DNA of 64,000 bases from an uncultured Gammaproteobacteria bacterium (GTDB taxonomy: Bacteria; Patescibacteriota; Patescibacteriia; SBBC01; CAIJZX01), in assembly GCA_964518425.1 (NCBI GenBank), contig CAZFGG010000004.1, positions 5,701-69,700 on the forward strand, in the 5' to 3' direction. The notes beneath the pieces are model-generated. The model worked only from the letters and a program-made list of their open reading frames with translations, was not told the origin of the DNA and did no database searches. A program made the translations under genes and the position numbers. Of this stretch, positions 1 to 64,000 are shown piece after piece; position 1 is the first letter of the stretch, and every line of letters starts with the position of its first letter.

Positions 1-199
1 CGGGTGACGGGACCCGCTGATGAAGATTCATCAGAATGATGTTGTATGGGTCCCGGATGGGAGCCCCGACATCGGGGCACAAACATCGTGGACAGACCTT
101 ATCATGGGTCGTCTTTTCTGGCAAGTCCTGGTTCCATTTGTCATTGGTGTCGGGGTAAGGGGTGCCGGAATCGCTCTTTTCCGCTATACTGAGCCTCAG

Positions 200-1411
200 A
201 TGAGCGAAACCCTCTTTATTATTGGCCGAGAACCAGAGCTATCGGTAGCCGAGCTAGAAGCGGTCGCTCCGTCATGGGCGGCAGAGGTGATTGATATTCA
301 ACCTACGGGGGTGTTGCTGTGTCATGACCAACCTTTAGCGAGTCGGGCTATTGATCGGCTCGGCGGAAGCGTTAAACAGGTGGCCGTTGCAGAATGTTAT
401 GATCCGGCCGAAGGATTGCTGAAGCTGGCGGAACGAGTATGCACGGCGGACTGGCTCACTCAGCAGTTCTCAACCGAGCGGATTGAATTCGGTGTCAGCG
501 TCTATGGGTGGTCGAGCAGAGAACGACAGGCCATCCAAAAACATTTTTTGGGCCTAAAGAAAGCCGTCCACGCTAGCGGCCGGCCAGTCCGTCTGGCGAT
601 CTCCAAAGAGCCGCAAATGTCCGCCGTGACCGTTCATCGGAACGGATTAGATAAACGCGGCAAGGAATTTGTGTTTTTTAGGACTAGTGAGAATATCGTG
701 CTCGGGGTGACGACAGCAGTCCAAGACTATCAGGCCTATGCCGTTCGTGATTTCGGCCGCCCGGCCGCCAATCCAAAAAGCGGCATGTTGCCGCCAAAGG
801 TAGCCCAGATGATGCTGAACATCGCTCAGGTCAAATCGGATGACGTTCTGCTTGATCCGTTTTGTGGATCGGGTACGGTTCTGCAAGAAGCCCTCCTGCT
901 CGGCGCCCATGAAGTTCATGGCAGTGACAGCGAAGGGCGGGCCGTTAGGGATAGCCAGGAAAATATCCGCTGGCTGATGAAAGAATATTCGAAGATTCAA
1001 GCCACGGCTGAAATTACCAAGCGTGATGTTCGCGAAGGCGGGGCGAAACCCTCAGTGATCGTGACCGAACCCTACCTCGGTCTAGCTTTGCGCGGCAACG
1101 AAACGCAGAAGGGAATCTTGGCTCAAGCTAAGCAACTTGAGACGCTCTATCGCCAAGCGGCAACGCAGTGGTCAAAGTCTCTCCGCCCGGGGGGACGGTT
1201 GGTGATGATTTGGCCAGAGTTTGTCGTCAACGGTGAATACATTGTCCTTGACCTGGCCGCTGAGTTTCAACGCCTCCGCTTTTCACCCCAACCGGTCCTG
1301 ACTGAAAAAGCGGCCCAGCTGGTTAATAATGGCGATCGTTTTGTTCTGACCTATGGTCGGGATGACGCCAAGGTGCGACGACAGATCAGGAAGTGGACGT
1401 TAGCTAAATAA
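200..1411 (+). CDS. Class I SAM-dependent RNA (m2G/m6A-type) methyltransferase, THUMP/UPF0020-like
   Basis: Motif I 'LLDPFCGSGTVLQEA' typical of the RlmL/Trm11 family. The ORF track starts at 20, but the first ~60 aa are W-rich and non-protein-like. The internal start 'MSETLFIIGREPE' at 200 is preferred. Confidence 0.6.
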   Translation: MSETLFIIGREPELSVAELEAVAPSWAAEVIDIQPTGVLLCHDQPLASRAIDRLGGSVKQVAVAECYDPAEGLLKLAERVCTADWLTQQFSTERIEFGVSVYGWSSRERQAIQKHFLGLKKAVHASGRPVRLAISKEPQMSAVTVHRNGLDKRGKEFVFFRTSENIVLGVTTAVQDYQAYAVRDFGRPAANPKSGMLPPKVAQMMLNIAQVKSDDVLLDPFCGSGTVLQEALLLGAHEVHGSDSEGRAVRDSQENIRWLMKEYSKIQATAEITKRDVREGGAKPSVIVTEPYLGLALRGNETQKGILAQAKQLETLYRQAATQWSKSLRPGGRLVMIWPEFVVNGEYIVLDLAAEFQRLRFSPQPVLTEKAAQLVNNGDRFVLTYGRDDAKVRRQIRKWTLAK

Positions 1412-1920
1412 GACCCCTTCCCGTCGTCCCGTTTCTTGAAGCTCGAACGGGACTTCCTCCATTCCCTCTCAACGAGGGGGACGTATCTATAAAACGACCA
1501 GCCGGGGGAAGCTGGTCGTAGTGCTGCGCAGGGGGATGAGCCCTGCTAGATATGGATCACCTCCTCGCTAACGGTTGTCGTTGACGTGCGTCAGCGGATG
1601 CTGGAACAGCATCGGAGGGCTCCTTCACGGTGAAAGGTCGGTGGTGATCGGCGCCATCGTCACGCCGCGATTCGTTTCAACTCCACCCGGTGTGTGGTGA
1701 CGATCCTCCTCCAGTGAGTGGCGATGAACTTCGCGAGCAGATTGCCGCGATGCTTCGGATGAAGCGGGAACTTCGAGGTGCGGCGATGAGGGAGAGACCG
1801 GCCTGGCTTCACGAACCCTCCTGGCGTGAAGATGAACAAGTCGCCACAGTTCGATCGAACTGTGGATGTAAAAAACTATGGTCAGTATAAACCCGATTGA
1901 GAGTACTCTTCAAGTTCTGG

Positions 1921-3000
1921 TCAAGCGCTGACCCGAAAAAACAAGACGTCTCCGTCCTGAATGACGTATTCTTTGCCTTCAATCCGTAACTTTCCGCTTG
2001 TTTTGGCGTTTTCCCATGAGCCGGCTGCAATCAGATCAGGATAACTGACAACTTCCGCGCGAATGAAATGTTGTTCAAAGTCGCTGTGGATAACCCCGGC
2101 GGCTTGGGGAGCCTTCGTGCCAACGGGGACAGTCCAGGCGCGCGTTTCATCGGGTCCGGTTGTGAGGAACGTCACGAGCCCAAGGAGTCGGTAGGCGGCT
2201 TGAATCAAACGATCGAGGCCAGAAGCCTGTAATCCGAGCTCGGCTAAATAACTTCTGACATCATCCACGGGCAAGTCGACCAGCTCTTGTTCAACTTTGA
2301 CGGCGATGACGACCGTTCGGTCGACTGGTAATCCATACGCAGAGGGTTTGGCACTAGCGACTTGTGATTCGCTGACATTCAGGATATAGAGCAGCGGTTT
2401 GATCGTCAGTAAATTCAGCGTCGTGATGATCAATTGCTCATCGTCAGTTAAGATCATTTCTCGGACTGCGTGACCATCAGACAAATGAAGCTGAATCCGT
2501 TCAACCAGAGCTAATTCTGCTGCCTGTACTTTATCGAGTCCAGCCCTCTTCTGTTTCGTTAGCGATTCGACGCGTTTCCCAATAGTGGCCAAGTCAGCCA
2601 TAGCTAACTCAATATCAATCGTACTCACATCCGACTGGGGGTCTACTTTCCCACCGACATGAATGACGTTCGGATCATCAAAAGCGCGGACGACTTCAGC
2701 GATCGCGTCAACTTCGCGGATATTAGCTAGGAATTTATTTCCCAGGCCCTCGCCCTGGTGAGCGCCTTTGACGAGACCGGCAATGTCAACGAATTCAATG
2801 GTCGTCGCAATAGTTTTGGCCGACTTCTCCATTTTCGTAAGCACATCGAGCCGCTCATCAGGTACGGCCACGACACCAACATTTGGGTCAATCGTGGCGA
2901 AGGGGTAGTTCGATGTGTCGACCTGTTTCTTCGTCAGGACCTGAAACAGGGATGATTTACCGACGTTCGGGAGACCGACAATACCAACGGAAAATGACAT
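1921..3000 (-). CDS. ychF: Ribosome-binding ATPase YchF (Obg-family GTPase)
   Basis: N-terminus '[23 protein letters not shown]', '[14 protein letters not shown]', ~360 aa. Classic YchF G1/G2 motifs and a TGS-like C-terminus. Confidence 0.9.
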
Positions 3001-3120
3001 AGGTCACGATGGTATCACGTCATTGACCTTGAATCAATTCGGGCGTAGTCTAGAAAAATCACGCTCTTCCAGAAAGGAGGATCGCATAGTTCCTTGGTAC
3101 GCTGTTCGCGCCCACCCTCA

Positions 3121-3450
3121 ATGACTGAGGAAGCCATGGACCAATTCCCGTATGATGGGTATCCGTGGTTGACGCTGGGCTTGACTCGGGCGATGCTTCT
3201 GAACTGGCTGCGAAGCATCGAGGATCGCCACCTGCACGACTTCCCTGCCAGCGACAACAAGGCAGCACTCGAGCTCGTCGATCTCCGACGGGCAATCACC
3301 GCGGCCGAGCAGGCCGACATGCCAACGGCGATGGATATCGCCGACCAGCTGTGGTTCTTCTACCGCTCCAAGGACCGCTACGAGCTGTCCTCACTCTGTA
3401 TCAAGGTATCCAACCTGCGATACCACCTTCCCGAGCTGCACGTAGCCTAA
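3121..3450 (+). CDS. Small hypothetical protein (GC-rich ORF with its own terminator)
   Basis: ORF 3094..3450; likely start 'MTEEAMDQ'. Local GC ~60% against ~48% flanks. Followed by the intrinsic terminator at 3438-3467. Confidence 0.4.
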   Translation: MTEEAMDQFPYDGYPWLTLGLTRAMLLNWLRSIEDRHLHDFPASDNKAALELVDLRRAITAAEQADMPTAMDIADQLWFFYRSKDRYELSSLCIKVSNLRYHLPELHVA

Positions 3451-3467
3451 CCGCTACGTGCTTTTTT
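3438..3467 (+). terminator. Rho-independent terminator (GCACGTAGC-ctaacc-GCTACGTGC + T6)
   Basis: Perfect 9-bp stem followed by TTTTTT. The stop codon of the upstream small ORF lies in the loop. Confidence 0.7.
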
Positions 3468-3553
3468 CGCGCCACGAATATTGACATTTTTTCTCTTCAA
3501 GGGTAGGCTCCGTCCGAATCGTTCGTTCATTTCACACCTCGGTGGAGGTCTTC

Positions 3554-4117
3554 ATGCGGCTAACGCGAAAGTTCGCACTCTTCGCCTTGCTGTTCGTCCA
3601 GTTGCTCGTCCAGGCTCACCCTACTGCGGCATCTGATGTCAGAATCGTCAAGGCGCCGGTCAGTCTGAAGGTATTGGACTGGAACGGAAAGCCCATACAA
3701 ACGACTGGCGGTTTCATCCGTTTCGTGTTGAGTGATTTCGGAAGCGCCTGGGATCGGAAGTACTGGGTTACGATGAGCGGTGCGCCTGATGACAGTGGGG
3801 CCATGACGGTGATGGCCGATGTCCCGGTCAGCCCATCCTACATCCGGAAGGCGGTTCAGCACGCCAAAGGCCGAACGCAATTTGAATTGAACCTCGGTTT
3901 CCAAGTTCTCGATGTCAATTCGCAGCCGCTGCATCTTGACAATGGACTACTCCTCATCATCACTGGCATTGGTCAGGATCCATGGCCGGCGGGTACGGAA
4001 GTCCGGGTCAGAACCGTGCTCAATACTCATGGGTACACCCTGACGAAGGTGCAGTTTCCACTCAACCATACCATCATGCATAACTTCTTGCTGATGGCTG
4101 ACGACCGACGACGGTAA
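3554..4117 (+). CDS. Secreted hypothetical protein (signal peptide)
   Basis: N-terminus 'MRLTRKFALFALLFVQLLVQAHPTAASD' is a signal peptide. No recognisable domain. Confidence 0.5.
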   Translation: MRLTRKFALFALLFVQLLVQAHPTAASDVRIVKAPVSLKVLDWNGKPIQTTGGFIRFVLSDFGSAWDRKYWVTMSGAPDDSGAMTVMADVPVSPSYIRKAVQHAKGRTQFELNLGFQVLDVNSQPLHLDNGLLLIITGIGQDPWPAGTEVRVRTVLNTHGYTLTKVQFPLNHTIMHNFLLMADDRRR

Positions 4118-4137
4118 CTGCGTCAGTTCTCTAACTA

Positions 4138-4166
4138 GCCGCGTTGCAAGCAACGCGGCTCTTTTT
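4138..4166 (+). terminator. Rho-independent terminator (GCCGCGTTGC-aa-GCAACGCGGC + TCTTTTTATT)
   Basis: 10-bp GC stem plus a T-tract directly after the 3554..4117 CDS. Confidence 0.7.
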
Positions 4167-4176
4167 ATTGAACGTA

Positions 4177-4527
4177 CTATGCCAACTTGCTCTTAGTGCC
4201 GAAAATAATATTGGCGCCCCAGCCGATAATCGCCAGGACGATTGAGCCGAGTAAAGCCGGTCCGAAGCCAGTAACGGAAAATCCAGGGACAAAGTAGGCC
4301 GTGAGCATGAAGAGCAAGGCGTTGATAACCAGGACGAATAGCCCCAAGCTCAGAATCGTGATCGGTAGGGTCAGAAAAACCAGGATCGGTCGGACGAAGG
4401 CGTTGGCGAAGCCTAAAACGAGGGCCACGAGCAGGGCGGAAATGAAACTCGTAACGGTAATACCTGGGACGAGGTAGGCGACGAGCATGACGGCGAGAGC
4501 GCTGATCAACCAGCGAAGAAGAATCAT
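4177..4527 (-). CDS. DUF360 / phage-holin-family-4-like small membrane protein (YvlD-like)
   Basis: 116 aa with four TM segments and the 'PGITV...ALLVALVLGFANAFVRPIL...LPITILSLGLF' pattern. Its start overlaps the folD stop. Confidence 0.55.
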   Translation of the reverse strand: MILLRWLISALAVMLVAYLVPGITVTSFISALLVALVLGFANAFVRPILVFLTLPITILSLGLFVLVINALLFMLTAYFVPGFSVTGFGPALLGSIVLAIIGWGANIIFGTKSKLA

Positions 4528-5315
4528 CGGCGTGTCGTTAATGCTAAGTATTGGGTATTATACAACAAATAGGCCACGGTCAAAGGCCCGACGCCACCGG
4601 GGACCGGACTGACCGCTTTCGCGACGGTCCAGACGCTCTGGTCAACATCACCAACCGTTTTGCCATACTCATGCCGGATACCAACGTCAACAACGATAGC
4701 ACGAGGCTTGACTTGTGAGCCAAGGAGCTTTGGTCCACGGCCGAGTACGGTCACGATGATATCCGACTTTTTTGTGAAACGAGTCCATTGTACTGACATG
4801 ATGCTCACTGTCCATCCACGACGCTCAAAGACTGAGCGGAGCTGCTTAGTATAGACCGTTTGTTTGCCCAGGATCGCGACCCGTGAATGTTTCGATGGCC
4901 GTCCCAAAGCAATCAACTTCAAGACGGCGGCCACGGGTGGGGGAACAATTCGTGTGTTGTTCGGATGAAACCCATCAACATCTTTTTGAGGGTTGATGGT
5001 TTGAATGGCGCGATTCGCGTGAAGATGGGTTGGCAAGGGTAACTGGAGCAAAATACCGGTGATTGATGGGCGATGATTTAATTGCCTGATCAGGCGCAGT
5101 AATGTTTTTTCACTCGTCCGCTCTGGAAGGTGACGCTGCTCGGTCGCGATGCCGACGCGTTTGGCCGCCGCGACTTTCAGCTTGACGTACAGCTTGGAAT
5201 CAAAGCGCTGACCGACCACAATCGTGGCCAGCTTGGCTTTGTGCTTTCGACGCTGGAGTTGATCTAAGAGTTGGTCAGCCGCTAAGCGACCATCAAGACG
5301 TCGAGCCATCTTCAT
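4524..5315 (-). CDS. folD: Bifunctional methylenetetrahydrofolate dehydrogenase/cyclohydrolase FolD
   Basis: 'GILLQLPLP' and 'PVPGGVGPLTVAYLLYNT' signatures. 263 aa. Overlaps the glyA stop by 4 nt. Confidence 0.85.
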   Translation of the reverse strand: MKMARRLDGRLAADQLLDQLQRRKHKAKLATIVVGQRFDSKLYVKLKVAAAKRVGIATEQRHLPERTSEKTLLRLIRQLNHRPSITGILLQLPLPTHLHANRAIQTINPQKDVDGFHPNNTRIVPPPVAAVLKLIALGRPSKHSRVAILGKQTVYTKQLRSVFERRGWTVSIMSVQWTRFTKKSDIIVTVLGRGPKLLGSQVKPRAIVVDVGIRHEYGKTVGDVDQSVWTVAKAVSPVPGGVGPLTVAYLLYNTQYLALTTRR

Positions 5316-6541
5316 TGGAGATCGGGGTAGAGCGGGAAAGCGCCAGCCAATTGGCGAATACCATCGGTAACTTTGCGTTTCACGGCTTCATCGGCTGGTG
5401 AGCGTAGGCGTTCAAGCAAGAGGTGTGTGAGTTGTTCAACGTCCTTTTCTTTCATCCCGCGTGAGGTGACGGCTGGGGTGCCGACGCGGATGCCGGACGG
5501 ATCAAGCGGTTTACGTGGGTCGTTGGGTATGAGGTTTTTGTTCACATAGATCCCAACCTCTTCGAGTAGTTTTTCCGCTTGCGCGCCAGTTAGGCCAAGC
5601 GGAGTGACGTCAGCGAGAATGAGATGATTATCCGTTCCGCCCGTCGCGACGCTCAGCCCATGAGCCGATAGTGTTGTGGCCATGGTCGTGGCGTTCGCCA
5701 ATGTTTGGGCCTGGTATATTTTGAAATTTGGCTCCAGCGCTTCGGCAAAGGCCTGGGCTTTGCCAGCGATCACATGATCGAGTGGGCCGCCCTGCAGGCC
5801 GGGCATGACCGCTTTATCAATCGCTTCGGCGTGTTGCTGCTTCGTCAAGATAATCGCGCCGCGCGGCCCACGCAAGGTTTTGTGCGTCGTTGTGGTGACA
5901 ATATCGGCGTGCGGGAATGGATTGGGGTGAAGATCGGTGACGATCAAACCAGCGACATGGGCCACGTCAGCCAAGTGAAGTGCGCCGACGTTACGGGCAA
6001 TTTCACCGAAGCGTTGAAAGTCGATTTGACGGGGATAGGCTGAAGCACCGGAAATAATGAGTTTAGGTTTATGCTCCTGCGCTAAGCGTTCGACCTCGTC
6101 GTAATCTATCAGACCATCGGCGTTGACGCCGTAGTGGACAATTGTGTAGAACTGCCCGGAAATGTTTCGTTTGAAACCGTGGGTTAAGTGTCCGCCGGCA
6201 GACAAGCTCATCGACAGGATCGTGTCGTGGGGTTTGAGCAAGGCCAGAAAAACTGCCACGTTGGCGATGGCGCCGGCGTGGGGTTGGACATTGGCGTGGT
6301 CGGCGCCGAAGAGTTTCTTGGCGCGATCAATGGCCAGGTTCTCGATCTGATCGACGATTTGATTACCACCGTAATAGCGCTTGCCCGGATAGCCTTCGGA
6401 ATATTTGTTCGTCAGCACGCTACCAACGGCTTGGAGAACGGCGGGCGAGGCTATGTTTTCTGAAGCGATCAGTGTTAAGCCGTCGCGCTGACGTTTAAGT
6501 TCAGCGGCCAGAAGTTTTTTCAGCAAGGGATCAAGCGACAT
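5312..6541 (-). CDS. glyA: Serine hydroxymethyltransferase
   Basis: 'LIASENIASPAVLQAVGSVLTNKYSEGYPGKRYYGG', 'TTTTHKTLRGPRG'. 409 aa. Confidence 0.95.
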   Translation of the reverse strand: MSLDPLLKKLLAAELKRQRDGLTLIASENIASPAVLQAVGSVLTNKYSEGYPGKRYYGGNQIVDQIENLAIDRAKKLFGADHANVQPHAGAIANVAVFLALLKPHDTILSMSLSAGGHLTHGFKRNISGQFYTIVHYGVNADGLIDYDEVERLAQEHKPKLIISGASAYPRQIDFQRFGEIARNVGALHLADVAHVAGLIVTDLHPNPFPHADIVTTTTHKTLRGPRGAIILTKQQHAEAIDKAVMPGLQGGPLDHVIAGKAQAFAEALEPNFKIYQAQTLANATTMATTLSAHGLSVATGGTDNHLILADVTPLGLTGAQAEKLLEEVGIYVNKNLIPNDPRKPLDPSGIRVGTPAVTSRGMKEKDVEQLTHLLLERLRSPADEAVKRKVTDGIRQLAGAFPLYPDLQ

Positions 6542-7382
6542 AGTCAGGGCGTTGAGCGTGAATGCGTGTCAGCCAGACGATAACGGCTACTGACACAATA
6601 ACGAGGCCAGTGATGATTGGCAAACGGACGCCGTTCACCAGCGGCGTATGATCGACTCGCAGCGACTCGATAGCAATGCGTAACCCAGCGGCCAGAATAA
6701 GGTAGATCATAGCAATCGTGCCAGGCTGACCGGTAGCGAGGATGGGATGATTCGACCAGCGCCGTCGGTGTAACCAGATCATGAAAGCAGAAATCAGGAG
6801 ACTGCCGAGCGATTCGTAGAGAAAGGTCGGATGGAAATAAAGGGAATGAATAAATTGGAAGGGCCGGTGCGCGGTGTCAATTGGAATTCCCCACGGCAAG
6901 CCTGTCGGTCGTCCAAAGAGTTCTTGATTGAAGTAGTTTCCCCAGCGGCCGATAGCTTGCCCAACCGCTAAGCCAGGAGCAAGAATGTCCGTTAACGTCC
7001 AGAAAGGAATTTTCCGCCATCGTGAAAAGGCCAGCAGACCCAGTGTCCCCCCAATCAACCCGCCGTGCCAGGCCAAGCCCCCATTCCAGATTTTGATGAT
7101 GTCACTAAGATGTGCGCGGTAATAGCCCCACTCATTGGAGACATGGTACATGCGGGCCCCAACCAAACCAGTGATCAGAACGACGAGAAAAAGATCGACG
7201 ATGATGGTGTCACCAATCTGATATTTCTGGGCGATCCAGCGAACAACAAAAAATCCGGCCAGCGCGCCGATGGCCAAGGTCAAACCATACCAATGAATCG
7301 TCAGGTGACCGGCGTGGAAGAGAATAGCTTGTGGGTGCCAGGAATGGAGGAACATCGGCTCAAGTATAGCACGCCCGGACAA
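6531..7382 (-). CDS. lgt: Prolipoprotein diacylglyceryl transferase
   Basis: 'WNGGLAWHGGLIGG' and a multi-TM 283-aa protein with an Lgt-like N-terminus. Confidence 0.85.
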   Translation of the reverse strand: MSGRAILEPMFLHSWHPQAILFHAGHLTIHWYGLTLAIGALAGFFVVRWIAQKYQIGDTIIVDLFLVVLITGLVGARMYHVSNEWGYYRAHLSDIIKIWNGGLAWHGGLIGGTLGLLAFSRWRKIPFWTLTDILAPGLAVGQAIGRWGNYFNQELFGRPTGLPWGIPIDTAHRPFQFIHSLYFHPTFLYESLGSLLISAFMIWLHRRRWSNHPILATGQPGTIAMIYLILAAGLRIAIESLRVDHTPLVNGVRLPIITGLVIVSVAVIVWLTRIHAQRPDYVA

Positions 7383-7432
7383 TCCAAAACGAGCTCCCGT
7401 GCTATACTAACCGTGTCAGAAACTACTTCACC

Positions 7433-8779
7433 ATGTCTATCGACCAATCCATTTTCAAATCCTACGACATCCGTGGAACCTCTCCGGATCAGCTGAACGC
7501 GGACGTGGCCTACAAGATTGGGCGGTCGTTCGCGACATTATTACAGGCCAAGAAAGTCATTGTCGGTCGCGATATGCGCTTGTCGGGACCAGAGTTGTTC
7601 GAGGCGGTAACACACGGGCTGATGGAGCAAGGAGCGGATGTCATTAATATCGGCATGGTCAGCACGGACGAATATTACTTTGCCTGCGGGACGCTTGGTT
7701 TACCGGGGATGATGATCACCGCTTCGCATAATCCGCCGCAGTACAACGGTTTCAAGATGGTTCGTCGAATGCCCCAGCTACTCAGCGGTCAAGAGGGGAT
7801 TCAAGAGCTCTACCGTTTATCACAAGCGGCCGCCTGGCCCGCGCCCAAACGCCAAGGAACAATGTCCGAGCAGGATGTCCGAGCGGGGTTTATCGACAAA
7901 GTATTGAGCCTGGTGGATGTCAAGAAAATTGGGACGGGCAAGGTTATCGCTGACACGGCCAACGGCATGGTCGGTCCGAACTTGACCGAAATTTTTTCGA
8001 GATTGCCGAAAATTAAGTTTACGGGAATATATCTCGAACCGGATGGTCGAACACCGAATCACGGACTTGACCCGCTGCAACTAGAAAACCGCGCCGAACT
8101 TCAGCGTCGTGTTGTCGCGGAAAGATGTGATGTCGGCTTAGCCTTCGACGGTGACGGTGACCGATTTTTCGTGATTGATGACCGGGGACAATTCGTCCCC
8201 GGGGACTTCCTGACTGCGTTACTTGGGCAGTACATGCTCAAGAAATACCCAGGGTCAAAAATTATTTATGACGTGCGGGCCTCTTGGGCAGTAGCTGACT
8301 TGATTAGCGCGGCCGGCGGGACACCGCTGATGGAGCGGGTCGGGCATACCTACATTAAGAAGCGAATGTCTCAAGAAGGCGCCGTGTTCGGCGGGGAAGT
8401 AACGGGACATTATTATTTCCGAGACTTCTTCTGCGCCGATTCGGGCGTTCTACCAGCACTACTTGTTCTGGAAATGATCTCGACGAGTGATAAAAAACTG
8501 TCGGAACTCCTTGCTCCGCTCGAAGAAAAATATTTCATTTCGGGAGAAATCAATACGAAGGTCAACGGAGATCCACAAACTCTGCTGAAAAAACTCGAAG
8601 GTAATTACGCGGACGCGAACGTCACCTGGCTCGATGGTATTTCCATTGACTATCCCGACTGGCATTGTAATGTTCGTGCGTCAAATACAGAGCCGTTGGT
8701 TCGATTAAACCTGGAAGCGAAAACTGCTGAGTTAATGGCCGCGAAACGCGATGAAGTCCTGGCAATAATTCGGGATTAA
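7433..8779 (+). CDS. Phosphomannomutase/phosphoglucomutase
   Basis: Active-site 'ITASHNPPQYNGFK', 'GLAFDGDGDR', 'GGEVTGHYYF'. 448 aa. Confidence 0.9.
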   Translation: MSIDQSIFKSYDIRGTSPDQLNADVAYKIGRSFATLLQAKKVIVGRDMRLSGPELFEAVTHGLMEQGADVINIGMVSTDEYYFACGTLGLPGMMITASHNPPQYNGFKMVRRMPQLLSGQEGIQELYRLSQAAAWPAPKRQGTMSEQDVRAGFIDKVLSLVDVKKIGTGKVIADTANGMVGPNLTEIFSRLPKIKFTGIYLEPDGRTPNHGLDPLQLENRAELQRRVVAERCDVGLAFDGDGDRFFVIDDRGQFVPGDFLTALLGQYMLKKYPGSKIIYDVRASWAVADLISAAGGTPLMERVGHTYIKKRMSQEGAVFGGEVTGHYYFRDFFCADSGVLPALLVLEMISTSDKKLSELLAPLEEKYFISGEINTKVNGDPQTLLKKLEGNYADANVTWLDGISIDYPDWHCNVRASNTEPLVRLNLEAKTAELMAAKRDEVLAIIRD

Positions 8780-8845
8780 GGATGATTAGGGGCTAGCCAA
8801 AAGTCCCGAAATGTGCTATTCTAGGTGTAAGACAAAATACTAACT

Positions 8846-10651
8846 ATGAATATGAACACCTTTCGCTCCCTTGCGCTGATTAGCGGCGTGCTCGTTTTGT
8901 TTTGTGGGCGAACGGCGTTGGCCGCTACGAACAAAACATTGGGCTCATATGATACGAGCGGAACGGCTCGGGATGTTGTTGTTCTCAACAATGTCGCCTT
9001 CGTCGCTGACGGGAGTAGCGGAGTTATCGCGTTAGATATCAGCTCACCATCTAGCCCGACACTCATCGGTTCTTATGATACGCCAGGTACGGCAGTTCAA
9101 CTTGACGCGGCCGGGAACTATCTCTTTGTGGCCGACTCGACCTCTTTGACTATATTAAATATCTCCAGTCCGTCAGCAATTTCACTGTCTGGATCGTATA
9201 GCCAAACTGGATTAACGATCAACGATCTGACGACGGATGGTACCTACGCCTATATTCTCGGTTCACTGAATGGCGTGACGACTTTTGAAATCATCAATAT
9301 TTCCAATCCAGCGGCACCCGTTCTGAAAGGGAGCCTAGCGGTTAATGCTGGGTCCGGCCTGACGTTGTCCGGAACCTACGCGTACTTAGCCGGGGCCAAC
9401 TTTGTCGACATCGTCAATATTACTAACGTCAGTAGTCCATCACTGACCGGCGAGTACGTTGGTGGTGTCGGGTTAGCATTCGACAGCGTTCAAGTCATTG
9501 GTTCTTACGCCTATGTCAACGACGCTCAGGCAGGATTACAGGTAGTCAACATCAGCAGCCCCGCAGCTCCGACGTTAACATCGGGCAGCACAGTTCCTGG
9601 CAGTGGTCTGGGCGGAGGGTTAACCACCTCGAATGGCTACTTGTTTCTCAACTCATCAACAGGCAATGTCGTCATCTACGATATTTATTCAACCGGATTG
9701 CCAGTGTTCGTTGATACCTATAGTACTCCAGCTAACGGATATGGGATTGCTGTGGCTGATACGATAGCCGTTGTGGCCAGTGGTGAGGCCGGGGTACAAC
9801 TGATTGACGTTTCGAAGCCCGACACTGTTCCGCCAACAATTACACTCAAAGGCGGAGGCGGCGTCGGTACCGTTCCACCAGTGATCACGGTCGGAGGTAA
9901 ATTCGTTGACCCGGGCGCGATCGGCCTTGATAACGTCGATGGATCATTACTGGTCTCTGTCACCGGTACGGTTGATACCTCGACCGTCGGCAAGTACAAG
10001 CTGACCTACACCCTGACCGATCGAGCTGGCAACACGACCAGTGTTACCCGAACCATTATTATCGCCCCATCCATCACCACCATCACCGGCACAAAGGGTG
10101 TCTATGTCCAAAAAGTGAACGGAAAGAAAATCACCTTCCGCCCATTCTTGTCGTACACCGGGACGATCTATGCTCGAAAGCTGATCGTCCACAAGCTGAC
10201 CGATCCGATGTTCCTGTTCGTGGCCACGAGTCCGTATGGAAAACCAGCCGTTGCGCTCTTCAGTTACCAGGGCAAACTCTTGACGCGCGTTGACCTAACG
10301 AAACTTTCCACCAAAGGTCTCCACCTTGATCTCCTCAGCGATCCCAGCACCTTATCTGTTATCGTGACGCTCAATTCGACGAGTCCGGGCACCATTGTCC
10401 GTGCGTTCACGATTAGCAAGAGCGGGTTGAAAGCGGCTGGTAACCTCACCGTCAGTTCGAAACCGGCGCTGATCATCGAGAAAGTATTAAAATTCTATAC
10501 CAATGAGGTTGGAATCGCGACCATGGTCAAAGGAAAAACAAGCACCATTCGGATCTGGCGCTATAGCACAAAAACAAAAACCTTTCTTCGCGATACGAAG
10601 TACGTCTTGAGTACGTTAGCGCTGACCGGAACGTCGATTAAACTGAAGTAG
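8846..10651 (+). CDS. Secreted LVIVD-repeat (beta-propeller) protein with a C-terminal Ig-like domain
   Basis: Signal peptide. Repeated 'AGLQVVNIS / AGVQLIDVS / LTILNIS' LVIVD-type units. 'DNVDGSL...GKYKLTYTLTDRAGNTTSVTRTI' is a bacterial Ig-like/DUF5011-type module. Confidence 0.6.
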   Translation: MNMNTFRSLALISGVLVLFCGRTALAATNKTLGSYDTSGTARDVVVLNNVAFVADGSSGVIALDISSPSSPTLIGSYDTPGTAVQLDAAGNYLFVADSTSLTILNISSPSAISLSGSYSQTGLTINDLTTDGTYAYILGSLNGVTTFEIINISNPAAPVLKGSLAVNAGSGLTLSGTYAYLAGANFVDIVNITNVSSPSLTGEYVGGVGLAFDSVQVIGSYAYVNDAQAGLQVVNISSPAAPTLTSGSTVPGSGLGGGLTTSNGYLFLNSSTGNVVIYDIYSTGLPVFVDTYSTPANGYGIAVADTIAVVASGEAGVQLIDVSKPDTVPPTITLKGGGGVGTVPPVITVGGKFVDPGAIGLDNVDGSLLVSVTGTVDTSTVGKYKLTYTLTDRAGNTTSVTRTIIIAPSITTITGTKGVYVQKVNGKKITFRPFLSYTGTIYARKLIVHKLTDPMFLFVATSPYGKPAVALFSYQGKLLTRVDLTKLSTKGLHLDLLSDPSTLSVIVTLNSTSPGTIVRAFTISKSGLKAAGNLTVSSKPALIIEKVLKFYTNEVGIATMVKGKTSTIRIWRYSTKTKTFLRDTKYVLSTLALTGTSIKLK

Positions 10652-12074
10652 CGTACTTGTCATCCTTTTCCGGACCAAGGATCTGTTTCAGGTTGACGAA
10701 CGTATAACCGTCAGCTCGTAAACGATCGATAATTTCCGGTAGAGCCTCAATTGTGCCGCGACGATCGTGGAGCTGTTCGGCATGTGGCCCGTCCTGCAGC
10801 CCGTCATGAAGAAGAATAATGCTTCCATGGCGCACGTGGTCGACGATACGGTCGGTAATCAAGCTTGGGTCGCCGGTATTGTAATCTTGCGGATCGACGG
10901 TCCAGTTGATCATGCGCAAGTGAAGATGTTCAGCCTCATACAGCAACTCTGGGCTACGCAAGCCATGCGGCGGCCGGAACATGGTCGGGGATTGACCAGT
11001 GGCGACATTTATTTCCGCGCTGGTGGCGGCCAACTCGTGGTGAATATGTCCGGGGGTCATGTAGGGGAGTCGGAAGGAATGGTCCCAGGAGTGGTTCTCA
11101 ATTGGGAAGCCGGCCTGGCTGACGTAACGGCTGGTCGTCGGATCGGCGGCGATACTCCGACCAACCTCAAAAAAGGTGGCCGGGACATTTTTTGATTTGA
11201 GAATATCGACGATGGCCCTCGTTGCCAAGCCATTCGGCCCGTCGTCAAATGTCAACGCGACCAATTTTTGCTTGGTGTGAACGTGAGTAGTGATTTGCCC
11301 GAAGACCGAAGAGGTAGGCCAGGCGCTCAGGTACACCAGAGCCAAGACGACAGCGAGAGTGAACGACAGTCTATTGCGTCGACGGGTCTGGCGTTCCAAT
11401 TCTTCTGCCGATCGGCGGACGGGAGTGAAGTGCCAAATCAACGGCCGCCGGAAGATGACCATCCAGGCGAAGTTTAGGCCGTAGCGAAGTCCTTCGCGAA
11501 CCGGGGCGGCCTGGAAACGGCGAGCGCTGGTCAACACGCGGAGGCGTCGGATAAACTTGACGCGACCATACCGCTTCATTTGCCAGCTAAAGGCAATATC
11601 ACTGGCTAAATTGTACGTGATGTCGAAACCGCCGGCTTCAAGAGCTACGAGACGCCGAACGGCCATATTACTTCCGACCAGGCAGGTCGAGAAAAAAACA
11701 CGGGACCACCCGATCATGCGCAAACGCTCAAAGTGAATGGGCCCAGTAATCCCGACCACCTCGGGATCAGAAAAACCGGCCATGACCGTAGCCAACCAGT
11801 CGGGTGCCACGACACTATCAGCGTCGGTAAAGGCGACGATATCACCTACCGCTTCCTGTAGGCCACGGTTCATGGCGTAGACGTAGCCTTGGCGAGGTTC
11901 GTGAACGACGCGCGCTCCGACCTGCTGGGCGATGTCAGCCGTTGTGTCGGTCGAATTATTATTAACGACGATAACCTCCGCCCCAAGCAGTCGAGCCTGC
12001 GGTATGAGCGCGGCTAATGCCCGCGGCAGTAATTCAGCCTCGTTATAGGCGGGGATGACGATGGAAACCTTCAT
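10638..12074 (-). CDS. Bifunctional family-2 glycosyltransferase / NodB-type polysaccharide deacetylase fusion
   Basis: N-terminus 'MKVSIVIPAYNEAELLPRAL...DADSV' is GT2 (GT-A). C-terminus 'LTFDDGP', 'HSWDH' and 'LLHDG' are NodB-homology (CE4) deacetylase motifs. A TM segment sits between the two. Confidence 0.75.
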   Translation of the reverse strand: MKVSIVIPAYNEAELLPRALAALIPQARLLGAEVIVVNNNSTDTTADIAQQVGARVVHEPRQGYVYAMNRGLQEAVGDIVAFTDADSVVAPDWLATVMAGFSDPEVVGITGPIHFERLRMIGWSRVFFSTCLVGSNMAVRRLVALEAGGFDITYNLASDIAFSWQMKRYGRVKFIRRLRVLTSARRFQAAPVREGLRYGLNFAWMVIFRRPLIWHFTPVRRSAEELERQTRRRNRLSFTLAVVLALVYLSAWPTSSVFGQITTHVHTKQKLVALTFDDGPNGLATRAIVDILKSKNVPATFFEVGRSIAADPTTSRYVSQAGFPIENHSWDHSFRLPYMTPGHIHHELAATSAEINVATGQSPTMFRPPHGLRSPELLYEAEHLHLRMINWTVDPQDYNTGDPSLITDRIVDHVRHGSIILLHDGLQDGPHAEQLHDRRGTIEALPEIIDRLRADGYTFVNLKQILGPEKDDKYATSV

Positions 12075-12161
12075 CAGGGATATATAGCTAGAATATGAAA
12101 ACGAGGATCAGCGTATCACCAAGAGCCTCGATTGTCAACCCCGAAGAGACGCCCCGAACGC

Positions 12162-13232
12162 TTATCGCAACCCCATCTTGTACTGAGCGTCGAGTAGGGT
12201 TTGTTCCGCCACGGCATTGGCCTTGGTGTTGCCAGTAGCGATGACTTCGTTAACGTAAGCAGTATCTTTCACCAATTCGGCGCGACGTTGGCGGAATGCG
12301 GCAAAGTGATCAGCGATGATTGTGGCCAAGGCCGGCTTGAATTCAGAAAATTTTAACTCGCCGGTTTCAGCCAGGGTATCCCAGTGCATACTATCGGTCG
12401 TTGAGGCTATGGCGAGAAGAATAGTGAAGAGGTTTCGAACGCCTTGGAATTGTTTTTGCAAATTGGCATCGCCTTTCCATTCTCGATTGGCCGCCTTGGC
12501 TCCGGCTTTGGCAGCTTTGAACGCTTCGCGGACCACTCGCGGTTCAGCGCTGGAGACAGCCTTCTTGAGCTTCTGTTCAATGACTGCTGGGGAGTCATTC
12601 AAGAGAATTCCGCCGCCAAGCGACTTACTCATTTTCTGCTCAGGATGAACGAGGTCCATAATCCGTTTGCCGCTGGTATGGAGGGACTGTGGTTCCGGGA
12701 ACGTTGAACCGAAGAGGCGATTGAATTTCTTGGCCAGGTCGCGGGCTAATTCGACGTGCTGATCTTGATCATCGCCAACCGGAACGGACTCAGGTTTGTA
12801 GGCCAGAATATCGGCCGCTTGGAGAATTGGGTAGTTCAGGATGCCGGCGTTTTGGTAATCGTGATGTTGCTCAGTTTTCTCCTTAAACTGGATCATCCGC
12901 TGAAGCTCGCCGATGGGCGTGATGGTATTCAATAACCACATCAGCTGGCTGTGCGCCGGAACTTGGGATTGAATGAAGATGGTCGCCTTGGTCGGATCAA
13001 GTCCGGCGGCGAGATAATCAATGACCGTATCGCGAACAAGTTTCGGTAACTCTTTCGGATCATACGGTGTCGTAATGGCATGCAAATCAGCCACCATGTA
13101 AAAGACCTCGTGGCTGTCTTGAAGCTTGATCCATTGCTGAATCGCGCCGAGGTAATTCCCGAGGTGGAGTGGACCGGAAGGGCGAATGCCGGAAAGAATG
13201 CGTGACATGGGCGGAGTATACAAGACATTCAA
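12162..13232 (-). CDS. trpS: Tryptophanyl-tRNA synthetase
   Basis: 'ILSGIRPSGPLHLGNYLGAI' (HIGH region) and 'KMSKS'. 356 aa with a short C-terminal extension. Confidence 0.92.
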   Translation of the reverse strand: MNVLYTPPMSRILSGIRPSGPLHLGNYLGAIQQWIKLQDSHEVFYMVADLHAITTPYDPKELPKLVRDTVIDYLAAGLDPTKATIFIQSQVPAHSQLMWLLNTITPIGELQRMIQFKEKTEQHHDYQNAGILNYPILQAADILAYKPESVPVGDDQDQHVELARDLAKKFNRLFGSTFPEPQSLHTSGKRIMDLVHPEQKMSKSLGGGILLNDSPAVIEQKLKKAVSSAEPRVVREAFKAAKAGAKAANREWKGDANLQKQFQGVRNLFTILLAIASTTDSMHWDTLAETGELKFSEFKPALATIIADHFAAFRQRRAELVKDTAYVNEVIATGNTKANAVAEQTLLDAQYKMGLR

Positions 13233-13338
13233 AGGTTTTTCAACCCAGTTCTTTTTCTTGACGGGCGGATGTTTTTGGTGCTACGGTGGCCACGATATTT
13301 CTGTATCTCTTGCTCTTTCAACCATGGAGGGAACCATC

Positions 13339-13782
13339 ATGGCTCATTCCCGCATCCAGTTAGACGATATGCGGCGGGCGCTGAACGAACTAGCTGATCG
13401 GCTCCTGAAGGATGAGCAAAAGGTCGGGCTCGACCCATGTGTAGGCAGCACCCTCAAACTGGTCATGGGTGAACTGAAGCGCTACGTTCCCGGACTGGAG
13501 CTACCTACGAACGCCGACATCGCCTGCGCTTTTGCAGCGTCAGCCGAGATGGCTCTTCGCGACGATAACAACCACGATGCACTGTCCTTTGCGCTTCGTG
13601 GTCTGGCCGGCGCGCCCCACAACCCGCGGTTATGGCACTTGGCGGCCTCGGCGAGTGTCAATTGTGGTGCGATCGAGTTGGCCATCCAGATGCTGGATCA
13701 TAGTCTCTGGATTCATCCGGGTTTTGGCGCCGCCCGACAAGATTACCAGGCGTTGACAAGCTTCTTTCACGGCCACGACTAG
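13339..13782 (+). CDS. Hypothetical helical protein (GC-rich small ORF)
   Basis: ORF 13186..13782, but its 5' part overlaps trpS. A GGAGGG SD lies 6 nt before the ATG at 13339 ('MAHSRIQ'). GC ~60%. Confidence 0.4.
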   Translation: MAHSRIQLDDMRRALNELADRLLKDEQKVGLDPCVGSTLKLVMGELKRYVPGLELPTNADIACAFAASAEMALRDDNNHDALSFALRGLAGAPHNPRLWHLAASASVNCGAIELAIQMLDHSLWIHPGFGAARQDYQALTSFFHGHD

Positions 13783-13851
13783 TCAGTGAACAACGATAAT
13801 GCAGCGAGCCAGAAACTTGGCTCGCTGATTTTTTGCCAAGACAACCCGAGA

Positions 13852-15618
13852 TTAGACTTCAATAATGACCGGAATGATCATTGGCTGACGATGGGTCCGC
13901 TGGAAGAGGAATTTCTCTAAGTGGTTGCGGATTTTATCGCGGAGATCCTTGCTCTCAACTTTCAAACGAGGCTCTTTATCAACCAACGCTTTCTTCGTTT
14001 CACGAATCATGTCGCCAATCAAATGGCCCTGTTCTTTCATGTGGGTCATGCCACGGGAAATGACATCGACTTTACCAACCCTTCCGGTCCGTGTATTCAC
14101 TTGAGCGACGACGATGACCATGCCGTCTCCAGCCAGTTGTTTACGATCACGGAGGACTAAGGCGTTCACGTCGCCGATACCCAAGCCATCAACGAAGACA
14201 TAGTTAATCGGCAGACGCGTGTTGGTCACATAGCCTTGGCCATGATCGAATTCAACGACTTGGCCGTTATCGGCGATCAGGACATTTTTTTCGGTGACTC
14301 CAGCTTTGACAGCGTTTTTCCTATTCTCGATTAAGGCCGAGTAACTCCCTTCAATCGGCATGAAGTACCGCGGTCGGACCATCCGGATGAAGTCGACAAT
14401 ATCATCAGCTTTGGCGTGACCACCAGCGTGGATATCCAGCATTTTGTAGTCGATAATCTCAGCGCCTTCACGGAGCAATCCATCTTTCAAGCGTGTGACG
14501 GCCCGTTCATTACCGGGAACAACTGACGATGAGAAGACAATGAGGTCGCCGCGTTCAACGCGTAAATACTTATGCTCGCGGTTAGCGATCCGCATGAGGA
14601 CGGCATTATCTTCGCCTTGGGCGCCGGTGCAAAGCACCAGGTAGCGGTTCGGCGGAAGTTGTTTGATTTCTTCCCAGGGGAGAATGGTCGTCGGTTTGCA
14701 ACGGATGTAGCCGAGTTGTTTACCAATCTCGACGTTTGTTTTCATCGAGTATCCTTCGAGCAGAACCTTGCGGTTGTACTTCTCGGCCAAGGTGATGATT
14801 TGTTGGACGCGGGAGATGAGCGAGGCGAAGGTGGCGAAAATAATTCGGCCGTTCGTCTGGGTGAACATTAAATCAATGTTCTTTTCGATCTCTTCTTCGG
14901 ATAATTGGTGACCAGGAGTCGAGGAGTTCGTCGAATCGCACATCAGGCACATGATATTTTTCTGGCTGAGCCCTTGGACGAAATCAAAGTCAGTCCGGTT
15001 GCTGACGTGGGCATGACGGTCGAGTTTGAAATCGCCCGTATGGACGATTTTACCGGCCGGGGTTTCCACGACGACGCCCATGCTGCCCGGGATGTTATGC
15101 GATAAGCCGAAGAACTCTAGACGGAAGACGCCAAGCTTGACGCGATCGCGGCTCTTGATCGGATTCAAACGTAGTTTTTTACCGGGCGCGATGTCTTCCA
15201 TTTTCTTCTGGAGCATGGCGCAGGTCAAATCGGAACTGTAGATCGGCGGGTTGCCTAAGCGGGGGATCCAGTGCGGCACGCCGCCGGTGTGGTCGTAGTG
15301 GCCGTGGGTGATGACGACGCCCCGAATCATTTTTTCTTTACCTTGAAGATACGATAAATCAGGAATGATGTAATCGACACCGGGCATATCTTCTTCTGGC
15401 CACTGCAAACCAACGTCAATCAGGAGGATTTCCTGACCATACTGAATCAGCATGCAGTTGCGGCCGCCCGTTTCTTCATTCCCACCAATGGGAATAATTT
15501 TCAGGACGTTTTCTTTACCGCTTGGGGCGCGCTCACCGGCTTTTGGTTTTGGCTCTGGCCGACGGGTATAGCGCGGGCCTTCAGGTCGGCGCGGTCGCGC
15601 CTTGGGTCGTTTACCCAT
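13852..15618 (-). CDS. rnj: Ribonuclease J (metallo-beta-lactamase/beta-CASP)
   Basis: 'IIPIGGNEETGGRNCMLIQYGQEILLIDVG', 'VITHGHYDHTGG'. 588 aa, with an unusual R/P/K-rich ~40-aa N-terminal tail. Confidence 0.9.
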   Translation of the reverse strand: MGKRPKARPRRPEGPRYTRRPEPKPKAGERAPSGKENVLKIIPIGGNEETGGRNCMLIQYGQEILLIDVGLQWPEEDMPGVDYIIPDLSYLQGKEKMIRGVVITHGHYDHTGGVPHWIPRLGNPPIYSSDLTCAMLQKKMEDIAPGKKLRLNPIKSRDRVKLGVFRLEFFGLSHNIPGSMGVVVETPAGKIVHTGDFKLDRHAHVSNRTDFDFVQGLSQKNIMCLMCDSTNSSTPGHQLSEEEIEKNIDLMFTQTNGRIIFATFASLISRVQQIITLAEKYNRKVLLEGYSMKTNVEIGKQLGYIRCKPTTILPWEEIKQLPPNRYLVLCTGAQGEDNAVLMRIANREHKYLRVERGDLIVFSSSVVPGNERAVTRLKDGLLREGAEIIDYKMLDIHAGGHAKADDIVDFIRMVRPRYFMPIEGSYSALIENRKNAVKAGVTEKNVLIADNGQVVEFDHGQGYVTNTRLPINYVFVDGLGIGDVNALVLRDRKQLAGDGMVIVVAQVNTRTGRVGKVDVISRGMTHMKEQGHLIGDMIRETKKALVDKEPRLKVESKDLRDKIRNHLEKFLFQRTHRQPMIIPVIIEV

Positions 15619-15838
15619 ATATCTGTATGAGCGCCAATGATGGCGCTGTTCTTTATCTCCGCAACACAGGAACGGCTAACTTTTTCTAAAACTGTGTTCT
15701 GGTCGACCCAATATGGGCGACAGTCATGGGGCGTGTCGAGCTGAGCTCGATCATGCACAATGGCCTACTGGGCAGGCCGCTGGGCGCGATGGAAACGACA
15801 AAGAGGGATACTACACCACTCAGAAGGATTTGTCAAGC

Positions 15839-16216
15839 CTATTGTAACCAATCGCTAATCGGACGCGGGGAACAGTGACAAGCGTTATGACCGTAGATCA
15901 TGCCGAAGATGATGGCGGCTGAGAAGATGAGCAGCGCTGGCCATAAGACGTTCATGACAACTTCTCCGGTATTTTGAGATCTACGGATGGCCCAGCGAAC
16001 CAAGAGGATATACGGTAGAAGGGAAAAAACGATAAACGGAAGAGCACCAGTTCCCCACATACTGCTGTTGTAGTAGATACGTTCTACAATCCAGCCAGCC
16101 AAACCATTAGCCAAAGAAAGCAAGACTAAACTCAAGAAAAAAGCCCATCCTTTGGCCGCTCCCAAGGGATCCTTAGCCCTAATGTTTACTGGTTGGTTAG
16201 ATACTGGGTTGGCCAT
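15839..16216 (-). CDS. Small membrane protein (hypothetical)
   Basis: ORF 15839..16306; the internal start 'MANPVSN' is preferred because the 5' part would overlap the tRNA-Leu. Three to four TM helices. Confidence 0.4.
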   Translation of the reverse strand: MANPVSNQPVNIRAKDPLGAAKGWAFFLSLVLLSLANGLAGWIVERIYYNSSMWGTGALPFIVFSLLPYILLVRWAIRRSQNTGEVVMNVLWPALLIFSAAIIFGMIYGHNACHCSPRPISDWLQ

Positions 16217-16247
16217 GGTTATTGCGGAGGATAATGACTCATGAGAT

Positions 16248-16334
16248 TGGTGCCCAGAAGAGGACTCGAACCTCCAAGACCTTGCGGTCACGTGGCCCTG
16301 AACCACGCGCGTATACCAATTCCGCCATCTGGGC
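16248..16334 (-). tRNA. tRNA-Leu (anticodon CAG), type II with long variable arm, CCA encoded
   Basis: Reverse complement reads GCCCAGA...CGTGG-TTCAGGG-CCACG...GGAGGTTCGAGTCCTCT-TCTGGGC-A-CCA. The acceptor stem pairs 7/7, the anticodon loop gives CAG, and the discriminator is A. Confidence 0.85.
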
Positions 16335-16347
16335 CTGACGAACTAGA

Positions 16348-18057
16348 CTACTTCTTTTTTGACGCCCACGTCAAACTGGTATGCAGGTACCAATGTGAAA
16401 TATCATCGAAGCGATTCGTGGGATCGATCAACAGCCGATCGTTGAATCCGTGAAGACCCTTCGGATGTGCATACGCATAGACTGACTGGTCTGTAATGAC
16501 TGCTGGAACCTCATCAATGAGAATGTTTTGGAAATCAAGATAATCCTTCTGGCGTTGGACGGGATCCAAGGTTTTATGACCATCATCCAAGTCTTTGTCC
16601 AGATTCTTATTGAAGAAGATCGCTAAGGCAAATCCAGGATCACGCTGCTGTGTTGAATGCCAATAGGCATACGGATCGCTGTCGGCCGTTAGGCGCTGAC
16701 CAAAGAGTAGAGCTTCATACTGCCGGGGGCCGATCGTATCAACTTCAATTCTGGTCGGATCAACCGTTTTGACTTCAACTTGGGCGCCAATGGCCTGCCA
16801 GGATTTTGCGACGGCATGAGCGAGCGCAACTAAAGCTGGCTCGTCAACGGTCGTCAACACGAACGTCAGTTGCTGGCTACCCTTTTGTCGGATACCATTG
16901 GCCATCGTCTTCCAGCCAGCTTGATCAAGAAGGGATTTAGCTTGCTCGGCCTGATTGTCATCGTGACGCAAGTTGGGATTGTATCCAATGAAGCCCGGGA
17001 GGATGGGGCCATACGCGACGCGACCCTGGTCATGGAGCGGGCTGTGGACGAGCGCCTGCCGGTCAATAGACATACTCAGTGCCCGCCGGACCTCTTTAAC
17101 CTTGAGTGCGGGATTGGAGCGTTGATTGAAGAAGATACCAGTGATTTGGGCCAGCGGAATATTCGTGACGACGTGATGCTTGGAGATCATGGCGACATCG
17201 TCTTGTTGAAGATTCCCGAGCGTATCAACGGAGTCGCTGGCCAGGGCCTGAACCGCGCTCTCTTGACTTCCGTAGAACTTAAAGACGAGATGATCAATCA
17301 GCGGCGCGCCCGGACGATAATCTTTGTTCTTGATAACCGTCAGACTTTTGATGGCACCGGATCGATCTTTCGTTAAACTAGAGAATTTATAGGGACCATT
17401 GCCAATCGGTTTCAGATTTAACTCAGCTAAAGAAAATGTTGCGCCGGTCTGGTCACCCCAGGCGTGTTGAGGAATCAGGCCAAGGGTCAGCAAGTTCATA
17501 AAACCCGGCGTCGGATGATCGATCCTAAAGATGATCGTCCGGCCATCTTTTTTTTCTACGTTGACCGGTTTCAGGGCGGATTGCCAGGGACTTTTATACT
17601 GTGCATCAGCCATTGTCTGGTAGGTATAGACAACATCATCCGCGGTTAGCGGTTGTCCGTCTGACCAGACGAGGCCTGGCCGGAGCGTCACGGTGTAGGT
17701 TTTGCCATCAGGGCTGACGACGAGGTTGTCGGCCAGCTCGGGAATGTATTTCGGATTTTGACCGACGCGCATCAAGCCTCGAAAAGTAACATTGACCACA
17801 TCCGCGTCAGCGGTATCCGGTCGGGCCAGGACAGGGTTGATGAATTGGGGGCTGCCGACAATTCCCTCAGTCAGGGTTCCGCCGGCCCGAGCGACCCGGC
17901 CTAGATGACCGCTTAGAAAGACCGTCAGTACCACGATGGCCGAAATACTAGCCAGCCAACCAAAGATGATCACCCAGCGACGTTCTGACGGGCTGAGCAC
18001 TGATCCCAGAGACCGCAACTGACGCCAGCCAGGAATGCGTTTGGATGACAAACTCAT
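16348..18057 (-). CDS. Family-5 (peptide/nickel type) extracellular solute-binding protein, TM-anchored
   Basis: Long SBP_bac_5-like sequence. N-terminal TM anchor 'RWVIIFGWLASISAIVVLTVFLSG'. Start taken at 'MSLSSKR'. No ABC permease or ATPase genes nearby. Confidence 0.7.
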   Translation of the reverse strand: MSLSSKRIPGWRQLRSLGSVLSPSERRWVIIFGWLASISAIVVLTVFLSGHLGRVARAGGTLTEGIVGSPQFINPVLARPDTADADVVNVTFRGLMRVGQNPKYIPELADNLVVSPDGKTYTVTLRPGLVWSDGQPLTADDVVYTYQTMADAQYKSPWQSALKPVNVEKKDGRTIIFRIDHPTPGFMNLLTLGLIPQHAWGDQTGATFSLAELNLKPIGNGPYKFSSLTKDRSGAIKSLTVIKNKDYRPGAPLIDHLVFKFYGSQESAVQALASDSVDTLGNLQQDDVAMISKHHVVTNIPLAQITGIFFNQRSNPALKVKEVRRALSMSIDRQALVHSPLHDQGRVAYGPILPGFIGYNPNLRHDDNQAEQAKSLLDQAGWKTMANGIRQKGSQQLTFVLTTVDEPALVALAHAVAKSWQAIGAQVEVKTVDPTRIEVDTIGPRQYEALLFGQRLTADSDPYAYWHSTQQRDPGFALAIFFNKNLDKDLDDGHKTLDPVQRQKDYLDFQNILIDEVPAVITDQSVYAYAHPKGLHGFNDRLLIDPTNRFDDISHWYLHTSLTWASKKK

Positions 18058-18157
18058 GACCAGGTCACGATCAAGGTTGCGAATATTTGGCGTGGCGTCT
18101 GGACTGGCGATGGAACGGGGTCGAATCTTAGCCAGCCAGCGGGTCCACCAGTGGGCG

Positions 18158-18397
18158 CTAGGCGGTACGGTTGACGTAGACATTGGCCAGGGCAACCGCG
18201 AAGAACAAAATCACCACCACGATGGTCGCAATGTAGATCACCCGCTCAGCCCCGCGTTTCGTCCGGAAGACATTTCCCTCGCCACCAAAAACACCTGATA
18301 AGCCCGTGCCCTTGCCTTGAATTAAAATCAAGCCAATCAGCACAACTGACATGACAATCTGGGCGATAGGAATTGCGCGATGAAGCCAGGTCGGCAT
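18158..18397 (-). CDS. secG: Preprotein translocase subunit SecG
   Basis: 'VLIGLILIQGKGTGLSGVFGGEGNVFRTKRGAERVIYIATIVVVILFFAVALA' matches the SecG two-TM pattern (LLQ.GKG...FGG). Start chosen at 'MPTWLHR'. Confidence 0.7.
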   Translation of the reverse strand: MPTWLHRAIPIAQIVMSVVLIGLILIQGKGTGLSGVFGGEGNVFRTKRGAERVIYIATIVVVILFFAVALANVYVNRTA

Positions 18398-18583
18398 AGG
18401 GAGAGGAAACGCCCAAAAAGCTGGGCGACTGATGGACGGTACACCCTTCACGACCGCCTGTCAACGCCATATCTTGACAAAATTCCAAACATGAGCTAGT
18501 CTGCTTGGCACGAACGTTTGAATCCCGGCAAGCGTTTTGGCCACGACGGCCAGCACTTTCACCCCGGGGATTCGGAGGTCAGG

Positions 18584-19024
18584 ATGAGGAAAAACCTCTG
18601 GGCGGCGATCTTCGTGATCGTCGGTATCGCGCTGCTCAACGCGTTTTGCTACGCGGGCAGCGCACGCATGCGGGCCAGTCCTAGGCCGGTCATCGCCGCG
18701 ACGTCCGACGTCACCATGTCGGTCGCGACCAGCAACGACCATTATGCCCTGAGTGGCCACGAAGCGATCGATGCGATCTTCATCGCCCCCGGCGCGAATG
18801 CCCTGATCCAACCCGACGTGGGCACCACGTTCATCACGGCGGCGGCCAGGCAGTCCACCGACACCGGCAATTACTTCAATTCTGGCGTGATGACGGCGAG
18901 TACGTCCATGTACGATCACCTGAACGCGGCGATCTCGGTCTACCTGCGGTCGCGCATCGCGAACACGATGAGGGAACATGCCGCCCGGGTCTGCACGACC
19001 GGCGGCGGAACCAGTACCATCTAG
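18584..19024 (+). CDS. Small secreted hypothetical protein (GC-rich)
   Basis: Signal peptide 'MRKNLWAAIFVIVGIALLNAFCYAGSA'. ~62% GC. Followed by a strong terminator. The overlapping minus-strand ORF 18461..18979 is judged a frame shadow. Confidence 0.45.
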   Translation: MRKNLWAAIFVIVGIALLNAFCYAGSARMRASPRPVIAATSDVTMSVATSNDHYALSGHEAIDAIFIAPGANALIQPDVGTTFITAAARQSTDTGNYFNSGVMTASTSMYDHLNAAISVYLRSRIANTMREHAARVCTTGGGTSTI

Positions 19025-19049
19025 CCCAGCTCAGCTGGGCATGACAACA

Positions 19050-19088
19050 CCCCTGGGTGAGAGCACAGCTCTCCCCAGGGTCTTTTTT
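19050..19088 (+). terminator. Rho-independent terminator (CCCTGGG...CCCAGGG compound hairpin + TCTTTTTT)
   Basis: 7-bp outer stem and 6-bp inner stem (GAGAGC/GCTCTC), then a T-run. Confidence 0.75.
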
Positions 19089-20844
19089 ACAAATGCTCGC
19101 GCAGCAGCTTCGTCTTTTTTTGACCGACGATGTTTTCTAGGTCGAGGTCATCGGCCTGACGAATGGCCTCAACACTTCCAAACTCCCGTAAGAGTTTCTG
19201 CTTTGCTTCCGGCCCGAGACCGGGGATGTCATCCAAGATGGATCGCGTCGTTTCCCGGCGGTGGACTTTTCGGTAGTAGCCGATCGCAAACCGGTGGGCT
19301 TCGTCGCGGATGTGCTGGATCAAGAACAACTCCTGTGAACCTTCTGGGAGGCGAAGAGGAGAGGATCGACCGGGGATAAACAACTCCTCATGTTCTTTTG
19401 CTAACGCAGCTAACCGAACATGTTGAGCCAAGCCCGGAACATTCTTCATCACCACTGACAACTGGGGCTTCCCACCATCGAGGATGAGCAGGTCGGGCAT
19501 CGGCCAACCCGATTCATCATGCCGGGCAAACCGTCGGCGAACAATTTCAGCTAAACGCCGCATGTCGTCGGGAAGAGCAATATCCTTAATGGCAAACTTG
19601 CGATAATCACTTTTTTTCGGCAGGCCGTTTTCGAAGACGACCATTGACCCGACGGCATGCTTTCCTTGAAAATTAGAAATATCATACAATTCAATCCGTT
19701 TCGGTGGGCCAGAAAGATTCAGCGCATGAGCGAGCTCGTCTAAAGCCAATCGGGCTTTCGCTTCAGCTGATAACCAATTCATCTGTTCCCGCTGCAGATA
19801 ATCTTCAGCATTTTCCGTTGACATGGCCAGCAGTTTTCTTTTCAGTCCGCGGCTGGCGCGATGGAAGGACAACTGTAAAGCGTTGCCCACGGCCAAAGGA
19901 AGATCGACGGGCGTGATGACCACGTGGGGGTGGGTCGTGGACTGAGTGTAATACTGCTGCGCAAACGAACGGATCACCTCCTGGTCCAGTTGTCCTTTGA
20001 CGTGTTGGAGCATGAAATGGTCGCGCTGGATGAGTTTGCCTTGACGGATTTGGAATAAATTCACGGCGGCGATATCATCCAGCCGAGCCAGACCAATCAC
20101 ATCGAACGAATCGCGGCGCGGGGTGACAACGGTTTGTTGCTCAATGACATGCTCAAGCGCCATCAGTCGATCTCGGAGCAGGGCAGCCGTTTCGAAATCC
20201 CGCGTAGCGGCCGCTTGCTGCATGTCGGCCCGCAATTGTTTCAGCACCTGGCCAACCTTTCCTTCGAGGAAATTGATTAACCGTTCAACAACCTGGTGAT
20301 AGCGCTCGACGCTTCCCGGTCCGGTATCATGGCCCAGGCAGCGGCCAAGATGGGCATCAAAGCACGGTACCTCTGGTTTATTCTTACAACTTTTATAAGG
20401 AAATAAGCGCTTGAGTAGTCGCATTGTTCGGCGAACAGCTAGCCCCGACGTGTACGGTCCGAAATAGCGGCTGCCGTCCATCGTGATCCGGCGGACGGTA
20501 CTGACCTGTGGAAAGCGATCGCGCAAAGCAATCTTAATGTACTGAAAATATTTATCGTCTTTCAGGATGACATTGTATTTGGGGCGGTATTTTTTTATCA
20601 GCGTTGACTCAAGGAGAAGTGCTTCCGTTTCCGAGCGAACAAGAATGTGCTCAATGCGATGAATCTCACCGATCATGATCTGCTTGGCCGGTGATAAATC
20701 CGCCGATGGGCGGAAATATGACGAGACACGCGAACGGAGGTTATTTGCTTTCCCAACATAAATAACCGTCCCGTCCGTGTCGTGATAGAGGTAGACGCCG
20801 TATTTCTTCGGCAGAGCTTGGGCCAAGGTGAGAAGGCTCGACAT
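19087..20844 (-). CDS. uvrC: Excinuclease ABC subunit C
   Basis: GIY-YIG N-terminus 'GVYLYHDTDGTVIYVGKANNLRSRVSSYF', a UvrBC-interaction region, and C-terminal RNaseH-like and HhH domains. 585 aa. Confidence 0.93.
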   Translation of the reverse strand: MSSLLTLAQALPKKYGVYLYHDTDGTVIYVGKANNLRSRVSSYFRPSADLSPAKQIMIGEIHRIEHILVRSETEALLLESTLIKKYRPKYNVILKDDKYFQYIKIALRDRFPQVSTVRRITMDGSRYFGPYTSGLAVRRTMRLLKRLFPYKSCKNKPEVPCFDAHLGRCLGHDTGPGSVERYHQVVERLINFLEGKVGQVLKQLRADMQQAAATRDFETAALLRDRLMALEHVIEQQTVVTPRRDSFDVIGLARLDDIAAVNLFQIRQGKLIQRDHFMLQHVKGQLDQEVIRSFAQQYYTQSTTHPHVVITPVDLPLAVGNALQLSFHRASRGLKRKLLAMSTENAEDYLQREQMNWLSAEAKARLALDELAHALNLSGPPKRIELYDISNFQGKHAVGSMVVFENGLPKKSDYRKFAIKDIALPDDMRRLAEIVRRRFARHDESGWPMPDLLILDGGKPQLSVVMKNVPGLAQHVRLAALAKEHEELFIPGRSSPLRLPEGSQELFLIQHIRDEAHRFAIGYYRKVHRRETTRSILDDIPGLGPEAKQKLLREFGSVEAIRQADDLDLENIVGQKKTKLLREHL

Positions 20845-21035
20845 AGGGCCAGTATAGCATGGTGGTCAAACAAGTTTTGCCTAATGTTAGCCGAGATACT
20901 ATCAGCCGGGCTTGACTTTTTCGTCATTTTCGACTACGCTACGTCGTTCTTCTCCCGCACTTTATTCTTGGATGACAGCGAGCTCTGCTCTTGGCCATAG
21001 GCAAACGATTCACCACCCCATCAAGGAGGACAAAG

Positions 21036-21563
21036 GTGAGCAAGCGCCTCAAGCAGGTTCTGGTTCGGCTCAATGGAATTTCGGCACCCGACAACATGGG
21101 TGTCGAGATCATCGATCGCGATGACGAACGGCTTCGGCAACAACGCGCAGAGGGTCAGCTCCTACCTGGACAGAAGGTCTTCCAGACCAATCTGGAAGTC
21201 GACAGGCCTTGGCGCATGGGCGGCGTGTTCGGCGACATCCAGCAGGTCGGCTTCTTCATCAGCAATGTCAGTCAGGAAATGCGTGGTGGACAGAAGTCGG
21301 GAAAGAAAACGCCTGTCCTGACACTCTCTTTCGAGCCTGGTGACCAACATCGCTACGCTCCCGGTTTCCTGGCCTGGATGACGCAGTACTTCCAGACAAA
21401 CTCGTTCGAGCTGGCCATGATGCATCGCAACCCGCTGGTTGGTGGGGGGCAGCAACTGGTCATCGACGTCTGCCGGGTCGTGCCTGTCGGGTTCGGGCAG
21501 AAGTTCCTGCCGCTGCGACCTCAGCTGGGAATTCCAAGTCCCAAGCACGCCAGCTCCGTCTAG
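21036..21563 (+). CDS. Hypothetical protein (GC-rich insert between uvrC and uvrA)
   Basis: SD AAGGAGG 6 nt before the GTG at 21036 ('VSKRLKQVL'). ~175 aa with no known motif. Followed by the terminator at 21580-21611. Confidence 0.45.
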   Translation: MSKRLKQVLVRLNGISAPDNMGVEIIDRDDERLRQQRAEGQLLPGQKVFQTNLEVDRPWRMGGVFGDIQQVGFFISNVSQEMRGGQKSGKKTPVLTLSFEPGDQHRYAPGFLAWMTQYFQTNSFELAMMHRNPLVGGGQQLVIDVCRVVPVGFGQKFLPLRPQLGIPSPKHASSV

Positions 21564-21579
21564 CTGCATCCTTTTCCTC

Positions 21580-21611
21580 GCCCCGTCGCGCAACTAGCGA
21601 CGGGGCTTTTT
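21580..21611 (+). terminator. Rho-independent terminator (GCCCCGTCGC-gcaacta-GCGACGGGGC + T5)
   Basis: Perfect 10-bp stem followed by TTTTT. Confidence 0.8.
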
Positions 21612-21630
21612 CTTCAGCAAGGCTTCTGAC

Positions 21631-21659
21631 TTGACCCCTCTTGACAGCGGGTGTATACT
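21631..21659 (+). promoter_or_regulatory. Sigma-70-type promoter TTGACC-N17-TATACT upstream of uvrA
   Basis: Near-consensus -35 (21631-36) and -10 (21654-59) hexamers with a 17-nt spacer, about 30 nt before the uvrA start. Confidence 0.55.
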
Positions 21660-21688
21660 CTCGCCAGCTTTTTGTCCTCTTTTTTACG

Positions 21689-24637
21689 ATGCCTTCTTCT
21701 AAGCCGACCAAGCGGTCAGTCCTCCGTCCCGATCACACCGCCATTCGGGTTCGTGGCGCTCGGGTTCACAACCTGAAGAATATTGACGTCGATATTCCGC
21801 GTGACGCGCTGGTTGTTTTAACCGGCTTGTCGGGCTCAGGAAAATCATCGCTGGCGTTTGATACCATCTACGCTGAGGGACAACGGCGTTATGTTGAATC
21901 CCTGTCGGCCTACGCTCGGCAGTTTTTAGGCTTAATGGATAAGCCAGACGTGGATCAAATTGATGGTTTATCACCGGCCATTTCGATTGACCAAAAAACG
22001 ACCTCCCACAATCCTCGCTCAACCGTCGGCACGGTCACGGAAATTTACGATTACTTACGCTTGCTCTTCGCCCGGGTCGGTTTGCCGCATTGTCCAATCT
22101 GCGGTCGACCGGTGACGAAGCAGACGATTGAACAAATCGTTGATCAAGTTCTAGCCTGGCCGAAGAACACGAAGATCATGATTTTAGCGCCGGTCATTCG
22201 CGATCAAAAAGGCGAACACAAGCACGTGATGACGGACGTTCGGAAGGCGGGTTTCGTCCGACTCCGGATCGATGGACGAGTCTACTCGCTCGATGAAGCT
22301 GAAGATCTCAATATCGATAAACAGAAGAAGCACCGGATTGAGGTCGTCGTTGACCGGCTCACGCTTGGCCAGGATGACCAGGAGAAGAATAGCGAGAACA
22401 AAACGCGACTCTACGATTCTTTGGAAACCGCTTTAGATCTCGGCGACGGCTTGGTCGTTGTCCAGCGACTCGATAATGACGAAGATGTTCTGTTCAGCGA
22501 ACACTTTGCCTGCGCCTATGACAACCTCTCGCTGCCGCCGATTGAACCTCGGACCTTTTCCTTCAACAATCCTCACGGTGCCTGCCCTGACTGCACGGGC
22601 CTGGGCACGAAACTCGAAGTTGATCCGGAGCTGGTTATTCCCAATAAGCGCTTAAGCCTGGCTGAAGGGGCCATCCGCCCATGGTCGCGGACAAGCGCTA
22701 ACCAGGCCTGGTACAACCGCGTTCTAGAAGCGGTCGCCAAGGAGCATGGTTTTTCCACACGCGTTCCGGTCGACAAATTGACCAAGAAACAGCTCGATAT
22801 TATCTTCCACGGTTCTGGAGACGACGTTTTCGACGTCAATAAGTCCTATGCCGGGCAGGGCGGACGCGAATTGAGTACAACCTTTGAAGGTGTCCTGCCG
22901 AATCTCATGCGCCGGTATAAAGAAACTGATTCCGAATACATGCGGGCGGAAATCGAGCGCTACATGCGGACGTTTCCTTGCCCAACCTGTCACGGGAAAC
23001 GCTTGAAGCCGGAAGCCTTGGCCGTCACGGTCAGCGATAAAAACATTGCCGACACGACCAGCCTGAACATCGCTCACGCCAAGAACTTTTTTGATGCCCT
23101 GACGGGTGACGGTCCGGCCAAGGACATCAAAAAACTTAGCCCCCGGGACCTGACGATCGCCCACCAAATTCTGAAAGAAATCCGGGCCCGCCTGACCTTC
23201 TTACAGAATGTTGGTTTAGATTATTTGACGCTTGATCGCGCCGCTTCAACGTTAGCTGGTGGCGAGGCTCAGCGGATTCGCTTGGCGACCCAAATCGGTT
23301 CGTCACTCGTCGGCGTGATTTACATTCTCGATGAGCCGTCAATCGGATTACATCAGCGAGACAATGATAAATTAATTGAAACACTTATCAGGTTGCGTGA
23401 TCTCGGCAACACGGTTTTGGTTGTCGAACACGACGAAGCGACCATGCTCGCGGCCGACTACCTGATTGATATTGGTCCTGGCGCTGGTGACCACGGTGGA
23501 CAAGTTGTTTCCCAAGGCAAGCCATCCGAAGTTATGGCCGACCCGAAATCCTTAACTGGCCAATACCTCTCCGGGAAAAAAACTATTGATCCGCCGTCCA
23601 CCTATCGGCGCGGGAATGGCAAGTCGATCAGTATCCTCGGCGCAGCCGAATTCAACCTGCGCTCGATTGATGTTACCTTGCCGCTCGGAAAATTCGTCTG
23701 TATTACCGGTGTTTCCGGCAGCGGTAAATCAACCCTGATGACCGATATTCTGGCCCGGGCACTGAACCAGTATTTTTACAACGCCAAAGACCTGCCAGGC
23801 AAGCATAAAGCTATCAAAGGCCTCGAACATCTCGATAAGGTTGTGGATATTGACCAGAGTCCGATTGGCCGGACCCCCCGTTCAAACCCGGCGACGTACA
23901 CGGGCGTTTTCACCCAAATCCGCGATATCTTCACTCAGGTTCCGGAAGCAAAGATGCGCGGCTATGGACCTGGCCGATTCTCCTTCAACGTCAAAGGCGG
24001 CCGCTGTGAAGCGTGCGAAGGGGACGGCGTGGTGCGGATTGAAATGCAATTCTTGCCGGATGTCTATGTCGAATGTGAAGAGTGCCATGGCCAACGGTAC
24101 AACCAGCAAGCCTTAGATATCCACTACAAAGGCAAGAACATCGCCCAAATTTTGAACATGACGGTTGAAGAGGCCTTGGCTTTCTTCGAACATATTCCGG
24201 CGATTCACCAAAAGTTAAAAACATTATCCGATGTTGGCCTAGGCTACGTTCACCTTGGCCAATCAGCCACGACGTTGTCTGGCGGTGAAGCCCAGCGCGT
24301 GAAGTTAGCGACCGAGCTGTCCCGCCGCGCCACCGGCCGGACACTGTATATTCTCGATGAACCAACCACCGGTCTCCATGTCGATGACGTCAAGCGCTTG
24401 CTCGGCGTGATTAACCAATTGGTCGACAAGGGCAATACCGTCCTCGTCATTGAACACAATCTTGATGTTATCAAGTCGGCTGATTGGATTGTTGACCTCG
24501 GACCAGAAGGGGGAGACGGTGGTGGGCACATTGTGGCCGAGGGAACGCCCCGTGAGATTGCTCAAGTCAAGGGTAGCCATACTGGGAAATACTTAGCCGA
24601 AATCTTGAGCAAGAAAAAAAACCGCTCCAGCGTGTAA
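21689..24637 (+). CDS. uvrA: Excinuclease ABC subunit A
   Basis: '[21 protein letters not shown]', two ABC ATPase modules (Walker A '[12 protein letters not shown]' and '[10 protein letters not shown]'), zinc fingers. The ORF track starts at 21641; 'MPSSKPTK' at 21689 fits the UvrA N-terminus. Confidence 0.95.
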
Positions 24638-24702
24638 CACTAGAGCGGGTAGAACAGGTAGAACAGAGGCGGTCGGGTTATCGACCAGATAAGGTGCAGC
24701 TG

Positions 24703-24957
24703 CTACTTCCCATTCCCGTCTTTCTTCTTGGCGTCCTGATTGGACGAGTCAGGGAGTGTTCCCGCTTCCGGCTTCCAGCGCTGGGCTCGCTGGCTCTCTT
24801 CCTGAATCCTGGTGTAGATCTCTTCACGGTGGACCTTGACCTCGGGCGGAGCCTCGATGCCAAGTTTGACTTGGCCCGAGCGAACTTCGAGGACAGTGAT
24901 TTTTACGTCATCACCGATCCTGATGTTCTCGCCCAGCTTCCGTGTGAGCACGAGCAC
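24703..24957 (-). CDS. csrA: Carbon storage regulator CsrA-family RNA-binding protein (C-terminally extended)
   Basis: GTG start preceded by AGGAGG at 6 nt. '[52 protein letters not shown]' matches the CsrA consensus. The ORF-track N-terminal extension is rejected. Confidence 0.85.
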
Positions 24958-25074
24958 GTAGTGCCTCCTTGTAGTACCCCGGATGGGGTATGATGAAAGA
25001 GCTAGGGTGGTATACTTGCCCCAGTCCTGAGGTACTGCAGTGAACGCCTCGGACCCTATCATAATCGCTGATTC

Positions 25075-26025
25075 ATGTCAAACCTGAGCCCCCTACAGAC
25101 TGCAATCCTTCGCACTTTAGCCTATTTTGACATCTTTGATTTTCCGCTGACCGAGGAGGAAATTTGGCGCTGGATTTACCCTCAGCAGCCAAAGAGTACC
25201 ATCACGGCCGAAGATGTTTCGGCCGCCCTTCAAGCTGGTCCGCTGGATACGATGATTGAACGGCAAGGAAAGTTTATCGTTGTGAAGGGTCGAAGTGTCA
25301 TTGTCCAAACTCGAGCTGAACGGAAGGTACGGAATGAAAAAAAATGGCGGCGCGCCCTGACCGTAGCGCGTTACGTTGAAATGGTGCCATTTATTAAGAT
25401 GGTGGCGGTGGTCAACACCTTAGCCATTGATAATGCGCGGCCAGAGAGTGACATTGATCTCCTGATCGTGATCGCTCCTGGTCACATCTGGCTAACGCGG
25501 ATGATCGTCACCGGGATCGTGGCCCTGCTTGGATACCGCCGACACGGTACCAACATTACCGACCGCGTCTGTTTAAGTTTCTACATGACGACATCCGAGC
25601 TCGATCTTGAATCGCTGAAACGGGAAGATGACGATCCACACTTTGCGTTCTGGGCCAGCGAGGCTGTGCCATTACTTGATGATGGAACCTATACGAAATT
25701 CGTCCAGGCGAATGCTTGGGTGAACAAGATGTTGCCAAATGCCTGGTCGTGGGATTGGCGACAACGCCTCATTAAGCCAAACAGCGGTCTCCAATCGATC
25801 AAAAATTTCTTTGAAATATTTTTTCAGTCGCCGATTGGCTTGAGCTTGGAAGTCTGGGCCCGGAATTACCAAATGAAGCGGATGGATAAAAACACGACCA
25901 GCCGGTCGAGTGAACCAACGACGGACGTGATTATTTCGGAGGATGTGTTGAAATTCCACGAAGCTGATCGGCGCTTAGTATACCGTCAAAAGTTCTACGA
26001 TCGACTACGATCGCTTGGATTATGA
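25075..26025 (+). CDS. Nucleotidyltransferase-fold domain protein (hypothetical)
   Basis: '[21 protein letters not shown]' hG[GS]...DhDh-type NTase motif. Its stop overlaps the next gene start by 4 nt (ATGA). Confidence 0.45.
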
Positions 26026-27635
26026 CCACTCGTCGAAATATTGCTTGGGTCGTTATTGTCATAACGATCATTTCGACCCTCGTCCTGTTTTTGCGTTTGC
26101 CGCGTACGCCGCTGACGAATTGGGATGAGGGAATTTATGCCGGGGTAACACAAACCATCCACGCCGGGGGATCATGGTGGTTGCCGACGTATCACGGCCA
26201 ATTATTTTTGGAAAAACCACCACTGACGTTCTGGCTGATGAACTTATCATTCGATGTGTTTGGCGTCAATGAGTTGGGCGTGCGGTTCTGGTCCGCACTG
26301 GCTGGAATAGCTACGGCGCTTCTGATCACGGTATGGACATGGCAGGCTACCCCCCCGAACCCCCCCTTATCCAAGGGGGGGAACCACAGGGCCTGGCTAG
26401 CGTTGTTGGCTGGACTTCTTTTTGTCAGCGGTCGGTTCATGTTTTTTCATGCTTTTCGGACCGGCGACACGGACGCGTTGTTGGTGTTCTTTGTGACCGC
26501 CACGCTCTACGCCTATTGGCGGACGAAAGATGACCAACGCTGGTGGTGGGCGGTGGGAATTTTCACTGGCTTGGCTATCATGACGAAATCATTTGTCGGA
26601 CTGTTGCCCCAGTTGATCATCGACCTTGATCTCCTGGTCAGTCGGGGATACCGGCACACTTCCTGGCGCCGGGCGATGCAAGGCCTGGGGCTCTTACTTC
26701 TTGTGGCGGCACCATGGCACATCGTGGTCGGACTGACGCATGGCCGGGAACTCTGGCATCAAGCGGTTGGCTTTAACCTGGTTGAACGCAGCTCAGCGAT
26801 TATCGCCAGCGCCAACGTTCCGGGGTACTGGTATGGCAAGGTATTCTTGGATTTTTTCTTTCCCGCGTCGTTTTTCATCGCCTGGGCAGTCTTGGTTGCT
26901 CTCAACCAGCGAAAGGAACCACTCAACAGACTTCTGTTGATCTGGGCTGGAGTGACAATCATTCTCTTTTCCCTAGCTCGCACGAAATACGATCACTACA
27001 TCCAACCCCTCTATCCGGCAGCCAGCTTGCTGATTGCCCTAGCCTTCATCCATGGTCTGGCCGAGCAACCGCGGCGATGGTTGTGGGTGGTGTTTGAACT
27101 CAGTACGGCGTGGATGATCGCCGCCATGCCCGCCCACTTAGCTCATTCGGGGTTGCTCTGGAACCTCACGCCGTATGGATTCTTACCGGTCGCCTGGGCG
27201 ACTCATGCAATGTTCCGGTGGTTAGTCGCGCTCATCGCGGCTTTGATTGTCGTGACTATCGCTCGAGTTCTTCAACCCCGGTTAGCACCGTTGATCGTTG
27301 GTGCGGCGATGGCGGCATATGTCGTTATTCTCAGCTTTGGCTGGCAGTATTCATATCTGAAACATCTGCCGACAACATCAAACGCGAAAGCGATTGCGGC
27401 CCAGGTCATATCTATCCACCCCCAAGATATTCGGGTAATCGATATTTCACATTTGTCAGAACCGGCGTTGTATTTTTACTTGGCCCGGATCGGCGTGCCG
27501 ATCACGGAAGCAACATCAGCCGCCCGATTTGAGGGTTCAACAATTATCACCACGATAACTTTATCGCCTACCCTCCAACATCAGGGCTATCATCAGGTCT
27601 TCCACCAGGGGCCATACGTGGCGTTGAGACAGTAA
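26022..27635 (+). CDS. GT-C family membrane glycosyltransferase (ArnT / PMT-like, GT39/GT83-type)
   Basis: N-terminus 'PLTNWDEGIYAGVTQ...GSWWLPTYHGQLFLEKPPLTFWLM' and at least 10 TM helices typical of ArnT/dolichyl-phosphate-mannose transferases. Translationally coupled to the upstream NTase-like gene. Confidence 0.7.
   Translation: MTTRRNIAWVVIVITIISTLVLFLRLPRTPLTNWDEGIYAGVTQTIHAGGSWWLPTYHGQLFLEKPPLTFWLMNLSFDVFGVNELGVRFWSALAGIATALLITVWTWQATPPNPPLSKGGNHRAWLALLAGLLFVSGRFMFFHAFRTGDTDALLVFFVTATLYAYWRTKDDQRWWWAVGIFTGLAIMTKSFVGLLPQLIIDLDLLVSRGYRHTSWRRAMQGLGLLLLVAAPWHIVVGLTHGRELWHQAVGFNLVERSSAIIASANVPGYWYGKVFLDFFFPASFFIAWAVLVALNQRKEPLNRLLLIWAGVTIILFSLARTKYDHYIQPLYPAASLLIALAFIHGLAEQPRRWLWVVFELSTAWMIAAMPAHLAHSGLLWNLTPYGFLPVAWATHAMFRWLVALIAALIVVTIARVLQPRLAPLIVGAAMAAYVVILSFGWQYSYLKHLPTTSNAKAIAAQVISIHPQDIRVIDISHLSEPALYFYLARIGVPITEATSAARFEGSTIITTITLSPTLQHQGYHQVFHQGPYVALRQ
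26350..26381 (+). repeat. Homopolymeric tracts C7-GAA-C7-TTATCCAA-G7 inside the GT-C glycosyltransferase CDS
   Basis: Read directly: acCCCCCCCgaaCCCCCCCttatccaaGGGGGGGaac. It encodes 'TPPNPPLSKGGN' in a predicted loop. Confidence 0.9.
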
Positions 27636-27746
27636 GAAAAGGCGCTCTTGACCGATTGGCAGTCTCACTGGTAGACTGCTAATTGCCTGAGTTTTTCGAG
27701 ATTCTGGCCAATTCGATATCAATCATTCACTAAGCACAGCAGACGT

Positions 27747-28037
27747 ATGGTCAAACTGAAACCGATGCGGGGCAAGGCCCTGATTAAGCCGGTCAAGGAA
27801 GAGAAAATGACGAAGTCGGGCATCGTTCTCCCGGACACGGTCGAGAAAGAAGAGTTAGAACAAGGCGAGATTATCGCTGTGGGCGACCCGAAGATGGAAG
27901 AAGGAAAAGAAGTGCCGATGCAAGTCAAGGTCGGCGACCGGGTCATTTTAAAAAAGTACGGACCGGACAAGGTCAAAATCGACGGCGAAGAGTACATGAT
28001 TGCCGACGAGGATGACTTGGTCGGGAAGTTGATGTAA
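27747..28037 (+). CDS. groES: Co-chaperonin GroES
   Basis: 'MVKLKPMRGKALIKPVKEEKMTKSGIVLPDT...GEIIAVG'. 96 aa. Confidence 0.95.
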   Translation: MVKLKPMRGKALIKPVKEEKMTKSGIVLPDTVEKEELEQGEIIAVGDPKMEEGKEVPMQVKVGDRVILKKYGPDKVKIDGEEYMIADEDDLVGKLM

Positions 28038-28041
28038 TTGA

Positions 28042-29712
<1,671 letters not shown>

Positions 29713-29729
29713 ACGTCGATATTTTCTAC

Positions 29730-29760
29730 AGCGCGGCCCGGAAGGGCCGCGCTGTTTGTT
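29730..29760 (+). terminator. Rho-independent terminator after groEL (GCGCGGCCC-ggaa-GGGCCGCGC + TGTTTGTT)
   Basis: 9-bp GC stem with a U-rich tail. Confidence 0.75.
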
Positions 29761-29805
29761 ATACGAGGGATTGATTTTTTCATAAAAATATGCTAGAATA
29801 TATTC

Positions 29806-30219
29806 ATGGCAGAATTGCCCGCACCGTTACCGAGTCGGGCGACGATCGGTCAGTGGAGCACTGACCAGTATTTTACCCTTCTCCGACGCCCAGTCATTAT
29901 CATGTCGGTGATTATCCTGGGCTTAGTTGTAACCGAGCAATCACAGACCCTGGTTCTTGTGGCTGAGCTGGCTGGAGCAGTCGGGGTGGCCTGGATAATC
30001 TCTCGTCATCGCGGTCGACGCATAGAAAGTATAACCTCGGGGGCGGCGATCGGATTAGCCATGGGCCTGGCGGCGAGTGTCGGTCGGTTTGTCCTTCACC
30101 CGACGGTGACCGATGTCTTCAGCGGCATATCCGAGACACTCATCACCGGTATCATCGTCAGCCTTCTAACGATCAGCGCGACTATTTTCTTTTCACTTCG
30201 ACGAACATCAACACCATAA
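29806..30219 (+). CDS. Hypothetical membrane protein
   Basis: 137 aa with four hydrophobic helices. No motif recognised. Confidence 0.4.
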   Translation: MAELPAPLPSRATIGQWSTDQYFTLLRRPVIIMSVIILGLVVTEQSQTLVLVAELAGAVGVAWIISRHRGRRIESITSGAAIGLAMGLAASVGRFVLHPTVTDVFSGISETLITGIIVSLLTISATIFFSLRRTSTP

Positions 30220-30230
30220 CCAACTTTCTC

Positions 30231-32627
30231 ATGGACACGCCGCGCGACCAGAAATTTATCCTGTGGTTTAACGAGCTTCGGAACACCGACGTCAAGCTGG
30301 TGGGCGGGAAAAACGCCTCACTGGGCGAAATGTATTCCTTGTTAACACCAAAAGGTGTTCGTATTCCGAATGGCTTTGCGGTGACGGCGGCAGCCTATTT
30401 TTACTTTCTGGAAAAAGCCGGCATTCGTGATGATATTAAGAAAATTTTGAGCGACCTGAATACGTCGAACATCAAGAATCTGCAGACGCGCGGAGCAAAG
30501 GTTCGCCAGACGATTCTCAACGCCACGTTGCCGCAAGACCTTCAAGACGCCATAGTCAAAAACTATCGGAAACTGGAAAAAGAGTTCACCAAGAATGTTG
30601 ATGTCGCTGTTCGATCATCGGCCACGGCGGAAGATTTGCCTGACGCCTCGTTCGCCGGCCAACAGGAAACGTACTTAGATATCCGCGGTGAGCAAGAGGT
30701 CGTGTCCGCGGTCAAACGCTGCTTCGCTTCTTTGTTTACTGATCGAGCCATCTCCTATCGTCATGACAAGGGCTTCGATCATTTTTCCATTGGGTTATCG
30801 GCGGCCGTACAAAAAATGGTACGGTCGGACAAAGCCTGTTCGGGGGTCATGTTCTCGATTGATACCGAGTCGGGTTTTTCTAATGCGGTCCTGGTGACCG
30901 GCTCGTGGGGCTTAGGGGAAAACATTGTTCTCGGTCGGGTCAATCCAGATGAATTCTATGTCTTTAAGCCAAGCCTGGCTCAGGGTAAGCCGGCAATTTT
31001 GACGCATACGATGGGCGATAAGCTAATCAAAATGGTGTATACGGCGAGCCCGAAGCAGCCAACGAAGAACATCAGCGTTCCGTCAGCCGACCGCACGAAA
31101 TTCATTTTGACTGATCCGGAAATTGAGCAACTGGCCCGTTGGGCGGTTGCCATCGAGCAGCACTACGGTAAGGCCATGGACATGGAGTGGGCCAAAGATG
31201 GCATGGCCAATCAGCTGTACATCGTTCAGGCCCGCCCGGAGACCGTTCACTCACAAGCGAAGAAAGACGTTCTTGAAGAATATATCCTCAAGCCGAACCA
31301 GCCCAAAAAGATTCTGACCAGCGGCTCACCGGTCGGAACAAAGATCGGCGTCGGTAAGGCTCGGGTCATCATGGATGCGAAGCACATCAGTCAGTTCAAA
31401 GCCGGTGAAGTCTTAGTGACGGATATGACAGATCCGGACTGGGAGCCGATCATGAAAATTGCTTCAGCTATCGTCACCAACCGCGGCGGCCGGACAGCAC
31501 ATGCCGCCATTATTTCCCGTGAACTTGGTATTCCGGCGATTGTCGGCACAAAAGATGCGACTAAGGCCATCCATACCGGCCAAGACGTATCCGTTGTTTG
31601 CTCCGAAGGTTCAGTCGGGAATGTGTACGCTGGTCGTTTGAAATTTGATGTCGTCACGCACGACCTCAAGAGCCTCAAACGGCCGCCAGTCAAAATTATG
31701 ATGAACATTGGCAATCCGGAGCAGGCCTTCGGCCAAAGCTTCATTCCCAATGATGGCGTTGGTTTGGCCCGCGAAGAATTCATTACGGCTTCCTGGATTG
31801 GTATCCATCCGATGGCGCTCATCCGTTACCCGAAACTGAAGGACGCGAAGGCAAAACGAATTATTGCCAAACGGACCGCCGGCTACAAAGACAAAAAACA
31901 GTTCTACGTTGATACTATGGCTTCGGGCGTGGCCATGATCGCCGCGGCCTTCTATCCAAAAGATGTGATCTTGCGCTTAGCCGACTTCAAGTCGAACGAG
32001 TACGCGACGCTGACCGGCGGACGAGAATTCGAGCCGAAAGAAGATAATCCGATGATGGGCTGGCGCGGCGCGGCGCGGTACTACAGTGATGCCTACCGTG
32101 AAGCCTTTGTGCTTGAGTTAAAAGCGATGGTCAAGGTTCGGGAGACGATGGGTTTGAATAACCTCAAGTTGATGGTGCCAATGTGCCGGACGATCGATGA
32201 GGCCAAAAAAGTTATCAAACTCATGGCCGACAACGGACTTGTCCAGGGCAAAAATGGATTGCAAATCTACTGCATGGTTGAAGTCCCCTCGAATGTTATC
32301 CTGATCGACGAGTTTGCTAAGTACTTTGATGGCTTCTCCATCGGTTCGAATGATCTGACCCAGTTCACCCTGGCTGCTGACCGAGACTCTGAGCTGGTCA
32401 ACCATATTTACGACGAGCACAACCCCGCGGCGAAATGGATGTTCTCCCGGGCGATCAACGGTGCCCGGACTGCCAAAAAGAAAATTGGATTCTGTGGCCA
32501 GGCCCCATCGGACTACCCGGATATTGCCCTCTTCTTGGCCCAAGAAGGCATTGACTCTATTTCCCTCAATCCCGATACCGTCATTAAAACGACGCTCATG
32601 CTGAATCAGAAATTAGCTCCACGATAG
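30231..32627 (+). CDS. ppsA: Phosphoenolpyruvate synthase (pyruvate, water dikinase)
   Basis: 'NELRNTDVKLVGGKNASLGEM', phosphohistidine domain 'GGRTAHAAIISRELGIPAIVG', C-terminal PEP-utilising TIM barrel. 798 aa. Confidence 0.93.
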   Translation: MDTPRDQKFILWFNELRNTDVKLVGGKNASLGEMYSLLTPKGVRIPNGFAVTAAAYFYFLEKAGIRDDIKKILSDLNTSNIKNLQTRGAKVRQTILNATLPQDLQDAIVKNYRKLEKEFTKNVDVAVRSSATAEDLPDASFAGQQETYLDIRGEQEVVSAVKRCFASLFTDRAISYRHDKGFDHFSIGLSAAVQKMVRSDKACSGVMFSIDTESGFSNAVLVTGSWGLGENIVLGRVNPDEFYVFKPSLAQGKPAILTHTMGDKLIKMVYTASPKQPTKNISVPSADRTKFILTDPEIEQLARWAVAIEQHYGKAMDMEWAKDGMANQLYIVQARPETVHSQAKKDVLEEYILKPNQPKKILTSGSPVGTKIGVGKARVIMDAKHISQFKAGEVLVTDMTDPDWEPIMKIASAIVTNRGGRTAHAAIISRELGIPAIVGTKDATKAIHTGQDVSVVCSEGSVGNVYAGRLKFDVVTHDLKSLKRPPVKIMMNIGNPEQAFGQSFIPNDGVGLAREEFITASWIGIHPMALIRYPKLKDAKAKRIIAKRTAGYKDKKQFYVDTMASGVAMIAAAFYPKDVILRLADFKSNEYATLTGGREFEPKEDNPMMGWRGAARYYSDAYREAFVLELKAMVKVRETMGLNNLKLMVPMCRTIDEAKKVIKLMADNGLVQGKNGLQIYCMVEVPSNVILIDEFAKYFDGFSIGSNDLTQFTLAADRDSELVNHIYDEHNPAAKWMFSRAINGARTAKKKIGFCGQAPSDYPDIALFLAQEGIDSISLNPDTVIKTTLMLNQKLAPR

Positions 32628-32628
32628 T

Positions 32629-34563
32629 ATGCGTGCTCACCGTAGCCACGTGGCGGTGGCCGGTTTCATTTTTCTGTTGGCGGTAGCGACACAAATCAAC
32701 CCGCAGCATCGCGTCGATGCTGCGCCGACGGGCCTGCCGGGTACGAGCGCAATCAACTATCCCCACTTTGCCTTATACGACGGCAATCGAAGCTGGGGGT
32801 ACCCGACGATCAATGATGACGGTACGTTGAGCACCTCAACGATTGATCAACTGGCCAAATACTCGTTCATTACCCTCGAGCCAACGCCGTTTACCGACGT
32901 CCGGACGGATGTTATCGACCAGCTCCGTCAGCGGAACGCCAATATGAAAATCTTGGGCTACATTCTGCCCTTCTATGCCCTACGATCGTACAGCGATCCG
33001 AATTATTATTATCAGAAAATATGGGCCCTCGCGAATGACTCATCCGTCAGCGATCCGAATGCTGCCGCCGGTCCAAACAATAGCTGGCTCTACAAACAAA
33101 GCGGTTCGCTGTTCGCTGAATACTTCACCAACATCAACTTGGCTAAACGAACGTCCAACGGGGATGGGACCTATACGTATACCACCGCTGAAGCCATCGC
33201 TAACCTGATCATTCAAAATATTATTTCCAAACATGATTCCAATGGGCGCGTCTTGCTTGACGGAATGTTTTTTGACGGCATGACCTACGATATTGGATTT
33301 CTGGACGACGCCTATCATCTCGACTACGTTCGAGCCGGATATAGCGACGACCAAAGTTTTCGCGATGGATGGAAAACAGCGGTAGGTATTTTAGCCGATC
33401 GCTTACGCCAAGCGGCCGGCCCAGACTTTATTCTATCGGCCAATAGTGGAAACGGGACGTCAGCCCTCTACTCAAATTTCAATGGCTGGATGTACGAAAA
33501 TTTCCCGGCCCAAGAGGGTGGAACGTGGCAGAACAACATGTTCTGGTACGCCGGCGGATATATGTTCAATGAAAGCCTGTACCGACAACCGCCCTACAAC
33601 TTCCTCAATACCTGGACGAATGCGGATACCCCGACGGATCCAACCACGATGCGCCGTGAGCGCCTCGGTCTAGGTTCAGCTTCGCTCGGCTCAGGCTGGG
33701 CAATTTTCGGCGACGGGTCGCGAGGAACCGATTCACGAGCCGGCGGATATCGCTATGACCTGTGGTGGTTTGATGAATACGCGGTTGACCTGACCACGGG
33801 ACAGAGCAGTACGAGCGGCCAAAAAACCGGCTGGCGCGGACAACCAACGGCTGATATGTATCAAATGAGCCGCCCGAACGCAATGGCGGATTTGGTCCCC
33901 CTCCCGGGGCTCGAAACGAACGCGACGGGGTGGAACATTGGCTCGAACTCATATGGGTCGGTCAGTCGAGATACAACGGTCAGCCAAGTCGGTAACGCTT
34001 CGATCAAAACGCACGTGACCACCGGCGACAGCGTCGTCTGGTACCAAGTCAGCGCGGCCACGGCTTTACCATCACCGGTGACTTCGGGGTTGACCTATGC
34101 CCTGACGTTTTGGGCCAACTCTTCAACAGCGCGACGCATCAACGTAGTCTTGGCGCCGACCGGTCAACCGGCTCTGGCTGAGCAGTTAGTCCCGCTGTCT
34201 GTCGGCTGGAAACAGTATCAAATTGTTTTAACACCGAATTCGAGTGGCTTGGTCAATCTCCGTTTCGATGTCTCGGAGACGGCTGGGGACATCTGGTTTG
34301 ATGATATTCATGTCCAGCGAGGGGCGACAAGCGTCTATCGGCGGGACTTTGATCATGGTACCGTTTTGGTCAATCCTGATACGTCGGCTCAGTCGGTGAC
34401 TCTTGAGAAACCATATAAAAAAATTACCGGAATAACAGATCCTACGACGAACGATGGTTCAACGGTCACGTCGCTGAATGTGCCCGCTCAAGACGCCATT
34501 TTTTTACTGAACCTGGATATTACTCCGCCCAGCCCAGTGGCGGATTTGCAAGTCCGATCTTGA
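32629..34563 (+). CDS. Secreted putative glycoside-hydrolase-like (TIM-barrel GHL-type) protein with a C-terminal CBM4/9-like beta-sandwich
   Basis: Signal peptide. The central region resembles hypothetical GHL/GH114-like exopolysaccharide hydrolases. The C-terminal 'NIGSNSYGSVSRDTTV...IWFDDIHVQ' looks like a carbohydrate-binding module. Assignment is tentative. Confidence 0.35.
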   Translation: MRAHRSHVAVAGFIFLLAVATQINPQHRVDAAPTGLPGTSAINYPHFALYDGNRSWGYPTINDDGTLSTSTIDQLAKYSFITLEPTPFTDVRTDVIDQLRQRNANMKILGYILPFYALRSYSDPNYYYQKIWALANDSSVSDPNAAAGPNNSWLYKQSGSLFAEYFTNINLAKRTSNGDGTYTYTTAEAIANLIIQNIISKHDSNGRVLLDGMFFDGMTYDIGFLDDAYHLDYVRAGYSDDQSFRDGWKTAVGILADRLRQAAGPDFILSANSGNGTSALYSNFNGWMYENFPAQEGGTWQNNMFWYAGGYMFNESLYRQPPYNFLNTWTNADTPTDPTTMRRERLGLGSASLGSGWAIFGDGSRGTDSRAGGYRYDLWWFDEYAVDLTTGQSSTSGQKTGWRGQPTADMYQMSRPNAMADLVPLPGLETNATGWNIGSNSYGSVSRDTTVSQVGNASIKTHVTTGDSVVWYQVSAATALPSPVTSGLTYALTFWANSSTARRINVVLAPTGQPALAEQLVPLSVGWKQYQIVLTPNSSGLVNLRFDVSETAGDIWFDDIHVQRGATSVYRRDFDHGTVLVNPDTSAQSVTLEKPYKKITGITDPTTNDGSTVTSLNVPAQDAIFLLNLDITPPSPVADLQVRS

Positions 34564-34691
34564 GATTGAACAGCTCCGTTCCTGATGATTTCGATATCCT
34601 AGGTTTTTGACAAGCATGTCGGTTTCCGATAATCTCGGAACGGCTCGTTGAGGTTGTCAAAAGGGAAAGCTCCATGACTTTTTGCCCACGG

Positions 34692-34776
34692 CGGAGGGTT
34701 CGCATAGTGGTCTAGTGCACACGCTTGGAAAGCGTGCATACCGAAAGGTATCGAGAGTTCGAATCTCTCACCCTCC
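34692..34776 (+). tRNA. tRNA-Ser (anticodon GGA), type II
   Basis: GGAGGGT...CACGC-TTGGAAA-GCGTG, long variable arm, GAGAG-TTCGAAT-CTCTC, acceptor ACCCTCC, discriminator G. CCA not encoded. Confidence 0.85.
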
Positions 34777-34850
34777 GCTGTGGGCAGAATGTTGATGAAT
34801 TCGGGAAGAAACCCAGTGCGGTTTTTCTTCGGTCGTGGTAAGGTACGAAC

Positions 34851-36656
34851 ATGCTGACGCCAGTTGAAGAAATCAAACAACGGCTTGACATCGTTGATCT
34901 GATTAACGAGTATGTTCAGTTGCGCCCGGCCGGAACGAGCTTTAAGGCCAAGTGCCCTTTCCATAACGAAAAAACGCCGTCGTTTATGGTCTCGCGCGAT
35001 CGGGGAACCTGGCACTGTTTTGGCTGCGGCCGGGGAGGAGATATGTTTTCATTCGTGCAAGAAATTGAAAGCATGGATTTTCCCGAGACATTGCGGTTAT
35101 TAGCTAAACGAGCCGGAGTCCAACTCAAGGATTTTGACCCTCAGGCGCAGACCCAGAAAACCCGCATGCTCGACCTCATGCGTTGGGTCAGTCGGTATTA
35201 CCAGGAAGTTTTGCGAAAAAGTAGTGAAGCATCCGTGGCCCGGGATTACCTCAAGCAACGTGGACTTACTCCTGATACAATTGAGGATTTCGGGATTGGT
35301 TATGCGCCGGCCCAATGGGATGCCACCTTCCAAGCTCTGCGAAAAAAAGGTTTTTCCGATGATGATATTTTTCAAGCGGGGCTGACGATCAAGAAAGATC
35401 GAGGCGCCGGATTTTATGATCGCTTCCGTGGCCGGATTATGTTTCCCGTCGCTGATCTTCACGGAACGGTTGTTGGATTCAGTGGACGCATTCTTGACGT
35501 GACCGTTGATCCGCACGGCCCACCCCCGGCGAAGTATATCAACTCGCCGCAGACGATTGTCTACAACAAGAGTGGTGTCCTATATGGTCTCGATAAAGCC
35601 AAGCAAGCGATCAAGAAATCTGACCGGGCGGTCTTGGTCGAAGGCCAAATGGACTGCGTCACGTCCCACCAAGCCGGGATGACGAATGTCGTAGCGAGTT
35701 CAGGCACCGCCTTGACAGCCGAACAAGTCGGTTTGATTAAAAGATTTTCATCGAATATTGTTTTATCCTTCGATCGAGACGCGGCCGGCGCCCAAGCCGC
35801 TCTGCGTGGCGTCGATCAAGCCCTAATAGCTCAAATGAATGTCTTCATTGTCCGCTTACCGGCCGGAAAAGATCCGGACGAGCTCATCCGTCATGACGCG
35901 CCGGCCTGGACGGCGGCCATTACCGGGGCCCAACCCTACCTCGATTATATGTTTGATGAAGCGGTGCAGAACCGCGATCTGAGCAAAGTCCAGGAGAAAA
36001 AGGCCGTGGCCAAATTCCTCTTGCCCATCCTGAGCAAGGTGGCCGATCCTGTTGAACAGGCCCATTACCTTCAGCGTTTAGGCGAATTAGTTCACGTTGA
36101 ACCAGCCGCCCTCCGCCGGTCTCTGCCGAGTGAACGCCGACCGGCGAACAGTCGAAAAAACCAGCCGGCTGCCGTGGCGGCCGCGCCAGTCATGGTGGAC
36201 CGATGGCGAGCAATCTCGGAACGGTTATTAGCCTGCCTCATCCGTCAGCCATCATTGATCGGATTGGTTGAAACCCGCTTTAAACCAGAGTATCTCGTGG
36301 GCGACGACCTGGAGCGACTGTACAAAACGTTAGTCATCTGGTATAGTCAGGACCACTTTTCACAGCCGAGTGATCTCAGCCGACTAGCGACAGCCCTCGA
36401 TCCAGACCAGCAAGAACGGTTAACCGTTCTGACGCTGCTGGGCGATAAGGAATTAGCGACTGAGACGTCAGCTGTGCTGGAGCAGGATGTCTTGACGATG
36501 ACGGTTGACTTACAGCGTCACGCCCTGACCGAAGAGCTCCGCCATATCGAAGTTGATCTACGTCAGCTTGAACAACGGTCCGGTTCCGGACCAGAGCTGT
36601 CGGCGGTCTTAGCGCGGTTTCAGTCAGTCACGAATGAATTACGTCAGCTCTCATAA
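34851..36656 (+). CDS. dnaG: DNA primase
   Basis: CHC2 zinc finger '[30 protein letters not shown]', TOPRIM '[10 protein letters not shown]'. 601 aa. Confidence 0.93.
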
Positions 36657-36664
36657 TTTTTTCC

Positions 36665-37882
36665 ATGCCGAAGAAAATAACGAAGAAGAAAGCGACGCGA
36701 GTTGTCAAAGCGAAGTCAGTCCGCAAGGCAACGAAATCATCCCTCAAACGCAACCTCAAGGCAGCTCCTGAGCGCCGGTCAGCAGGTCGACTCCAGCAAG
36801 CCGAGCTGGACGAGCTCATTAAGAAGGGCCGCCAGCGTGGCTTCATGACGGAAACCGAGCTGTTGTACGCCTTGCCGGAATTAGAGGAATACGTTGATCA
36901 GTACGAAGACCTCCTTGACGCGTTCGAGAAAAACGGAATTACGGTTGTTGAATCTGGACCGAGCCTGCTTGAGCCGGCCACCAAGCCGAGCTTCCTCGAG
37001 CCGGCGCATTCGAAGAAACACCTACCCCACGATGAGCGACATTTTGATTTAGGCGATATCTCGAATGATTCCATCCAGATGTACTTGCGGGAAATTGGTA
37101 AAGTTCCGCTGCTAACGGCTGAAGAGGAAGTTTCTCTCGCTAAGCGCAAGGATGCTGGAGACGCTGAAGCTTCAAAACGGTTGGTCGAAGCCAACCTTCG
37201 TCTGGTCGTCTCCATTGCCAAAAAGTTTACTGGCCGGTCGCTGTCCTTACTTGACCTCATCCAAGAGGGGAACATCGGCCTCTTCCGGGCCGTTGAAAAA
37301 TTTGATTATCGTAAAGGCTACAAGTTCTCAACATACGCGACGTGGTGGATCCGGCAAGCAATTACCCGGGCCCTGGCCGACCAATCGCGAACCATTCGCA
37401 TTCCCGTCCACATGGTTGAGACGATCAATAAATTCCAGCAAATTGAACGCCAATTGATTCAAGACCTCGGTCGTGAGCCATTGCCGGAAGAAATCGCCGC
37501 GGAAATGGGGGAACCAGTTGACAAAATTCGTCATATCATGAAAATCTCCCAGGACACAGTCTCGCTGGAAACCTCTGTCGGTGAAGACGATGAAGACTCA
37601 ACACTCGGAGACTTCATTGAAGACGTCAAATCTATTTCACCGGACAAAGTAGCCGCTTTACAGCTTCTGCGTGACGATGTCCGTCGGATTATTGAAACCT
37701 TGTCGCCCCGCGAACAGAAAATTCTCGAGATGCGCTTCGGTCTAACGGATGGCGTGGCCCATACCCTCGAAGAAGTTGGCCAGGAATTTGGCGTGACGCG
37801 CGAACGTATCCGTCAGATTGAATCAAAAGCCTTGGAGAAAATTCAGCAGCATCATCACATGAAAAAGTTGCGAGATTACTAA
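36665..37882 (+). CDS. rpoD: RNA polymerase primary sigma factor (sigma-70)
   Basis: Regions 1.2-4.2 are recognisable ('[40 protein letters not shown]', '[20 protein letters not shown]'). Lys-rich N-terminal tail. Lies directly after dnaG. Confidence 0.95.
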
Positions 37883-37895
37883 TACCGCAATGTAC

Positions 37896-37920
37896 AAAAA
37901 CGCCCAAGCGGGCGTTTTTG
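37896..37920 (+). terminator. Rho-independent terminator after rpoD (AAAAACGCCC-aagc-GGGCGTTTTTG)
   Basis: Symmetric A5/T5 flanks; could act bidirectionally. Confidence 0.8.
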
Positions 37921-38024
37921 TTTACCCAGGAGATCTTGACAGAAAGGATATACCGTGCTAGATTGAGACGTTTTTTCCGGCACATAACGCACCTTGTTAG
38001 CTCACCCCATAGAGAGGTTCAGTC

Positions 38025-38594
38025 ATGAAACGCCTACTCGCGCTGCTGGTTGTTAGCGGCGCCCTTATGGCCACGTCGGCCATGGCCGCATCATTGGTCG
38101 ACATCGACCTGGTCAGCTCGCCTGACGATCCGATTACTCAGGCCCAGACTATTCATCTGGACTCGGTCCGGGATTCGATTCAGGTCTTTACGAATCACTG
38201 GCTCGGTCTCAGCTTCTACGCTCGTGGGCGTGGGGCGGACAGTACGAGTTGGTTCGAACTGGACTTCGCGGCCGATTCCACCCTGCTTCAAGTTCAGGAC
38301 TACGGAAACGCCGCTCGTTTCCCAGCCGTCCCAGCCAAGGTGTTCAGCCTGCAAGTCTCCAGTTTTCATCAGATCTGTCCGTCGCTGCATGGCGACTTCA
38401 GCATCTCCGAGCTGGAGCAACATCCTAGCCAGCCAGGAAATGATCTGGAGACGACGAAATTGAAGCTGACCTTCAACCAGTATGAAGATGGAATGCCCTT
38501 CCCTTTGCAGGGCGTCATCACCATATCGCCGGTCTCGAGTACGTCGGCGGGGCCCATGTCGTGGGGAGAGTTGAAAATCTTGTACAACCGTTGA
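38025..38594 (+). CDS. Secreted hypothetical protein
   Basis: Signal peptide 'MKRLLALLVVSGALMATSAMA'. Confidence 0.45.
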   Translation: MKRLLALLVVSGALMATSAMAASLVDIDLVSSPDDPITQAQTIHLDSVRDSIQVFTNHWLGLSFYARGRGADSTSWFELDFAADSTLLQVQDYGNAARFPAVPAKVFSLQVSSFHQICPSLHGDFSISELEQHPSQPGNDLETTKLKLTFNQYEDGMPFPLQGVITISPVSSTSAGPMSWGELKILYNR

Positions 38595-38650
38595 CTTTCG
38601 TCAACACACCGCGCGTGACCTTCTGGCCACGCGCGTTTCTTTTTGTTTGT

Positions 38651-40774
38651 TTATCCGCCGGCGCAGGTCGACTTGCCGGTGTTACTGGTGATGATCAGAA
38701 CGGTTGGCGTCAGGAACGTGTTGCCGGCCGTATCGGTGACCGTCGTATTTAAGCGATGATGCCCATTGCAGTACAGGGCGGAGTTGAAGACAGCGGAATA
38801 GGGGGCAGCGGTTGAAACGAAGCCGGATTGATTATCGTCAACGTGAAATTGGACCGAGGCAATGCCGATGTTATCCGAGGCAGTCGCGGTCATAGTCGCA
38901 TCGCCCGTCATGGTTGTTTCGGCTGGCGTGCTGATCGATCCGGTTGGTAGGGTATCATCGACCACAAAGCTCAAGGTCGGCAGGGTCGTTGTTTGACCGA
39001 AGGTGTCTGTGGCTTTAACGATGAGGGTGTGACTAGCTAGGTTCGCTAAAGTGACATTCCGCAAGGACAGCCCCCAGCTATACGTTCCGAGAGCCGCATA
39101 CCACTGACCATCAATCTGTACTTCGACCTTTTGAAGGTCACCATTATCATCTGCCCGCCCGGCGATTAAGCACGTTGAGCAGAGATAGCGGCCAGCCGGA
39201 GATGAGTGACTGTTATCACTCGGCAGAACAAGCGAGAGAGTCGGTGGTGTTGTGTCCTGGCTCGTGTCTTTTGGAAACTCGAATTTCCCCATGTCAATAC
39301 GCGATCCGCCAACTGGCGGCGGCGGGGAAACTGGATCACCCCGGTCGATCGCTGGGCTACCATCTGATAGATTATACGATCCTCCGTCAAACAAGGGGTC
39401 AACGCCCGTTGAATGGACATCCTGACCGGTTCGCGCGATGAACGTCGTGATCGGCATAGACGAGGCGCCACAACACGAAGCCCAGTAGGTAATCGGCGTG
39501 GTTGAGCCGACACGCCAGAAGTTATTGTAGTCACCAAGGTACGTGCCCAAACCATTATCATTGAAATACATGGCCGGGGCGTCGTAGCTATAAAAAATAT
39601 TATTCCGGACATTCAATCTGCCCTTGCCATCAATAAGTAAGGCCCGGCCATGCAGGGCCACGACCGTGTTATTGGTGACGGTGGTCGTGGTCGTATTGTC
39701 TCCCACGCCGATAATCAGCGCCCCGCCATCGCTCGCGCTATTGGACGCGTAAATTGTGTTGTGGTCAAAGACGTCATTGCCGGTCGTCGTATCGTGCAAG
39801 ACGATACCACGTGTGGCGCCGGGCGGACCGCCAGAGCCACCGGAGAAGTAATTGTTTTTGATCAGGTTATCATGGCCCCAGGGTAACGTTTCATTGCCGG
39901 GACCATTGAAGCGTGCGGCATACTCGTTGGTTTTTTCGGTGTTCCCAATGAAGGTGTTATATGACGAGCCGTCACGGACGTACCACCCATATCGCTCCGA
40001 ACCATCGTTGAAACTCGGATAGGTGACGTTAAATGTGTTGTTCTTGAAGGTGTTGAAGAACGAGTAGTGGACTTGAATAGCGTTGCCCGTTCCGACAAAC
40101 TTGACTGGATTATTGTCAAAAACATTATTCCGGGCGAAGAAGAGCTGGATGTACCGGCTGTCTGACGTCGGGGCGGGTGTGGTTAGGCCGGTTTGAGCGA
40201 TAGAATTGTGAATAAAGGAATTGCCTTCAACATAGTTCAGATCAGTTCCTTTGAGTTGAATAGCCGCGAAGGCGTCGGCTGGAGTATAAATGAAGTTGTC
40301 CTGAAAAAGATTATCATCACTTGAAACTCCAAGATAGTTGAAGTGTGAGTTGATCACCTGATTGTGTCCGCCCCCGCCGAGGGAAATGCCACCGGGGATC
40401 GTTAAGTTTTTAATGACCACGCCCCTTCGATCAGTCAGGGTAATACTGTTGCTTCCCGTGACCTTGTGGGATTGTCCATCAAGCGTGACGTTATCAGCGG
40501 AAAAAGTGAAATTTCCGTTCCCGGCGATATCGCCTCCCAGGCAATACGTTTTTCCGCTTGATCCAAGCGTGTAGGGCAGGCTGTTGATAGTATAGTTACA
40601 AGCCACCGGTGTATTCGTATTGCCACTCCCTTCATTTCCACCAGAAATGAAAAAAATGATGGCGCTGGAAATAACAGATAGTCCACCAATGGCAATTGAT
40701 GCGACCAGAAAGACGCGGGTGAGAGAAATCACCTTACCTAGCGTGCTGGTTTTTTCTTGAGTCGTCATGGGCAT
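38651..40774 (-). CDS. Large secreted right-handed beta-helix (pectate-lyase-like repeat) protein with C-terminal Ig-like domains
   Basis: N-terminal TM/signal. Many 'NN.I..N' parallel beta-helix repeat units. C-terminal Big-like modules ('ASVQFHVDDNQSGFVSTAAPYSAVFNS'). Confidence 0.55.
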   Translation of the reverse strand: MPMTTQEKTSTLGKVISLTRVFLVASIAIGGLSVISSAIIFFISGGNEGSGNTNTPVACNYTINSLPYTLGSSGKTYCLGGDIAGNGNFTFSADNVTLDGQSHKVTGSNSITLTDRRGVVIKNLTIPGGISLGGGGHNQVINSHFNYLGVSSDDNLFQDNFIYTPADAFAAIQLKGTDLNYVEGNSFIHNSIAQTGLTTPAPTSDSRYIQLFFARNNVFDNNPVKFVGTGNAIQVHYSFFNTFKNNTFNVTYPSFNDGSERYGWYVRDGSSYNTFIGNTEKTNEYAARFNGPGNETLPWGHDNLIKNNYFSGGSGGPPGATRGIVLHDTTTGNDVFDHNTIYASNSASDGGALIIGVGDNTTTTTVTNNTVVALHGRALLIDGKGRLNVRNNIFYSYDAPAMYFNDNGLGTYLGDYNNFWRVGSTTPITYWASCCGASSMPITTFIARTGQDVHSTGVDPLFDGGSYNLSDGSPAIDRGDPVSPPPPVGGSRIDMGKFEFPKDTSQDTTPPTLSLVLPSDNSHSSPAGRYLCSTCLIAGRADDNGDLQKVEVQIDGQWYAALGTYSWGLSLRNVTLANLASHTLIVKATDTFGQTTTLPTLSFVVDDTLPTGSISTPAETTMTGDATMTATASDNIGIASVQFHVDDNQSGFVSTAAPYSAVFNSALYCNGHHRLNTTVTDTAGNTFLTPTVLIITSNTGKSTCAGG

Positions 40775-40877
40775 TGGTACGAGTTTCTCCTTAAGGAGTG
40801 TAGTCTATTTGGAGCTATATTGGCAACAAAGCCTAGGTTAGTAGTCCAAGCAGTTCTGACGTTCAGAAGAATCTAAA

Positions 40878-40900
40878 GCGCCCCCGAAAAACGGGGGCGC
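40878..40900 (-). terminator. Hairpin GCGCCCCCG-aaaaa-CGGGGGCGC downstream of the 40925..42256 gene
   Basis: Perfect 9-bp GC stem. The T-tract on the minus strand is short (TTT), so strength is uncertain. Confidence 0.5.
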
Positions 40901-40924
40901 TGGCTTGAAATTTTCCTCTTCAGT

Positions 40925-42256
40925 TTACGCCTTCACGAATATCAGCTTGAGGGTTTTTAGCAGTCGGCCTTTTGAAGTAACAGTGATAGTTTTCGTTCCA
41001 GCGCGTCTGGCTGAAAGCTTGAATGTCCAAATATTCGACTTAAAGGTTGGCTTACCGATGGTAATGAGTGGCGAGCTGATCAAGATAGGTTGGACCTTAA
41101 TGATCGTGCCGAATTTATTGCGGGTTCTGATTTGCACCGTGTACACCCCGGTACCATTGGCTTTGATACTCTTGCCGATAATCTTGTAGGTCGTCTTGTA
41201 TTTACTAATGGTCTTGAGGTTGGCCTGCTGGAGCTTCAGGCCGGCGGCCGTCATTTTGATGGTGTATTTCGGCGAGGAGAAGGTAATCGTTGAGACAGAC
41301 AAGGTTATTCCACCGGTAACGGCGTGAATGGTGAACGGTACGTCGCTGGTCGTGGTCGTGTCGCTGGTACGGGTGACATCAAGGGTGGATGTATCAACGT
41401 CGCCGCTCGCCAAACCGAATAGCGAATTGAGTACGGCTGTGGGAATAAAGGCCTCCATGCTACCGGTGTTGAGCGTCGTTCCATCCGCGAGGAAGTGTGG
41501 CGCGCCGAGACTGGCGACCAAACGCTTTGATCCGTCAGCAGCCGTCGAGGACGTAACCCAGCCGCCCATGGCTCCGGTGAGAGCGAAGTATGACCCGGCC
41601 ATATTGATTCCGACACCTGGTTCGAAGCTGAGGACGAATGACGCGCCGAGCACGTCTTCGCCGGATTTGTTGGCGTGGCAATCTGGTGGGACGGCCGTAC
41701 ATCCGCCAAAGTCGTCACCACTTCCGTGCGGCGTTCGTACGGGCGAGATCGTCGCATCGACTGAAGCCGCGGTGGTCCCAAGGTTAGCGGTCGTCCAGCT
41801 GCTGACCGAACCGTAAACCAAGGTGAACGTAAAGTTGGCGGCATTATCACCGAGGTTGGTCATGGTGATGGCGATTTTTGTGTCAGTCGTAACCGGGTCG
41901 CCCGTAGGAGTTGTGGCAATTGACAAATCGGAGGTGTTGCCTTGGTCGGTGTGCCAAATGACCGACACGCTCGTACGATTTCCTTTGGTCGTGTTTGGGC
42001 AAACCACGGCACCAAGAGAATTGAGCTCAGGATTAGCCGGGTCAGCAATAGCTGTTCCATCAACGGTCATGGAAGAAATTTGTGGCCGAACGACGCCTTC
42101 GCCGACCCAGGTCAGGGTCGTACTGCCATTGTCGCAGCTCGACTGGTCAGGCATGTTGAAGGTGGCTGCCTGGGCGTGAGCGTGAAGCCCAAAAATGCCG
42201 ATGATGGTGATCACGGCTGACGCGACGAATGTTCGTCGAAATGTATGTACCTGCAT
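40925..42256 (-). CDS. Secreted hypothetical protein with Ig-like/adhesin-like domains
   Basis: Signal peptide 'MQVHTFRRTFVASAVITIIGIFGLHAHAQA'. T/S/G-rich beta-sandwich-like repeats. Confidence 0.45.
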   Translation of the reverse strand: MQVHTFRRTFVASAVITIIGIFGLHAHAQAATFNMPDQSSCDNGSTTLTWVGEGVVRPQISSMTVDGTAIADPANPELNSLGAVVCPNTTKGNRTSVSVIWHTDQGNTSDLSIATTPTGDPVTTDTKIAITMTNLGDNAANFTFTLVYGSVSSWTTANLGTTAASVDATISPVRTPHGSGDDFGGCTAVPPDCHANKSGEDVLGASFVLSFEPGVGINMAGSYFALTGAMGGWVTSSTAADGSKRLVASLGAPHFLADGTTLNTGSMEAFIPTAVLNSLFGLASGDVDTSTLDVTRTSDTTTTSDVPFTIHAVTGGITLSVSTITFSSPKYTIKMTAAGLKLQQANLKTISKYKTTYKIIGKSIKANGTGVYTVQIRTRNKFGTIIKVQPILISSPLITIGKPTFKSNIWTFKLSARRAGTKTITVTSKGRLLKTLKLIFVKA

Positions 42257-42357
42257 TTGTTTTTTTCTTAATGATGAATGTTATGAATAGGCTAGCATGT
42301 TCACGCTAAAATGTCACGCCCGAAACAACCCCCGTTGGTGAGGGTTTGAATGACATG

Positions 42358-42525
42358 TGGCTCCGGGGGTCGGATTTACGACCCTGGGCAGCGGCGACTT
42401 GCCACTGGCAACTCGCCGGCCGCTCGAACTTCGCTTCGCTCGTTCTTGCTTCTGCCCTTCGAATCCGCCCAATCCAGATTGCGAAGACGGACGACACAAG
42501 GTCGTCCGCTTTCGCAATGGCTCCG
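42358..42525. other. GC-rich, stop-codon-free structured intergenic element (three strong hairpins, flanking 8-nt direct repeat) at the left edge of the GC-rich island
   Basis: Hairpins: 42367-42384 (GGGTCG-gattta-CGACCC); 42393-42417 (GGCGACTTGCCA-c-TGGCAACTCGCC); 42479-42517 (17-bp imperfect stem, loop acaag). 'tggctccg' occurs at 42358-65 and 42518-25. Six overlapping non-coding ORFs in the track reflect the absence of stop codons. Confidence 0.5.
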
Positions 42526-42649
42526 CCTCGTGGACGACGTCAGAACTTGGTTCCTGACGACCACAAAATATTTCAAGATTCCGGAGCTGGATCAGGTCAG
42601 TGCTCCACGCGATGCGCAGGCTGCCTAGGGGCCGAGCCGACGCTACGTG

Positions 42650-43081
42650 TCAGCCGTTGATCAGCGTGGACAACCAGACGAGGACGACCACGGTGATGAC
42701 GATGATGACGATGTTCGTCCGCATCTGACGGACGGCGAGCTTGTCGGTCTTCTTCGGATCGAGGAATTGCTCGAACTTGGCGATCGCCTCCGGGTCGCCA
42801 GTTGGGGCCAGTGTCCCGTCCGACCTGAGCGCAACCGTCAGCCTGAGGTTCCGGGCTGGTCGGCGGGGAAAGGCAAGGTAGATCAGCCCAGGGATCACGC
42901 CGAGGAGGAGCAGGATCGCAGCGACGAGGCAGCTCGCGCCGTCGGCGGGCACGGACCGCTCGTAGCGGATGAGGTCCGGCCGACGGTCGAGTAGGACCCA
43001 GCCCCTACCCCACTTCTCAGTGTTCATGAACTCTTCGAACTCGGCGAGGGCGTGGTTGGTGGCTGGTGGTGCGGTGGACAT
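42650..43081 (-). CDS. Hypothetical membrane protein
   Basis: Two TM segments ('LVAAILLLLGVIPGLIYLAF' and 'IVIIVITVVVLVWL'). GC-rich. Confidence 0.4.
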   Translation of the reverse strand: MSTAPPATNHALAEFEEFMNTEKWGRGWVLLDRRPDLIRYERSVPADGASCLVAAILLLLGVIPGLIYLAFPRRPARNLRLTVALRSDGTLAPTGDPEAIAKFEQFLDPKKTDKLAVRQMRTNIVIIVITVVVLVWLSTLING

Positions 43082-43133
43082 GCTGCAGGTGGTTAGTTGC
43101 ACCCGGCCAGCGAGGAGCTGGCGGGTTGAACAA

Positions 43134-43352
43134 TTAGAAGGCTCTCCTTCGAGCCCGCCGGCGGTTCAGGCGGGTCAGCTGGTCGACCTGCCACAGCCGC
43201 ACGGCGCGCTGGCGATCGCGGGTCTGGAGGTAGAAGCGGATCAGGCGGCCGGCCGAAATAATCTCGGGGAGAAGAAACACCTGGATGGTCAGGCCGGCAC
43301 CAGCACCCATGCCGGCCACGAAGAGCAGGAGCGCTGAGGTGTCGAGTGTCAT
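43134..43352 (-). CDS. Small hypothetical membrane protein
   Basis: 72 aa with one TM helix and an Arg-rich C-terminus. Confidence 0.35.
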   Translation of the reverse strand: MTLDTSALLLFVAGMGAGAGLTIQVFLLPEIISAGRLIRFYLQTRDRQRAVRLWQVDQLTRLNRRRARRRAF

Positions 43353-43372
43353 GGTACGTGGATCTGGCGAAA

Positions 43373-43930
43373 CTAGGTCTCGTGGCGGACTGGAGGCGTT
43401 GGTGGTGCCGCCCGGCGTGCCAGCTGCTCATCGAGCCACTCATCCCCCGCGCGCTTGATCGCCTCCATCTCGATCACCTCGCGCAGCACCTCCAAGCCCC
43501 GCGCGAGAAAGTCGGCCTTGCGCCGCTCGTGCAGTCCCTCTTTCACCACGGCACCCGCCAGGTCTTCCCGGGGCGCCGGCCACAGCATACGCAGGTCCGT
43601 GTGGTCGACGAGCTCCAGCACGTCACGCTTGTCGATTTGGGCGGTGTGAGGGAGAAGGTCGTACAGATCGCCGAGGCCACGGGTGTATTCGCGCAACACT
43701 TCGGTTCTCTTTCCTTCGGTGTCCCACTCGTCCTCTGGGCGATGCTCGCCCTCCCGCAAGCCGCGATCATCCGAACGGCCACCATGCTTGATCGCTTCGA
43801 CCTGATCGGCAGAGGGAACAACCTCGGCTTCCGGGCTCAGAGGCCTATCTGGGACAGCTTCAAGACCGGGTGATTCCGCGGTCGGGGGAATTATGGCTTC
43901 AGGAGGTGGGAACCCTTCACGTTCGGGCAT
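43373..43930 (-). CDS. Hypothetical protein
   Basis: 185 aa, acidic, no motif recognised. Confidence 0.35.
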   Translation of the reverse strand: MPEREGFPPPEAIIPPTAESPGLEAVPDRPLSPEAEVVPSADQVEAIKHGGRSDDRGLREGEHRPEDEWDTEGKRTEVLREYTRGLGDLYDLLPHTAQIDKRDVLELVDHTDLRMLWPAPREDLAGAVVKEGLHERRKADFLARGLEVLREVIEMEAIKRAGDEWLDEQLARRAAPPTPPVRHET

Positions 43931-44061
43931 AGCTGAAGTGTGCCACGATTATGGAAGGTTGCCTAGATCGGGCCCGTGCTCACTCAGCAGAGACCAAGGA
44001 GATCCGTCGCACCAACGAGCGCTACAGCCTTGAACTCATCGACCTGCCGGTCCGTCATCCC

Positions 44062-44592
44062 CTACTCATCGTCCAAGTACGCCTCCCCGGTCTGAATGCC
44101 CGAGATCGGCCCAGAGATGTCGAGCATCAGTTGGCCATCCGGCTGTCGCTTCCAACTCTTGATATAATCCGGCTTGAGCAAGTCGACCAGGCGTTCCATC
44201 TCGCGGTGATCAATGGCTCCCACCTCGCCCTGAATCGCCGGGTCACTTGGGTTGATGGGAGAACGCGATCCGCGGCGCATGACTCGCGTGATGTATTCCC
44301 AGAGCCGATCACGCTTCTTCTCCTCAGGTTCGGGAGAGAACGATGTGACTAGTCCTTCAAGCACCTCCTGCGTATATTTCATCTCTCGCGTTCGATAATG
44401 GATGATGAATGCGGCCAGCTGCTCCTTCGTCAAGTTCCTCGCAACGCTTCTGCCCGACGCGTCAATTTCCGCCGCGTGGCCGCGGCCAGTGCAGCGCGGG
44501 CACTCGAACTTCATCCACCCCGGGTTTGTTCCTCGGGACACCACAGCCTGATCTCCGCAAAGAGGGCACATTGGCACGCTTGACGCAGTCAC
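44062..44592 (-). CDS. Hypothetical zinc-ribbon protein
   Basis: N-terminal 'CPLCG...CPRC' four-Cys ribbon. Confidence 0.4.
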   Translation of the reverse strand: MTASSVPMCPLCGDQAVVSRGTNPGWMKFECPRCTGRGHAAEIDASGRSVARNLTKEQLAAFIIHYRTREMKYTQEVLEGLVTSFSPEPEEKKRDRLWEYITRVMRRGSRSPINPSDPAIQGEVGAIDHREMERLVDLLKPDYIKSWKRQPDGQLMLDISGPISGIQTGEAYLDDE

Positions 44593-44652
44593 TTCATGAC
44601 CTCCGCGTGTGAGCGCCGTTCTGGCAATGTACTCGATTGCTGAACAGGCTTT

Positions 44653-44919
44653 CTAAGTACGGAATCGCTGCGAACGCTTCCAACCCTCAAGCTTCCGCTT
44701 TAGCTGCCGCAAGTGCACCGGAAAAAGTATCATGATCTGAGCGAGACGCGCTCGGAGAGATCTTTCCGTGAGAGCCCACCGCCCGCGCCTAAGAAATGCC
44801 CTGAGAGCGTAAACGGTCGGGGCGCCGTCGACCAGGCCGTGCTCTCGCATGAACGATGTCAGATCTCGAGCAAAGGACTCAGCCTCGGCTTCTTCGACGA
44901 GCTGATGAGAGAGCGGCAT
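44653..44919 (-). CDS. Hypothetical small protein
   Basis: 88 aa, no motif. Confidence 0.3.
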   Translation of the reverse strand: MPLSHQLVEEAEAESFARDLTSFMREHGLVDGAPTVYALRAFLRRGRWALTERSLRARLAQIMILFPVHLRQLKRKLEGWKRSQRFRT

Positions 44920-44989
44920 CTCTTCTAGCAGGGGGCCTTCACAGCATTCGCCAGCCTGCTATACTGGCAGGCCCGATTATCCCCCCGCC

Positions 44990-45976
44990 ATGCCCCTCAC
45001 CACACCCCCCTTAGTGACCGTGCTGGTTCTGAATTGGAACGGCCTCTCGCATACATCCGAGTGCCTGCGCTCGCTCGAGCGATGCACGTACACAAATTTG
45101 CGAGTGGTCGTGGTCGACAACGGCTCAGCGAACAACGAGGCCGATCAATTGAGGAGTCTGTTCGCTGGCCGGATCAGCGTCTTTGCGGCTGGCCACAACC
45201 TCGGGTACGCCGGCGGCTGCAATTTCGGCCTCAAGAACATTGCTGTAACCGAATTGCCCGATTACCTGCTTGCCATCAACAATGATGTGGTCATCAGTCC
45301 CGATGCCATCGAGCACCTCGTTGCCGAGGCGGAGACCGATTCACGGTGCGCGATGGTGGCTCCCAGGCTCATGAATTATGTTCACCGAGAACGTGTGGAC
45401 AATCTCGGCCTAGCCCTCACGGTCACTGGCCTTGGGTTTGATCGCAAGACTGACCGCTACCCCTTATTCTGCCCAAATGGAGCCATGGCTCTGTATCGCT
45501 TTTCCGCGCTCTGGCAACTGCTAGGCATTCAAGGCGAGGTCTGGGATTCTGATTTTTTTGCTTACACTGAGGACCTCGACCTCGGTTTTCGACTGCGACT
45601 CCTCGGCTTCACCGCCAAGGCGTGCCCGAACGCCGTCGGCTACCACAAAGGCGGGGCTACCTCCGGTGGCGCCACCTCAGACTTCTCTCTGTACCAAGGT
45701 CACCGAAACAACCTGTGGTTTGTCGCGAAGGATTTCCCCAGCAGTATGCTGGCGAAACACAGCCTGGGAATCCTCGCTACGCAGCTCGGTACGTTCCTGC
45801 TCTACGCTCGCCGGCGTCGCCTCGGCCTCCTTCTCCGGGCCAAGTGGAGCGCGCTTCGGGGTATCCCTAGGATGATCATGAAACGCCGCCGCGTCCTCCG
45901 TCTCCGGCTACTCACCGATCAGCAACTCGCGGCAGTGATGATCCCGCGAGCTTACGTCTCTCCGTCGAGCACCTAG
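44990..45976 (+). CDS. Family-2 glycosyltransferase (rhamnosyl/galactofuranosyl-transferase-like)
   Basis: 'LVTVLVLNWNGLSHTSECLRSL...VVVVDNGSANNE', 'INNDVVISPD'. GT-A fold motifs. Confidence 0.75.
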   Translation: MPLTTPPLVTVLVLNWNGLSHTSECLRSLERCTYTNLRVVVVDNGSANNEADQLRSLFAGRISVFAAGHNLGYAGGCNFGLKNIAVTELPDYLLAINNDVVISPDAIEHLVAEAETDSRCAMVAPRLMNYVHRERVDNLGLALTVTGLGFDRKTDRYPLFCPNGAMALYRFSALWQLLGIQGEVWDSDFFAYTEDLDLGFRLRLLGFTAKACPNAVGYHKGGATSGGATSDFSLYQGHRNNLWFVAKDFPSSMLAKHSLGILATQLGTFLLYARRRRLGLLLRAKWSALRGIPRMIMKRRRVLRLRLLTDQQLAAVMIPRAYVSPSST

Positions 45977-46216
45977 GCGCGCCCGCCATTGACAACCCCC
46001 ACGTCTTGTTGTAGACCACATACGTATCACTAGTAACCACCGACGTTTCTGACTACCCGCAACACCATTCTCCTCAGCACTGCCGCCCTCGTCATCCTCC
46101 TCAGCGCTTGGTACGCCCTCCTTGGCGTTTCCCAGTCTTCCCGCGCAAACCGGAACCCAGCGTTCGCGCCAGCGAACAGCGGCCTCGCGAACGCCACGTC
46201 AAACACGGACACCTCC

Positions 46217-46738
46217 GTGAACCAGAACGCGTCGGGTAGCACGGCCACGGTGCCAGCGGGCTGGATGACGTATAACTCCGCCAATGCCGACTTCGCTCAC
46301 ATACGCGCTTACGACCCTTCCATCACCGTGTCGTACCCAGCCGACTGGAAGGTTACGGAGGAGCTTGGTGGCATCTACCTGGCCGAGGATGGCATTGGCA
46401 ACTTAGAGCCGCAGGTCAACATCACCCGCTCGACCACAGTGATTCATGGGGACCCTCTCGAAGCCTGCAAGTCGCAAGTAAGGGGCATCATCGGCCGGAC
46501 TCCGGTGTTTGACGTCGCGAAGCCGATGACCGTTGACGGCATTGTAAGTGCCTACATCGATTATCACCTACCGTCAGACGTGGAGACGCACTCGTCCGAT
46601 CGCGACGGCGTGTTTGTGTGCGTCCCTCTCCCGAACGCCACCGATTCGCTCTGGGGTCGCCCCCTCTCCTCGGAGCTCGTGCGCCAGAACTTCGACACCA
46701 TCCTTTCCACGTACCGGCTACACGCCAAGGGTACGTAG
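46217..46738 (+). CDS. Hypothetical protein, probably membrane-anchored (N-terminus unresolved)
   Basis: GTG start at 46217. The in-frame upstream segment 46052-46216 encodes a TM-like 'SALAALVILLSAWYALLGV' but contains no canonical start codon. Confidence 0.35.
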   Translation: MNQNASGSTATVPAGWMTYNSANADFAHIRAYDPSITVSYPADWKVTEELGGIYLAEDGIGNLEPQVNITRSTTVIHGDPLEACKSQVRGIIGRTPVFDVAKPMTVDGIVSAYIDYHLPSDVETHSSDRDGVFVCVPLPNATDSLWGRPLSSELVRQNFDTILSTYRLHAKGT

Positions 46739-46873
46739 GCGGGGTGGTTTGGCCGACGTTGTCTACCTAAGACACGGCTGCACGTCTTCACCGCAGCAAC
46801 CCTCGGCCGCTCTTTGACAATTGGACGTGCGGATCCGTCCGTGCGCCCAAACACAACCCAAAGGAGGGTCGTC

Positions 46874-49189
46874 GTGAGACGGATGTGCTGTCTGTTTGTC
46901 GTGGGCGCGTCACTTTTCCTCAGTGTGCCGCGGTCCGCGCAGGCTACGTGCCCTGGAAACTGGGGTGATTCGCTCGCCACCTACCGCAGCGTGGTGGCCA
47001 ACTCGAACGGCACGGACGTTGGCTGTTCGAATGGCAGCAGCTCGTACGGGTACAAGTATCAGTGCGTTGAGTTCGTGAAGCGCTTCTACGGAGAGGCGAT
47101 GCACTTCTCGTCAACGCCCTGGTCAGGTGACGGTGTCGACTACTATGGCTCCGCTGCCACCAAGGGATTGCGGCAGTTTGCTGACGGCGGGTCGGTGAAG
47201 CCCAAGGAGAACGATATCCTCTGCTTCTCCGGCAACACCTTCGGGCATGTCGGCATCATCACCGAGGTAGGCTCCAACTACGTCAAGATGATCGACCAAA
47301 ATCGCACCACCTCTGGGGGATCAAACAATCCGAAGCAATTGACCCTGAGCGGCCCGAGCGGTGGGTGGTCTATCTCGAGTTTCAGTGGCTCGTACCCCGT
47401 CCAAGGCTGGCTCCGAGGCTACACTTCGGACTACAAGGATCAGACACCCAGCGGCACCGCAACCCTCACACCAGGGCAGGCGCTGTACTTCAAGGTCCGG
47501 TACACGAACACGAGTCACGCCAACGCGCCGCATTGGAAGAACGACGGCGGGAGTCAGTCCGTCGAGCTGCGGTCATGCACGAGCACGGGAGTCGAGACGA
47601 GTTCTTTCCTGTACCCCGTGAGCGGTCAGACCACATGGCTTGATCCAACCGATCGCAAGCGCATCGTGCACATGACGGAATCGGACGTAGGAGGAAACAC
47701 GGGAGTCGCCACGTTTGAGTTCTGGGCCAAGGTCCCTGAGTCCGCGACGCTGGGGACGCACAACGTCTACTTCCGCCCCTACCATCAGTCTGGTCAATGG
47801 ATTGAGGAATGGGACGGGATGTACTTCTCAATCAATGTTGTTGCCCCAATACCCGATCCGGCGTACGGATTGATCCTTCGGAATCCCTCAACCGCCGAGT
47901 GGTGGACGAGGGTGTCGAACGGCTTGGCCTTCGCCTACCCGCCTGGAGCCAACACGCCAGCTGACCTTTGGATCTCCGGATGGGCTCTTGACGACGGCAG
48001 CTACACCTTCACTCCTTACGTCGGTGACTTAAACGGCGACACCTACGACGACCTGGTCGTCGAACGCAGTGACTGCAAGTGGTACGTAGCTTGGAACAAC
48101 CAAGACGGATCATTCACCTCGCAAGGATCACCGATTCTTAACCCGTGGGCCACGTCGCCGTCCCCTGGCAAATATTTCTTCTGGTTCACCAACGTGACCG
48201 GAGATGCCAAGGACGAGCTCCTGACCTACGATGCCTCTAACGGCAACTGGTACGTCTGTACGTTCAACACCAGCACGAATACCTTCGACAACTGCAGCAC
48301 CTGGTTGACGTGGGGTGGTGGTGTCGGAACGTTTCAGCCACTCGCCGGAGATTGGAATGGCGACGGCAAGAGCGATATCTGCCTGCGCAATCCATCCACC
48401 GGCAACCACTACGTCCGGTTATCCTCTGGCACTGGCTTCTACCAGGGCACGAACGACAACTGGATCGGCTGGGGCGCGGGCAGCGAGTTCATCCCGATCG
48501 TCGGAGACTGGAACGGCGACGGCAAGGACGACCTGATGCTATGGAAAACGTCCACCGGCGAGTGGTTCGTCCGAACGTCAGATGGCACGGCCTTCGTCTA
48601 CCCCTCGGGAAGCAACTCTCCGGCCGACCGCTGGATGGTCTGGGGCGATCCGAGCTACACGCTCTTTACGGGCGACTTCAATGATGACGGCAAGGTCGAC
48701 GTTGGATTACGGAATCCAAGCACTGGCGACCACTGGGTTCGCACCTCGACTGGCCTCGCCTTCACCCAACCCTCACCAGACAACTGGTTGGCAGGGTGGG
48801 GCGGTAGTTCCTACCAGCTGCTGACCGGACGGTTTGGCAACGGGGAGCTGGGCGGTGGGTTCTCGTTGCAGCCAGCGCCTCCTGAAGATGATCAGCCACC
48901 TCCGGCGGTGCCTCTGTCGTTCAGGATTTGGGTGGCACCAAATCCAACCACGTCGAATGCTACAGTCAACTTCGCCTTGCCGACGTCTGATCGGGCCAGC
49001 ATCTCGATCTACGACGTCAGTGGTCGTGAGGTAGCTCAGTTCCCCGAGGAACCCTATGGCGTCGGCCAGCACACGCTTACGTGGAGCAGGACCAGCCCCC
49101 GTGGAGGACGGGTGGCGGACGGCATCTACTTCCTGACGTTTCGGTCGACACTTCACACGATCAGCAAGAAGATCATTGTTCTCAACTGA
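46874..49189 (+). CDS. Secreted CHAP-domain amidase/peptidase with FG-GAP repeats and a T9SS-type C-terminal sorting domain
   Basis: SD AAGGAGG 6 nt before the GTG at 46874. Signal peptide 'MRRMCCLFVVGASLFLSVPRSAQA'. CHAP domain 'YQCVEFVKRFY...FGHVGII'. At least 5 FG-GAP units ('GDWNGDGKSD', 'GDFNDDGKVD'). C-terminus 'VAPNPTTSNATVNFALP...ISIYDVSGREVAQ...ADGIYFLTF...KKIIVLN' matches the Por_Secre_tail pattern. Confidence 0.7.
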   Translation: MRRMCCLFVVGASLFLSVPRSAQATCPGNWGDSLATYRSVVANSNGTDVGCSNGSSSYGYKYQCVEFVKRFYGEAMHFSSTPWSGDGVDYYGSAATKGLRQFADGGSVKPKENDILCFSGNTFGHVGIITEVGSNYVKMIDQNRTTSGGSNNPKQLTLSGPSGGWSISSFSGSYPVQGWLRGYTSDYKDQTPSGTATLTPGQALYFKVRYTNTSHANAPHWKNDGGSQSVELRSCTSTGVETSSFLYPVSGQTTWLDPTDRKRIVHMTESDVGGNTGVATFEFWAKVPESATLGTHNVYFRPYHQSGQWIEEWDGMYFSINVVAPIPDPAYGLILRNPSTAEWWTRVSNGLAFAYPPGANTPADLWISGWALDDGSYTFTPYVGDLNGDTYDDLVVERSDCKWYVAWNNQDGSFTSQGSPILNPWATSPSPGKYFFWFTNVTGDAKDELLTYDASNGNWYVCTFNTSTNTFDNCSTWLTWGGGVGTFQPLAGDWNGDGKSDICLRNPSTGNHYVRLSSGTGFYQGTNDNWIGWGAGSEFIPIVGDWNGDGKDDLMLWKTSTGEWFVRTSDGTAFVYPSGSNSPADRWMVWGDPSYTLFTGDFNDDGKVDVGLRNPSTGDHWVRTSTGLAFTQPSPDNWLAGWGGSSYQLLTGRFGNGELGGGFSLQPAPPEDDQPPPAVPLSFRIWVAPNPTTSNATVNFALPTSDRASISIYDVSGREVAQFPEEPYGVGQHTLTWSRTSPRGGRVADGIYFLTFRSTLHTISKKIIVLN

Positions 49190-49196
49190 ACCAAGT

Positions 49197-49235
49197 CCTC
49201 CCCCCCTCTGTTTAAGAGGTGGGGGAGTTTTTTTT
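49197..49235 (+). terminator. Rho-independent terminator (CCTCCCCCCCTCT-gtttaa-GAGGTGGGGGAG + T8)
   Basis: Long GC stem then TTTTTTTT. It separates the plus-strand CHAP gene from the convergent minus-strand array. Confidence 0.8.
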
Positions 49236-49319
49236 GGCGGCTTCGTTTCCGGAACTGTGGGCCGGTTAGCGATAAGCGACGCTCTCAACCAGCTGCGCTC
49301 GAAGCATCGTTGAGCGGCT

Positions 49320-50222
49320 TCAGATCGAGTGATGAACGACCAAGAGGATCGCGGCAGAGGTGGCGTTGATCGCATACTCGGCCTGCGCGGCAGTCACGCT
49401 GCGCGGCTGCGTGCCACCACCGTGGGAGGTGCTCAGGCGATTTCTCATCGTCGCGACCAAGAGCAGCGGCTGCTCGAAAAAGGTTTCCAGGCCAGAGTTC
49501 TTGATCACAGCGTCGAGAAGAGGCTTCGCGGTATCGGTCGGCTGAAAGGGCAAACCCTTGATCGTGCAGACAATTTTGAGCACGCTCTCAAACGCGCTGC
49601 CACACTTGGTCAGGCAGTCGCCGTAGTCGCCCTTGCGAAAATCTTCCAGGGCCTGCAGAAATTCTTTGTTCGCCGCCCCGAACCGCCCATCAGCGAGTAG
49701 TTCAAGCGTGGGACCGACAGCCATGGCGTGGACCACCTGGGAGTCTTTCCGGATCACCCGGGGAAACTCCGCGACCCGCTGCGCCTTTCCGCCTGGCCAA
49801 TCAGACGGTACCTCTTCCCACACATGCTGGGTAAGGGCGTAGGGCAGGTCGTCACGCTGAAGGAATACGTTGATGCTCTCGATCAGCGGCTCGAGCGCAT
49901 GGACCCACCTACCCTCGCCGTGGCGGAAGATCATCTCCAGTGCATCGAGAAACTGTGGGTCAGAGCATTGCATGAGCCAGCGACCCGCTTCATCGCGAGG
50001 ATCACTGCCCCTCACTCCGAGGGTCATCGTGCCTTGGAGGTACGCCAGTCGCTTCCACAGGTCCGTCCACGCGGCACCTTCGATGCCGGCTTGGGCAACG
50101 ACCTCCTGGAAGCGCATCAGGACGCGGGTGCGAAACTCCGTGGTCAATGGCTTCAGCGTCACGTTGGTCGGCGCGTGGGTGGGTCGTCGCGAGAACACAT
50201 CGAAGAGCTTAGAGAACTCCAC
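49320..50222 (-). CDS. AbiJ-like abortive-infection protein with C-terminal Abi_C/HEPN domain (gene D of the four-gene operon)
   Basis: C-terminus 'LLLVATMRNRLSTSHGGG...AAQAEYAINATSAAILLV': Rx6H HEPN motif in the RN..(S/A)HG context typical of Abi_C. Confidence 0.6.
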   Translation of the reverse strand: MEFSKLFDVFSRRPTHAPTNVTLKPLTTEFRTRVLMRFQEVVAQAGIEGAAWTDLWKRLAYLQGTMTLGVRGSDPRDEAGRWLMQCSDPQFLDALEMIFRHGEGRWVHALEPLIESINVFLQRDDLPYALTQHVWEEVPSDWPGGKAQRVAEFPRVIRKDSQVVHAMAVGPTLELLADGRFGAANKEFLQALEDFRKGDYGDCLTKCGSAFESVLKIVCTIKGLPFQPTDTAKPLLDAVIKNSGLETFFEQPLLLVATMRNRLSTSHGGGTQPRSVTAAQAEYAINATSAAILLVVHHSI

Positions 50223-50254
50223 GAGTTGCCCCTTCTGTCAGGGAAGGGCCGACG

Positions 50255-51259
50255 TCACCCCGTCTGGACAAGCTCGGCGTCAAACTCGGCACGAACCTCG
50301 GCCAGCGTGAGTGGCTCGCCCCAAAGGTTCCGCCGCGCCTCTTCGGGCAAGGACCAGAAAGCACCAAGCGTCTGATCGTCCCTGAAATGTTCGCGAAGCA
50401 CCCCGTCGGAGAAGATACGCCGCAGGCAGAAGCGAGCGACGGCCTGCACTTCGTGGGCGAGCTGCAGGATTCTGATGATCGCCTCTTGACGAACCGGCAT
50501 CGCAACCGATTCGAGGCGATCGTTCAAGTGCTCCACGGCGCTTCGAACGTTGAACAGCGCGCGTGCCCATTCGTGCTCCCTCGGACCCACAAATAATTCT
50601 GTGCGGCTTGCGAACTGCGCTTCCGTCTTACCTCGCTCCGGAAGGATGCAGCCTTCGATGGCACGCACAAACTCATGGATGCGCTCGGCAGGATCCTCGG
50701 CCTGCAGCCCGGCATAGAAGCACTTGACGGTCGCCCGCAGTCGACGAAAACCTTGAAGGTCTTGAACAGCTCCAAGCGCGTTGCCAAGCGTGGCCGCTTC
50801 TTCTAGCTCGGCCTGACGGATCGGATCCCAAAGCACACCTTGGTTCCGAAGGAGTACCGGGACCCAGCCGTGCTGCCGCACATCGACATCTGTTCCGTGT
50901 GCGCCAGTCAGCACAATGCCCCGGCCACCGGTTGCAATGCGTGGCGCCGCCAGCATGAGTCCGTAGTAGAGCATGAACGCCCGCGTTTGGAGCGCGGCGT
51001 TTTCTCCGTCCAGAAGATCCGGGGCGCTCGTCGGAGCTACTGCCCAGAGAAAAAGGCTCGCCTTGTGAAGCTCATCCCACCCGAGCGACCCAAGCCAGCC
51101 CTTCCAGTGGTCAGGCACACTCAGAGTGATGGCACGGGTCGCATGCAACCCATCGCCGAGCGCCAAGACCTCCGGCACCGACTCATCAACTCCAACCGCG
51201 AGCGCGATGAGCGCGTACTTATGTGCGGGTGGCGGTAGGTCAGGGGGTTTGTTGCTCAT
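50255..51259 (-). CDS. Hypothetical protein, possible HEPN-like (gene C)
   Basis: 'ALFNVRSAVEHLND' has Rx4H in a helical context. Otherwise unrecognised. Its start overlaps the gene B stop (ATGA). Confidence 0.35.
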   Translation of the reverse strand: MSNKPPDLPPPAHKYALIALAVGVDESVPEVLALGDGLHATRAITLSVPDHWKGWLGSLGWDELHKASLFLWAVAPTSAPDLLDGENAALQTRAFMLYYGLMLAAPRIATGGRGIVLTGAHGTDVDVRQHGWVPVLLRNQGVLWDPIRQAELEEAATLGNALGAVQDLQGFRRLRATVKCFYAGLQAEDPAERIHEFVRAIEGCILPERGKTEAQFASRTELFVGPREHEWARALFNVRSAVEHLNDRLESVAMPVRQEAIIRILQLAHEVQAVARFCLRRIFSDGVLREHFRDDQTLGAFWSLPEEARRNLWGEPLTLAEVRAEFDAELVQTG

Positions 51260-52437
51260 GCTTCAGATCGGAGCAGGCCTGAATCCGTGTCCCACGCCGT
51301 CCCGAGGTCCTTGGTCACGCCGACCACGTAGCTGATTGCATGTTTTCGGCCGACTTCTCGCCGCGAGGTGTAGTGATCGACGACATGGGGCAGCGTTCTC
51401 AAGCCAGCCGCGAAGAGCGCCAAAGCTGATGGCAGATTGAGCAGCGTCACTGCCGCAAGAGACAACGTCGGCAGCTTCCAATCCAAGAGATCCTTGAGGA
51501 CACCGGCAAAGAGCCGATCACGCGCTGACCGGAGCTCGTTTCGATACGCCAACACTCGTGGCGCGATCTCAGTCGCCAAGATTCGCGGGACGGCGTCTGC
51601 CACTTGGTCCGGTCGCAGCTCATCGAGTCGAGCGGCCAGCGCGTTAAGTTCCACCAACCAGGCCTCGTAGGCGTCTTTGGTGGCGGCGCGGTAATCGAGG
51701 GTGTCCTTGACGCTCAACCGTTCGAGCGCGCCATCCGGAATCACGGCTCGCATGATCTCCAGCCCCAAGTACGGCGTGATCGATGAGGTTGTCTGAACGT
51801 AGCGTGGTGACCCAAGCCGAAGCGCGAGCAGTCGTCCAAAATATGCCTCGTCGCTAACCGGGATCGCCCCGATTCCCTCGGCGACCACCATCGCTGCCGT
51901 GACATGTACCGACGCCGTCATCAGCTCCCGTGCCAGAATGTCCCGCCGCGCCCTTTGCTCGCGCGCGTCAAACGCTGCGTCATGATCAGCCATGTCCCAC
52001 TGCGGCTCCAGTGGGCCGTCTCTGAGAGATCGATCTTCGGCCAATGCTCGGACGATGTCGCGGCCCTTGAGGGTCGTACCCCGAACAACAAAGTCGCCGT
52101 CGAGCGCGATAAATTTTCGCGCGAAGCGATCGTCGTTCAGCCCATCCAGGAATGTCGCGCGGAACTCTGGATTCGTCACGTCCGGCTCGAGATAGCGGTT
52201 CAAGAGCTCCCCAGGCGGGCCACCTGGGGCTGGGTGCACTGCGATGCGAACGGGGTCGCTCGCCCCGCTGACGACGCGACGAAAGAAGGAATCATGGCCG
52301 ACCATCCCCCAGTTACCGAACTTGACGGCCGGGTAGTCCATGAAATTGATCTCATCGGCGATCAGGTTCAGCCGTTTGAGCGTGGCGATGTCGCAGCCGC
52401 TCTCGCCGACATAGAGAAGCTTCATCTGCGGAGTCAT
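51256..52437 (-). CDS. Hypothetical protein (gene B)
   Basis: 393 aa with no recognisable motif. 4-nt overlaps with both neighbours indicate translational coupling. Confidence 0.4.
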   Translation of the reverse strand: MTPQMKLLYVGESGCDIATLKRLNLIADEINFMDYPAVKFGNWGMVGHDSFFRRVVSGASDPVRIAVHPAPGGPPGELLNRYLEPDVTNPEFRATFLDGLNDDRFARKFIALDGDFVVRGTTLKGRDIVRALAEDRSLRDGPLEPQWDMADHDAAFDAREQRARRDILARELMTASVHVTAAMVVAEGIGAIPVSDEAYFGRLLALRLGSPRYVQTTSSITPYLGLEIMRAVIPDGALERLSVKDTLDYRAATKDAYEAWLVELNALAARLDELRPDQVADAVPRILATEIAPRVLAYRNELRSARDRLFAGVLKDLLDWKLPTLSLAAVTLLNLPSALALFAAGLRTLPHVVDHYTSRREVGRKHAISYVVGVTKDLGTAWDTDSGLLRSEA

Positions 52438-53690
52438 ACGCGGTCCGGTTGATTGGGCGCAGGCACTTCAAACACGAGAACGGTCAGTAACACCTCACGG
52501 GCGGGATCGTCACGATGGTGGAGGGAGTAACGAAAACTGGTCTCCGCGAGCTTGGCGTGTTCGCGAACGAACTCGGGCCGAGCTCGAACGACCTCGGGGA
52601 CCTTTTCGAGGACTGTAGAAAGTTTTCGTCCTCGGTTGAAAAGCAGGATGGCGGTTTTTGTGTCGCGCCACGTCGTGTACCCCATGAGTTGGGTGATGGC
52701 AGCATCAAACGCCTTCGGCCCTTCCCAGAACTTGCACTCGCCGATGAAAATATTTCTTCCGCGGATGCGGATAAGAATGTCCGTCTTGCCTTCGAAGTTG
52801 AAGGTTTCGCCTGTCGCCTGACCCTCGAATTGGCCGTTGAGCTGAACCAGAAAGTGCTGCCGGATGGCTTCCTCATCCATGGTCCGAAAGGCTTCCGGAC
52901 TTTGCTCCATGACAGCCACCATGTTGCTCATGATCCGAAGGATTTGCTCGTAGGTCTCCATGTCGAGCATCGGCTCGAGCTGCCCCGCAGCCGTGAGATT
53001 CGGAGTGGGCGGCATCGGCAACTTGCGCTTCACCTCCGGCACGGCGAACGTTTGAGGTGCTCCCTCACGCCGGCGAACCGGGAATCCGAGGCCTGCCACC
53101 ACGTCCTGGCTTTTGATCAGCCGCTCGCGACGGGCGTCAATCCGCGCTTGGGCTTTCCCAGGGAGGCTCTCGTTGAACGGCGCCACGTCGGTCGCGATCG
53201 TCGCGACATATCCCTTGATGTTCGCGAGGTCGCGATCGAATTCACCCTTGACTGCCGCTGGATCGTGGTCGGTTCGCAGGTAGGTGAAGTGGAGCTCGCT
53301 GCCCTGAACCGCAGCCCGTGGTGGGTTGTAGGTGTAGCTCGAAGGCCGGCACGTGAGGAGCGGCGCATCGCCTGAGAACGGTAGGTAGTAGGTGATTTGC
53401 GTTGCATTGGCGTAGACCGGGCCTTCGCGGTCTCTGTAGAACGCGAAATTGTTCGGATCGCGGCTGACGTCCTTCCGGCTTTCGGTCTGGTCGACCTGGA
53501 TCCTGTCCTCGTGGAGGACAATCGGGTTGATTCGGTACTTTTCGGCGAAGTAGGCGGCCAACTTGTCGGGCGGCGTACCGAGGAGTTGCTTGGCGTCCAT
53601 CGCGTCGACCTCCTGGTTCATGGAGGCCTCCTGCGCCCGCATCGCGCCACCAAGGTCGTTCTTGCTGAAGAGGAAATCTTCGCGAGGCAT
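52434..53690 (-). CDS. PD-(D/E)xK nuclease-fold protein (gene A)
   Basis: C-terminal 'GETFNFEGKTDILIRIRGRNIFIGECKFW' reads as E...D...ExK. The ORF track extends to 53768 but would overlap the recombinase stop by 26 nt, so an internal Met (e.g. 'MPREDF') is preferred. Start uncertain. Confidence 0.5.
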   Translation of the reverse strand: MPREDFLFSKNDLGGAMRAQEASMNQEVDAMDAKQLLGTPPDKLAAYFAEKYRINPIVLHEDRIQVDQTESRKDVSRDPNNFAFYRDREGPVYANATQITYYLPFSGDAPLLTCRPSSYTYNPPRAAVQGSELHFTYLRTDHDPAAVKGEFDRDLANIKGYVATIATDVAPFNESLPGKAQARIDARRERLIKSQDVVAGLGFPVRRREGAPQTFAVPEVKRKLPMPPTPNLTAAGQLEPMLDMETYEQILRIMSNMVAVMEQSPEAFRTMDEEAIRQHFLVQLNGQFEGQATGETFNFEGKTDILIRIRGRNIFIGECKFWEGPKAFDAAITQLMGYTTWRDTKTAILLFNRGRKLSTVLEKVPEVVRARPEFVREHAKLAETSFRYSLHHRDDPAREVLLTVLVFEVPAPNQPDRV

Positions 53691-53742
53691 GCCGTCCTGA
53701 ATAATTTCGTAAGAGGTTGAGCAGTCGATCCTGAGATTCAAA

Positions 53743-55734
53743 CTATGCCGATGTGGTTGACCCGTCAAGAGTTACACCAACGGTCAGGGTTGTGTCCGTC
53801 GGGCCGAGGACGCCTTCAAGCTTGAGCAGCGTGAGTCGGGACGGCGTGTAGGTTCCTAGCTCCGTGTTTCGGATGGTCCTGACGTGGATCCTTGCCCGGC
53901 TTGCCAGGTCATCCTGAGTTAGCCCGAGGCGGAGCCTAGCCGCTCGGATCCGTCCGGGCAGCCCGTCTCGCTCAGGGACGAGTCCTGAGCCAAGGACCGA
54001 TTCGATTGCTGGCCAGCGGCGAGACAGGGGCACGTTGAGGCCACGTTCCCAGCCGGCCACGGTCTGATACCAGCACCCGAGTTTCTTGGCGAGGGTTTGT
54101 TGCGTCAGGCCGACATCCATCCGCCGCTGGCGAATCCGGTCGCCCAAGGTGACGGGGCAGTGCGGATAACCCCTTGGGAACACACGCGGTCTGGCAGCGG
54201 TCAGTCTGAGAGCGGTAAAAGGCAACGCAACAGTGAAGTTGTGTTGCCTTTTACCTACGTCTTCGGCGGAGCAGGGAAAGGGGCTAAGGTCAATCTCGAC
54301 AACCTCCTTTCCCACCTGGATCTTCTCGACGATGGCTTCGATGATGGCCTGCTTTTCCTCGGCGGTGAGGGTCGGCCAGCGGGCATAGAGGTCGCGGGTT
54401 TCGGAGAGGATCTCATCCCGGCCGAGGAACTGAACCTTCAGGAAGTCCAGCTCCCCCTGAAGCCTGGGCAGCTCCTCTTCCAAGCCCTTCAGCCGCTCTT
54501 CGAGCGGGCGATAGGTCCGGCCGAATCCTTCGGGTGAAATCTGGTCGGTCACGTAGAGCCGATAGATCTTCTCCATCTCCTGCCGGACTTTGGTCAGGTC
54601 CCCATCCAGGCTGACGAGCCGCTCCTCCTTGGCTTTGATCTCCTCGTCAGCTTGCCCGAGGTGCCGAGCCACATCGTCGGGTGAAAGGAAGAAGTCCCGC
54701 AGCTGTTCATGGAAGACGGCTTCAAGATCGCCGACCGCGATCTTGTTCCGGCACCTTCGGCAGATGTATTTCCCGGCTTGGTAGCTGGCGTCGACGTACA
54801 TCTTGCCGCCACAGTGACAGTGGGCCACGCCAGCAAAGAGGTGGAGCGGCTTGCGCGCCGGTCGCTTCAGACGCTCTCGCTGCTGGTCGAGGATCGCCAG
54901 GCACGCCGCCCACGTCTCGGCCGGGATGATCGGTTCGACGGATGAGAGCACCCACTCATCCTGCGGCTTGAGCTTCCAGGCCTTCTTCTCTCCGAGCGAC
55001 TTCGTGTAGTTGGCCCGACGCGTGCCCTTGGCAATGGGATCACGCAGCAGCCGATCGATCGAGGTGTCAGAAAACTTTCCGCCACCCCGCGTGCGGTAGC
55101 CCTTCTCATTGAGTAGCCGGGCCACCGCTTTCTTGCGGCGGTGCTCGAGGAACAGCTCGTAGATGAGCTTGCGGATCGGCGCTTCCTGCGGGTCCGGCCG
55201 GAGCTGGCGGTCTTTCCACTGATAACCGAAGGGTGCAGCACCGCCGGTTGACTTGCCGAGCTTGGCGCGGATCGACACCGACGCGGCCACGCGCTCGCCG
55301 ATTTCCTCCCGCTCCCACTGCGCCATGGCCGCAATCATCGTGTAGAAGAGCCGGCCAGCCGGCGTCGAGGTGTCGATGGCCTCTTGGAGCGAGATGAGAT
55401 CGGCCCCGTCTCGCCGAAAAATATCCGCAAAGTCCAGCAGCTCTTTGGTGTTTCGCGCCAGCCGAGCCAGCTTTGAAAAAATCAGGCCTGTGATGTGGCC
55501 GCTGGCGATGTCCTGGAGCATCCGTTTCGCTTCTGGATGCCCCATCACGGATTTCCCGCTCACCGCTTCGAGGTGATAGACCTCGCGGATCTTCCAGCCC
55601 TTTGACTCGGCGTAGGCGCGGGCACGCCGTTCGTGATGCTCCGGGCTTTCGCCCCTGGCTTGGTCTTCGGTCGAGACGCGGATCCAGATCCCGACAGGCT
55701 TCGCCTGCTCGTGTGCCCCAGTCTTGGTGCCCAT
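53743..55734 (-). CDS. Large serine recombinase with two C-terminal XRE-family HTH domains
   Basis: Resolvase catalytic 'IWIRVSTEDQ', recombinase domain, zinc ribbon 'CHCGGKMYVDASYQAGKYICRRCRNK', coiled coil. Then 'LTQQTLAKKLGCWYQTVAGWERG' and 'LTQDDLASRARIHVRTIRNTELG' HTH_XRE-like units. Confidence 0.8.
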   Translation of the reverse strand: MGTKTGAHEQAKPVGIWIRVSTEDQARGESPEHHERRARAYAESKGWKIREVYHLEAVSGKSVMGHPEAKRMLQDIASGHITGLIFSKLARLARNTKELLDFADIFRRDGADLISLQEAIDTSTPAGRLFYTMIAAMAQWEREEIGERVAASVSIRAKLGKSTGGAAPFGYQWKDRQLRPDPQEAPIRKLIYELFLEHRRKKAVARLLNEKGYRTRGGGKFSDTSIDRLLRDPIAKGTRRANYTKSLGEKKAWKLKPQDEWVLSSVEPIIPAETWAACLAILDQQRERLKRPARKPLHLFAGVAHCHCGGKMYVDASYQAGKYICRRCRNKIAVGDLEAVFHEQLRDFFLSPDDVARHLGQADEEIKAKEERLVSLDGDLTKVRQEMEKIYRLYVTDQISPEGFGRTYRPLEERLKGLEEELPRLQGELDFLKVQFLGRDEILSETRDLYARWPTLTAEEKQAIIEAIVEKIQVGKEVVEIDLSPFPCSAEDVGKRQHNFTVALPFTALRLTAARPRVFPRGYPHCPVTLGDRIRQRRMDVGLTQQTLAKKLGCWYQTVAGWERGLNVPLSRRWPAIESVLGSGLVPERDGLPGRIRAARLRLGLTQDDLASRARIHVRTIRNTELGTYTPSRLTLLKLEGVLGPTDTTLTVGVTLDGSTTSA

Positions 55735-55740
55735 GGTTCC

Positions 55741-57003
55741 TTACACGCGGGGGCGTGCTTGTTTGCGCACTAGCTTCCGACCGTGAATCCGGTCGCGGCG
55801 GAACTTGAGTGCAGTCTGACGCACGGCGATCTCTGACTTCAACTTCGCTGCATCACGAGCCATTGAGAGAAATTGTCCGAGTTCTTCAAGATTTTCGAAC
55901 TTCCCGGAGAGCTGCATGGAAAACGTTAGGAGTTCGGCCACAAACCGATGGAGCTGCAAGGCAGCCTTGCGGGCATCGACACCACCCGTCCCGGAGTGCG
56001 CGGTGCCATTTCTCCGGTCACGAAGCATTTCCAAGACGTACCAGATCAGGGGTTCGTCCTCGTAAAGAAACCGGACTCGCTGGATCGTGGCGTCATAGCG
56101 ATCGCCGCCAGTAGCGGTCAGTGTTTCCAGCAGCGACCACAGCTGCAGAACCGTGACTTCGTGATCGACGCCATCCAAAGCCCGACAGTATCGGACCATG
56201 ATCCTTCGCAACTCTCGTCCGAGCGTTGTTTCCTTGATGGCGGCCCGGATGGCCGCGACCTGCTCAGCCATCCCCTGCCACTTTCCACTTAGATCGACAG
56301 AGAAGGAGTCCTTCACTGGGAAGAGCTCGTACCACCACACCTCTCCCGCTGGCTTTCCGTTCGGGAGATGCAGCGTGTGAATCGGGCCGATCCGGACTTG
56401 ATTGATCGGGACATTTTCGCGAGGGCCGAACTGACTCCACACCCGCCGGTTGAGAACGAAGTTCCAGATCCCTCGGACAAAATCTAGTCGCTCCAAACCG
56501 GCATCGAGCGCTTCGTTAATTGTCCGCGCGCGACCACTTACTCTGACGTGCGCCAGTCGAAGATGCTGCTCGCCGTACTCAGCCCACACATGCTCTGGCA
56601 CGTAGCTTCGATCGAAGCCCTTGGGCGGACCATCAGAAAAGGTCATGGTCCAACCGTCGAAGACCTGGCGAGTGAGTTTCGGGAAGTACCGGCACGATAG
56701 CGATGCCACGAGCACGAATGGCAGCTGTGGCTGAGCAAGGAAGCGGCGTGATCGACGGTCAAGCTCAGCCAGCAGGCGTGCTTTCGTAATGGCACCGGAC
56801 CCGGCGACCGTGGAAATAGCTTCCTGACAGAGGCCGAGCCGATCACGTTCCGACGTGGCCTCATCAAGCGGAGCGTGCACACTGAGTGAAGCGACGAGTT
56901 CATCGAACCAGGTTGAGTCAAACCCACCTGACGGCTTCTTGGCTCGCTCGAGTTCCTTGGCCACAATCTCCACGTCAACGATGCTCTTCAAATCGCGAGG
57001 CAT
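55741..57003 (-). CDS. HEPN (Abi_C / Swt1-like, RNxxAH) domain protein
   Basis: C-terminal 'YVLEMLRDRRNGTAHSGTGG' has R-N-x-x-A-H. The N-terminal ~300 aa are unrecognised. It lies 10 nt downstream of the HerA-like NTPase gene. Confidence 0.55.
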   Translation of the reverse strand: MPRDLKSIVDVEIVAKELERAKKPSGGFDSTWFDELVASLSVHAPLDEATSERDRLGLCQEAISTVAGSGAITKARLLAELDRRSRRFLAQPQLPFVLVASLSCRYFPKLTRQVFDGWTMTFSDGPPKGFDRSYVPEHVWAEYGEQHLRLAHVRVSGRARTINEALDAGLERLDFVRGIWNFVLNRRVWSQFGPRENVPINQVRIGPIHTLHLPNGKPAGEVWWYELFPVKDSFSVDLSGKWQGMAEQVAAIRAAIKETTLGRELRRIMVRYCRALDGVDHEVTVLQLWSLLETLTATGGDRYDATIQRVRFLYEDEPLIWYVLEMLRDRRNGTAHSGTGGVDARKAALQLHRFVAELLTFSMQLSGKFENLEELGQFLSMARDAAKLKSEIAVRQTALKFRRDRIHGRKLVRKQARPRV

Positions 57004-57013
57004 GCTACTTGGG

Positions 57014-60000
57014 TCATCCCTTCTTCTTTAGGCGGCGAAGGGCCTTAGCAATCACGGCCGACACCGCTCCATGCTTGGCTTCCTGTTCCTCGGCTTGCCC
57101 GGGACGGCGACGGACGCGGACGCGGTAACCGCGCACCGTCGACTCCTCGGCTGGTTGGAGCGAGTGCAGTCCACCGAGAAGATCAAGGACTTCCTCCGGG
57201 CTGACGAGGTGCACGCGCTCAAACTGTTCCGGGGTGAGCGCAGCCTTGGCCAGGGTGCGGATATGCCCGAGGCGACGCTTTTCCCCAGAAACTATCACCA
57301 CGAAGGAGAATCCTGCGGCCACACACTTCTGAAGATTTTGCGCCTCGTGCTCAGCCGGGGAGCTGACGACAATTTCGCAGGCGACCGACGTTCCATTCTT
57401 TCGAAGCGCAACATCCACACTCCCCAACCCATCGAGTACCGCTTCCTCGATCGTTGCGCCCCAGCCGTTCGCGAGTGCCCAGCGTCGAATGAGGTCTTGG
57501 AGGTACTTGTGCTGCGCACCGCCTCGTCCGGCCGTGGACGGAAGTGTCGCCGAATCGACGACCGAAGTGGTTGCCGCCACCGGTGGCAACGGTGAGCTGA
57601 CCGGAACGGGCCTCGCGTGTCGCGGTGAGGACGCTGGTGTCGGTTCCTCGACAGCTGCCGCCGGTGCATCTGCCTCCCGCCCGGACCGGATGATCGCTTC
57701 AATCTCGGCTCTGGGCCGGGCGTACTGCTCCCGTGATGCGGCAACAACCTTCGCCCGATTAGTTTCGGCGACTGCCTCGTCGAGAGCCGACAAGAGCGGA
57801 GTGCGAAGGTTGAAATCCCAATCGGCTCGTTCCACCCGGGCAATAGCTTCACCGGTGCCGAGATTCTGGAGGTCGTCAGCGTTGAAGCTGGAGAAGCCCT
57901 TCGCCAGAAGCCGAGCATCCTCGTCACCGACTCTGAAGGAGACACGCGTGGCTGGATTGGCGAGGACGGAGGCCAGCACGTCGCCACTGCGACTCTGGAG
58001 CTGTCGCAAGTCCTGGTGAGCAAGCACCAGTGCCAAGCCATACTTTCGAGCGCCGGAGAGAATCTGCGCCATCGAGGGGGTAACGAAGTGGTGGAATTCG
58101 TCGATGTAAAGGTAGAAGGGCCGGCGCTTCCCTTCGGCTACGTCTTGTCGGCTCATCGCCACCTGATGGAGCTTGGAGACGAGCAACGTCCCAAGCAGAT
58201 GTGCGTTTTCCTCGCCAATCGCCCCGTGCGAGAGCCGACAAAGAAGGATCTTTCCCTCGTCCATGACTCGCCGCAGGTCAAGCCGGCTATCTTGCTGGGC
58301 CACCATGTACCGGATCGGCTTTGGGCGAAGGAAGGAGTCGAGGCGCGTCAGAATCGGGGCCTGCGGTCGGCCACGCAGCAGCGGAAATTCTCGCTCCCAA
58401 AAATAAATGACGTCCGGGTCGCGAACGGTCTTGAGGAATTCCTTCCGGAATCGATCTTCGACCAGGAACCGCCGCAGGTCCACCAGCGTGCCGCCCTGCT
58501 CGCTTTCAACGAAGGCCAGCACGGCGTTCCCGAGCACGGACGTCATCTGGTCGCCCCAGCTCATGGACATGCGCTGGAACACCATCACGAGGTCTGATGA
58601 CAGGAGCGTTTTCTCGAGATCCGAGGCGGCCGAGAGGATGTTGAAGCCGATCGGGAACTCGGCATCTGCCGGGTCGAGCAAGATGACGTCTTGAAGACGG
58701 CCCTCAGGAACAAGGCCCAGAACGCGATCAATCAGATCGCCGTGAGGATCGAAGACGGCGAGGCCTTCGCCGTTCTCAAGGTCTTGTCGGATGAGATTCA
58801 GCAAGAGCGTAGACTTCCCAGTGCCGGATGCTCCGATGACGTACATGTGTCGCGATCGGTGATCGGCGGAGAGCCTGACCTCGTCCACCTGATCATCGTG
58901 GACGTTCTGTCCAAGGCAAACACCTTGGCTCAGGACGGACGGGGGTGCGGCCTTTGTCTTGTGTCCATGCCGCAGCAACCGCGGGTCGCGAACGCCACTG
59001 GTCGGCAGGTGCACGAGCGAGGCGAGCTCCTCGACACTCAGGAGCATGCCGCTGCGATGTGAGCGCCGGCCGAGGAGATCATCCTCGTGCTGCTGGGACG
59101 AGTAGTCACCGTCTGGCTGCAGCGGGATGAGTTCATTTGCGAGTGGATCGCTCAGGGCTCCCATGGCACCGGCCACCTGGCGTGCCACCGCTATCGCCCG
59201 CCCACGCGTTGGGCTCTTGATCCCGACCCGAATGACGCTGGCGAACAGCGGGCGCGCCACCTTCGCCTTGGCGAGGGCGGAGATCTCCGGCGCATCGATA
59301 AAAAACGGAGACCCCTGTTCGTCCAGAACCGCGCGCAATATTTCGCGTGCCCAAGGCTGGCGCGCTCGGCAGGCTAGTACCTGGAAGAGCCCTGCCTCAC
59401 CAGCCCGCAGATTGGAGAGTGCACCCACCACCCCAGCCAGCGGATCGACGTCAAATTTTCTTACCGCACGGAGGGGTACCATGAACTCGTGGGCCAAGCC
59501 GAAGTCCACTACGACGGCTTCACCGCCGAGCGCGTCCCACCTCGGGGCCACGGCTTCACGTCCCCGAGAAACGAGGATTTCGGGAAAGTAGGCCTTCAGG
59601 CATTGCGACAGAACCGGCTCGTCTTCGGCTGAACACGTGAACAACAGCCGGGTCGATTCTTCGGCTCCGAACAGCTCAAAGGCAATCGGGCCAATGGCGG
59701 TAGGAAGAGCGAGAAGGAACTGCTCGGCGGCCTCGCGAGAAACATCGAGATCCGGCGGCACAGCAACAAGCAGCTGTGCGATCTCTTCGTGCCCGCGCCA
59801 CCGACCAGGTGTCGGCTCGTCGAAACTGCTGTCTTCACTCGCCTCGGTCGGCCTGCCTCCAGATGTGCCGACGAGCCGATCCGTCAGACGACTTAAGAGT
59901 GTCGGGCGGCGACCATCATCGAGTCTGTCCGGTGACGTCGCGATCTGCGGAAAATAAAATGGCCTGAACGGCGGCTCAAGTTCGACCGGCTCTGGCCATA

Positions 60001-60067
60001 GCTGCCAACCGCGGCCTCGTCTTTCCCAGGCGTAGAAGTGATCAGTCAGCGACTCGATCGAAGACAC
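57014..60067 (-). CDS. HerA/FtsK-superfamily P-loop NTPase (DUF87/TraD-like core) with large N-terminal and C-terminal extensions
   Basis: Walker A 'VIGASGTGKSTLL', 'LAVFDPHGDLID', Walker B 'FYLYIDEFHHF', 'LALVLAHQDLRQL' (TraG-D_C-like). C-terminal 'SVDVALRKNGTSVACEIVVS' is restriction-endonuclease-like. 1017 aa. Confidence 0.65.
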   Translation of the reverse strand: MSSIESLTDHFYAWERRGRGWQLWPEPVELEPPFRPFYFPQIATSPDRLDDGRRPTLLSRLTDRLVGTSGGRPTEASEDSSFDEPTPGRWRGHEEIAQLLVAVPPDLDVSREAAEQFLLALPTAIGPIAFELFGAEESTRLLFTCSAEDEPVLSQCLKAYFPEILVSRGREAVAPRWDALGGEAVVVDFGLAHEFMVPLRAVRKFDVDPLAGVVGALSNLRAGEAGLFQVLACRARQPWAREILRAVLDEQGSPFFIDAPEISALAKAKVARPLFASVIRVGIKSPTRGRAIAVARQVAGAMGALSDPLANELIPLQPDGDYSSQQHEDDLLGRRSHRSGMLLSVEELASLVHLPTSGVRDPRLLRHGHKTKAAPPSVLSQGVCLGQNVHDDQVDEVRLSADHRSRHMYVIGASGTGKSTLLLNLIRQDLENGEGLAVFDPHGDLIDRVLGLVPEGRLQDVILLDPADAEFPIGFNILSAASDLEKTLLSSDLVMVFQRMSMSWGDQMTSVLGNAVLAFVESEQGGTLVDLRRFLVEDRFRKEFLKTVRDPDVIYFWEREFPLLRGRPQAPILTRLDSFLRPKPIRYMVAQQDSRLDLRRVMDEGKILLCRLSHGAIGEENAHLLGTLLVSKLHQVAMSRQDVAEGKRRPFYLYIDEFHHFVTPSMAQILSGARKYGLALVLAHQDLRQLQSRSGDVLASVLANPATRVSFRVGDEDARLLAKGFSSFNADDLQNLGTGEAIARVERADWDFNLRTPLLSALDEAVAETNRAKVVAASREQYARPRAEIEAIIRSGREADAPAAAVEEPTPASSPRHARPVPVSSPLPPVAATTSVVDSATLPSTAGRGGAQHKYLQDLIRRWALANGWGATIEEAVLDGLGSVDVALRKNGTSVACEIVVSSPAEHEAQNLQKCVAAGFSFVVIVSGEKRRLGHIRTLAKAALTPEQFERVHLVSPEEVLDLLGGLHSLQPAEESTVRGYRVRVRRRPGQAEEQEAKHGAVSAVIAKALRRLKKKG

Positions 60068-60082
60068 GGGCGTCCCTTGCTT

Positions 60083-60772
60083 TCAGCACGGCTTGAGGCC
60101 AAGAGCACAAACTACCTTCCAAGGATCCGGTTCGATCCTGGCGGTGCGCTTGAACCCACCACCCCTCCACCAGAGACATTTGTCGAGCGCCCGGATCGGA
60201 GACTTCGGTTCGACCTCGCCCATCCAGCGTGGATCCTCATCGCTGAGTTTTCTTGTGTTCCGAAACTCATGCCTCACAATTTCGCGATAGGCCGAGTCGG
60301 CGGGGCGTGTGTCGACGATCCCCAGCGCCGTACGTACGTAACTGTCGTAGACGGGAATTCGCCAAGGCATGAGCCAATGAAGCGTCTTCGAAGCCAGGGA
60401 CAGTTCGTATCGTCCCGCTCCACCTTCGAGCAGGTTGTCAGCGAACTGCTCGACTTGCTCGACGGCAAAACGCTCGCCCGCAGGATCAAATCGGTCGGCG
60501 AAGTGGGCCTCGGTCCACGACTGGCGAACGAGTGCGCTGGCTCCGACGGTGTCAATGTCAGCTCGGGAATACTGGATGCCCCACCACTCCTTGATCGTGC
60601 GGATAAGCGCAACGACTACAGGGGTGTCCTTGCCGAGCAAGAGATCCGATCGAGCGTATCGGGCGAGACACCACAACACGCGGTCCATCTCGCCCCATAG
60701 CCCATTAAACGTCTCGACATCCTTTTGGATTTCGGGAGCGCTGAGGATCGCGGCCAAAGGACCCCTCGCCAT
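60083..60772 (-). CDS. Hypothetical protein
   Basis: 229 aa, no motif. Confidence 0.35.
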   Translation of the reverse strand: MARGPLAAILSAPEIQKDVETFNGLWGEMDRVLWCLARYARSDLLLGKDTPVVVALIRTIKEWWGIQYSRADIDTVGASALVRQSWTEAHFADRFDPAGERFAVEQVEQFADNLLEGGAGRYELSLASKTLHWLMPWRIPVYDSYVRTALGIVDTRPADSAYREIVRHEFRNTRKLSDEDPRWMGEVEPKSPIRALDKCLWWRGGGFKRTARIEPDPWKVVCALGLKPC

Positions 60773-60858
60773 TGCGGTAGTTCTTTGAGGCCGGGAGGCG
60801 CCAACACCTGATCGCCCGCTTGGGCGTAATCAGAGCAGCGATTCGTTCGAGCCGCGGC

Positions 60859-61221
60859 TTATGGGCTCCACGCGACCGATCGCGGGTGCTTGGCTCCTGC
60901 GCCAATGAACCAGCCCTTGCGCTTCAGGGCGCGGCGAACTCGTCTGAGCCACGGCGACCATAGGCCGACGACAAGCAGCACGATTCCCAGTCCGGCGAGG
61001 ACCCAAGTCAGCACCCAGCGCACATCCGGCGTGAGCGCGGCCTGAGAAAGCTGCGCCGCAAGTGGGTTCGGCATGCTCAACGCGACCGCTAAGCCGCCGA
61101 GCATCAGGACGCGTTCGACTCGCGCCACCGCTGCCCGCAGACCAACCCAAAGGAGCATCACCAACCCCGTGAGGGGCACGAGGACGCACCATAGGAGCGT
61201 CCCAAGGAGTCGTCGTCTCAT
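60859..61221 (-). CDS. Small hypothetical membrane protein
   Basis: Three TM helices. Preferred over the overlapping frame 60830..61240, which has a low-complexity R/G/A-rich translation. Confidence 0.4.
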   Translation of the reverse strand: MRRRLLGTLLWCVLVPLTGLVMLLWVGLRAAVARVERVLMLGGLAVALSMPNPLAAQLSQAALTPDVRWVLTWVLAGLGIVLLVVGLWSPWLRRVRRALKRKGWFIGAGAKHPRSVAWSP

Positions 61222-61272
61222 ACGTTTGACGGTTAATCATGAGCTAACGCTCCCGGCCACATTCTTGAACGT

Positions 61273-62082
61273 TTAGGTCGACTGCGCCGTCGCACCGACC
61301 ATCATGGGTTCCAGCTTCCGAGTCGTCCGGCCGTCAAGCAACTCACGCATGATCGGCTTCCGCTCGTCTTCCTGCAGGGCGCGCATACCCTTGGCGGTCA
61401 TCAGCCCATCGATGCATTCCTGTACCGCCGCGTGGATTGCCGAGCGGAACATGATGGCCGTGTCGAGTCGGTAGTAGGTCACCGGGGCAAACAGCCACCG
61501 ATAGATCCCGCCAACGATCGGAATGGCGAGCATCGCGTTTTCAGCGTTTACACGCCCGAGACGAGCAGCCAGCGCGACCAAAGCCATGACAGCCCAGGGC
61601 GACAGGCCCCAGACAATCAGGAAGAACGGAAGCGACGTGGAAGGGCTGTTGAAGAGGTGTACTCCGAACATCGACGGCCTCCACCAGAGCACGCGAATGT
61701 TCGACAATGCAGACGGGAACATCTTCAACACGAACCAGATGGACTTGGCGAGCAGCCAGGTGGCTGCTACGAAGACGGCTGCCCACGCCGGTACCCACGA
61801 AGCCGGTTTTTTCACGAGCCACCAAGAGAAGAAGAAGCCGGTCCCGAATGGCGCTGCGCACAGGTCAAAAGCGACACGCCCGTCGGTCATGCGGAGGTAC
61901 TCACGCTTTGGCGAGAGCGCACCACCCTCGTTCCAAATGATTCGATGGGTCTTCAGGCCGGGAATGCGGCGGTGAGCGAGGGCGGATTGGACCGAGGAGT
62001 AAAACTCTTTCGACGAGGTTTCAAAATTTTCGATCAGCTTGTTCCAGTTCGACAGGACATCATCCAGCGGGTGCTTTGCCAT
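61273..62082 (-). CDS. Hypothetical membrane protein
   Basis: 269 aa with several TM helices ('FFFSWWLVKKPASWVPAWAAVFVAATWLLAKSIWFVL'). Confidence 0.4.
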   Translation of the reverse strand: MAKHPLDDVLSNWNKLIENFETSSKEFYSSVQSALAHRRIPGLKTHRIIWNEGGALSPKREYLRMTDGRVAFDLCAAPFGTGFFFSWWLVKKPASWVPAWAAVFVAATWLLAKSIWFVLKMFPSALSNIRVLWWRPSMFGVHLFNSPSTSLPFFLIVWGLSPWAVMALVALAARLGRVNAENAMLAIPIVGGIYRWLFAPVTYYRLDTAIMFRSAIHAAVQECIDGLMTAKGMRALQEDERKPIMRELLDGRTTRKLEPMMVGATAQST

Positions 62083-62231
62083 GACTGCCTCCTGCTGACG
62101 GTTCGTCCTGTCCTTTCGTCCGGACCGTCACGGCCAAGCAGGGCCCCGTCATGGGGCTGAGGTGTCCGACAACGCCGCCGAAGCTACCGCAAGTTGGCGA
62201 CAAATGAAATGGCCTGAAGCGATGGGCGCTG

Positions 62232-64000
62232 TTACGCCGCCGGCTGATAGAGGAACTTCTGGAACCCGGCGAAAACTCGGCCAATTTCCTCCGGTTCGCC
62301 GAGGTCGGTCACCGCGTCATTGATGGAGTCGTGGTACTTGAGCCGCAGCAGCGGCGTCAACTTCGACTGGTCAAGCTCCTCCACGCCCACGGTCACGTAG
62401 TGCGAGAGCACGAAGTCCAGAAACGCCTGCTGCTTCGCGGTGAAGTGAGCCGCGATCTCCACCTTGGCTTTCAGTGCTCGCGCTTCGCGCGTGACGGGAG
62501 CGAACGCGTAGGCGACATAAGCCAACACGTCGAACAGGTCGCTTTTCTCCGCGTCGATAATTTTCTGCATCTCCGCGAGCTGTTCCCGTCCAAAACCACG
62601 TTCGGCCAAGCCCTGTAGCAGTCTTGCGCGCGTATCCGGCGCGCTCCAGATGGCTCGCAGTTCGGCTTCATCCCTGAAGAACTCAGGTAGTTTACCGAAG
62701 AGCGTTTCCATGAACTGCTGTGCTGACATCGGCGTGCCGTCTGGATGCCAGAACGTCGTGACCATCATGTGCTGGATGTTGCGCGCCTTGCCGTCAGCGA
62801 GCTTGACCTTGACCTTCGTGCGCGGCGGCACTGGATCCGGCGCTGGTCCTGGCGTGGGCGGAGGCGATAGCGGACCCGGCCCGGGCGAGACAGGTTTCGG
62901 TTCCGGCTCGACAGGCTCGCCATCCCACTCTCGATCACTGAAGTGGTGGTACGCCTTCACGAAATCGTAAATCGTGAAGTAGTCCTTTCCATCGTAGAGG
63001 CGCGTGCCTCGCCCGATGATCTGCTTGAACTCGATCATCGAGTTGATTGGACGCATCAGGACGATGTTGCGAACGTTGCGCGCGTCCACACCGGTCGAGA
63101 GTTTCTGGGAGGTCGTGAGGATGGTTGGCACGAGCTTCTCGTTGTCCTGGAAGTCGCGCAGGTGCTGGTCACCGAGCGCTCCGTCATTGGCCGTGACCCG
63201 GTGGCAGTAGTTCGGGTCCTTGCTCGACTTTATCTGGTTGATCAGATCACGAACCGCAAGGGCGTGATCCTGAGTGGCGCAAAACACGAGCGTTTTGTCG
63301 TTCTGGTTGATCTGGTCCATAAATATTTTGACCCGATGCGCCTCGCGCTCCTTGATCTCGATGATCTTGTTGAACTCGGTCTCCGTGTACACCTTGCCGC
63401 TCTCGACCTCTCCTTCCACGAGCTGGTCATCCGGCGTGTAGACGTACTCGTCGAGCGTGGTCGAGATCTGCTTCACTTTGAACGGGGTCAGGAAACCGTC
63501 GTTGATCCCGTCCTTGAGCGAGTAGATGTAGACCGGGTCGCCGAAGTAGGCGTAGGTGTCGACGTTGTCCTGTCGCTTCGGTGTGGCGGTCATGCCGAGC
63601 TGCACGGCGGGCGCGAAGTAGGTCAGGATGTCGCGCCAGTTGCTTTCGTCGTTGGCGCCTCCGCGGTGGCACTCGTCGATGACGATGAAGTCGAAGAAGT
63701 CCGGTGGGTACTCGCCGAAGTACGGACTGGGCTTGCCGTCCTTGGGCGGCCCGCTCATGAAGGTCTGAAAGATCGTGAAGAAGATGCTGCCGTTCTTCGG
63801 GACCCTGCCCTTCTTCCGGATGTCGCTCGGAGCTATGCGCACGAGCGCATCCTCAGGAAATGATGAGAAGGCGTTGTATGCCTGGTCGGCGAGGATGTTG
63901 CGATCCGCCAGGAAAAGAATGCGCGGACGCCGCGTCGGCTCGCCACTCAGGTTCCATCGCGAGTGAAACAGTTTCCACGCGATCTGAAACGCAATGAAGG
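62232..64000 (-). CDS. hsdR: Type I restriction enzyme R subunit (HsdR), C-terminal ~590 aa; N-terminal part beyond the window edge
   Basis: Helicase motif II 'FVIDECHRG', motif III 'GMTATP', 'YFGDPVYIYSLKDGINDGFLTPF', and an HsdR-specific C-terminal domain ('LFDVLAYVAYAFAPVTREARA'). The reading frame stays open to position 64000. Confidence 0.85.
   Translation of the reverse strand, partial: FIAFQIAWKLFHSRWNLSGEPTRRPRILFLADRNILADQAYNAFSSFPEDALVRIAPSDIRKKGRVPKNGSIFFTIFQTFMSGPPKDGKPSPYFGEYPPDFFDFIVIDECHRGGANDESNWRDILTYFAPAVQLGMTATPKRQDNVDTYAYFGDPVYIYSLKDGINDGFLTPFKVKQISTTLDEYVYTPDDQLVEGEVESGKVYTETEFNKIIEIKEREAHRVKIFMDQINQNDKTLVFCATQDHALAVRDLINQIKSSKDPNYCHRVTANDGALGDQHLRDFQDNEKLVPTILTTSQKLSTGVDARNVRNIVLMRPINSMIEFKQIIGRGTRLYDGKDYFTIYDFVKAYHHFSDREWDGEPVEPEPKPVSPGPGPLSPPPTPGPAPDPVPPRTKVKVKLADGKARNIQHMMVTTFWHPDGTPMSAQQFMETLFGKLPEFFRDEAELRAIWSAPDTRARLLQGLAERGFGREQLAEMQKIIDAEKSDLFDVLAYVAYAFAPVTREARALKAKVEIAAHFTAKQQAFLDFVLSHYVTVGVEELDQSKLTPLLRLKYHDSINDAVTDLGEPEEIGRVFAGFQKFLYQPAA

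Follow-up and report, generated by a model that had tools for sequence, protein, structure and literature searches.

Gene organization of the locus

The DNA analyzed here is a 64,000-nt stretch, referred to below as the window, in which four genes designated A to D follow one another on the minus strand: A (52434–53690, 418 aa from ATG 53690), B (51256–52437, 393 aa), C (50255–51259, 334 aa), and D (49320–50222, 300 aa). An initial annotation of this DNA had described four co-directional ORFs at these coordinates, and except for the start of A, they were present as claimed. The ATGA start/stop overlaps reported at A/B and B/C could be read directly in both junction sequences, GTATGACT and GCATGAGC, respectively, and the 32-nt gap between C and D was confirmed. 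Within this gap, a Shine–Dalgarno-like site (GAAGGGG) lies ahead of the GTG start of D. The start of A had been placed at TTG 53768. Because the PADLOC profile and all homologs align only from residue 27 of that longer reading, the start is most likely ATG 53690 (MPREDF...), which has AGGA 8 nt upstream; the distance between the stop codon of the preceding recombinase gene and A is then a 52-nt gap, not a 26-nt overlap. B may start at its second ATG (M5, MKLLY), where its homologs begin.

The tight array runs on upstream of A through the recombinase to position 60772. This gene (53743–55734, minus strand), 52 nt upstream of A and in the same co-directional array, encodes a large serine recombinase that carries two XRE-type HTH domains at its C-terminus, as judged from its Pfam matches (Resolvase, 3.7e-32; Recombinase, 5e-19; HTH_3, twice). 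Three more tightly spaced co-directional genes (55741–60772, minus strand) encode a 229-aa protein that is weakly DUF6308-like, a 1017-aa TraG/HerA-like ATPase matching PADLOC mad8, and a 420-aa protein without identity that carries RDRRNGTAH. The 420-aa protein was considered as a relative of C and was ruled out (hhalign probability 0.5%). In total, eight co-directional genes fill the interval between 60772 and 49320, separated by 15, 10, 6, 52, −4, −4, and 32 nt, and spacing (≤52 nt throughout) does not separate A–D from their surroundings. The recombinase had been taken as a boundary of the operon, but the array does not end at A, and the recombinase is one of its members. In addition, 4-nt overlaps occur in 5 of the 35 co-directional neighbor pairs of the window (14%), and at this frequency they are alone no evidence for a dedicated system. 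A search for a promoter-like site for each single gene found none, and no terminator-like site was found on the minus strand inside A–D.

The other boundary had been described as a strong terminator. A GC-rich hairpin is located at 49205–49225, with −27 kcal/mol on both strands, but the T-run is present on the plus strand only, whereas the minus strand has an A-run before the hairpin and no U-run after it. The plus-strand U-run indicates that the hairpin is the intrinsic terminator of the convergent CHAP/FG-GAP gene (46814–49189), and as a terminator for D, it is bidirectional at best. The defense context suggested in the initial annotation is plausible, with a type I restriction–modification (R-M) system, the mad8-like ATPase, and the serine recombinase close by. 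The HsdR gene at the window end continues past the window edge. In other genomes, relatives of C and D also lie near large serine recombinases.

Gene A and its putative nuclease motif

The initial annotation could match the locus to nothing named; however, A is already in PADLOC. By its profile match (E 1.8e-150, 500 bits; residues 27–436 on profile positions 1–407 of 410), A is a member of the single-gene candidate family PDC-S54. The protein is laid out as an N-terminal region of no known fold, a helical/coiled middle, and a C-terminal PD-(D/E)xK-like region. In the homolog alignment, the putative nuclease motif D304...E318-C-K320 (GKTDILIRIRGRNIFIGECKFW; 52731–52781, minus strand) stands out, and D304, E318, K320, and Q334 do not vary among 34 homologs with 26 to 47% identity. 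For the nuclease-like core that had been proposed, the D...ExK motif is upheld, and a restriction-endonuclease-like fold is tentative: profile searches of A found no significant match in PDB or Pfam, the only hints being weak DUF234 and HSDR_N matches in a few members.

The genome representatives contained 109 relatives of A, 80 of which were retrieved with their loci. No neighboring family was common to more than 5 of these 80 loci, which is consistent with the single-gene class assigned by PADLOC. Plasmids (20) and phage records (2) also carry relatives that stand alone and are annotated as "hypothetical protein." A literature search returned no mention or experimental report of PDC-S54, and the mechanism that we infer for it here comes from the D...ExK motif only. 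These data further support PDC-S54 as a self-contained gene encoding a D...ExK motif.

Gene B, a stand-alone family with a hydrophobic C-terminal segment

B had been described as having no recognizable motif, and no Pfam, PADLOC, or NCBIfam match was found. Pfam and PADLOC scans of diverse members of the family, N-terminally extended forms included, were negative, and profile searches against PDB with both shallow and deep alignments gave nothing significant. A word index yielded 7 homologs and an exhaustive HMM search 487 cluster representatives; the metagenome scan was run with a 24-sequence alignment. Across 32 B loci, B was the sole gene in common and had no recurrent neighbor, the surroundings being a mixture of mobile, defense, and housekeeping genes that included Gabija, Mrr_cat, HEPN_AbiU2, Ymh, resolvase, and transposase. 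B is therefore an uncharacterized stand-alone family.

A conserved hydrophobic segment is found at residues ~322–355 of B (LPTLSLAAVTLLNLPSALALFAAGLRTLPHVV; 51373–51474, minus strand), followed by a basic tail, and its Kyte–Doolittle maximum is 1.85. Of 65 family members, 55 have their most hydrophobic segment at this C-terminal place (81–91% of the length), and 43 reach a Kyte–Doolittle value of ≥1.6 there. It contains prolines, and the structure model, with a pLDDT of 52, is unreliable there (pLDDT <50). This segment is possibly a membrane anchor or hairpin.

Gene C, a two-domain HEPN-like protein

C comprises an N-terminal alpha/beta domain (residues ~1–135) and a C-terminal HEPN-like helical domain (~149–334). 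The Rx4H motif R239-S-A-V-E-H244 (50528–50545, minus strand; homolog alignment) had been called weaker when C was put forward as a putative HEPN protein, but the VRSAVEHL block containing R239 and H244 is invariant in all 16 C homologs, down to 30% identity. The fold search agrees with the HEPN assignment: the structure model is confident, HEPN proteins are its top fold matches, and the four-helix HEPN fold is present. The motif in the model lies on the helix preceding the long last helix, and the H3 position reported for ApeA and HepT is the helix ahead of the long last helix. A Foldseek search of the model against PDB gave no match at E ≤0.001 and no solved structure that resembles C along its full length, and a profile search against PDB gave nothing significant.

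The closest relatives of C (51–76% identity) are coupled to an upstream gene for a 193-aa protein in three independent lineages, by an ATGA overlap in two of them and across a 7-nt gap in the third. Neither tblastn nor an HMM search at maximum sensitivity detected this partner in the window, and it is taken as absent. Other relatives of C stand alone or have different neighbors, and three loci (L007, L097, and L127) have no adjacent 193-aa gene, indicating that the partner is not obligatory for C. The pair of C and the 193-aa Rx4H-like protein, which is conserved elsewhere, could represent a two-gene HEPN module not described so far.

Gene D, a diverged member of an AbiJ-type family

D was confirmed as an AbiJ-like Abi_C HEPN protein. 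It scored above the Pfam cut-off for DUF7014 (46.2 bits, cut-off 27) and just under it for Abi_C (20.5 bits, cut-off 24); the AbiJ_NTD4 match was weaker (E 0.0085, 17 bits vs a cut-off of 34), and the NCBIfam match to STM4504/CBY_0614 (E 4e-29, 101.7 bits) was below the cut-off of 150. The HEPN motif R260-N-R-L-S-T-S-H267 (49422–49445, minus strand; homolog alignment) follows the R-N-x(5)-H pattern, with R260, N261, H267, and G268 invariant in 28 homologs; the R/H positions are thus conserved in both C and D, as the initial annotation had expected. There are at least 491 homologs of D, mostly with a precomputed Abi_C match and with or without AbiJ_NTD4, and many full-length ones carry a precomputed PF18863 match. 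The architecture of D is a probable AbiJ-NTD4-type N-terminal domain joined to an AbiJ/Abi_C (DUF7014) HEPN domain. D was also considered as lactococcal AbiJ proper and rejected, the PADLOC AbiJ model matching only 34 residues (255–288, E 1e-4). Together with the low NCBIfam score, this short match indicates that D has diverged within the family and is not orthologous to AbiJ.

According to Anantharaman et al. 2013 (PMC3710099), proteins combining AbiJ-NTD4 and AbiJ-HEPN, with CBY_0614 as the prototype, are self-contained, with sensor and HEPN domain in one protein, and D, which had been counted as part of an unmatched new system, is an ordinary member of this described family. In the few contexts available, none of the other three genes occurred in the retrieved flanks of the closest relatives of D. 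Some relatives are preceded by an intergenic region of their own, and one (locus L092) has a gene ~100 nt downstream. Viral contigs contained two relatives of D and no relatives of B or C.

Co-occurrence of the four genes

Gene-neighborhood conservation was analyzed in 130 homolog loci (1.2 Mb), of which 81 held A only, 32 B only, 10 C only, and 7 D only, and not one held two of the four genes; these are distant relatives (identity ≤47% for A, ≤59% for B, ≤60% for D, and ≤76% for C), and a lineage-specific association could occur in closer relatives of the source organism. Pairwise conservation of the A–B–C–D neighborhood was therefore not found. With A catalogued alone and the boundaries not as described, the claim of one coupled multi-component system is not supported.

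Interpretation of the array

These results suggest, with a probability of about 0.75, that A, B, C, and D are independent stand-alone modules of the abortive-infection or toxin type, which form the tail of a packed array on a serine-recombinase island. Nothing indicated that one of the four depends on another, and they are probably co-transcribed merely through stacking. The two consecutive ATGA overlaps and the 32-nt gap count against independence, as they would fit translational coupling of a real operon, and so does the lack of a promoter-like site for any single gene.

As independent modules, the four proteins may act as follows. A would carry a C-terminal PD-(D/E)xK-type nuclease (D304/E318/K320) restrained by its large N-terminal part and, given a suitable trigger, might cut nucleic acid upon infection. 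B could be a helical, membrane-associated effector or sensor that works alone, which is a guess. Fold and motif suggest that C is a two-domain HEPN RNase, in which the N-terminal alpha/beta domain would serve as sensor or inhibitor and dimerization would create a composite Rx4H site, as in other HEPN toxins. In D, the N-terminal domain would sense a phage component and release the RNase, leading to growth arrest, as proposed for the family.

An alternative that we consider unlikely is a lineage-specific composite in which B has replaced the 193-aa partner of C and regulates or neutralizes the HEPN RNase of C, and possibly that of D, with A independent. Three lineages couple C to the upstream gene, and here B is in its exact place with an ATGA junction; C without its usual partner could thus mean functional replacement. 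However, B has no similarity to the 193-aa protein, none of its 32 loci places it beside a C-like gene or any other recurrent one, and C lacks the adjacent gene in the three loci named above. If real, such a composite would amount to a B-dependent HEPN system of a new kind. It is doubtful that B gates C (and perhaps D) while riding with a PDC-S54 nuclease or, more modestly, that B and C are each new single-gene antiphage defenses.

It also seems improbable that the genes are not antiviral and serve instead as addiction or stabilization toxins of the integrative element or as its cargo in competition between elements, or that some are decaying passengers. The adjoining large serine recombinase and TraG/HerA-like ATPase and the many housekeeping genes in the neighborhoods of the B family would fit such roles, and PDC-S54 is only a candidate, with no experimental report found. 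In contrast, all four ORFs are intact, catalytic-type residues are conserved in A, C, and D, relatives adjoin Gabija, Shedu, CBASS, AbiV, R-M, and TA genes, and an effector role in abortive infection has been established or proposed for HEPN proteins of the AbiJ and ApeA types.

The weakest reading, in which all four proteins form one abortive-infection system with the nuclease and two HEPN RNases as effectors, B as sensor or regulator, and a fixed stoichiometry set by translational coupling, would account for the shared strand, the ATGA overlaps, the 32-nt gap, and the absence of an internal minus-strand terminator-like site, but it is very improbable, because none of the 130 loci holds two of the genes, A is a catalogued single-gene candidate without a conserved partner, the D family is described as self-contained (PMC3710099), spacing is equally tight upstream across unrelated genes, recombinase included, and ATGA overlaps are frequent in the window. 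A four-part system, if true, would have been a new defense architecture, and the evidence says otherwise.

On the preferred reading of independent modules, the locus illustrates that a functional unit should not be deduced from start/stop overlaps within a defense island. Two of the families, B and C, are absent from PADLOC 2.0.0 and count as uncatalogued candidates. Both B, with its 487 cluster representatives and conserved hydrophobic tail, and C, as a compact two-domain HEPN protein, merit testing as stand-alone defense candidates.

Comparison with known systems

A resembles the PDC-S54 candidate class in its end-to-end profile match and in having no conserved partner in 80 genomes; no difference was seen for A itself, and B, C, and D lie outside that candidate. 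D appears to share the layout of the CBY_0614-type AbiJ family, an alpha+beta N-terminal part of ~160 aa followed by a C-terminal HEPN domain with RN...H, and its length equals that of hundreds of homologs. C, like ApeA and HepT, joins a non-catalytic N-terminal domain to a HEPN domain with an invariant Rx4H on an H3-like helix. However, ApeA has ~580 aa and three domains, whereas C has 334 aa and two. One C homolog labeled "Apea-like HEPN" in UniRef is the only link to ApeA, and the Pfam HEPN_Apea and PADLOC models gave no match to the 16 C members at E up to 1; these profile negatives and the size of C ruled it out as an ApeA or Pfam HEPN_Apea member. In comparison with defense islands on integrative or mobile elements, the locus differs in that two of its stacked genes, B and C, are outside the PADLOC 2.0.0 catalogue, and it is alike in the tight stacking of unrelated stand-alone defense-type genes, with the recombinase, the type I R-M system, and the mad8-like ATPase beside the stack.

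Search for co-occurrence of the four genes in other genomes

In the initial annotation, the four co-directional minus-strand genes A, B, C, and D were interpreted as one multi-component defense system. We collected 130 loci (1.2 Mb) around homologs of these genes, comprising 80 genome loci and one plasmid locus for A, 32 loci for B, 10 for C, and 7 for D. When all four proteins were used as tblastn queries, every locus was found to hold exactly one of the four genes, and the proposed system was not supported, as two of the genes were seen together in 0 of the 130 loci. Clustering of every ORF lying up to 4 kb from A gave no neighbor family present in more than 5 of the 80 loci. B was the only gene common to its 32 loci, and its neighbors were varied, with Gabija, Mrr_cat, HEPN_AbiU2, and Ymh at one extreme and transposases, resolvases, and ordinary metabolic genes at the other. 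A, B, and C were not found near the closest relatives of D, some of which have their own upstream intergenic region. Large serine recombinases also occurred in several of the relatives' loci, in both the C and D neighborhood sets. Two of the outcomes that the initial annotation had itself named as speaking against its proposal were found, although most of its gene-by-gene assignments were right. The reading that fits best is one of independent cargo modules, stacked together on an island that is associated with a recombinase. The main limit on this reading is sampling: the relatives covered are all fairly distant, with no close kin of the source genome among them, so that an association of the genes specific to this lineage could exist.

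Layout of the gene array

The four ORFs were present on the minus strand where they had been placed, with a revised start for A. Both the PADLOC profile and every homolog align with A only from residue 27 on, and an ATG with AGGA 8 nt upstream lies there, at 53690. Therefore, the stop at 52434 was kept and the start was moved, giving a gene of 418 aa (52434-53690) separated by a 52-nt gap, without overlap, from the stop of the recombinase gene. ATGA overlaps were seen at both the junction of A with B (51256-52437) and that of B with C (50255-51259). They are real yet not unusual for the window, where 4-nt overlaps occur in 5 of 35 co-directional neighbor pairs. The spacing between C and D (49320-50222) was 32 nt, as claimed, and a ribosome-binding-like site (GAAGGGG) precedes the GTG start of D.

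Neither of the proposed boundaries held. Upstream, the recombinase does not delimit the unit at A, since A is part of a tight array of eight co-directional genes that spans 60772 to 49320, the consecutive spacings being 15, 10, 6, 52, -4, -4, and 32 nt. Downstream, the supposed strong terminator is a hairpin at 49205-49225 (-27 kcal/mol) that has its U-run on the plus strand; on the minus strand, an A-run precedes it and no U-run follows. The hairpin therefore terminates the convergent plus-strand gene at 46814-49189. Co-transcription of A-D is likely, but it does not bear on whether they function jointly.

Surrounding island

The island further holds a mad8-like TraG/HerA ATPase, a 420-aa protein without a family match, and a type I restriction-modification system. 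The TrwB/TraG/HerA-like ATPase (1017 aa) and a preceding 229-aa ORF with a weak DUF6308 match occupy 57014-60772 (minus strand; PADLOC mad8, 7.5e-24) within the tight array, and they could be a separate defense or transfer module. Between the ATPase and the recombinase lies the 420-aa ORF (55741-57003, minus strand), which had no Pfam, PADLOC, or NCBIfam match and carries an Rx4H-like RDRRNGTAHSG at aa 328-338 (55990-56022). A relationship of this ORF to C was ruled out by hhalign. The large serine recombinase (53743-55734, minus strand) carries two C-terminal XRE-type HTH domains (aa ~530-578 and ~596-644), a fusion that is an unusual integrase architecture. The type I restriction R subunit (62232-64000, minus strand; PADLOC REase_I, 1.9e-88; EcoEI_R_C) runs past the right end of the window, and the window edge accounts for the ORF start listed at 63842, which is artifactual.

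Convergent to D, the gene at 46814-49189 encodes a secreted protein of 791 aa with CHAP, FG-GAP repeats, and a T9SS C-terminal sorting domain. FG-GAP/FlgD_ig proteins resembling its product flank the B and C homologs in L001 and L008, which hints at an origin of those contigs in related organisms. The GC content rises from ~0.53 to ~0.60 at ~42000-43500 and stays high through to the end of the window, suggesting that an island acquired by horizontal transfer, enclosing the whole region studied, has its left border at this step.

Gene A

A matched the whole profile of PDC-S54, a PADLOC single-gene phage defense candidate (E = 1.8e-150). In an alignment of 34 homologs (26-47% identity), the block GETFNxxGKTDILIRxxGxNIFIGECKFWxG was nearly invariant, and D304, E318, K320, and Q334 were invariant. 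The D304/E318/K320 pattern agrees with what a PD-(D/E)xK nuclease would be expected to show, so motif conservation favors that part of the initial assignment. Sequence searches of Pfam, NCBIfam, and PDB returned no relative. Judging from its motifs and the family literature, A would be a putative nuclease that is freed from auto-inhibition upon infection.

Genes B and C

B (393 aa) had been described as lacking a recognizable motif, and indeed no family match was obtained in Pfam, PADLOC, or NCBIfam. An exhaustive HMM search gave a family of 487 cluster representatives, and ten diverse members likewise showed no Pfam or PADLOC domains. The structure model was unreliable (pLDDT 52). The sole recurrent feature was a C-terminal hydrophobic stretch with basic residues after it. 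Hydrophobicity peaks in this stretch in 55 of 65 family members, and on this sequence feature, B is possibly membrane associated. A subgroup of the family (P0216, P0218, P0233, and P0256; 586-622 aa) has a conserved N-terminal extension of ~215 aa (37-44% mutual identity). This extension had no Pfam match, and the window lacks it.

The closest relatives of C (334 aa; 76, 71, and 51% identity) came from three independent contexts, in each of which a conserved protein of ~193 aa is encoded upstream; its gene overlaps that of the C homolog by ATGA in two contexts and is separated from it by 7 nt in the third. This protein carries R-N-[DE]-F-x-H-F and had no Pfam match. The pair was located at L004:7423-9005, L008:7406-9014, and L010:7423-9005 and also in L005, L009, and L011, and it may form an undescribed two-gene HEPN-type module. 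A maximum-sensitivity HMM search found no counterpart of the ~193-aa protein in the window, where its upstream position is occupied by B. B might accordingly have taken the slot of the usual partner of C to form a composite, but it shows no similarity to the ~193-aa protein, and we consider this improbable. The reading as separate modules is preferred.

Other C relatives lack an adjacent 193-aa gene: that of a Candidatus Eisenbacteria MAG (L007), that beside Shedu, with no more than a weak 193-aa-like ORF ~1.1 kb downstream, and a distant homolog (32% identity) on Bradyrhizobium sp. 2S1 plasmid pBsp2S1b (L097:6001-7566). On the plasmid, a 178-aa ORF annotated as 'methionyl-tRNA formyltransferase-like' begins 10 nt downstream of the C homolog and shows a PD-(D/E)xK-like PD...E-V-K pattern (PDLLVHK...VIEVKS); the island that carries this pair also includes HEPN/Toprim, AbiV, and CBASS genes.

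Gene D and comparison with known systems

D (300 aa) scored above the Pfam cutoff for DUF7014, and its matches to Abi_C, AbiJ_NTD4, and NCBIfam STM4504/CBY_0614 were subthreshold. At least 491 homologs of equal length were found, most annotated as Abi_C with or without AbiJ_NTD4. R260, N261, and H267 were invariant in 28 homologs, which together with the DUF7014 match upholds its assignment as an AbiJ-like Abi_C HEPN protein. By their motifs and the family literature, C and D would be HEPN RNases gated by a sensor domain, leading to growth arrest. Such an outcome has been proposed for AbiJ proteins (PMC3710099) and shown for ApeA.

What makes the locus modestly interesting is a set of uncatalogued candidates: B, C, and the pairing of C with the 193-aa protein. 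Overall, the locus adds a new example to a kind already known. D appears to share the architecture of the AbiJ-NTD4 + AbiJ-HEPN family described by Anantharaman et al. 2013 (PMC3710099), in which CBY_0614 is the NTD4 prototype.

Follow-up and report, generated by a model that had tools for sequence, protein, structure and literature searches.

A large serine recombinase with tandem helix-turn-helix domains whose gene probably contains the attachment site of its own element

Introduction

What are two repressor-like helix-turn-helix (HTH) domains doing at the C-terminus of a large serine recombinase (LSR), and are they a permanent part of the enzyme? The question is raised by a gene from an uncultured bacterium that lies in a 64-kb stretch of DNA, the whole of which is referred to here as the window. 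A preliminary description, made from the sequence alone, proposed a canonical LSR joined to two XRE/Cro-type units that could couple recombination to a repressor-like DNA-binding module. Here, profile searches, structure prediction, and the comparison of 164 related loci are combined to place this architecture into genomic context.

Results

Domain architecture of the recombinase

The gene is confirmed as a genuine LSR with two repressor-like, putative DNA-binding domains at its C-terminus (Table 1). The LSR core is matched by the integrase family phrog_95 (residues 8 to 482, E = 3.5e-113), and the domains expected of the family are present, namely, the catalytic and recombinase domains, a Cys4 zinc ribbon, and an inserted coiled coil. 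The serine of RVSTEDQ, proposed earlier as catalytic, is the nucleophile S21, which is invariant in 48 aligned homologs, as are C306, C308, C325, and C328. Searches for the four anticipated Pfam domains returned Resolvase, Recombinase, and the XRE/cI-type HTH_3 (PF01381, E = 4.3e-17, over residues 530 to 578 and 596 to 644), and Zn_ribbon_recom (PF13408) alone gave no match to the 663-residue protein at an E value of 0.01. A zinc ribbon in the core is supported even without this match, because the four invariant cysteines are accompanied by predicted beta-strands at residues 304 to 333.

The AlphaFold model (mean pLDDT, 79) displays the catalytic and recombinase domains, the strands of the zinc ribbon, and long helices for the coiled coil. 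A disordered linker at residues 487 to 505 is its sole long internal stretch of low confidence, and the C-terminal segments are indeed modeled as HTH units, in the form of two four-helix bundles with pLDDT values of about 85 to 92. In Foldseek searches the core matches the SPbeta, phiC31, Bxb1, and LI integrases, with the SPbeta integrase as the best structural match (E = 2e-20, aligned over about 550 columns); the catalytic domain of the TP901-1 integrase is matched both by sequence (E = 1.6e-18) and by structure (rmsd, 2.3 Å). An HTH unit matches the DNA-binding domains of the P22 c2 and 434 repressors (rmsd, 1.6 to 1.7 Å), with HipB and SinR as further local fold matches.

The architecture proposed in the preliminary description is therefore borne out by Pfam, invariant residues, AlphaFold, and Foldseek. 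A frameshift or a separate HTH gene is rejected, as a single open reading frame (ORF) covers both parts and the identical single-ORF architecture, at 633 to 708 residues, is found in 43 of the best 120 homolog clusters. The further suggestion that canonical LSRs do not carry such domains agrees with the five matched structures, all of which align to the core only, but the fusion is less unusual than was implied, since it is found in roughly one-third of the closest homolog clusters.

Table 1. Positions of the recombinase gene, its parts, and its neighbors in the window, together with the proposed target site
Feature	Position	Strand	Description or basis
LSR-HTH gene	53743..55734	(-)	Intact; 663-aa single ORF, ATG start; probably the unrecombined, attP-containing form
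Resolvase catalytic domain	55252..55689	(-)	aa 16-161; Pfam PF00239, E 3.7e-32
Recombinase domain	54883..55191	(-)	aa 182-284; Pfam PF07508, E 5e-19
Zinc ribbon and inserted coiled coil	54370..54825	(-)	aa 304-333 and 334-455; invariant Cys, model, Foldseek
Probable attP	54214..54255	(-)	42-bp near-perfect palindrome, codons 494-507, in the core/tail linker
Two XRE/cI-type HTH domains (detachable tail)	53806..54147	(-)	aa 530-581 and 592-643; Pfam, AlphaFold, Foldseek
Probable attB in comM			..GCCGCCATGAATCCC TG CCCGTGCGGC..; TG, crossover dinucleotide
Variable insert between ATPase and LSR	55741..57003	(-)	420 aa; no family match
TrwB/VirD4/HerA-like ATPase, conserved partner	57014..60067	(-)	1017 aa; Pfam TrwB_AAD_bind, 4.1e-14
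Conserved partner, usually directly upstream of the ATPase	61273..62082	(-)	269 aa; tblastn
Four co-directional cargo genes after the tail	49320..53768	(-)	PADLOC, Pfam, NCBIfam
Candidate defense gene PDC-S54	52434-53768 (likely start 53690)	(-)	PADLOC PDC-S54, 1.8e-150
Two cargo genes without assigned family	51256-52437 and 50255-51259	(-)	
AbiJ-like/STM4504-family gene	49320-50222	(-)	

A palindrome at the boundary of core and tail

The linker between core and tail is encoded by a palindrome, GGTAAAAGGCAACaCAAC-TTCACT-GTTGcGTTGCCTTTTACC, in which an 18-nucleotide inverted repeat surrounds a 6-nucleotide spacer. It specifies residues 494 to 507, GKRQHNFTVALPFT, within the disordered region, and its central dinucleotide, CA at 54235/54234, falls between codons F500 and T501. 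The arms match at 17 of 18 positions, compared with at most 13 in 300 shuffles; among other intact genes, seven have 15 to 18 matching positions and three more have 13 to 14.

The center of this palindrome is also where related loci part from the window gene. Homology to split loci inserted into comM ends at 54233/54234, and every tail-less relative at 62 to 91% identity loses homology after ..GKRQHN. In 47 of 84 loci, the core stops at the central CA and is followed by the N-terminal two-thirds of comM (yifB) in antisense orientation, ending ..FPARFMLAAAMNP, as would be expected of an attR; the interrupted gene is identified as YifB/ComM by TIGR00368, which it matches with 672 bits (cutoff, 362). 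In these 47 relatives, the split core closes the element as its final gene and takes its last 11 codons and stop from comM. The earlier statement of an embedded gene, away from an element end, thus holds for the window but not for them. A scan with the tail alone as query yielded 80 loci, in 35 of which the tail ORF begins at the CA with the C-terminal third of comM (residues ~349 to 511), again antisense, abutting it as a likely attL. The core was found upstream of the tail in just one of the 80.

When attP (11 loci), attR (47 loci), and attL (35 loci) consensuses are compared with an attB taken from complete comM, all have one crossover CA in common, which corresponds to the TG of the first cysteine codon in the ComM motif AAMNP|CPCG. 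Both arms meet comM at the same dinucleotide, the left arm adjoining one half of the gene and the right arm the other half, which is a hallmark of site-specific recombination. The features known for LSRs, short attP and attB sites that recombine at a central dinucleotide into hybrid attL and attR, can accordingly be recognized in the compared sequences, and recombination into comM, not a frameshift, appears to have separated the HTH part from the core in most relatives. We considered whether the target gene had donated the tail and rejected this, as the tail belongs to the element and the host DNA on either flank is comM.

It is in this light that we read the gene as the integrase of a comM-targeting integrative element whose attP, the palindrome, would lie inside the gene between core and HTH pair, and we assign this explanation as a whole a probability of roughly 0.75. 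The boundary between core and tail, passed over in the preliminary description, is then the attachment site of the element itself. Palindromes are also common as regulatory elements, and a similar small one lies upstream of the operon in locus L007, from which it could be argued that the palindrome is merely a hairpin, operator, or terminator and that the tail-less relatives are an independent clade ending there. This is contradicted by the coincidence of both sets of comM junctions at the same central dinucleotide, and we regard it as highly improbable.

Intact and split genes as probable alternative states

Relationships among the tails suggest that intact and split genes are states and not clades, because the nearest relative of 12 of 13 intact tails is a split tail. 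Orphan tails, with a median pairwise identity of 46%, have kept a full open frame of 141 to 250 residues in 29 of 31 distinct cases, as would be expected if the tail is under selection; in most of them a start codon is absent and a stop lies 6 codons upstream. Locus L093 combines the two ends of a degenerate, coreless insertion on one contig, and in L113 the P|P' junction of an element of this type has been re-formed.

Some observations count against the self-splitting of the gene. The attL and attR nearly always lie on separate contigs, with L093 as the only locus to contain both, and in about half of the tail loci the left flank is something other than comM. This alternative flank is a conserved stretch of 35 nucleotides, CGGTTCATGCTGATCGC..GATTCTCA, upstream of which the DNA is heterogeneous, with tyrosine integrases and an IS21-like element among its contents. 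Some of these tails, at the least, resemble re-formed junctions of degenerate elements. Nine complete short contigs with an intact gene, inspected as possible circles, showed no terminal overlaps, which likewise counts against self-splitting. Locus L101 was set aside as evidence for an ancestral attP just 3' of the gene, as its LSR is a pseudogene of a distant lineage.

Distribution of the family

Members were detected in at least 569 species-level genomes of many phyla, all from uncultured and mostly bacterial organisms. Identity stays at 60% or more across many bacterial phyla, and the target is always the same highly conserved comM site. Some elements (L033, L100, and L145) carry a complete comM of their own. 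A plasmid or phage origin is rejected, as no plasmid relative exceeds 32% identity and viral contigs contain only three relatives, all tail-less. For the LSR and two neighboring genes, no exact protein match is on record.

Genomic neighborhood and the intact copy in the window

The ATPase upstream of the LSR (PADLOC mad8, 7.5e-24; phrog_5156, 1.3e-55) has homologs in many loci, where they either adjoin the LSR or follow the tail on the opposite strand. The 269-residue protein has no family match in profile searches and is found by tblastn at 37 to 52% identity in L001, L004, L007, L010, L013, L023, L025, L031, L036, L059, L069, and L073. The space between ATPase and LSR is more variable, being empty in L001 and occupied by other genes in L004 and L033, and the 420-residue protein encoded there in the window had no tblastn match in any fetched locus. 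None of the four cargo genes, for which DUF7014/Abi_C (Pfam) and NF046078 (4.1e-29) are further matches, recurs in related loci.

The intact window copy sits within a chromosomal, defense-rich island, and that of L001 likewise lies inside chromosome-like DNA, on a 206-kb contig. Such locations count against a self-splitting gene and could instead indicate a stable fusion, in line with the preliminary description. The enzyme would then be fixed at full length in a chromosomal defense island, with a permanent HTH pair that sets target choice, directionality, or self-repression and a palindrome that is now unused. It would fit such an arrangement that the 64-kb window contains no comM, that the 43 intact clusters include some on contigs of 68 to 206 kb, and that LSR half-site palindromes in the upstream-operon promoter region of L007 and L001 could serve self-regulation. 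A palindrome matching at 17 of 18 positions is, however, unlike a fossil, the closest relatives of both the window core (up to 91% identity) and the window tail (46 to 47% identity) are all split at comM, and intact and split tails are interspersed without separate clades. A permanent fusion therefore seems unlikely to us. Extra half-sites were also considered as island ends or inversion partners and rejected, none standing above chance in the window.

An intact gene could also arise where elements stand in tandem or are nested, as a re-formed junction at which the core of one element meets the tail of the next; the rest of the second element, with the adjacent comM, would later be deleted. 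Re-formed P|P' junctions do occur within longer contigs (L113), arrays with 2 to 3 diverged tail copies are seen in L136 and L144, and the complete comM genes carried by elements would offer a fresh attB to a second element. Against this, neither a second core of the family nor a comM fragment is found within 53 kb downstream in the window, nor within 10 kb in 15 intact loci, and the second LSR of L165/L166 is merely 22% identical and belongs to another family. An array behind the window copy is thus unsupported, and we consider this origin improbable, more so than a stable fusion.

Discussion

A recombinase that may shed its tail

If the gene is the integrase of a comM-targeting element, strand exchange between the palindrome and the conserved comM site would take place at the central CA. 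Insertion would then leave the core gene at one end of the element, reading through 11 antisense comM codons to a stop, and the tail ORF at the other end, behind antisense comM and usually without a start codon. The integrated element would accordingly make an ordinary, tail-less integrase of canonical type and leave an orphaned tail, and full-length LSR-HTH protein would come only from an unrecombined copy, either circular or with its junction re-formed.

The tail may thus be a state-specific module. It is conceivable that it serves as a repressor-type regulator, absent after the element has inserted, or that it provides an extra DNA-binding arm that assists the attP x attB reaction. The coupling of recombination to a repressor-like function, as suggested in the preliminary description, is plausible, and the confinement of the tail to unrecombined copies would lend it indirect support. 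Against a loss of the tail upon integration stands an in-frame TTG in the P' arm, from which it might then be translated separately.

Direction control in serine integrases is an active question, as illustrated by the cryo-EM structures from 2025 and 2026 among the Foldseek matches. A natural integrase that has a C-terminal putative DNA-binding module before, and not after, integration would offer a natural test of the effect that an added domain has on site choice or expression. The use of one conserved comM site across phyla could be of interest for broad-host-range genome engineering, and the family bears on the interference of mobile elements with natural transformation, with some copies carrying a spare comM. 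For annotation, "recombinase family proteins" of roughly 510 residues next to a truncated comM and small orphan XRE ORFs at the opposite end of the insertion may be recognized as the two halves of one gene.

Comparison with known systems

The window core has the domain order of the serine integrases SPbeta SprA, phiC31, Bxb1, Listeria LI/A118, and TP901-1, and these likewise use a palindromic attP of roughly 42 bp, cross over at a central dinucleotide, and insert into protein-coding host genes. By sequence, the solved integrases resemble the protein weakly (E = 1e-18 to 5e-6) and in the core only, and none of those matched here aligns to the tandem HTH. In the integrases named above, the attP lies outside the integrase ORF. 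The best NCBIfam matches are CcrB (126 bits) and XisF (107 bits), far below the respective cutoffs of 900 and 375, and membership in the SCCmec Ccr or XisF families is therefore rejected.

AbaR-type islands of Acinetobacter baumannii share the target gene and have no sequence relationship to the window LSR. They move by transposition and not by a serine integrase. Disruption of comM is reported to impair natural transformation, and a protective effect for the island, against its removal, has been proposed (PMC11441513). An engineered phiC31 Int-gp3 fusion is similarly instructive for the tail, as a C-terminal add-on is described as changing which pair of sites recombines (PMC5737554), and a C-terminal module may thus in principle set directionality. 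In that artificial protein the added part is a directionality factor, whereas the window tail is an XRE-type HTH pair.

Our literature search, in which subscription journals were largely outside the scope, returned no paper linking comM with an LSR and no description of a serine integrase with an intragenic attP. Within the searchable literature, an intragenic attP with gene splitting is known only for archaeal tyrosine integrases. These are the "suicidal" integrases of viral and plasmid origin (SSV1, pTN3, and pT26-2), in which the att site lies inside the ORF, integration splits the gene, and full-length protein comes only from the unintegrated copy (PMC8371274, PMC7253208). SSV-type enzymes are tyrosine recombinases, described as exclusive to Archaea, and the split is thought to inactivate the integrase (PMC8371274). 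The window family resembles them in that its attachment site also appears to lie inside the integrase ORF and its gene to be split. It differs in belonging to the serine family, without the tyrosine fold or chemistry, in its mostly bacterial hosts, and in that all LSR domains (residues 1 to 487) would stay on the core and only the HTH tail would be removed. A self-splitting integrase of this kind would conflict with the statement in a review that such enzymes occur only in Archaea (PMC8371274). It can be hypothesized, at somewhat less than even odds, that the family is a serine-type bacterial counterpart of the archaeal enzymes, in which insertion into comM detaches the tandem HTH and the enzyme survives. 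The product would then both report and control the state of the element, full-length when free and tail-less when integrated, with the tail as a built-in switch of directionality or expression, across a very broad host range in which a natural-transformation gene is disabled or, in some cases, replaced.

A serine integrase core with a detachable tail

The gene is one uninterrupted 663-aa ORF (53743-55734, minus strand), and the preliminary description of its product, a large serine recombinase (LSR) core followed by a tail of two XRE-type helix-turn-helix (HTH) domains, is borne out by Pfam, PHROGs, invariant residues, an AlphaFold model and Foldseek. PHROGs assigns aa 8-482 to integrase (E 3.5e-113) and the tail to transcriptional repressor or regulator. 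S21 of RVSTEDQ and C306, C308, C325 and C328 are invariant in an alignment of 48 homologs. The AlphaFold model made from this alignment (mean pLDDT 79) comprises a catalytic domain, a recombinase domain, zinc-ribbon strands (304-333), a coiled coil (334-455), a disordered stretch (487-505) and two four-helix units (530-581 and 592-643). Foldseek pairs the core with the integrases of SPbeta, phiC31, Bxb1 and LI (best E 2e-20), and the core is a genuine large serine integrase. The C-terminal segments are HTH, as judged from the four-helix units and from the Foldseek match of one HTH unit to the repressor domains of P22 c2 and 434 (rmsd 1.6-1.7 A), and the single ORF shows that they are not a separate gene joined through a frameshift.

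Positions of genes and protein domains, and consensus recombination sites
Feature	Position	Strand	Match or consensus
HsdR fragment, first in string	62232-63842	-	EcoEI_R_C 1e-30; PADLOC REase_I 1.9e-88
Conserved 269-aa gene	61273-62082	-	no family match
Two small genes	between 269-aa gene and ATPase	-	
Conserved 1017-aa TrwB/VirD4/HerA-like ATPase	57014-60067	-	PADLOC mad8 7.5e-24; phrog_5156 1.3e-55
420-aa insert	between ATPase and LSR-HTH	-	
PDC-S54 candidate defence gene, directly after LSR	52434-53768, likely start 53690	-	PADLOC E 1.8e-150
Two unknowns	between PDC-S54 and AbiJ-like genes	-	
AbiJ-like/STM4504-family gene, last of string	49320-50222	-	DUF7014 5.6e-12; Abi_C; NF046078 (STM4504/CBY_0614) 4.1e-29
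Resolvase	aa 16-161		Pfam E 3.7e-32
Recombinase	aa 182-284		Pfam E 5e-19
HTH_3, two stretches	aa 530-578, 596-644		Pfam E 4.3e-17
attP (element site)			GGCAACgCAAC.T-CA-t.cctGCGTTGCC
attR (core to comM N-part)			GGCAACgCAAC.t-CA-.GGaTTCAT.GC
attL (comM C-part to tail)			tAgCCGCAggGg-CA-tccctGCGTTGCC
attB (complete comM, reverse complement)			GCCACAAGGG-CA-CGAGTTCATGGCGGC

Many short homologs end inside comM

Relatives of the LSR are encoded at at least 569 loci in species-representative genomes; the sequenced plasmids searched held no close relative (all below 32% identity), and viral contigs held three relatives, all tail-less. In the homolog search, all clusters above ~62% identity to the window protein (maximum 91%) are ~500-600 aa long, lack the HTH and span just its first 74-79%. 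A second group, 43 of the best 120 clusters, consists of 633-708-aa proteins with HTH Pfam families and 54-61% identity to the window protein. The homology of every short homolog ends directly past ..GKRQHN, and several have an Arg/Ala-rich extension, apparently read through from the gene into foreign DNA. At one locus (L004), the read-through end overlaps an opposite-strand, 3'-truncated ChlI/Mg_chelatase gene.

The core side was sampled as 80 related loci from species-representative genomes, all MAGs, from many phyla. The antisense N-terminal two-thirds of comM (yifB), ending ..FPARFMLAAAMNP, directly follows the core in 47 of 84 loci, and the final ~11 codons of these short LSRs (..RDSWPPPA) with their stop codon are antisense comM. 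The target was identified from a complete gene copy, which scores 672 bits on TIGR00368 (YifB/ComM family; cut-off 362).

Individual loci vary. At L070 (~2540-2610), an exception to the usual target, the core continues into tRNA-like sequence (GGGATTCGAACCC), and at L048 and L079 it joins the sense-orientation C-part of comM, the element having inserted in reverse orientation. Two contigs come from MAGs labelled archaeal (L045 and L058; Thermoplasmatales, Thermococci), L045 with the usual comM junction, which could reflect true transfer or binning error. Some elements carry their own complete comM (L033:8406-9941; L100 ~2715-4238; L145 ~2914-4437); that of L033 encodes 511 aa and has 78% nucleotide identity to the host copy disrupted by the same element. 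Such a copy appears to stand in for the inactivated target, and it would give later insertions a new attB.

The attachment site lies within the gene

An inverted repeat, GGTAAAAGGCAACaCAAC-TTCACT-GTTGcGTTGCCTTTTACC, occupies 54214-54255, the codons of aa 494-507 within the low-confidence linker of the model. Its arms agree at 17 of 18 positions, a figure that reached 13 at most in 300 shuffles, and it recurs in other intact genes, seven at 15-18/18 and three more at 13-14/18. In tail-bearing genes it sits where the short homologs diverge, and DNA homology between the window and comM-inserted relatives ends midway through the repeat, at 54233/54234.

If this repeat is attP, the tail is expected at the other end of the inserted element, adjoining the other part of comM. 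A tail-only alignment was used to scan a metagenome collection; confirmation left 499 of the 600 pattern hits, and 80 loci were retained. Antisense comM residues ~349-511 abut the tail ORF in 35 of these 80, and an LSR core lies upstream of the tail in just one. As a caveat on the split reading, attL and attR junctions come mostly from separate contigs; a single 2.7-kb contig (L093) holds the two end junctions of one degenerate insertion that lacks a core, and L113 has the re-formed P/P' junction of the same element type.

All four sites fit one crossover at the central CA, which is the TG of the first Cys codon at AAMNP/CPCG in comM. As the arms of attP encode the boundary peptides, the conserved GxRQ(H/R)N and ALPFC are translations of the two arms. 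Comparison of loci shows where attP lies, that comM is the target, where crossover occurs and that the gene is split; it also shows that the orphan tail ORF is kept and that intact and split copies are interspersed.

About half of the tail loci (L089-L092, L096, L105, L136, L140, L144, L151 and others) lack the comM C-part on the left. Their left flank is a conserved ~35 nt, CGGTTCATGCTGATCGC..GATTCTCA, resembling the sense-orientation N-side arm of the comM site, and the DNA upstream of that flank differs between loci, with an IS21-like element and tyrosine integrases among its contents. L136 and L144 carry 2-3 diverged tail copies in tandem.

Fate and possible role of the tail

After insertion the core fragment retains all LSR domains (aa 1-487). 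At most attL loci a stop lies 6 codons upstream of the tail, with no ATG or GTG. Nevertheless, 29 of 31 distinct orphan tails have an open frame of 141-250 aa at a median pairwise identity of 46%, and this persistence despite divergence speaks for selection on the gene in its re-joined form. The orphan tail might also be translated independently at attL, as the Leu codon of ALPF in the P' arm is always an in-frame TTG, and at attL an AGGGG from the antisense comM CPCG codons precedes it by ~10 nt. One attL tail (L086:4260-5012; 248 aa) has three HTH units.

The nearest core relatives of the window copy (homolog clusters P0001-P0025 and loci L004-L006) are all split, and its nearest tail relatives (L085-L087, 46-47% identity) each adjoin the comM C-part. 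Because the nearest relative of 12 of 13 intact tails is a split tail (identity up to 70%), intact and split copies are, on these alignments, interspersed states and not separate clades.

We propose that elements excise and re-form the full gene, that full-length protein would be produced solely from unrecombined copies and that the tail would have a state-specific role; no excised form was observed directly. XRE/cI-type domains of mobile elements are typically transcriptional regulators, and for this reason we rank first, at about 40%, that the tail may be a repressor-type regulator lost on insertion. Nearly as likely, the tail could assist integration, or capture of the conserved comM site, as an additional arm that binds DNA. 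That the split itself has no role ranks third. An engineered precedent shows that LSR directionality can be reset through a C-terminal fusion (PMC5737554).

The intact copy and its neighbors

Entry via an intragenic attP would split the gene, so intact embedded copies must have entered or been rebuilt some other way. The 64-kb window contains neither comM nor a second core, and additional half-sites do not rise above chance; 15 other intact loci show the same picture within 10 kb, and some of these lie on contigs of 68-206 kb. Four routes were considered, none demonstrated for the window. The junction could have been re-formed in a tandem or nested array, as re-formed junctions and tail arrays exist and the spare complete comM of some elements could act as a new attB; the copy could also have been carried within a larger island that a different recombinase mobilised, or result from homologous recombination or an assembly chimera.

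The gene belongs to a long minus-strand string. The first 42 kb of the window are ordinary chromosome (UvrA, DnaG, RNase J, a PEP-utilising enzyme, two tRNAs), followed at 42.4-42.7 kb by a GC step from ~0.52 to ~0.60. Locally (42400-42700) the rise is sharp, from ~0.45-0.53 to ~0.59-0.68, and sits ~7 kb past the final gene that clearly belongs to the island. Genes on the high-GC side also encode a CHAP/FG-GAP protein bearing a T9SS sorting domain (46814-49189) and a GT2 glycosyltransferase. A terminator-like hairpin (49205-49225) separates the convergent CHAP and AbiJ-like genes. The PDC-S54 match covers its gene nearly end to end, and the ATPase C-terminal end looks nuclease-like by eye. The HsdR ORF covers the C-terminal region of this type I restriction enzyme subunit and, as listed, is missing the N-terminal one; it lies ~160 nt from the window edge and may extend upstream of the called GTG start. 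No hsdM or hsdS partner is visible in the window.

The 269-aa gene and the ATPase accompany the LSR in many loci, across phyla; the other genes of the string do not recur in related loci. Between L001 and L007, only the block of these three genes is common (78% nucleotide identity), with different flanks on both sides. Certain lineages have the 269-aa gene and the ATPase behind the tail and on the other strand; the two may act in transfer, replication or defence. Half-site-like palindromes occur ~80-95 nt upstream of the 269-aa gene at L007:6013-6037 (GGCAACGCAA-CCCC-TTGCGTTGC), L001:~6045-6075 and L010:~2625-2660, the last resembling what is left of a comM arm and a P' arm. These palindromes may represent a self-regulation operator or an old junction; nothing like them was seen upstream of 62082 in the window.

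Comparison with known systems

The finding is real and goes beyond the preliminary description. The searched literature, mostly excluding subscription journals, described no serine integrase whose attP is intragenic or whose HTH tail can be detached. As a target, comM is shared with the AbaR islands of Acinetobacter, whose insertion there impairs transformation (PMC11441513). An intragenic att site is shared with the SSV-type 'suicidal' integrases, which carry it within the integrase ORF; these belong to the tyrosine recombinases and are reported to occur in Archaea alone (PMC8371274; PMC7253208), whereas the enzyme described here is a serine recombinase. Splitting is thought to inactivate the SSV-type integrases, in contrast to the LSR-HTH core, which keeps all LSR domains.
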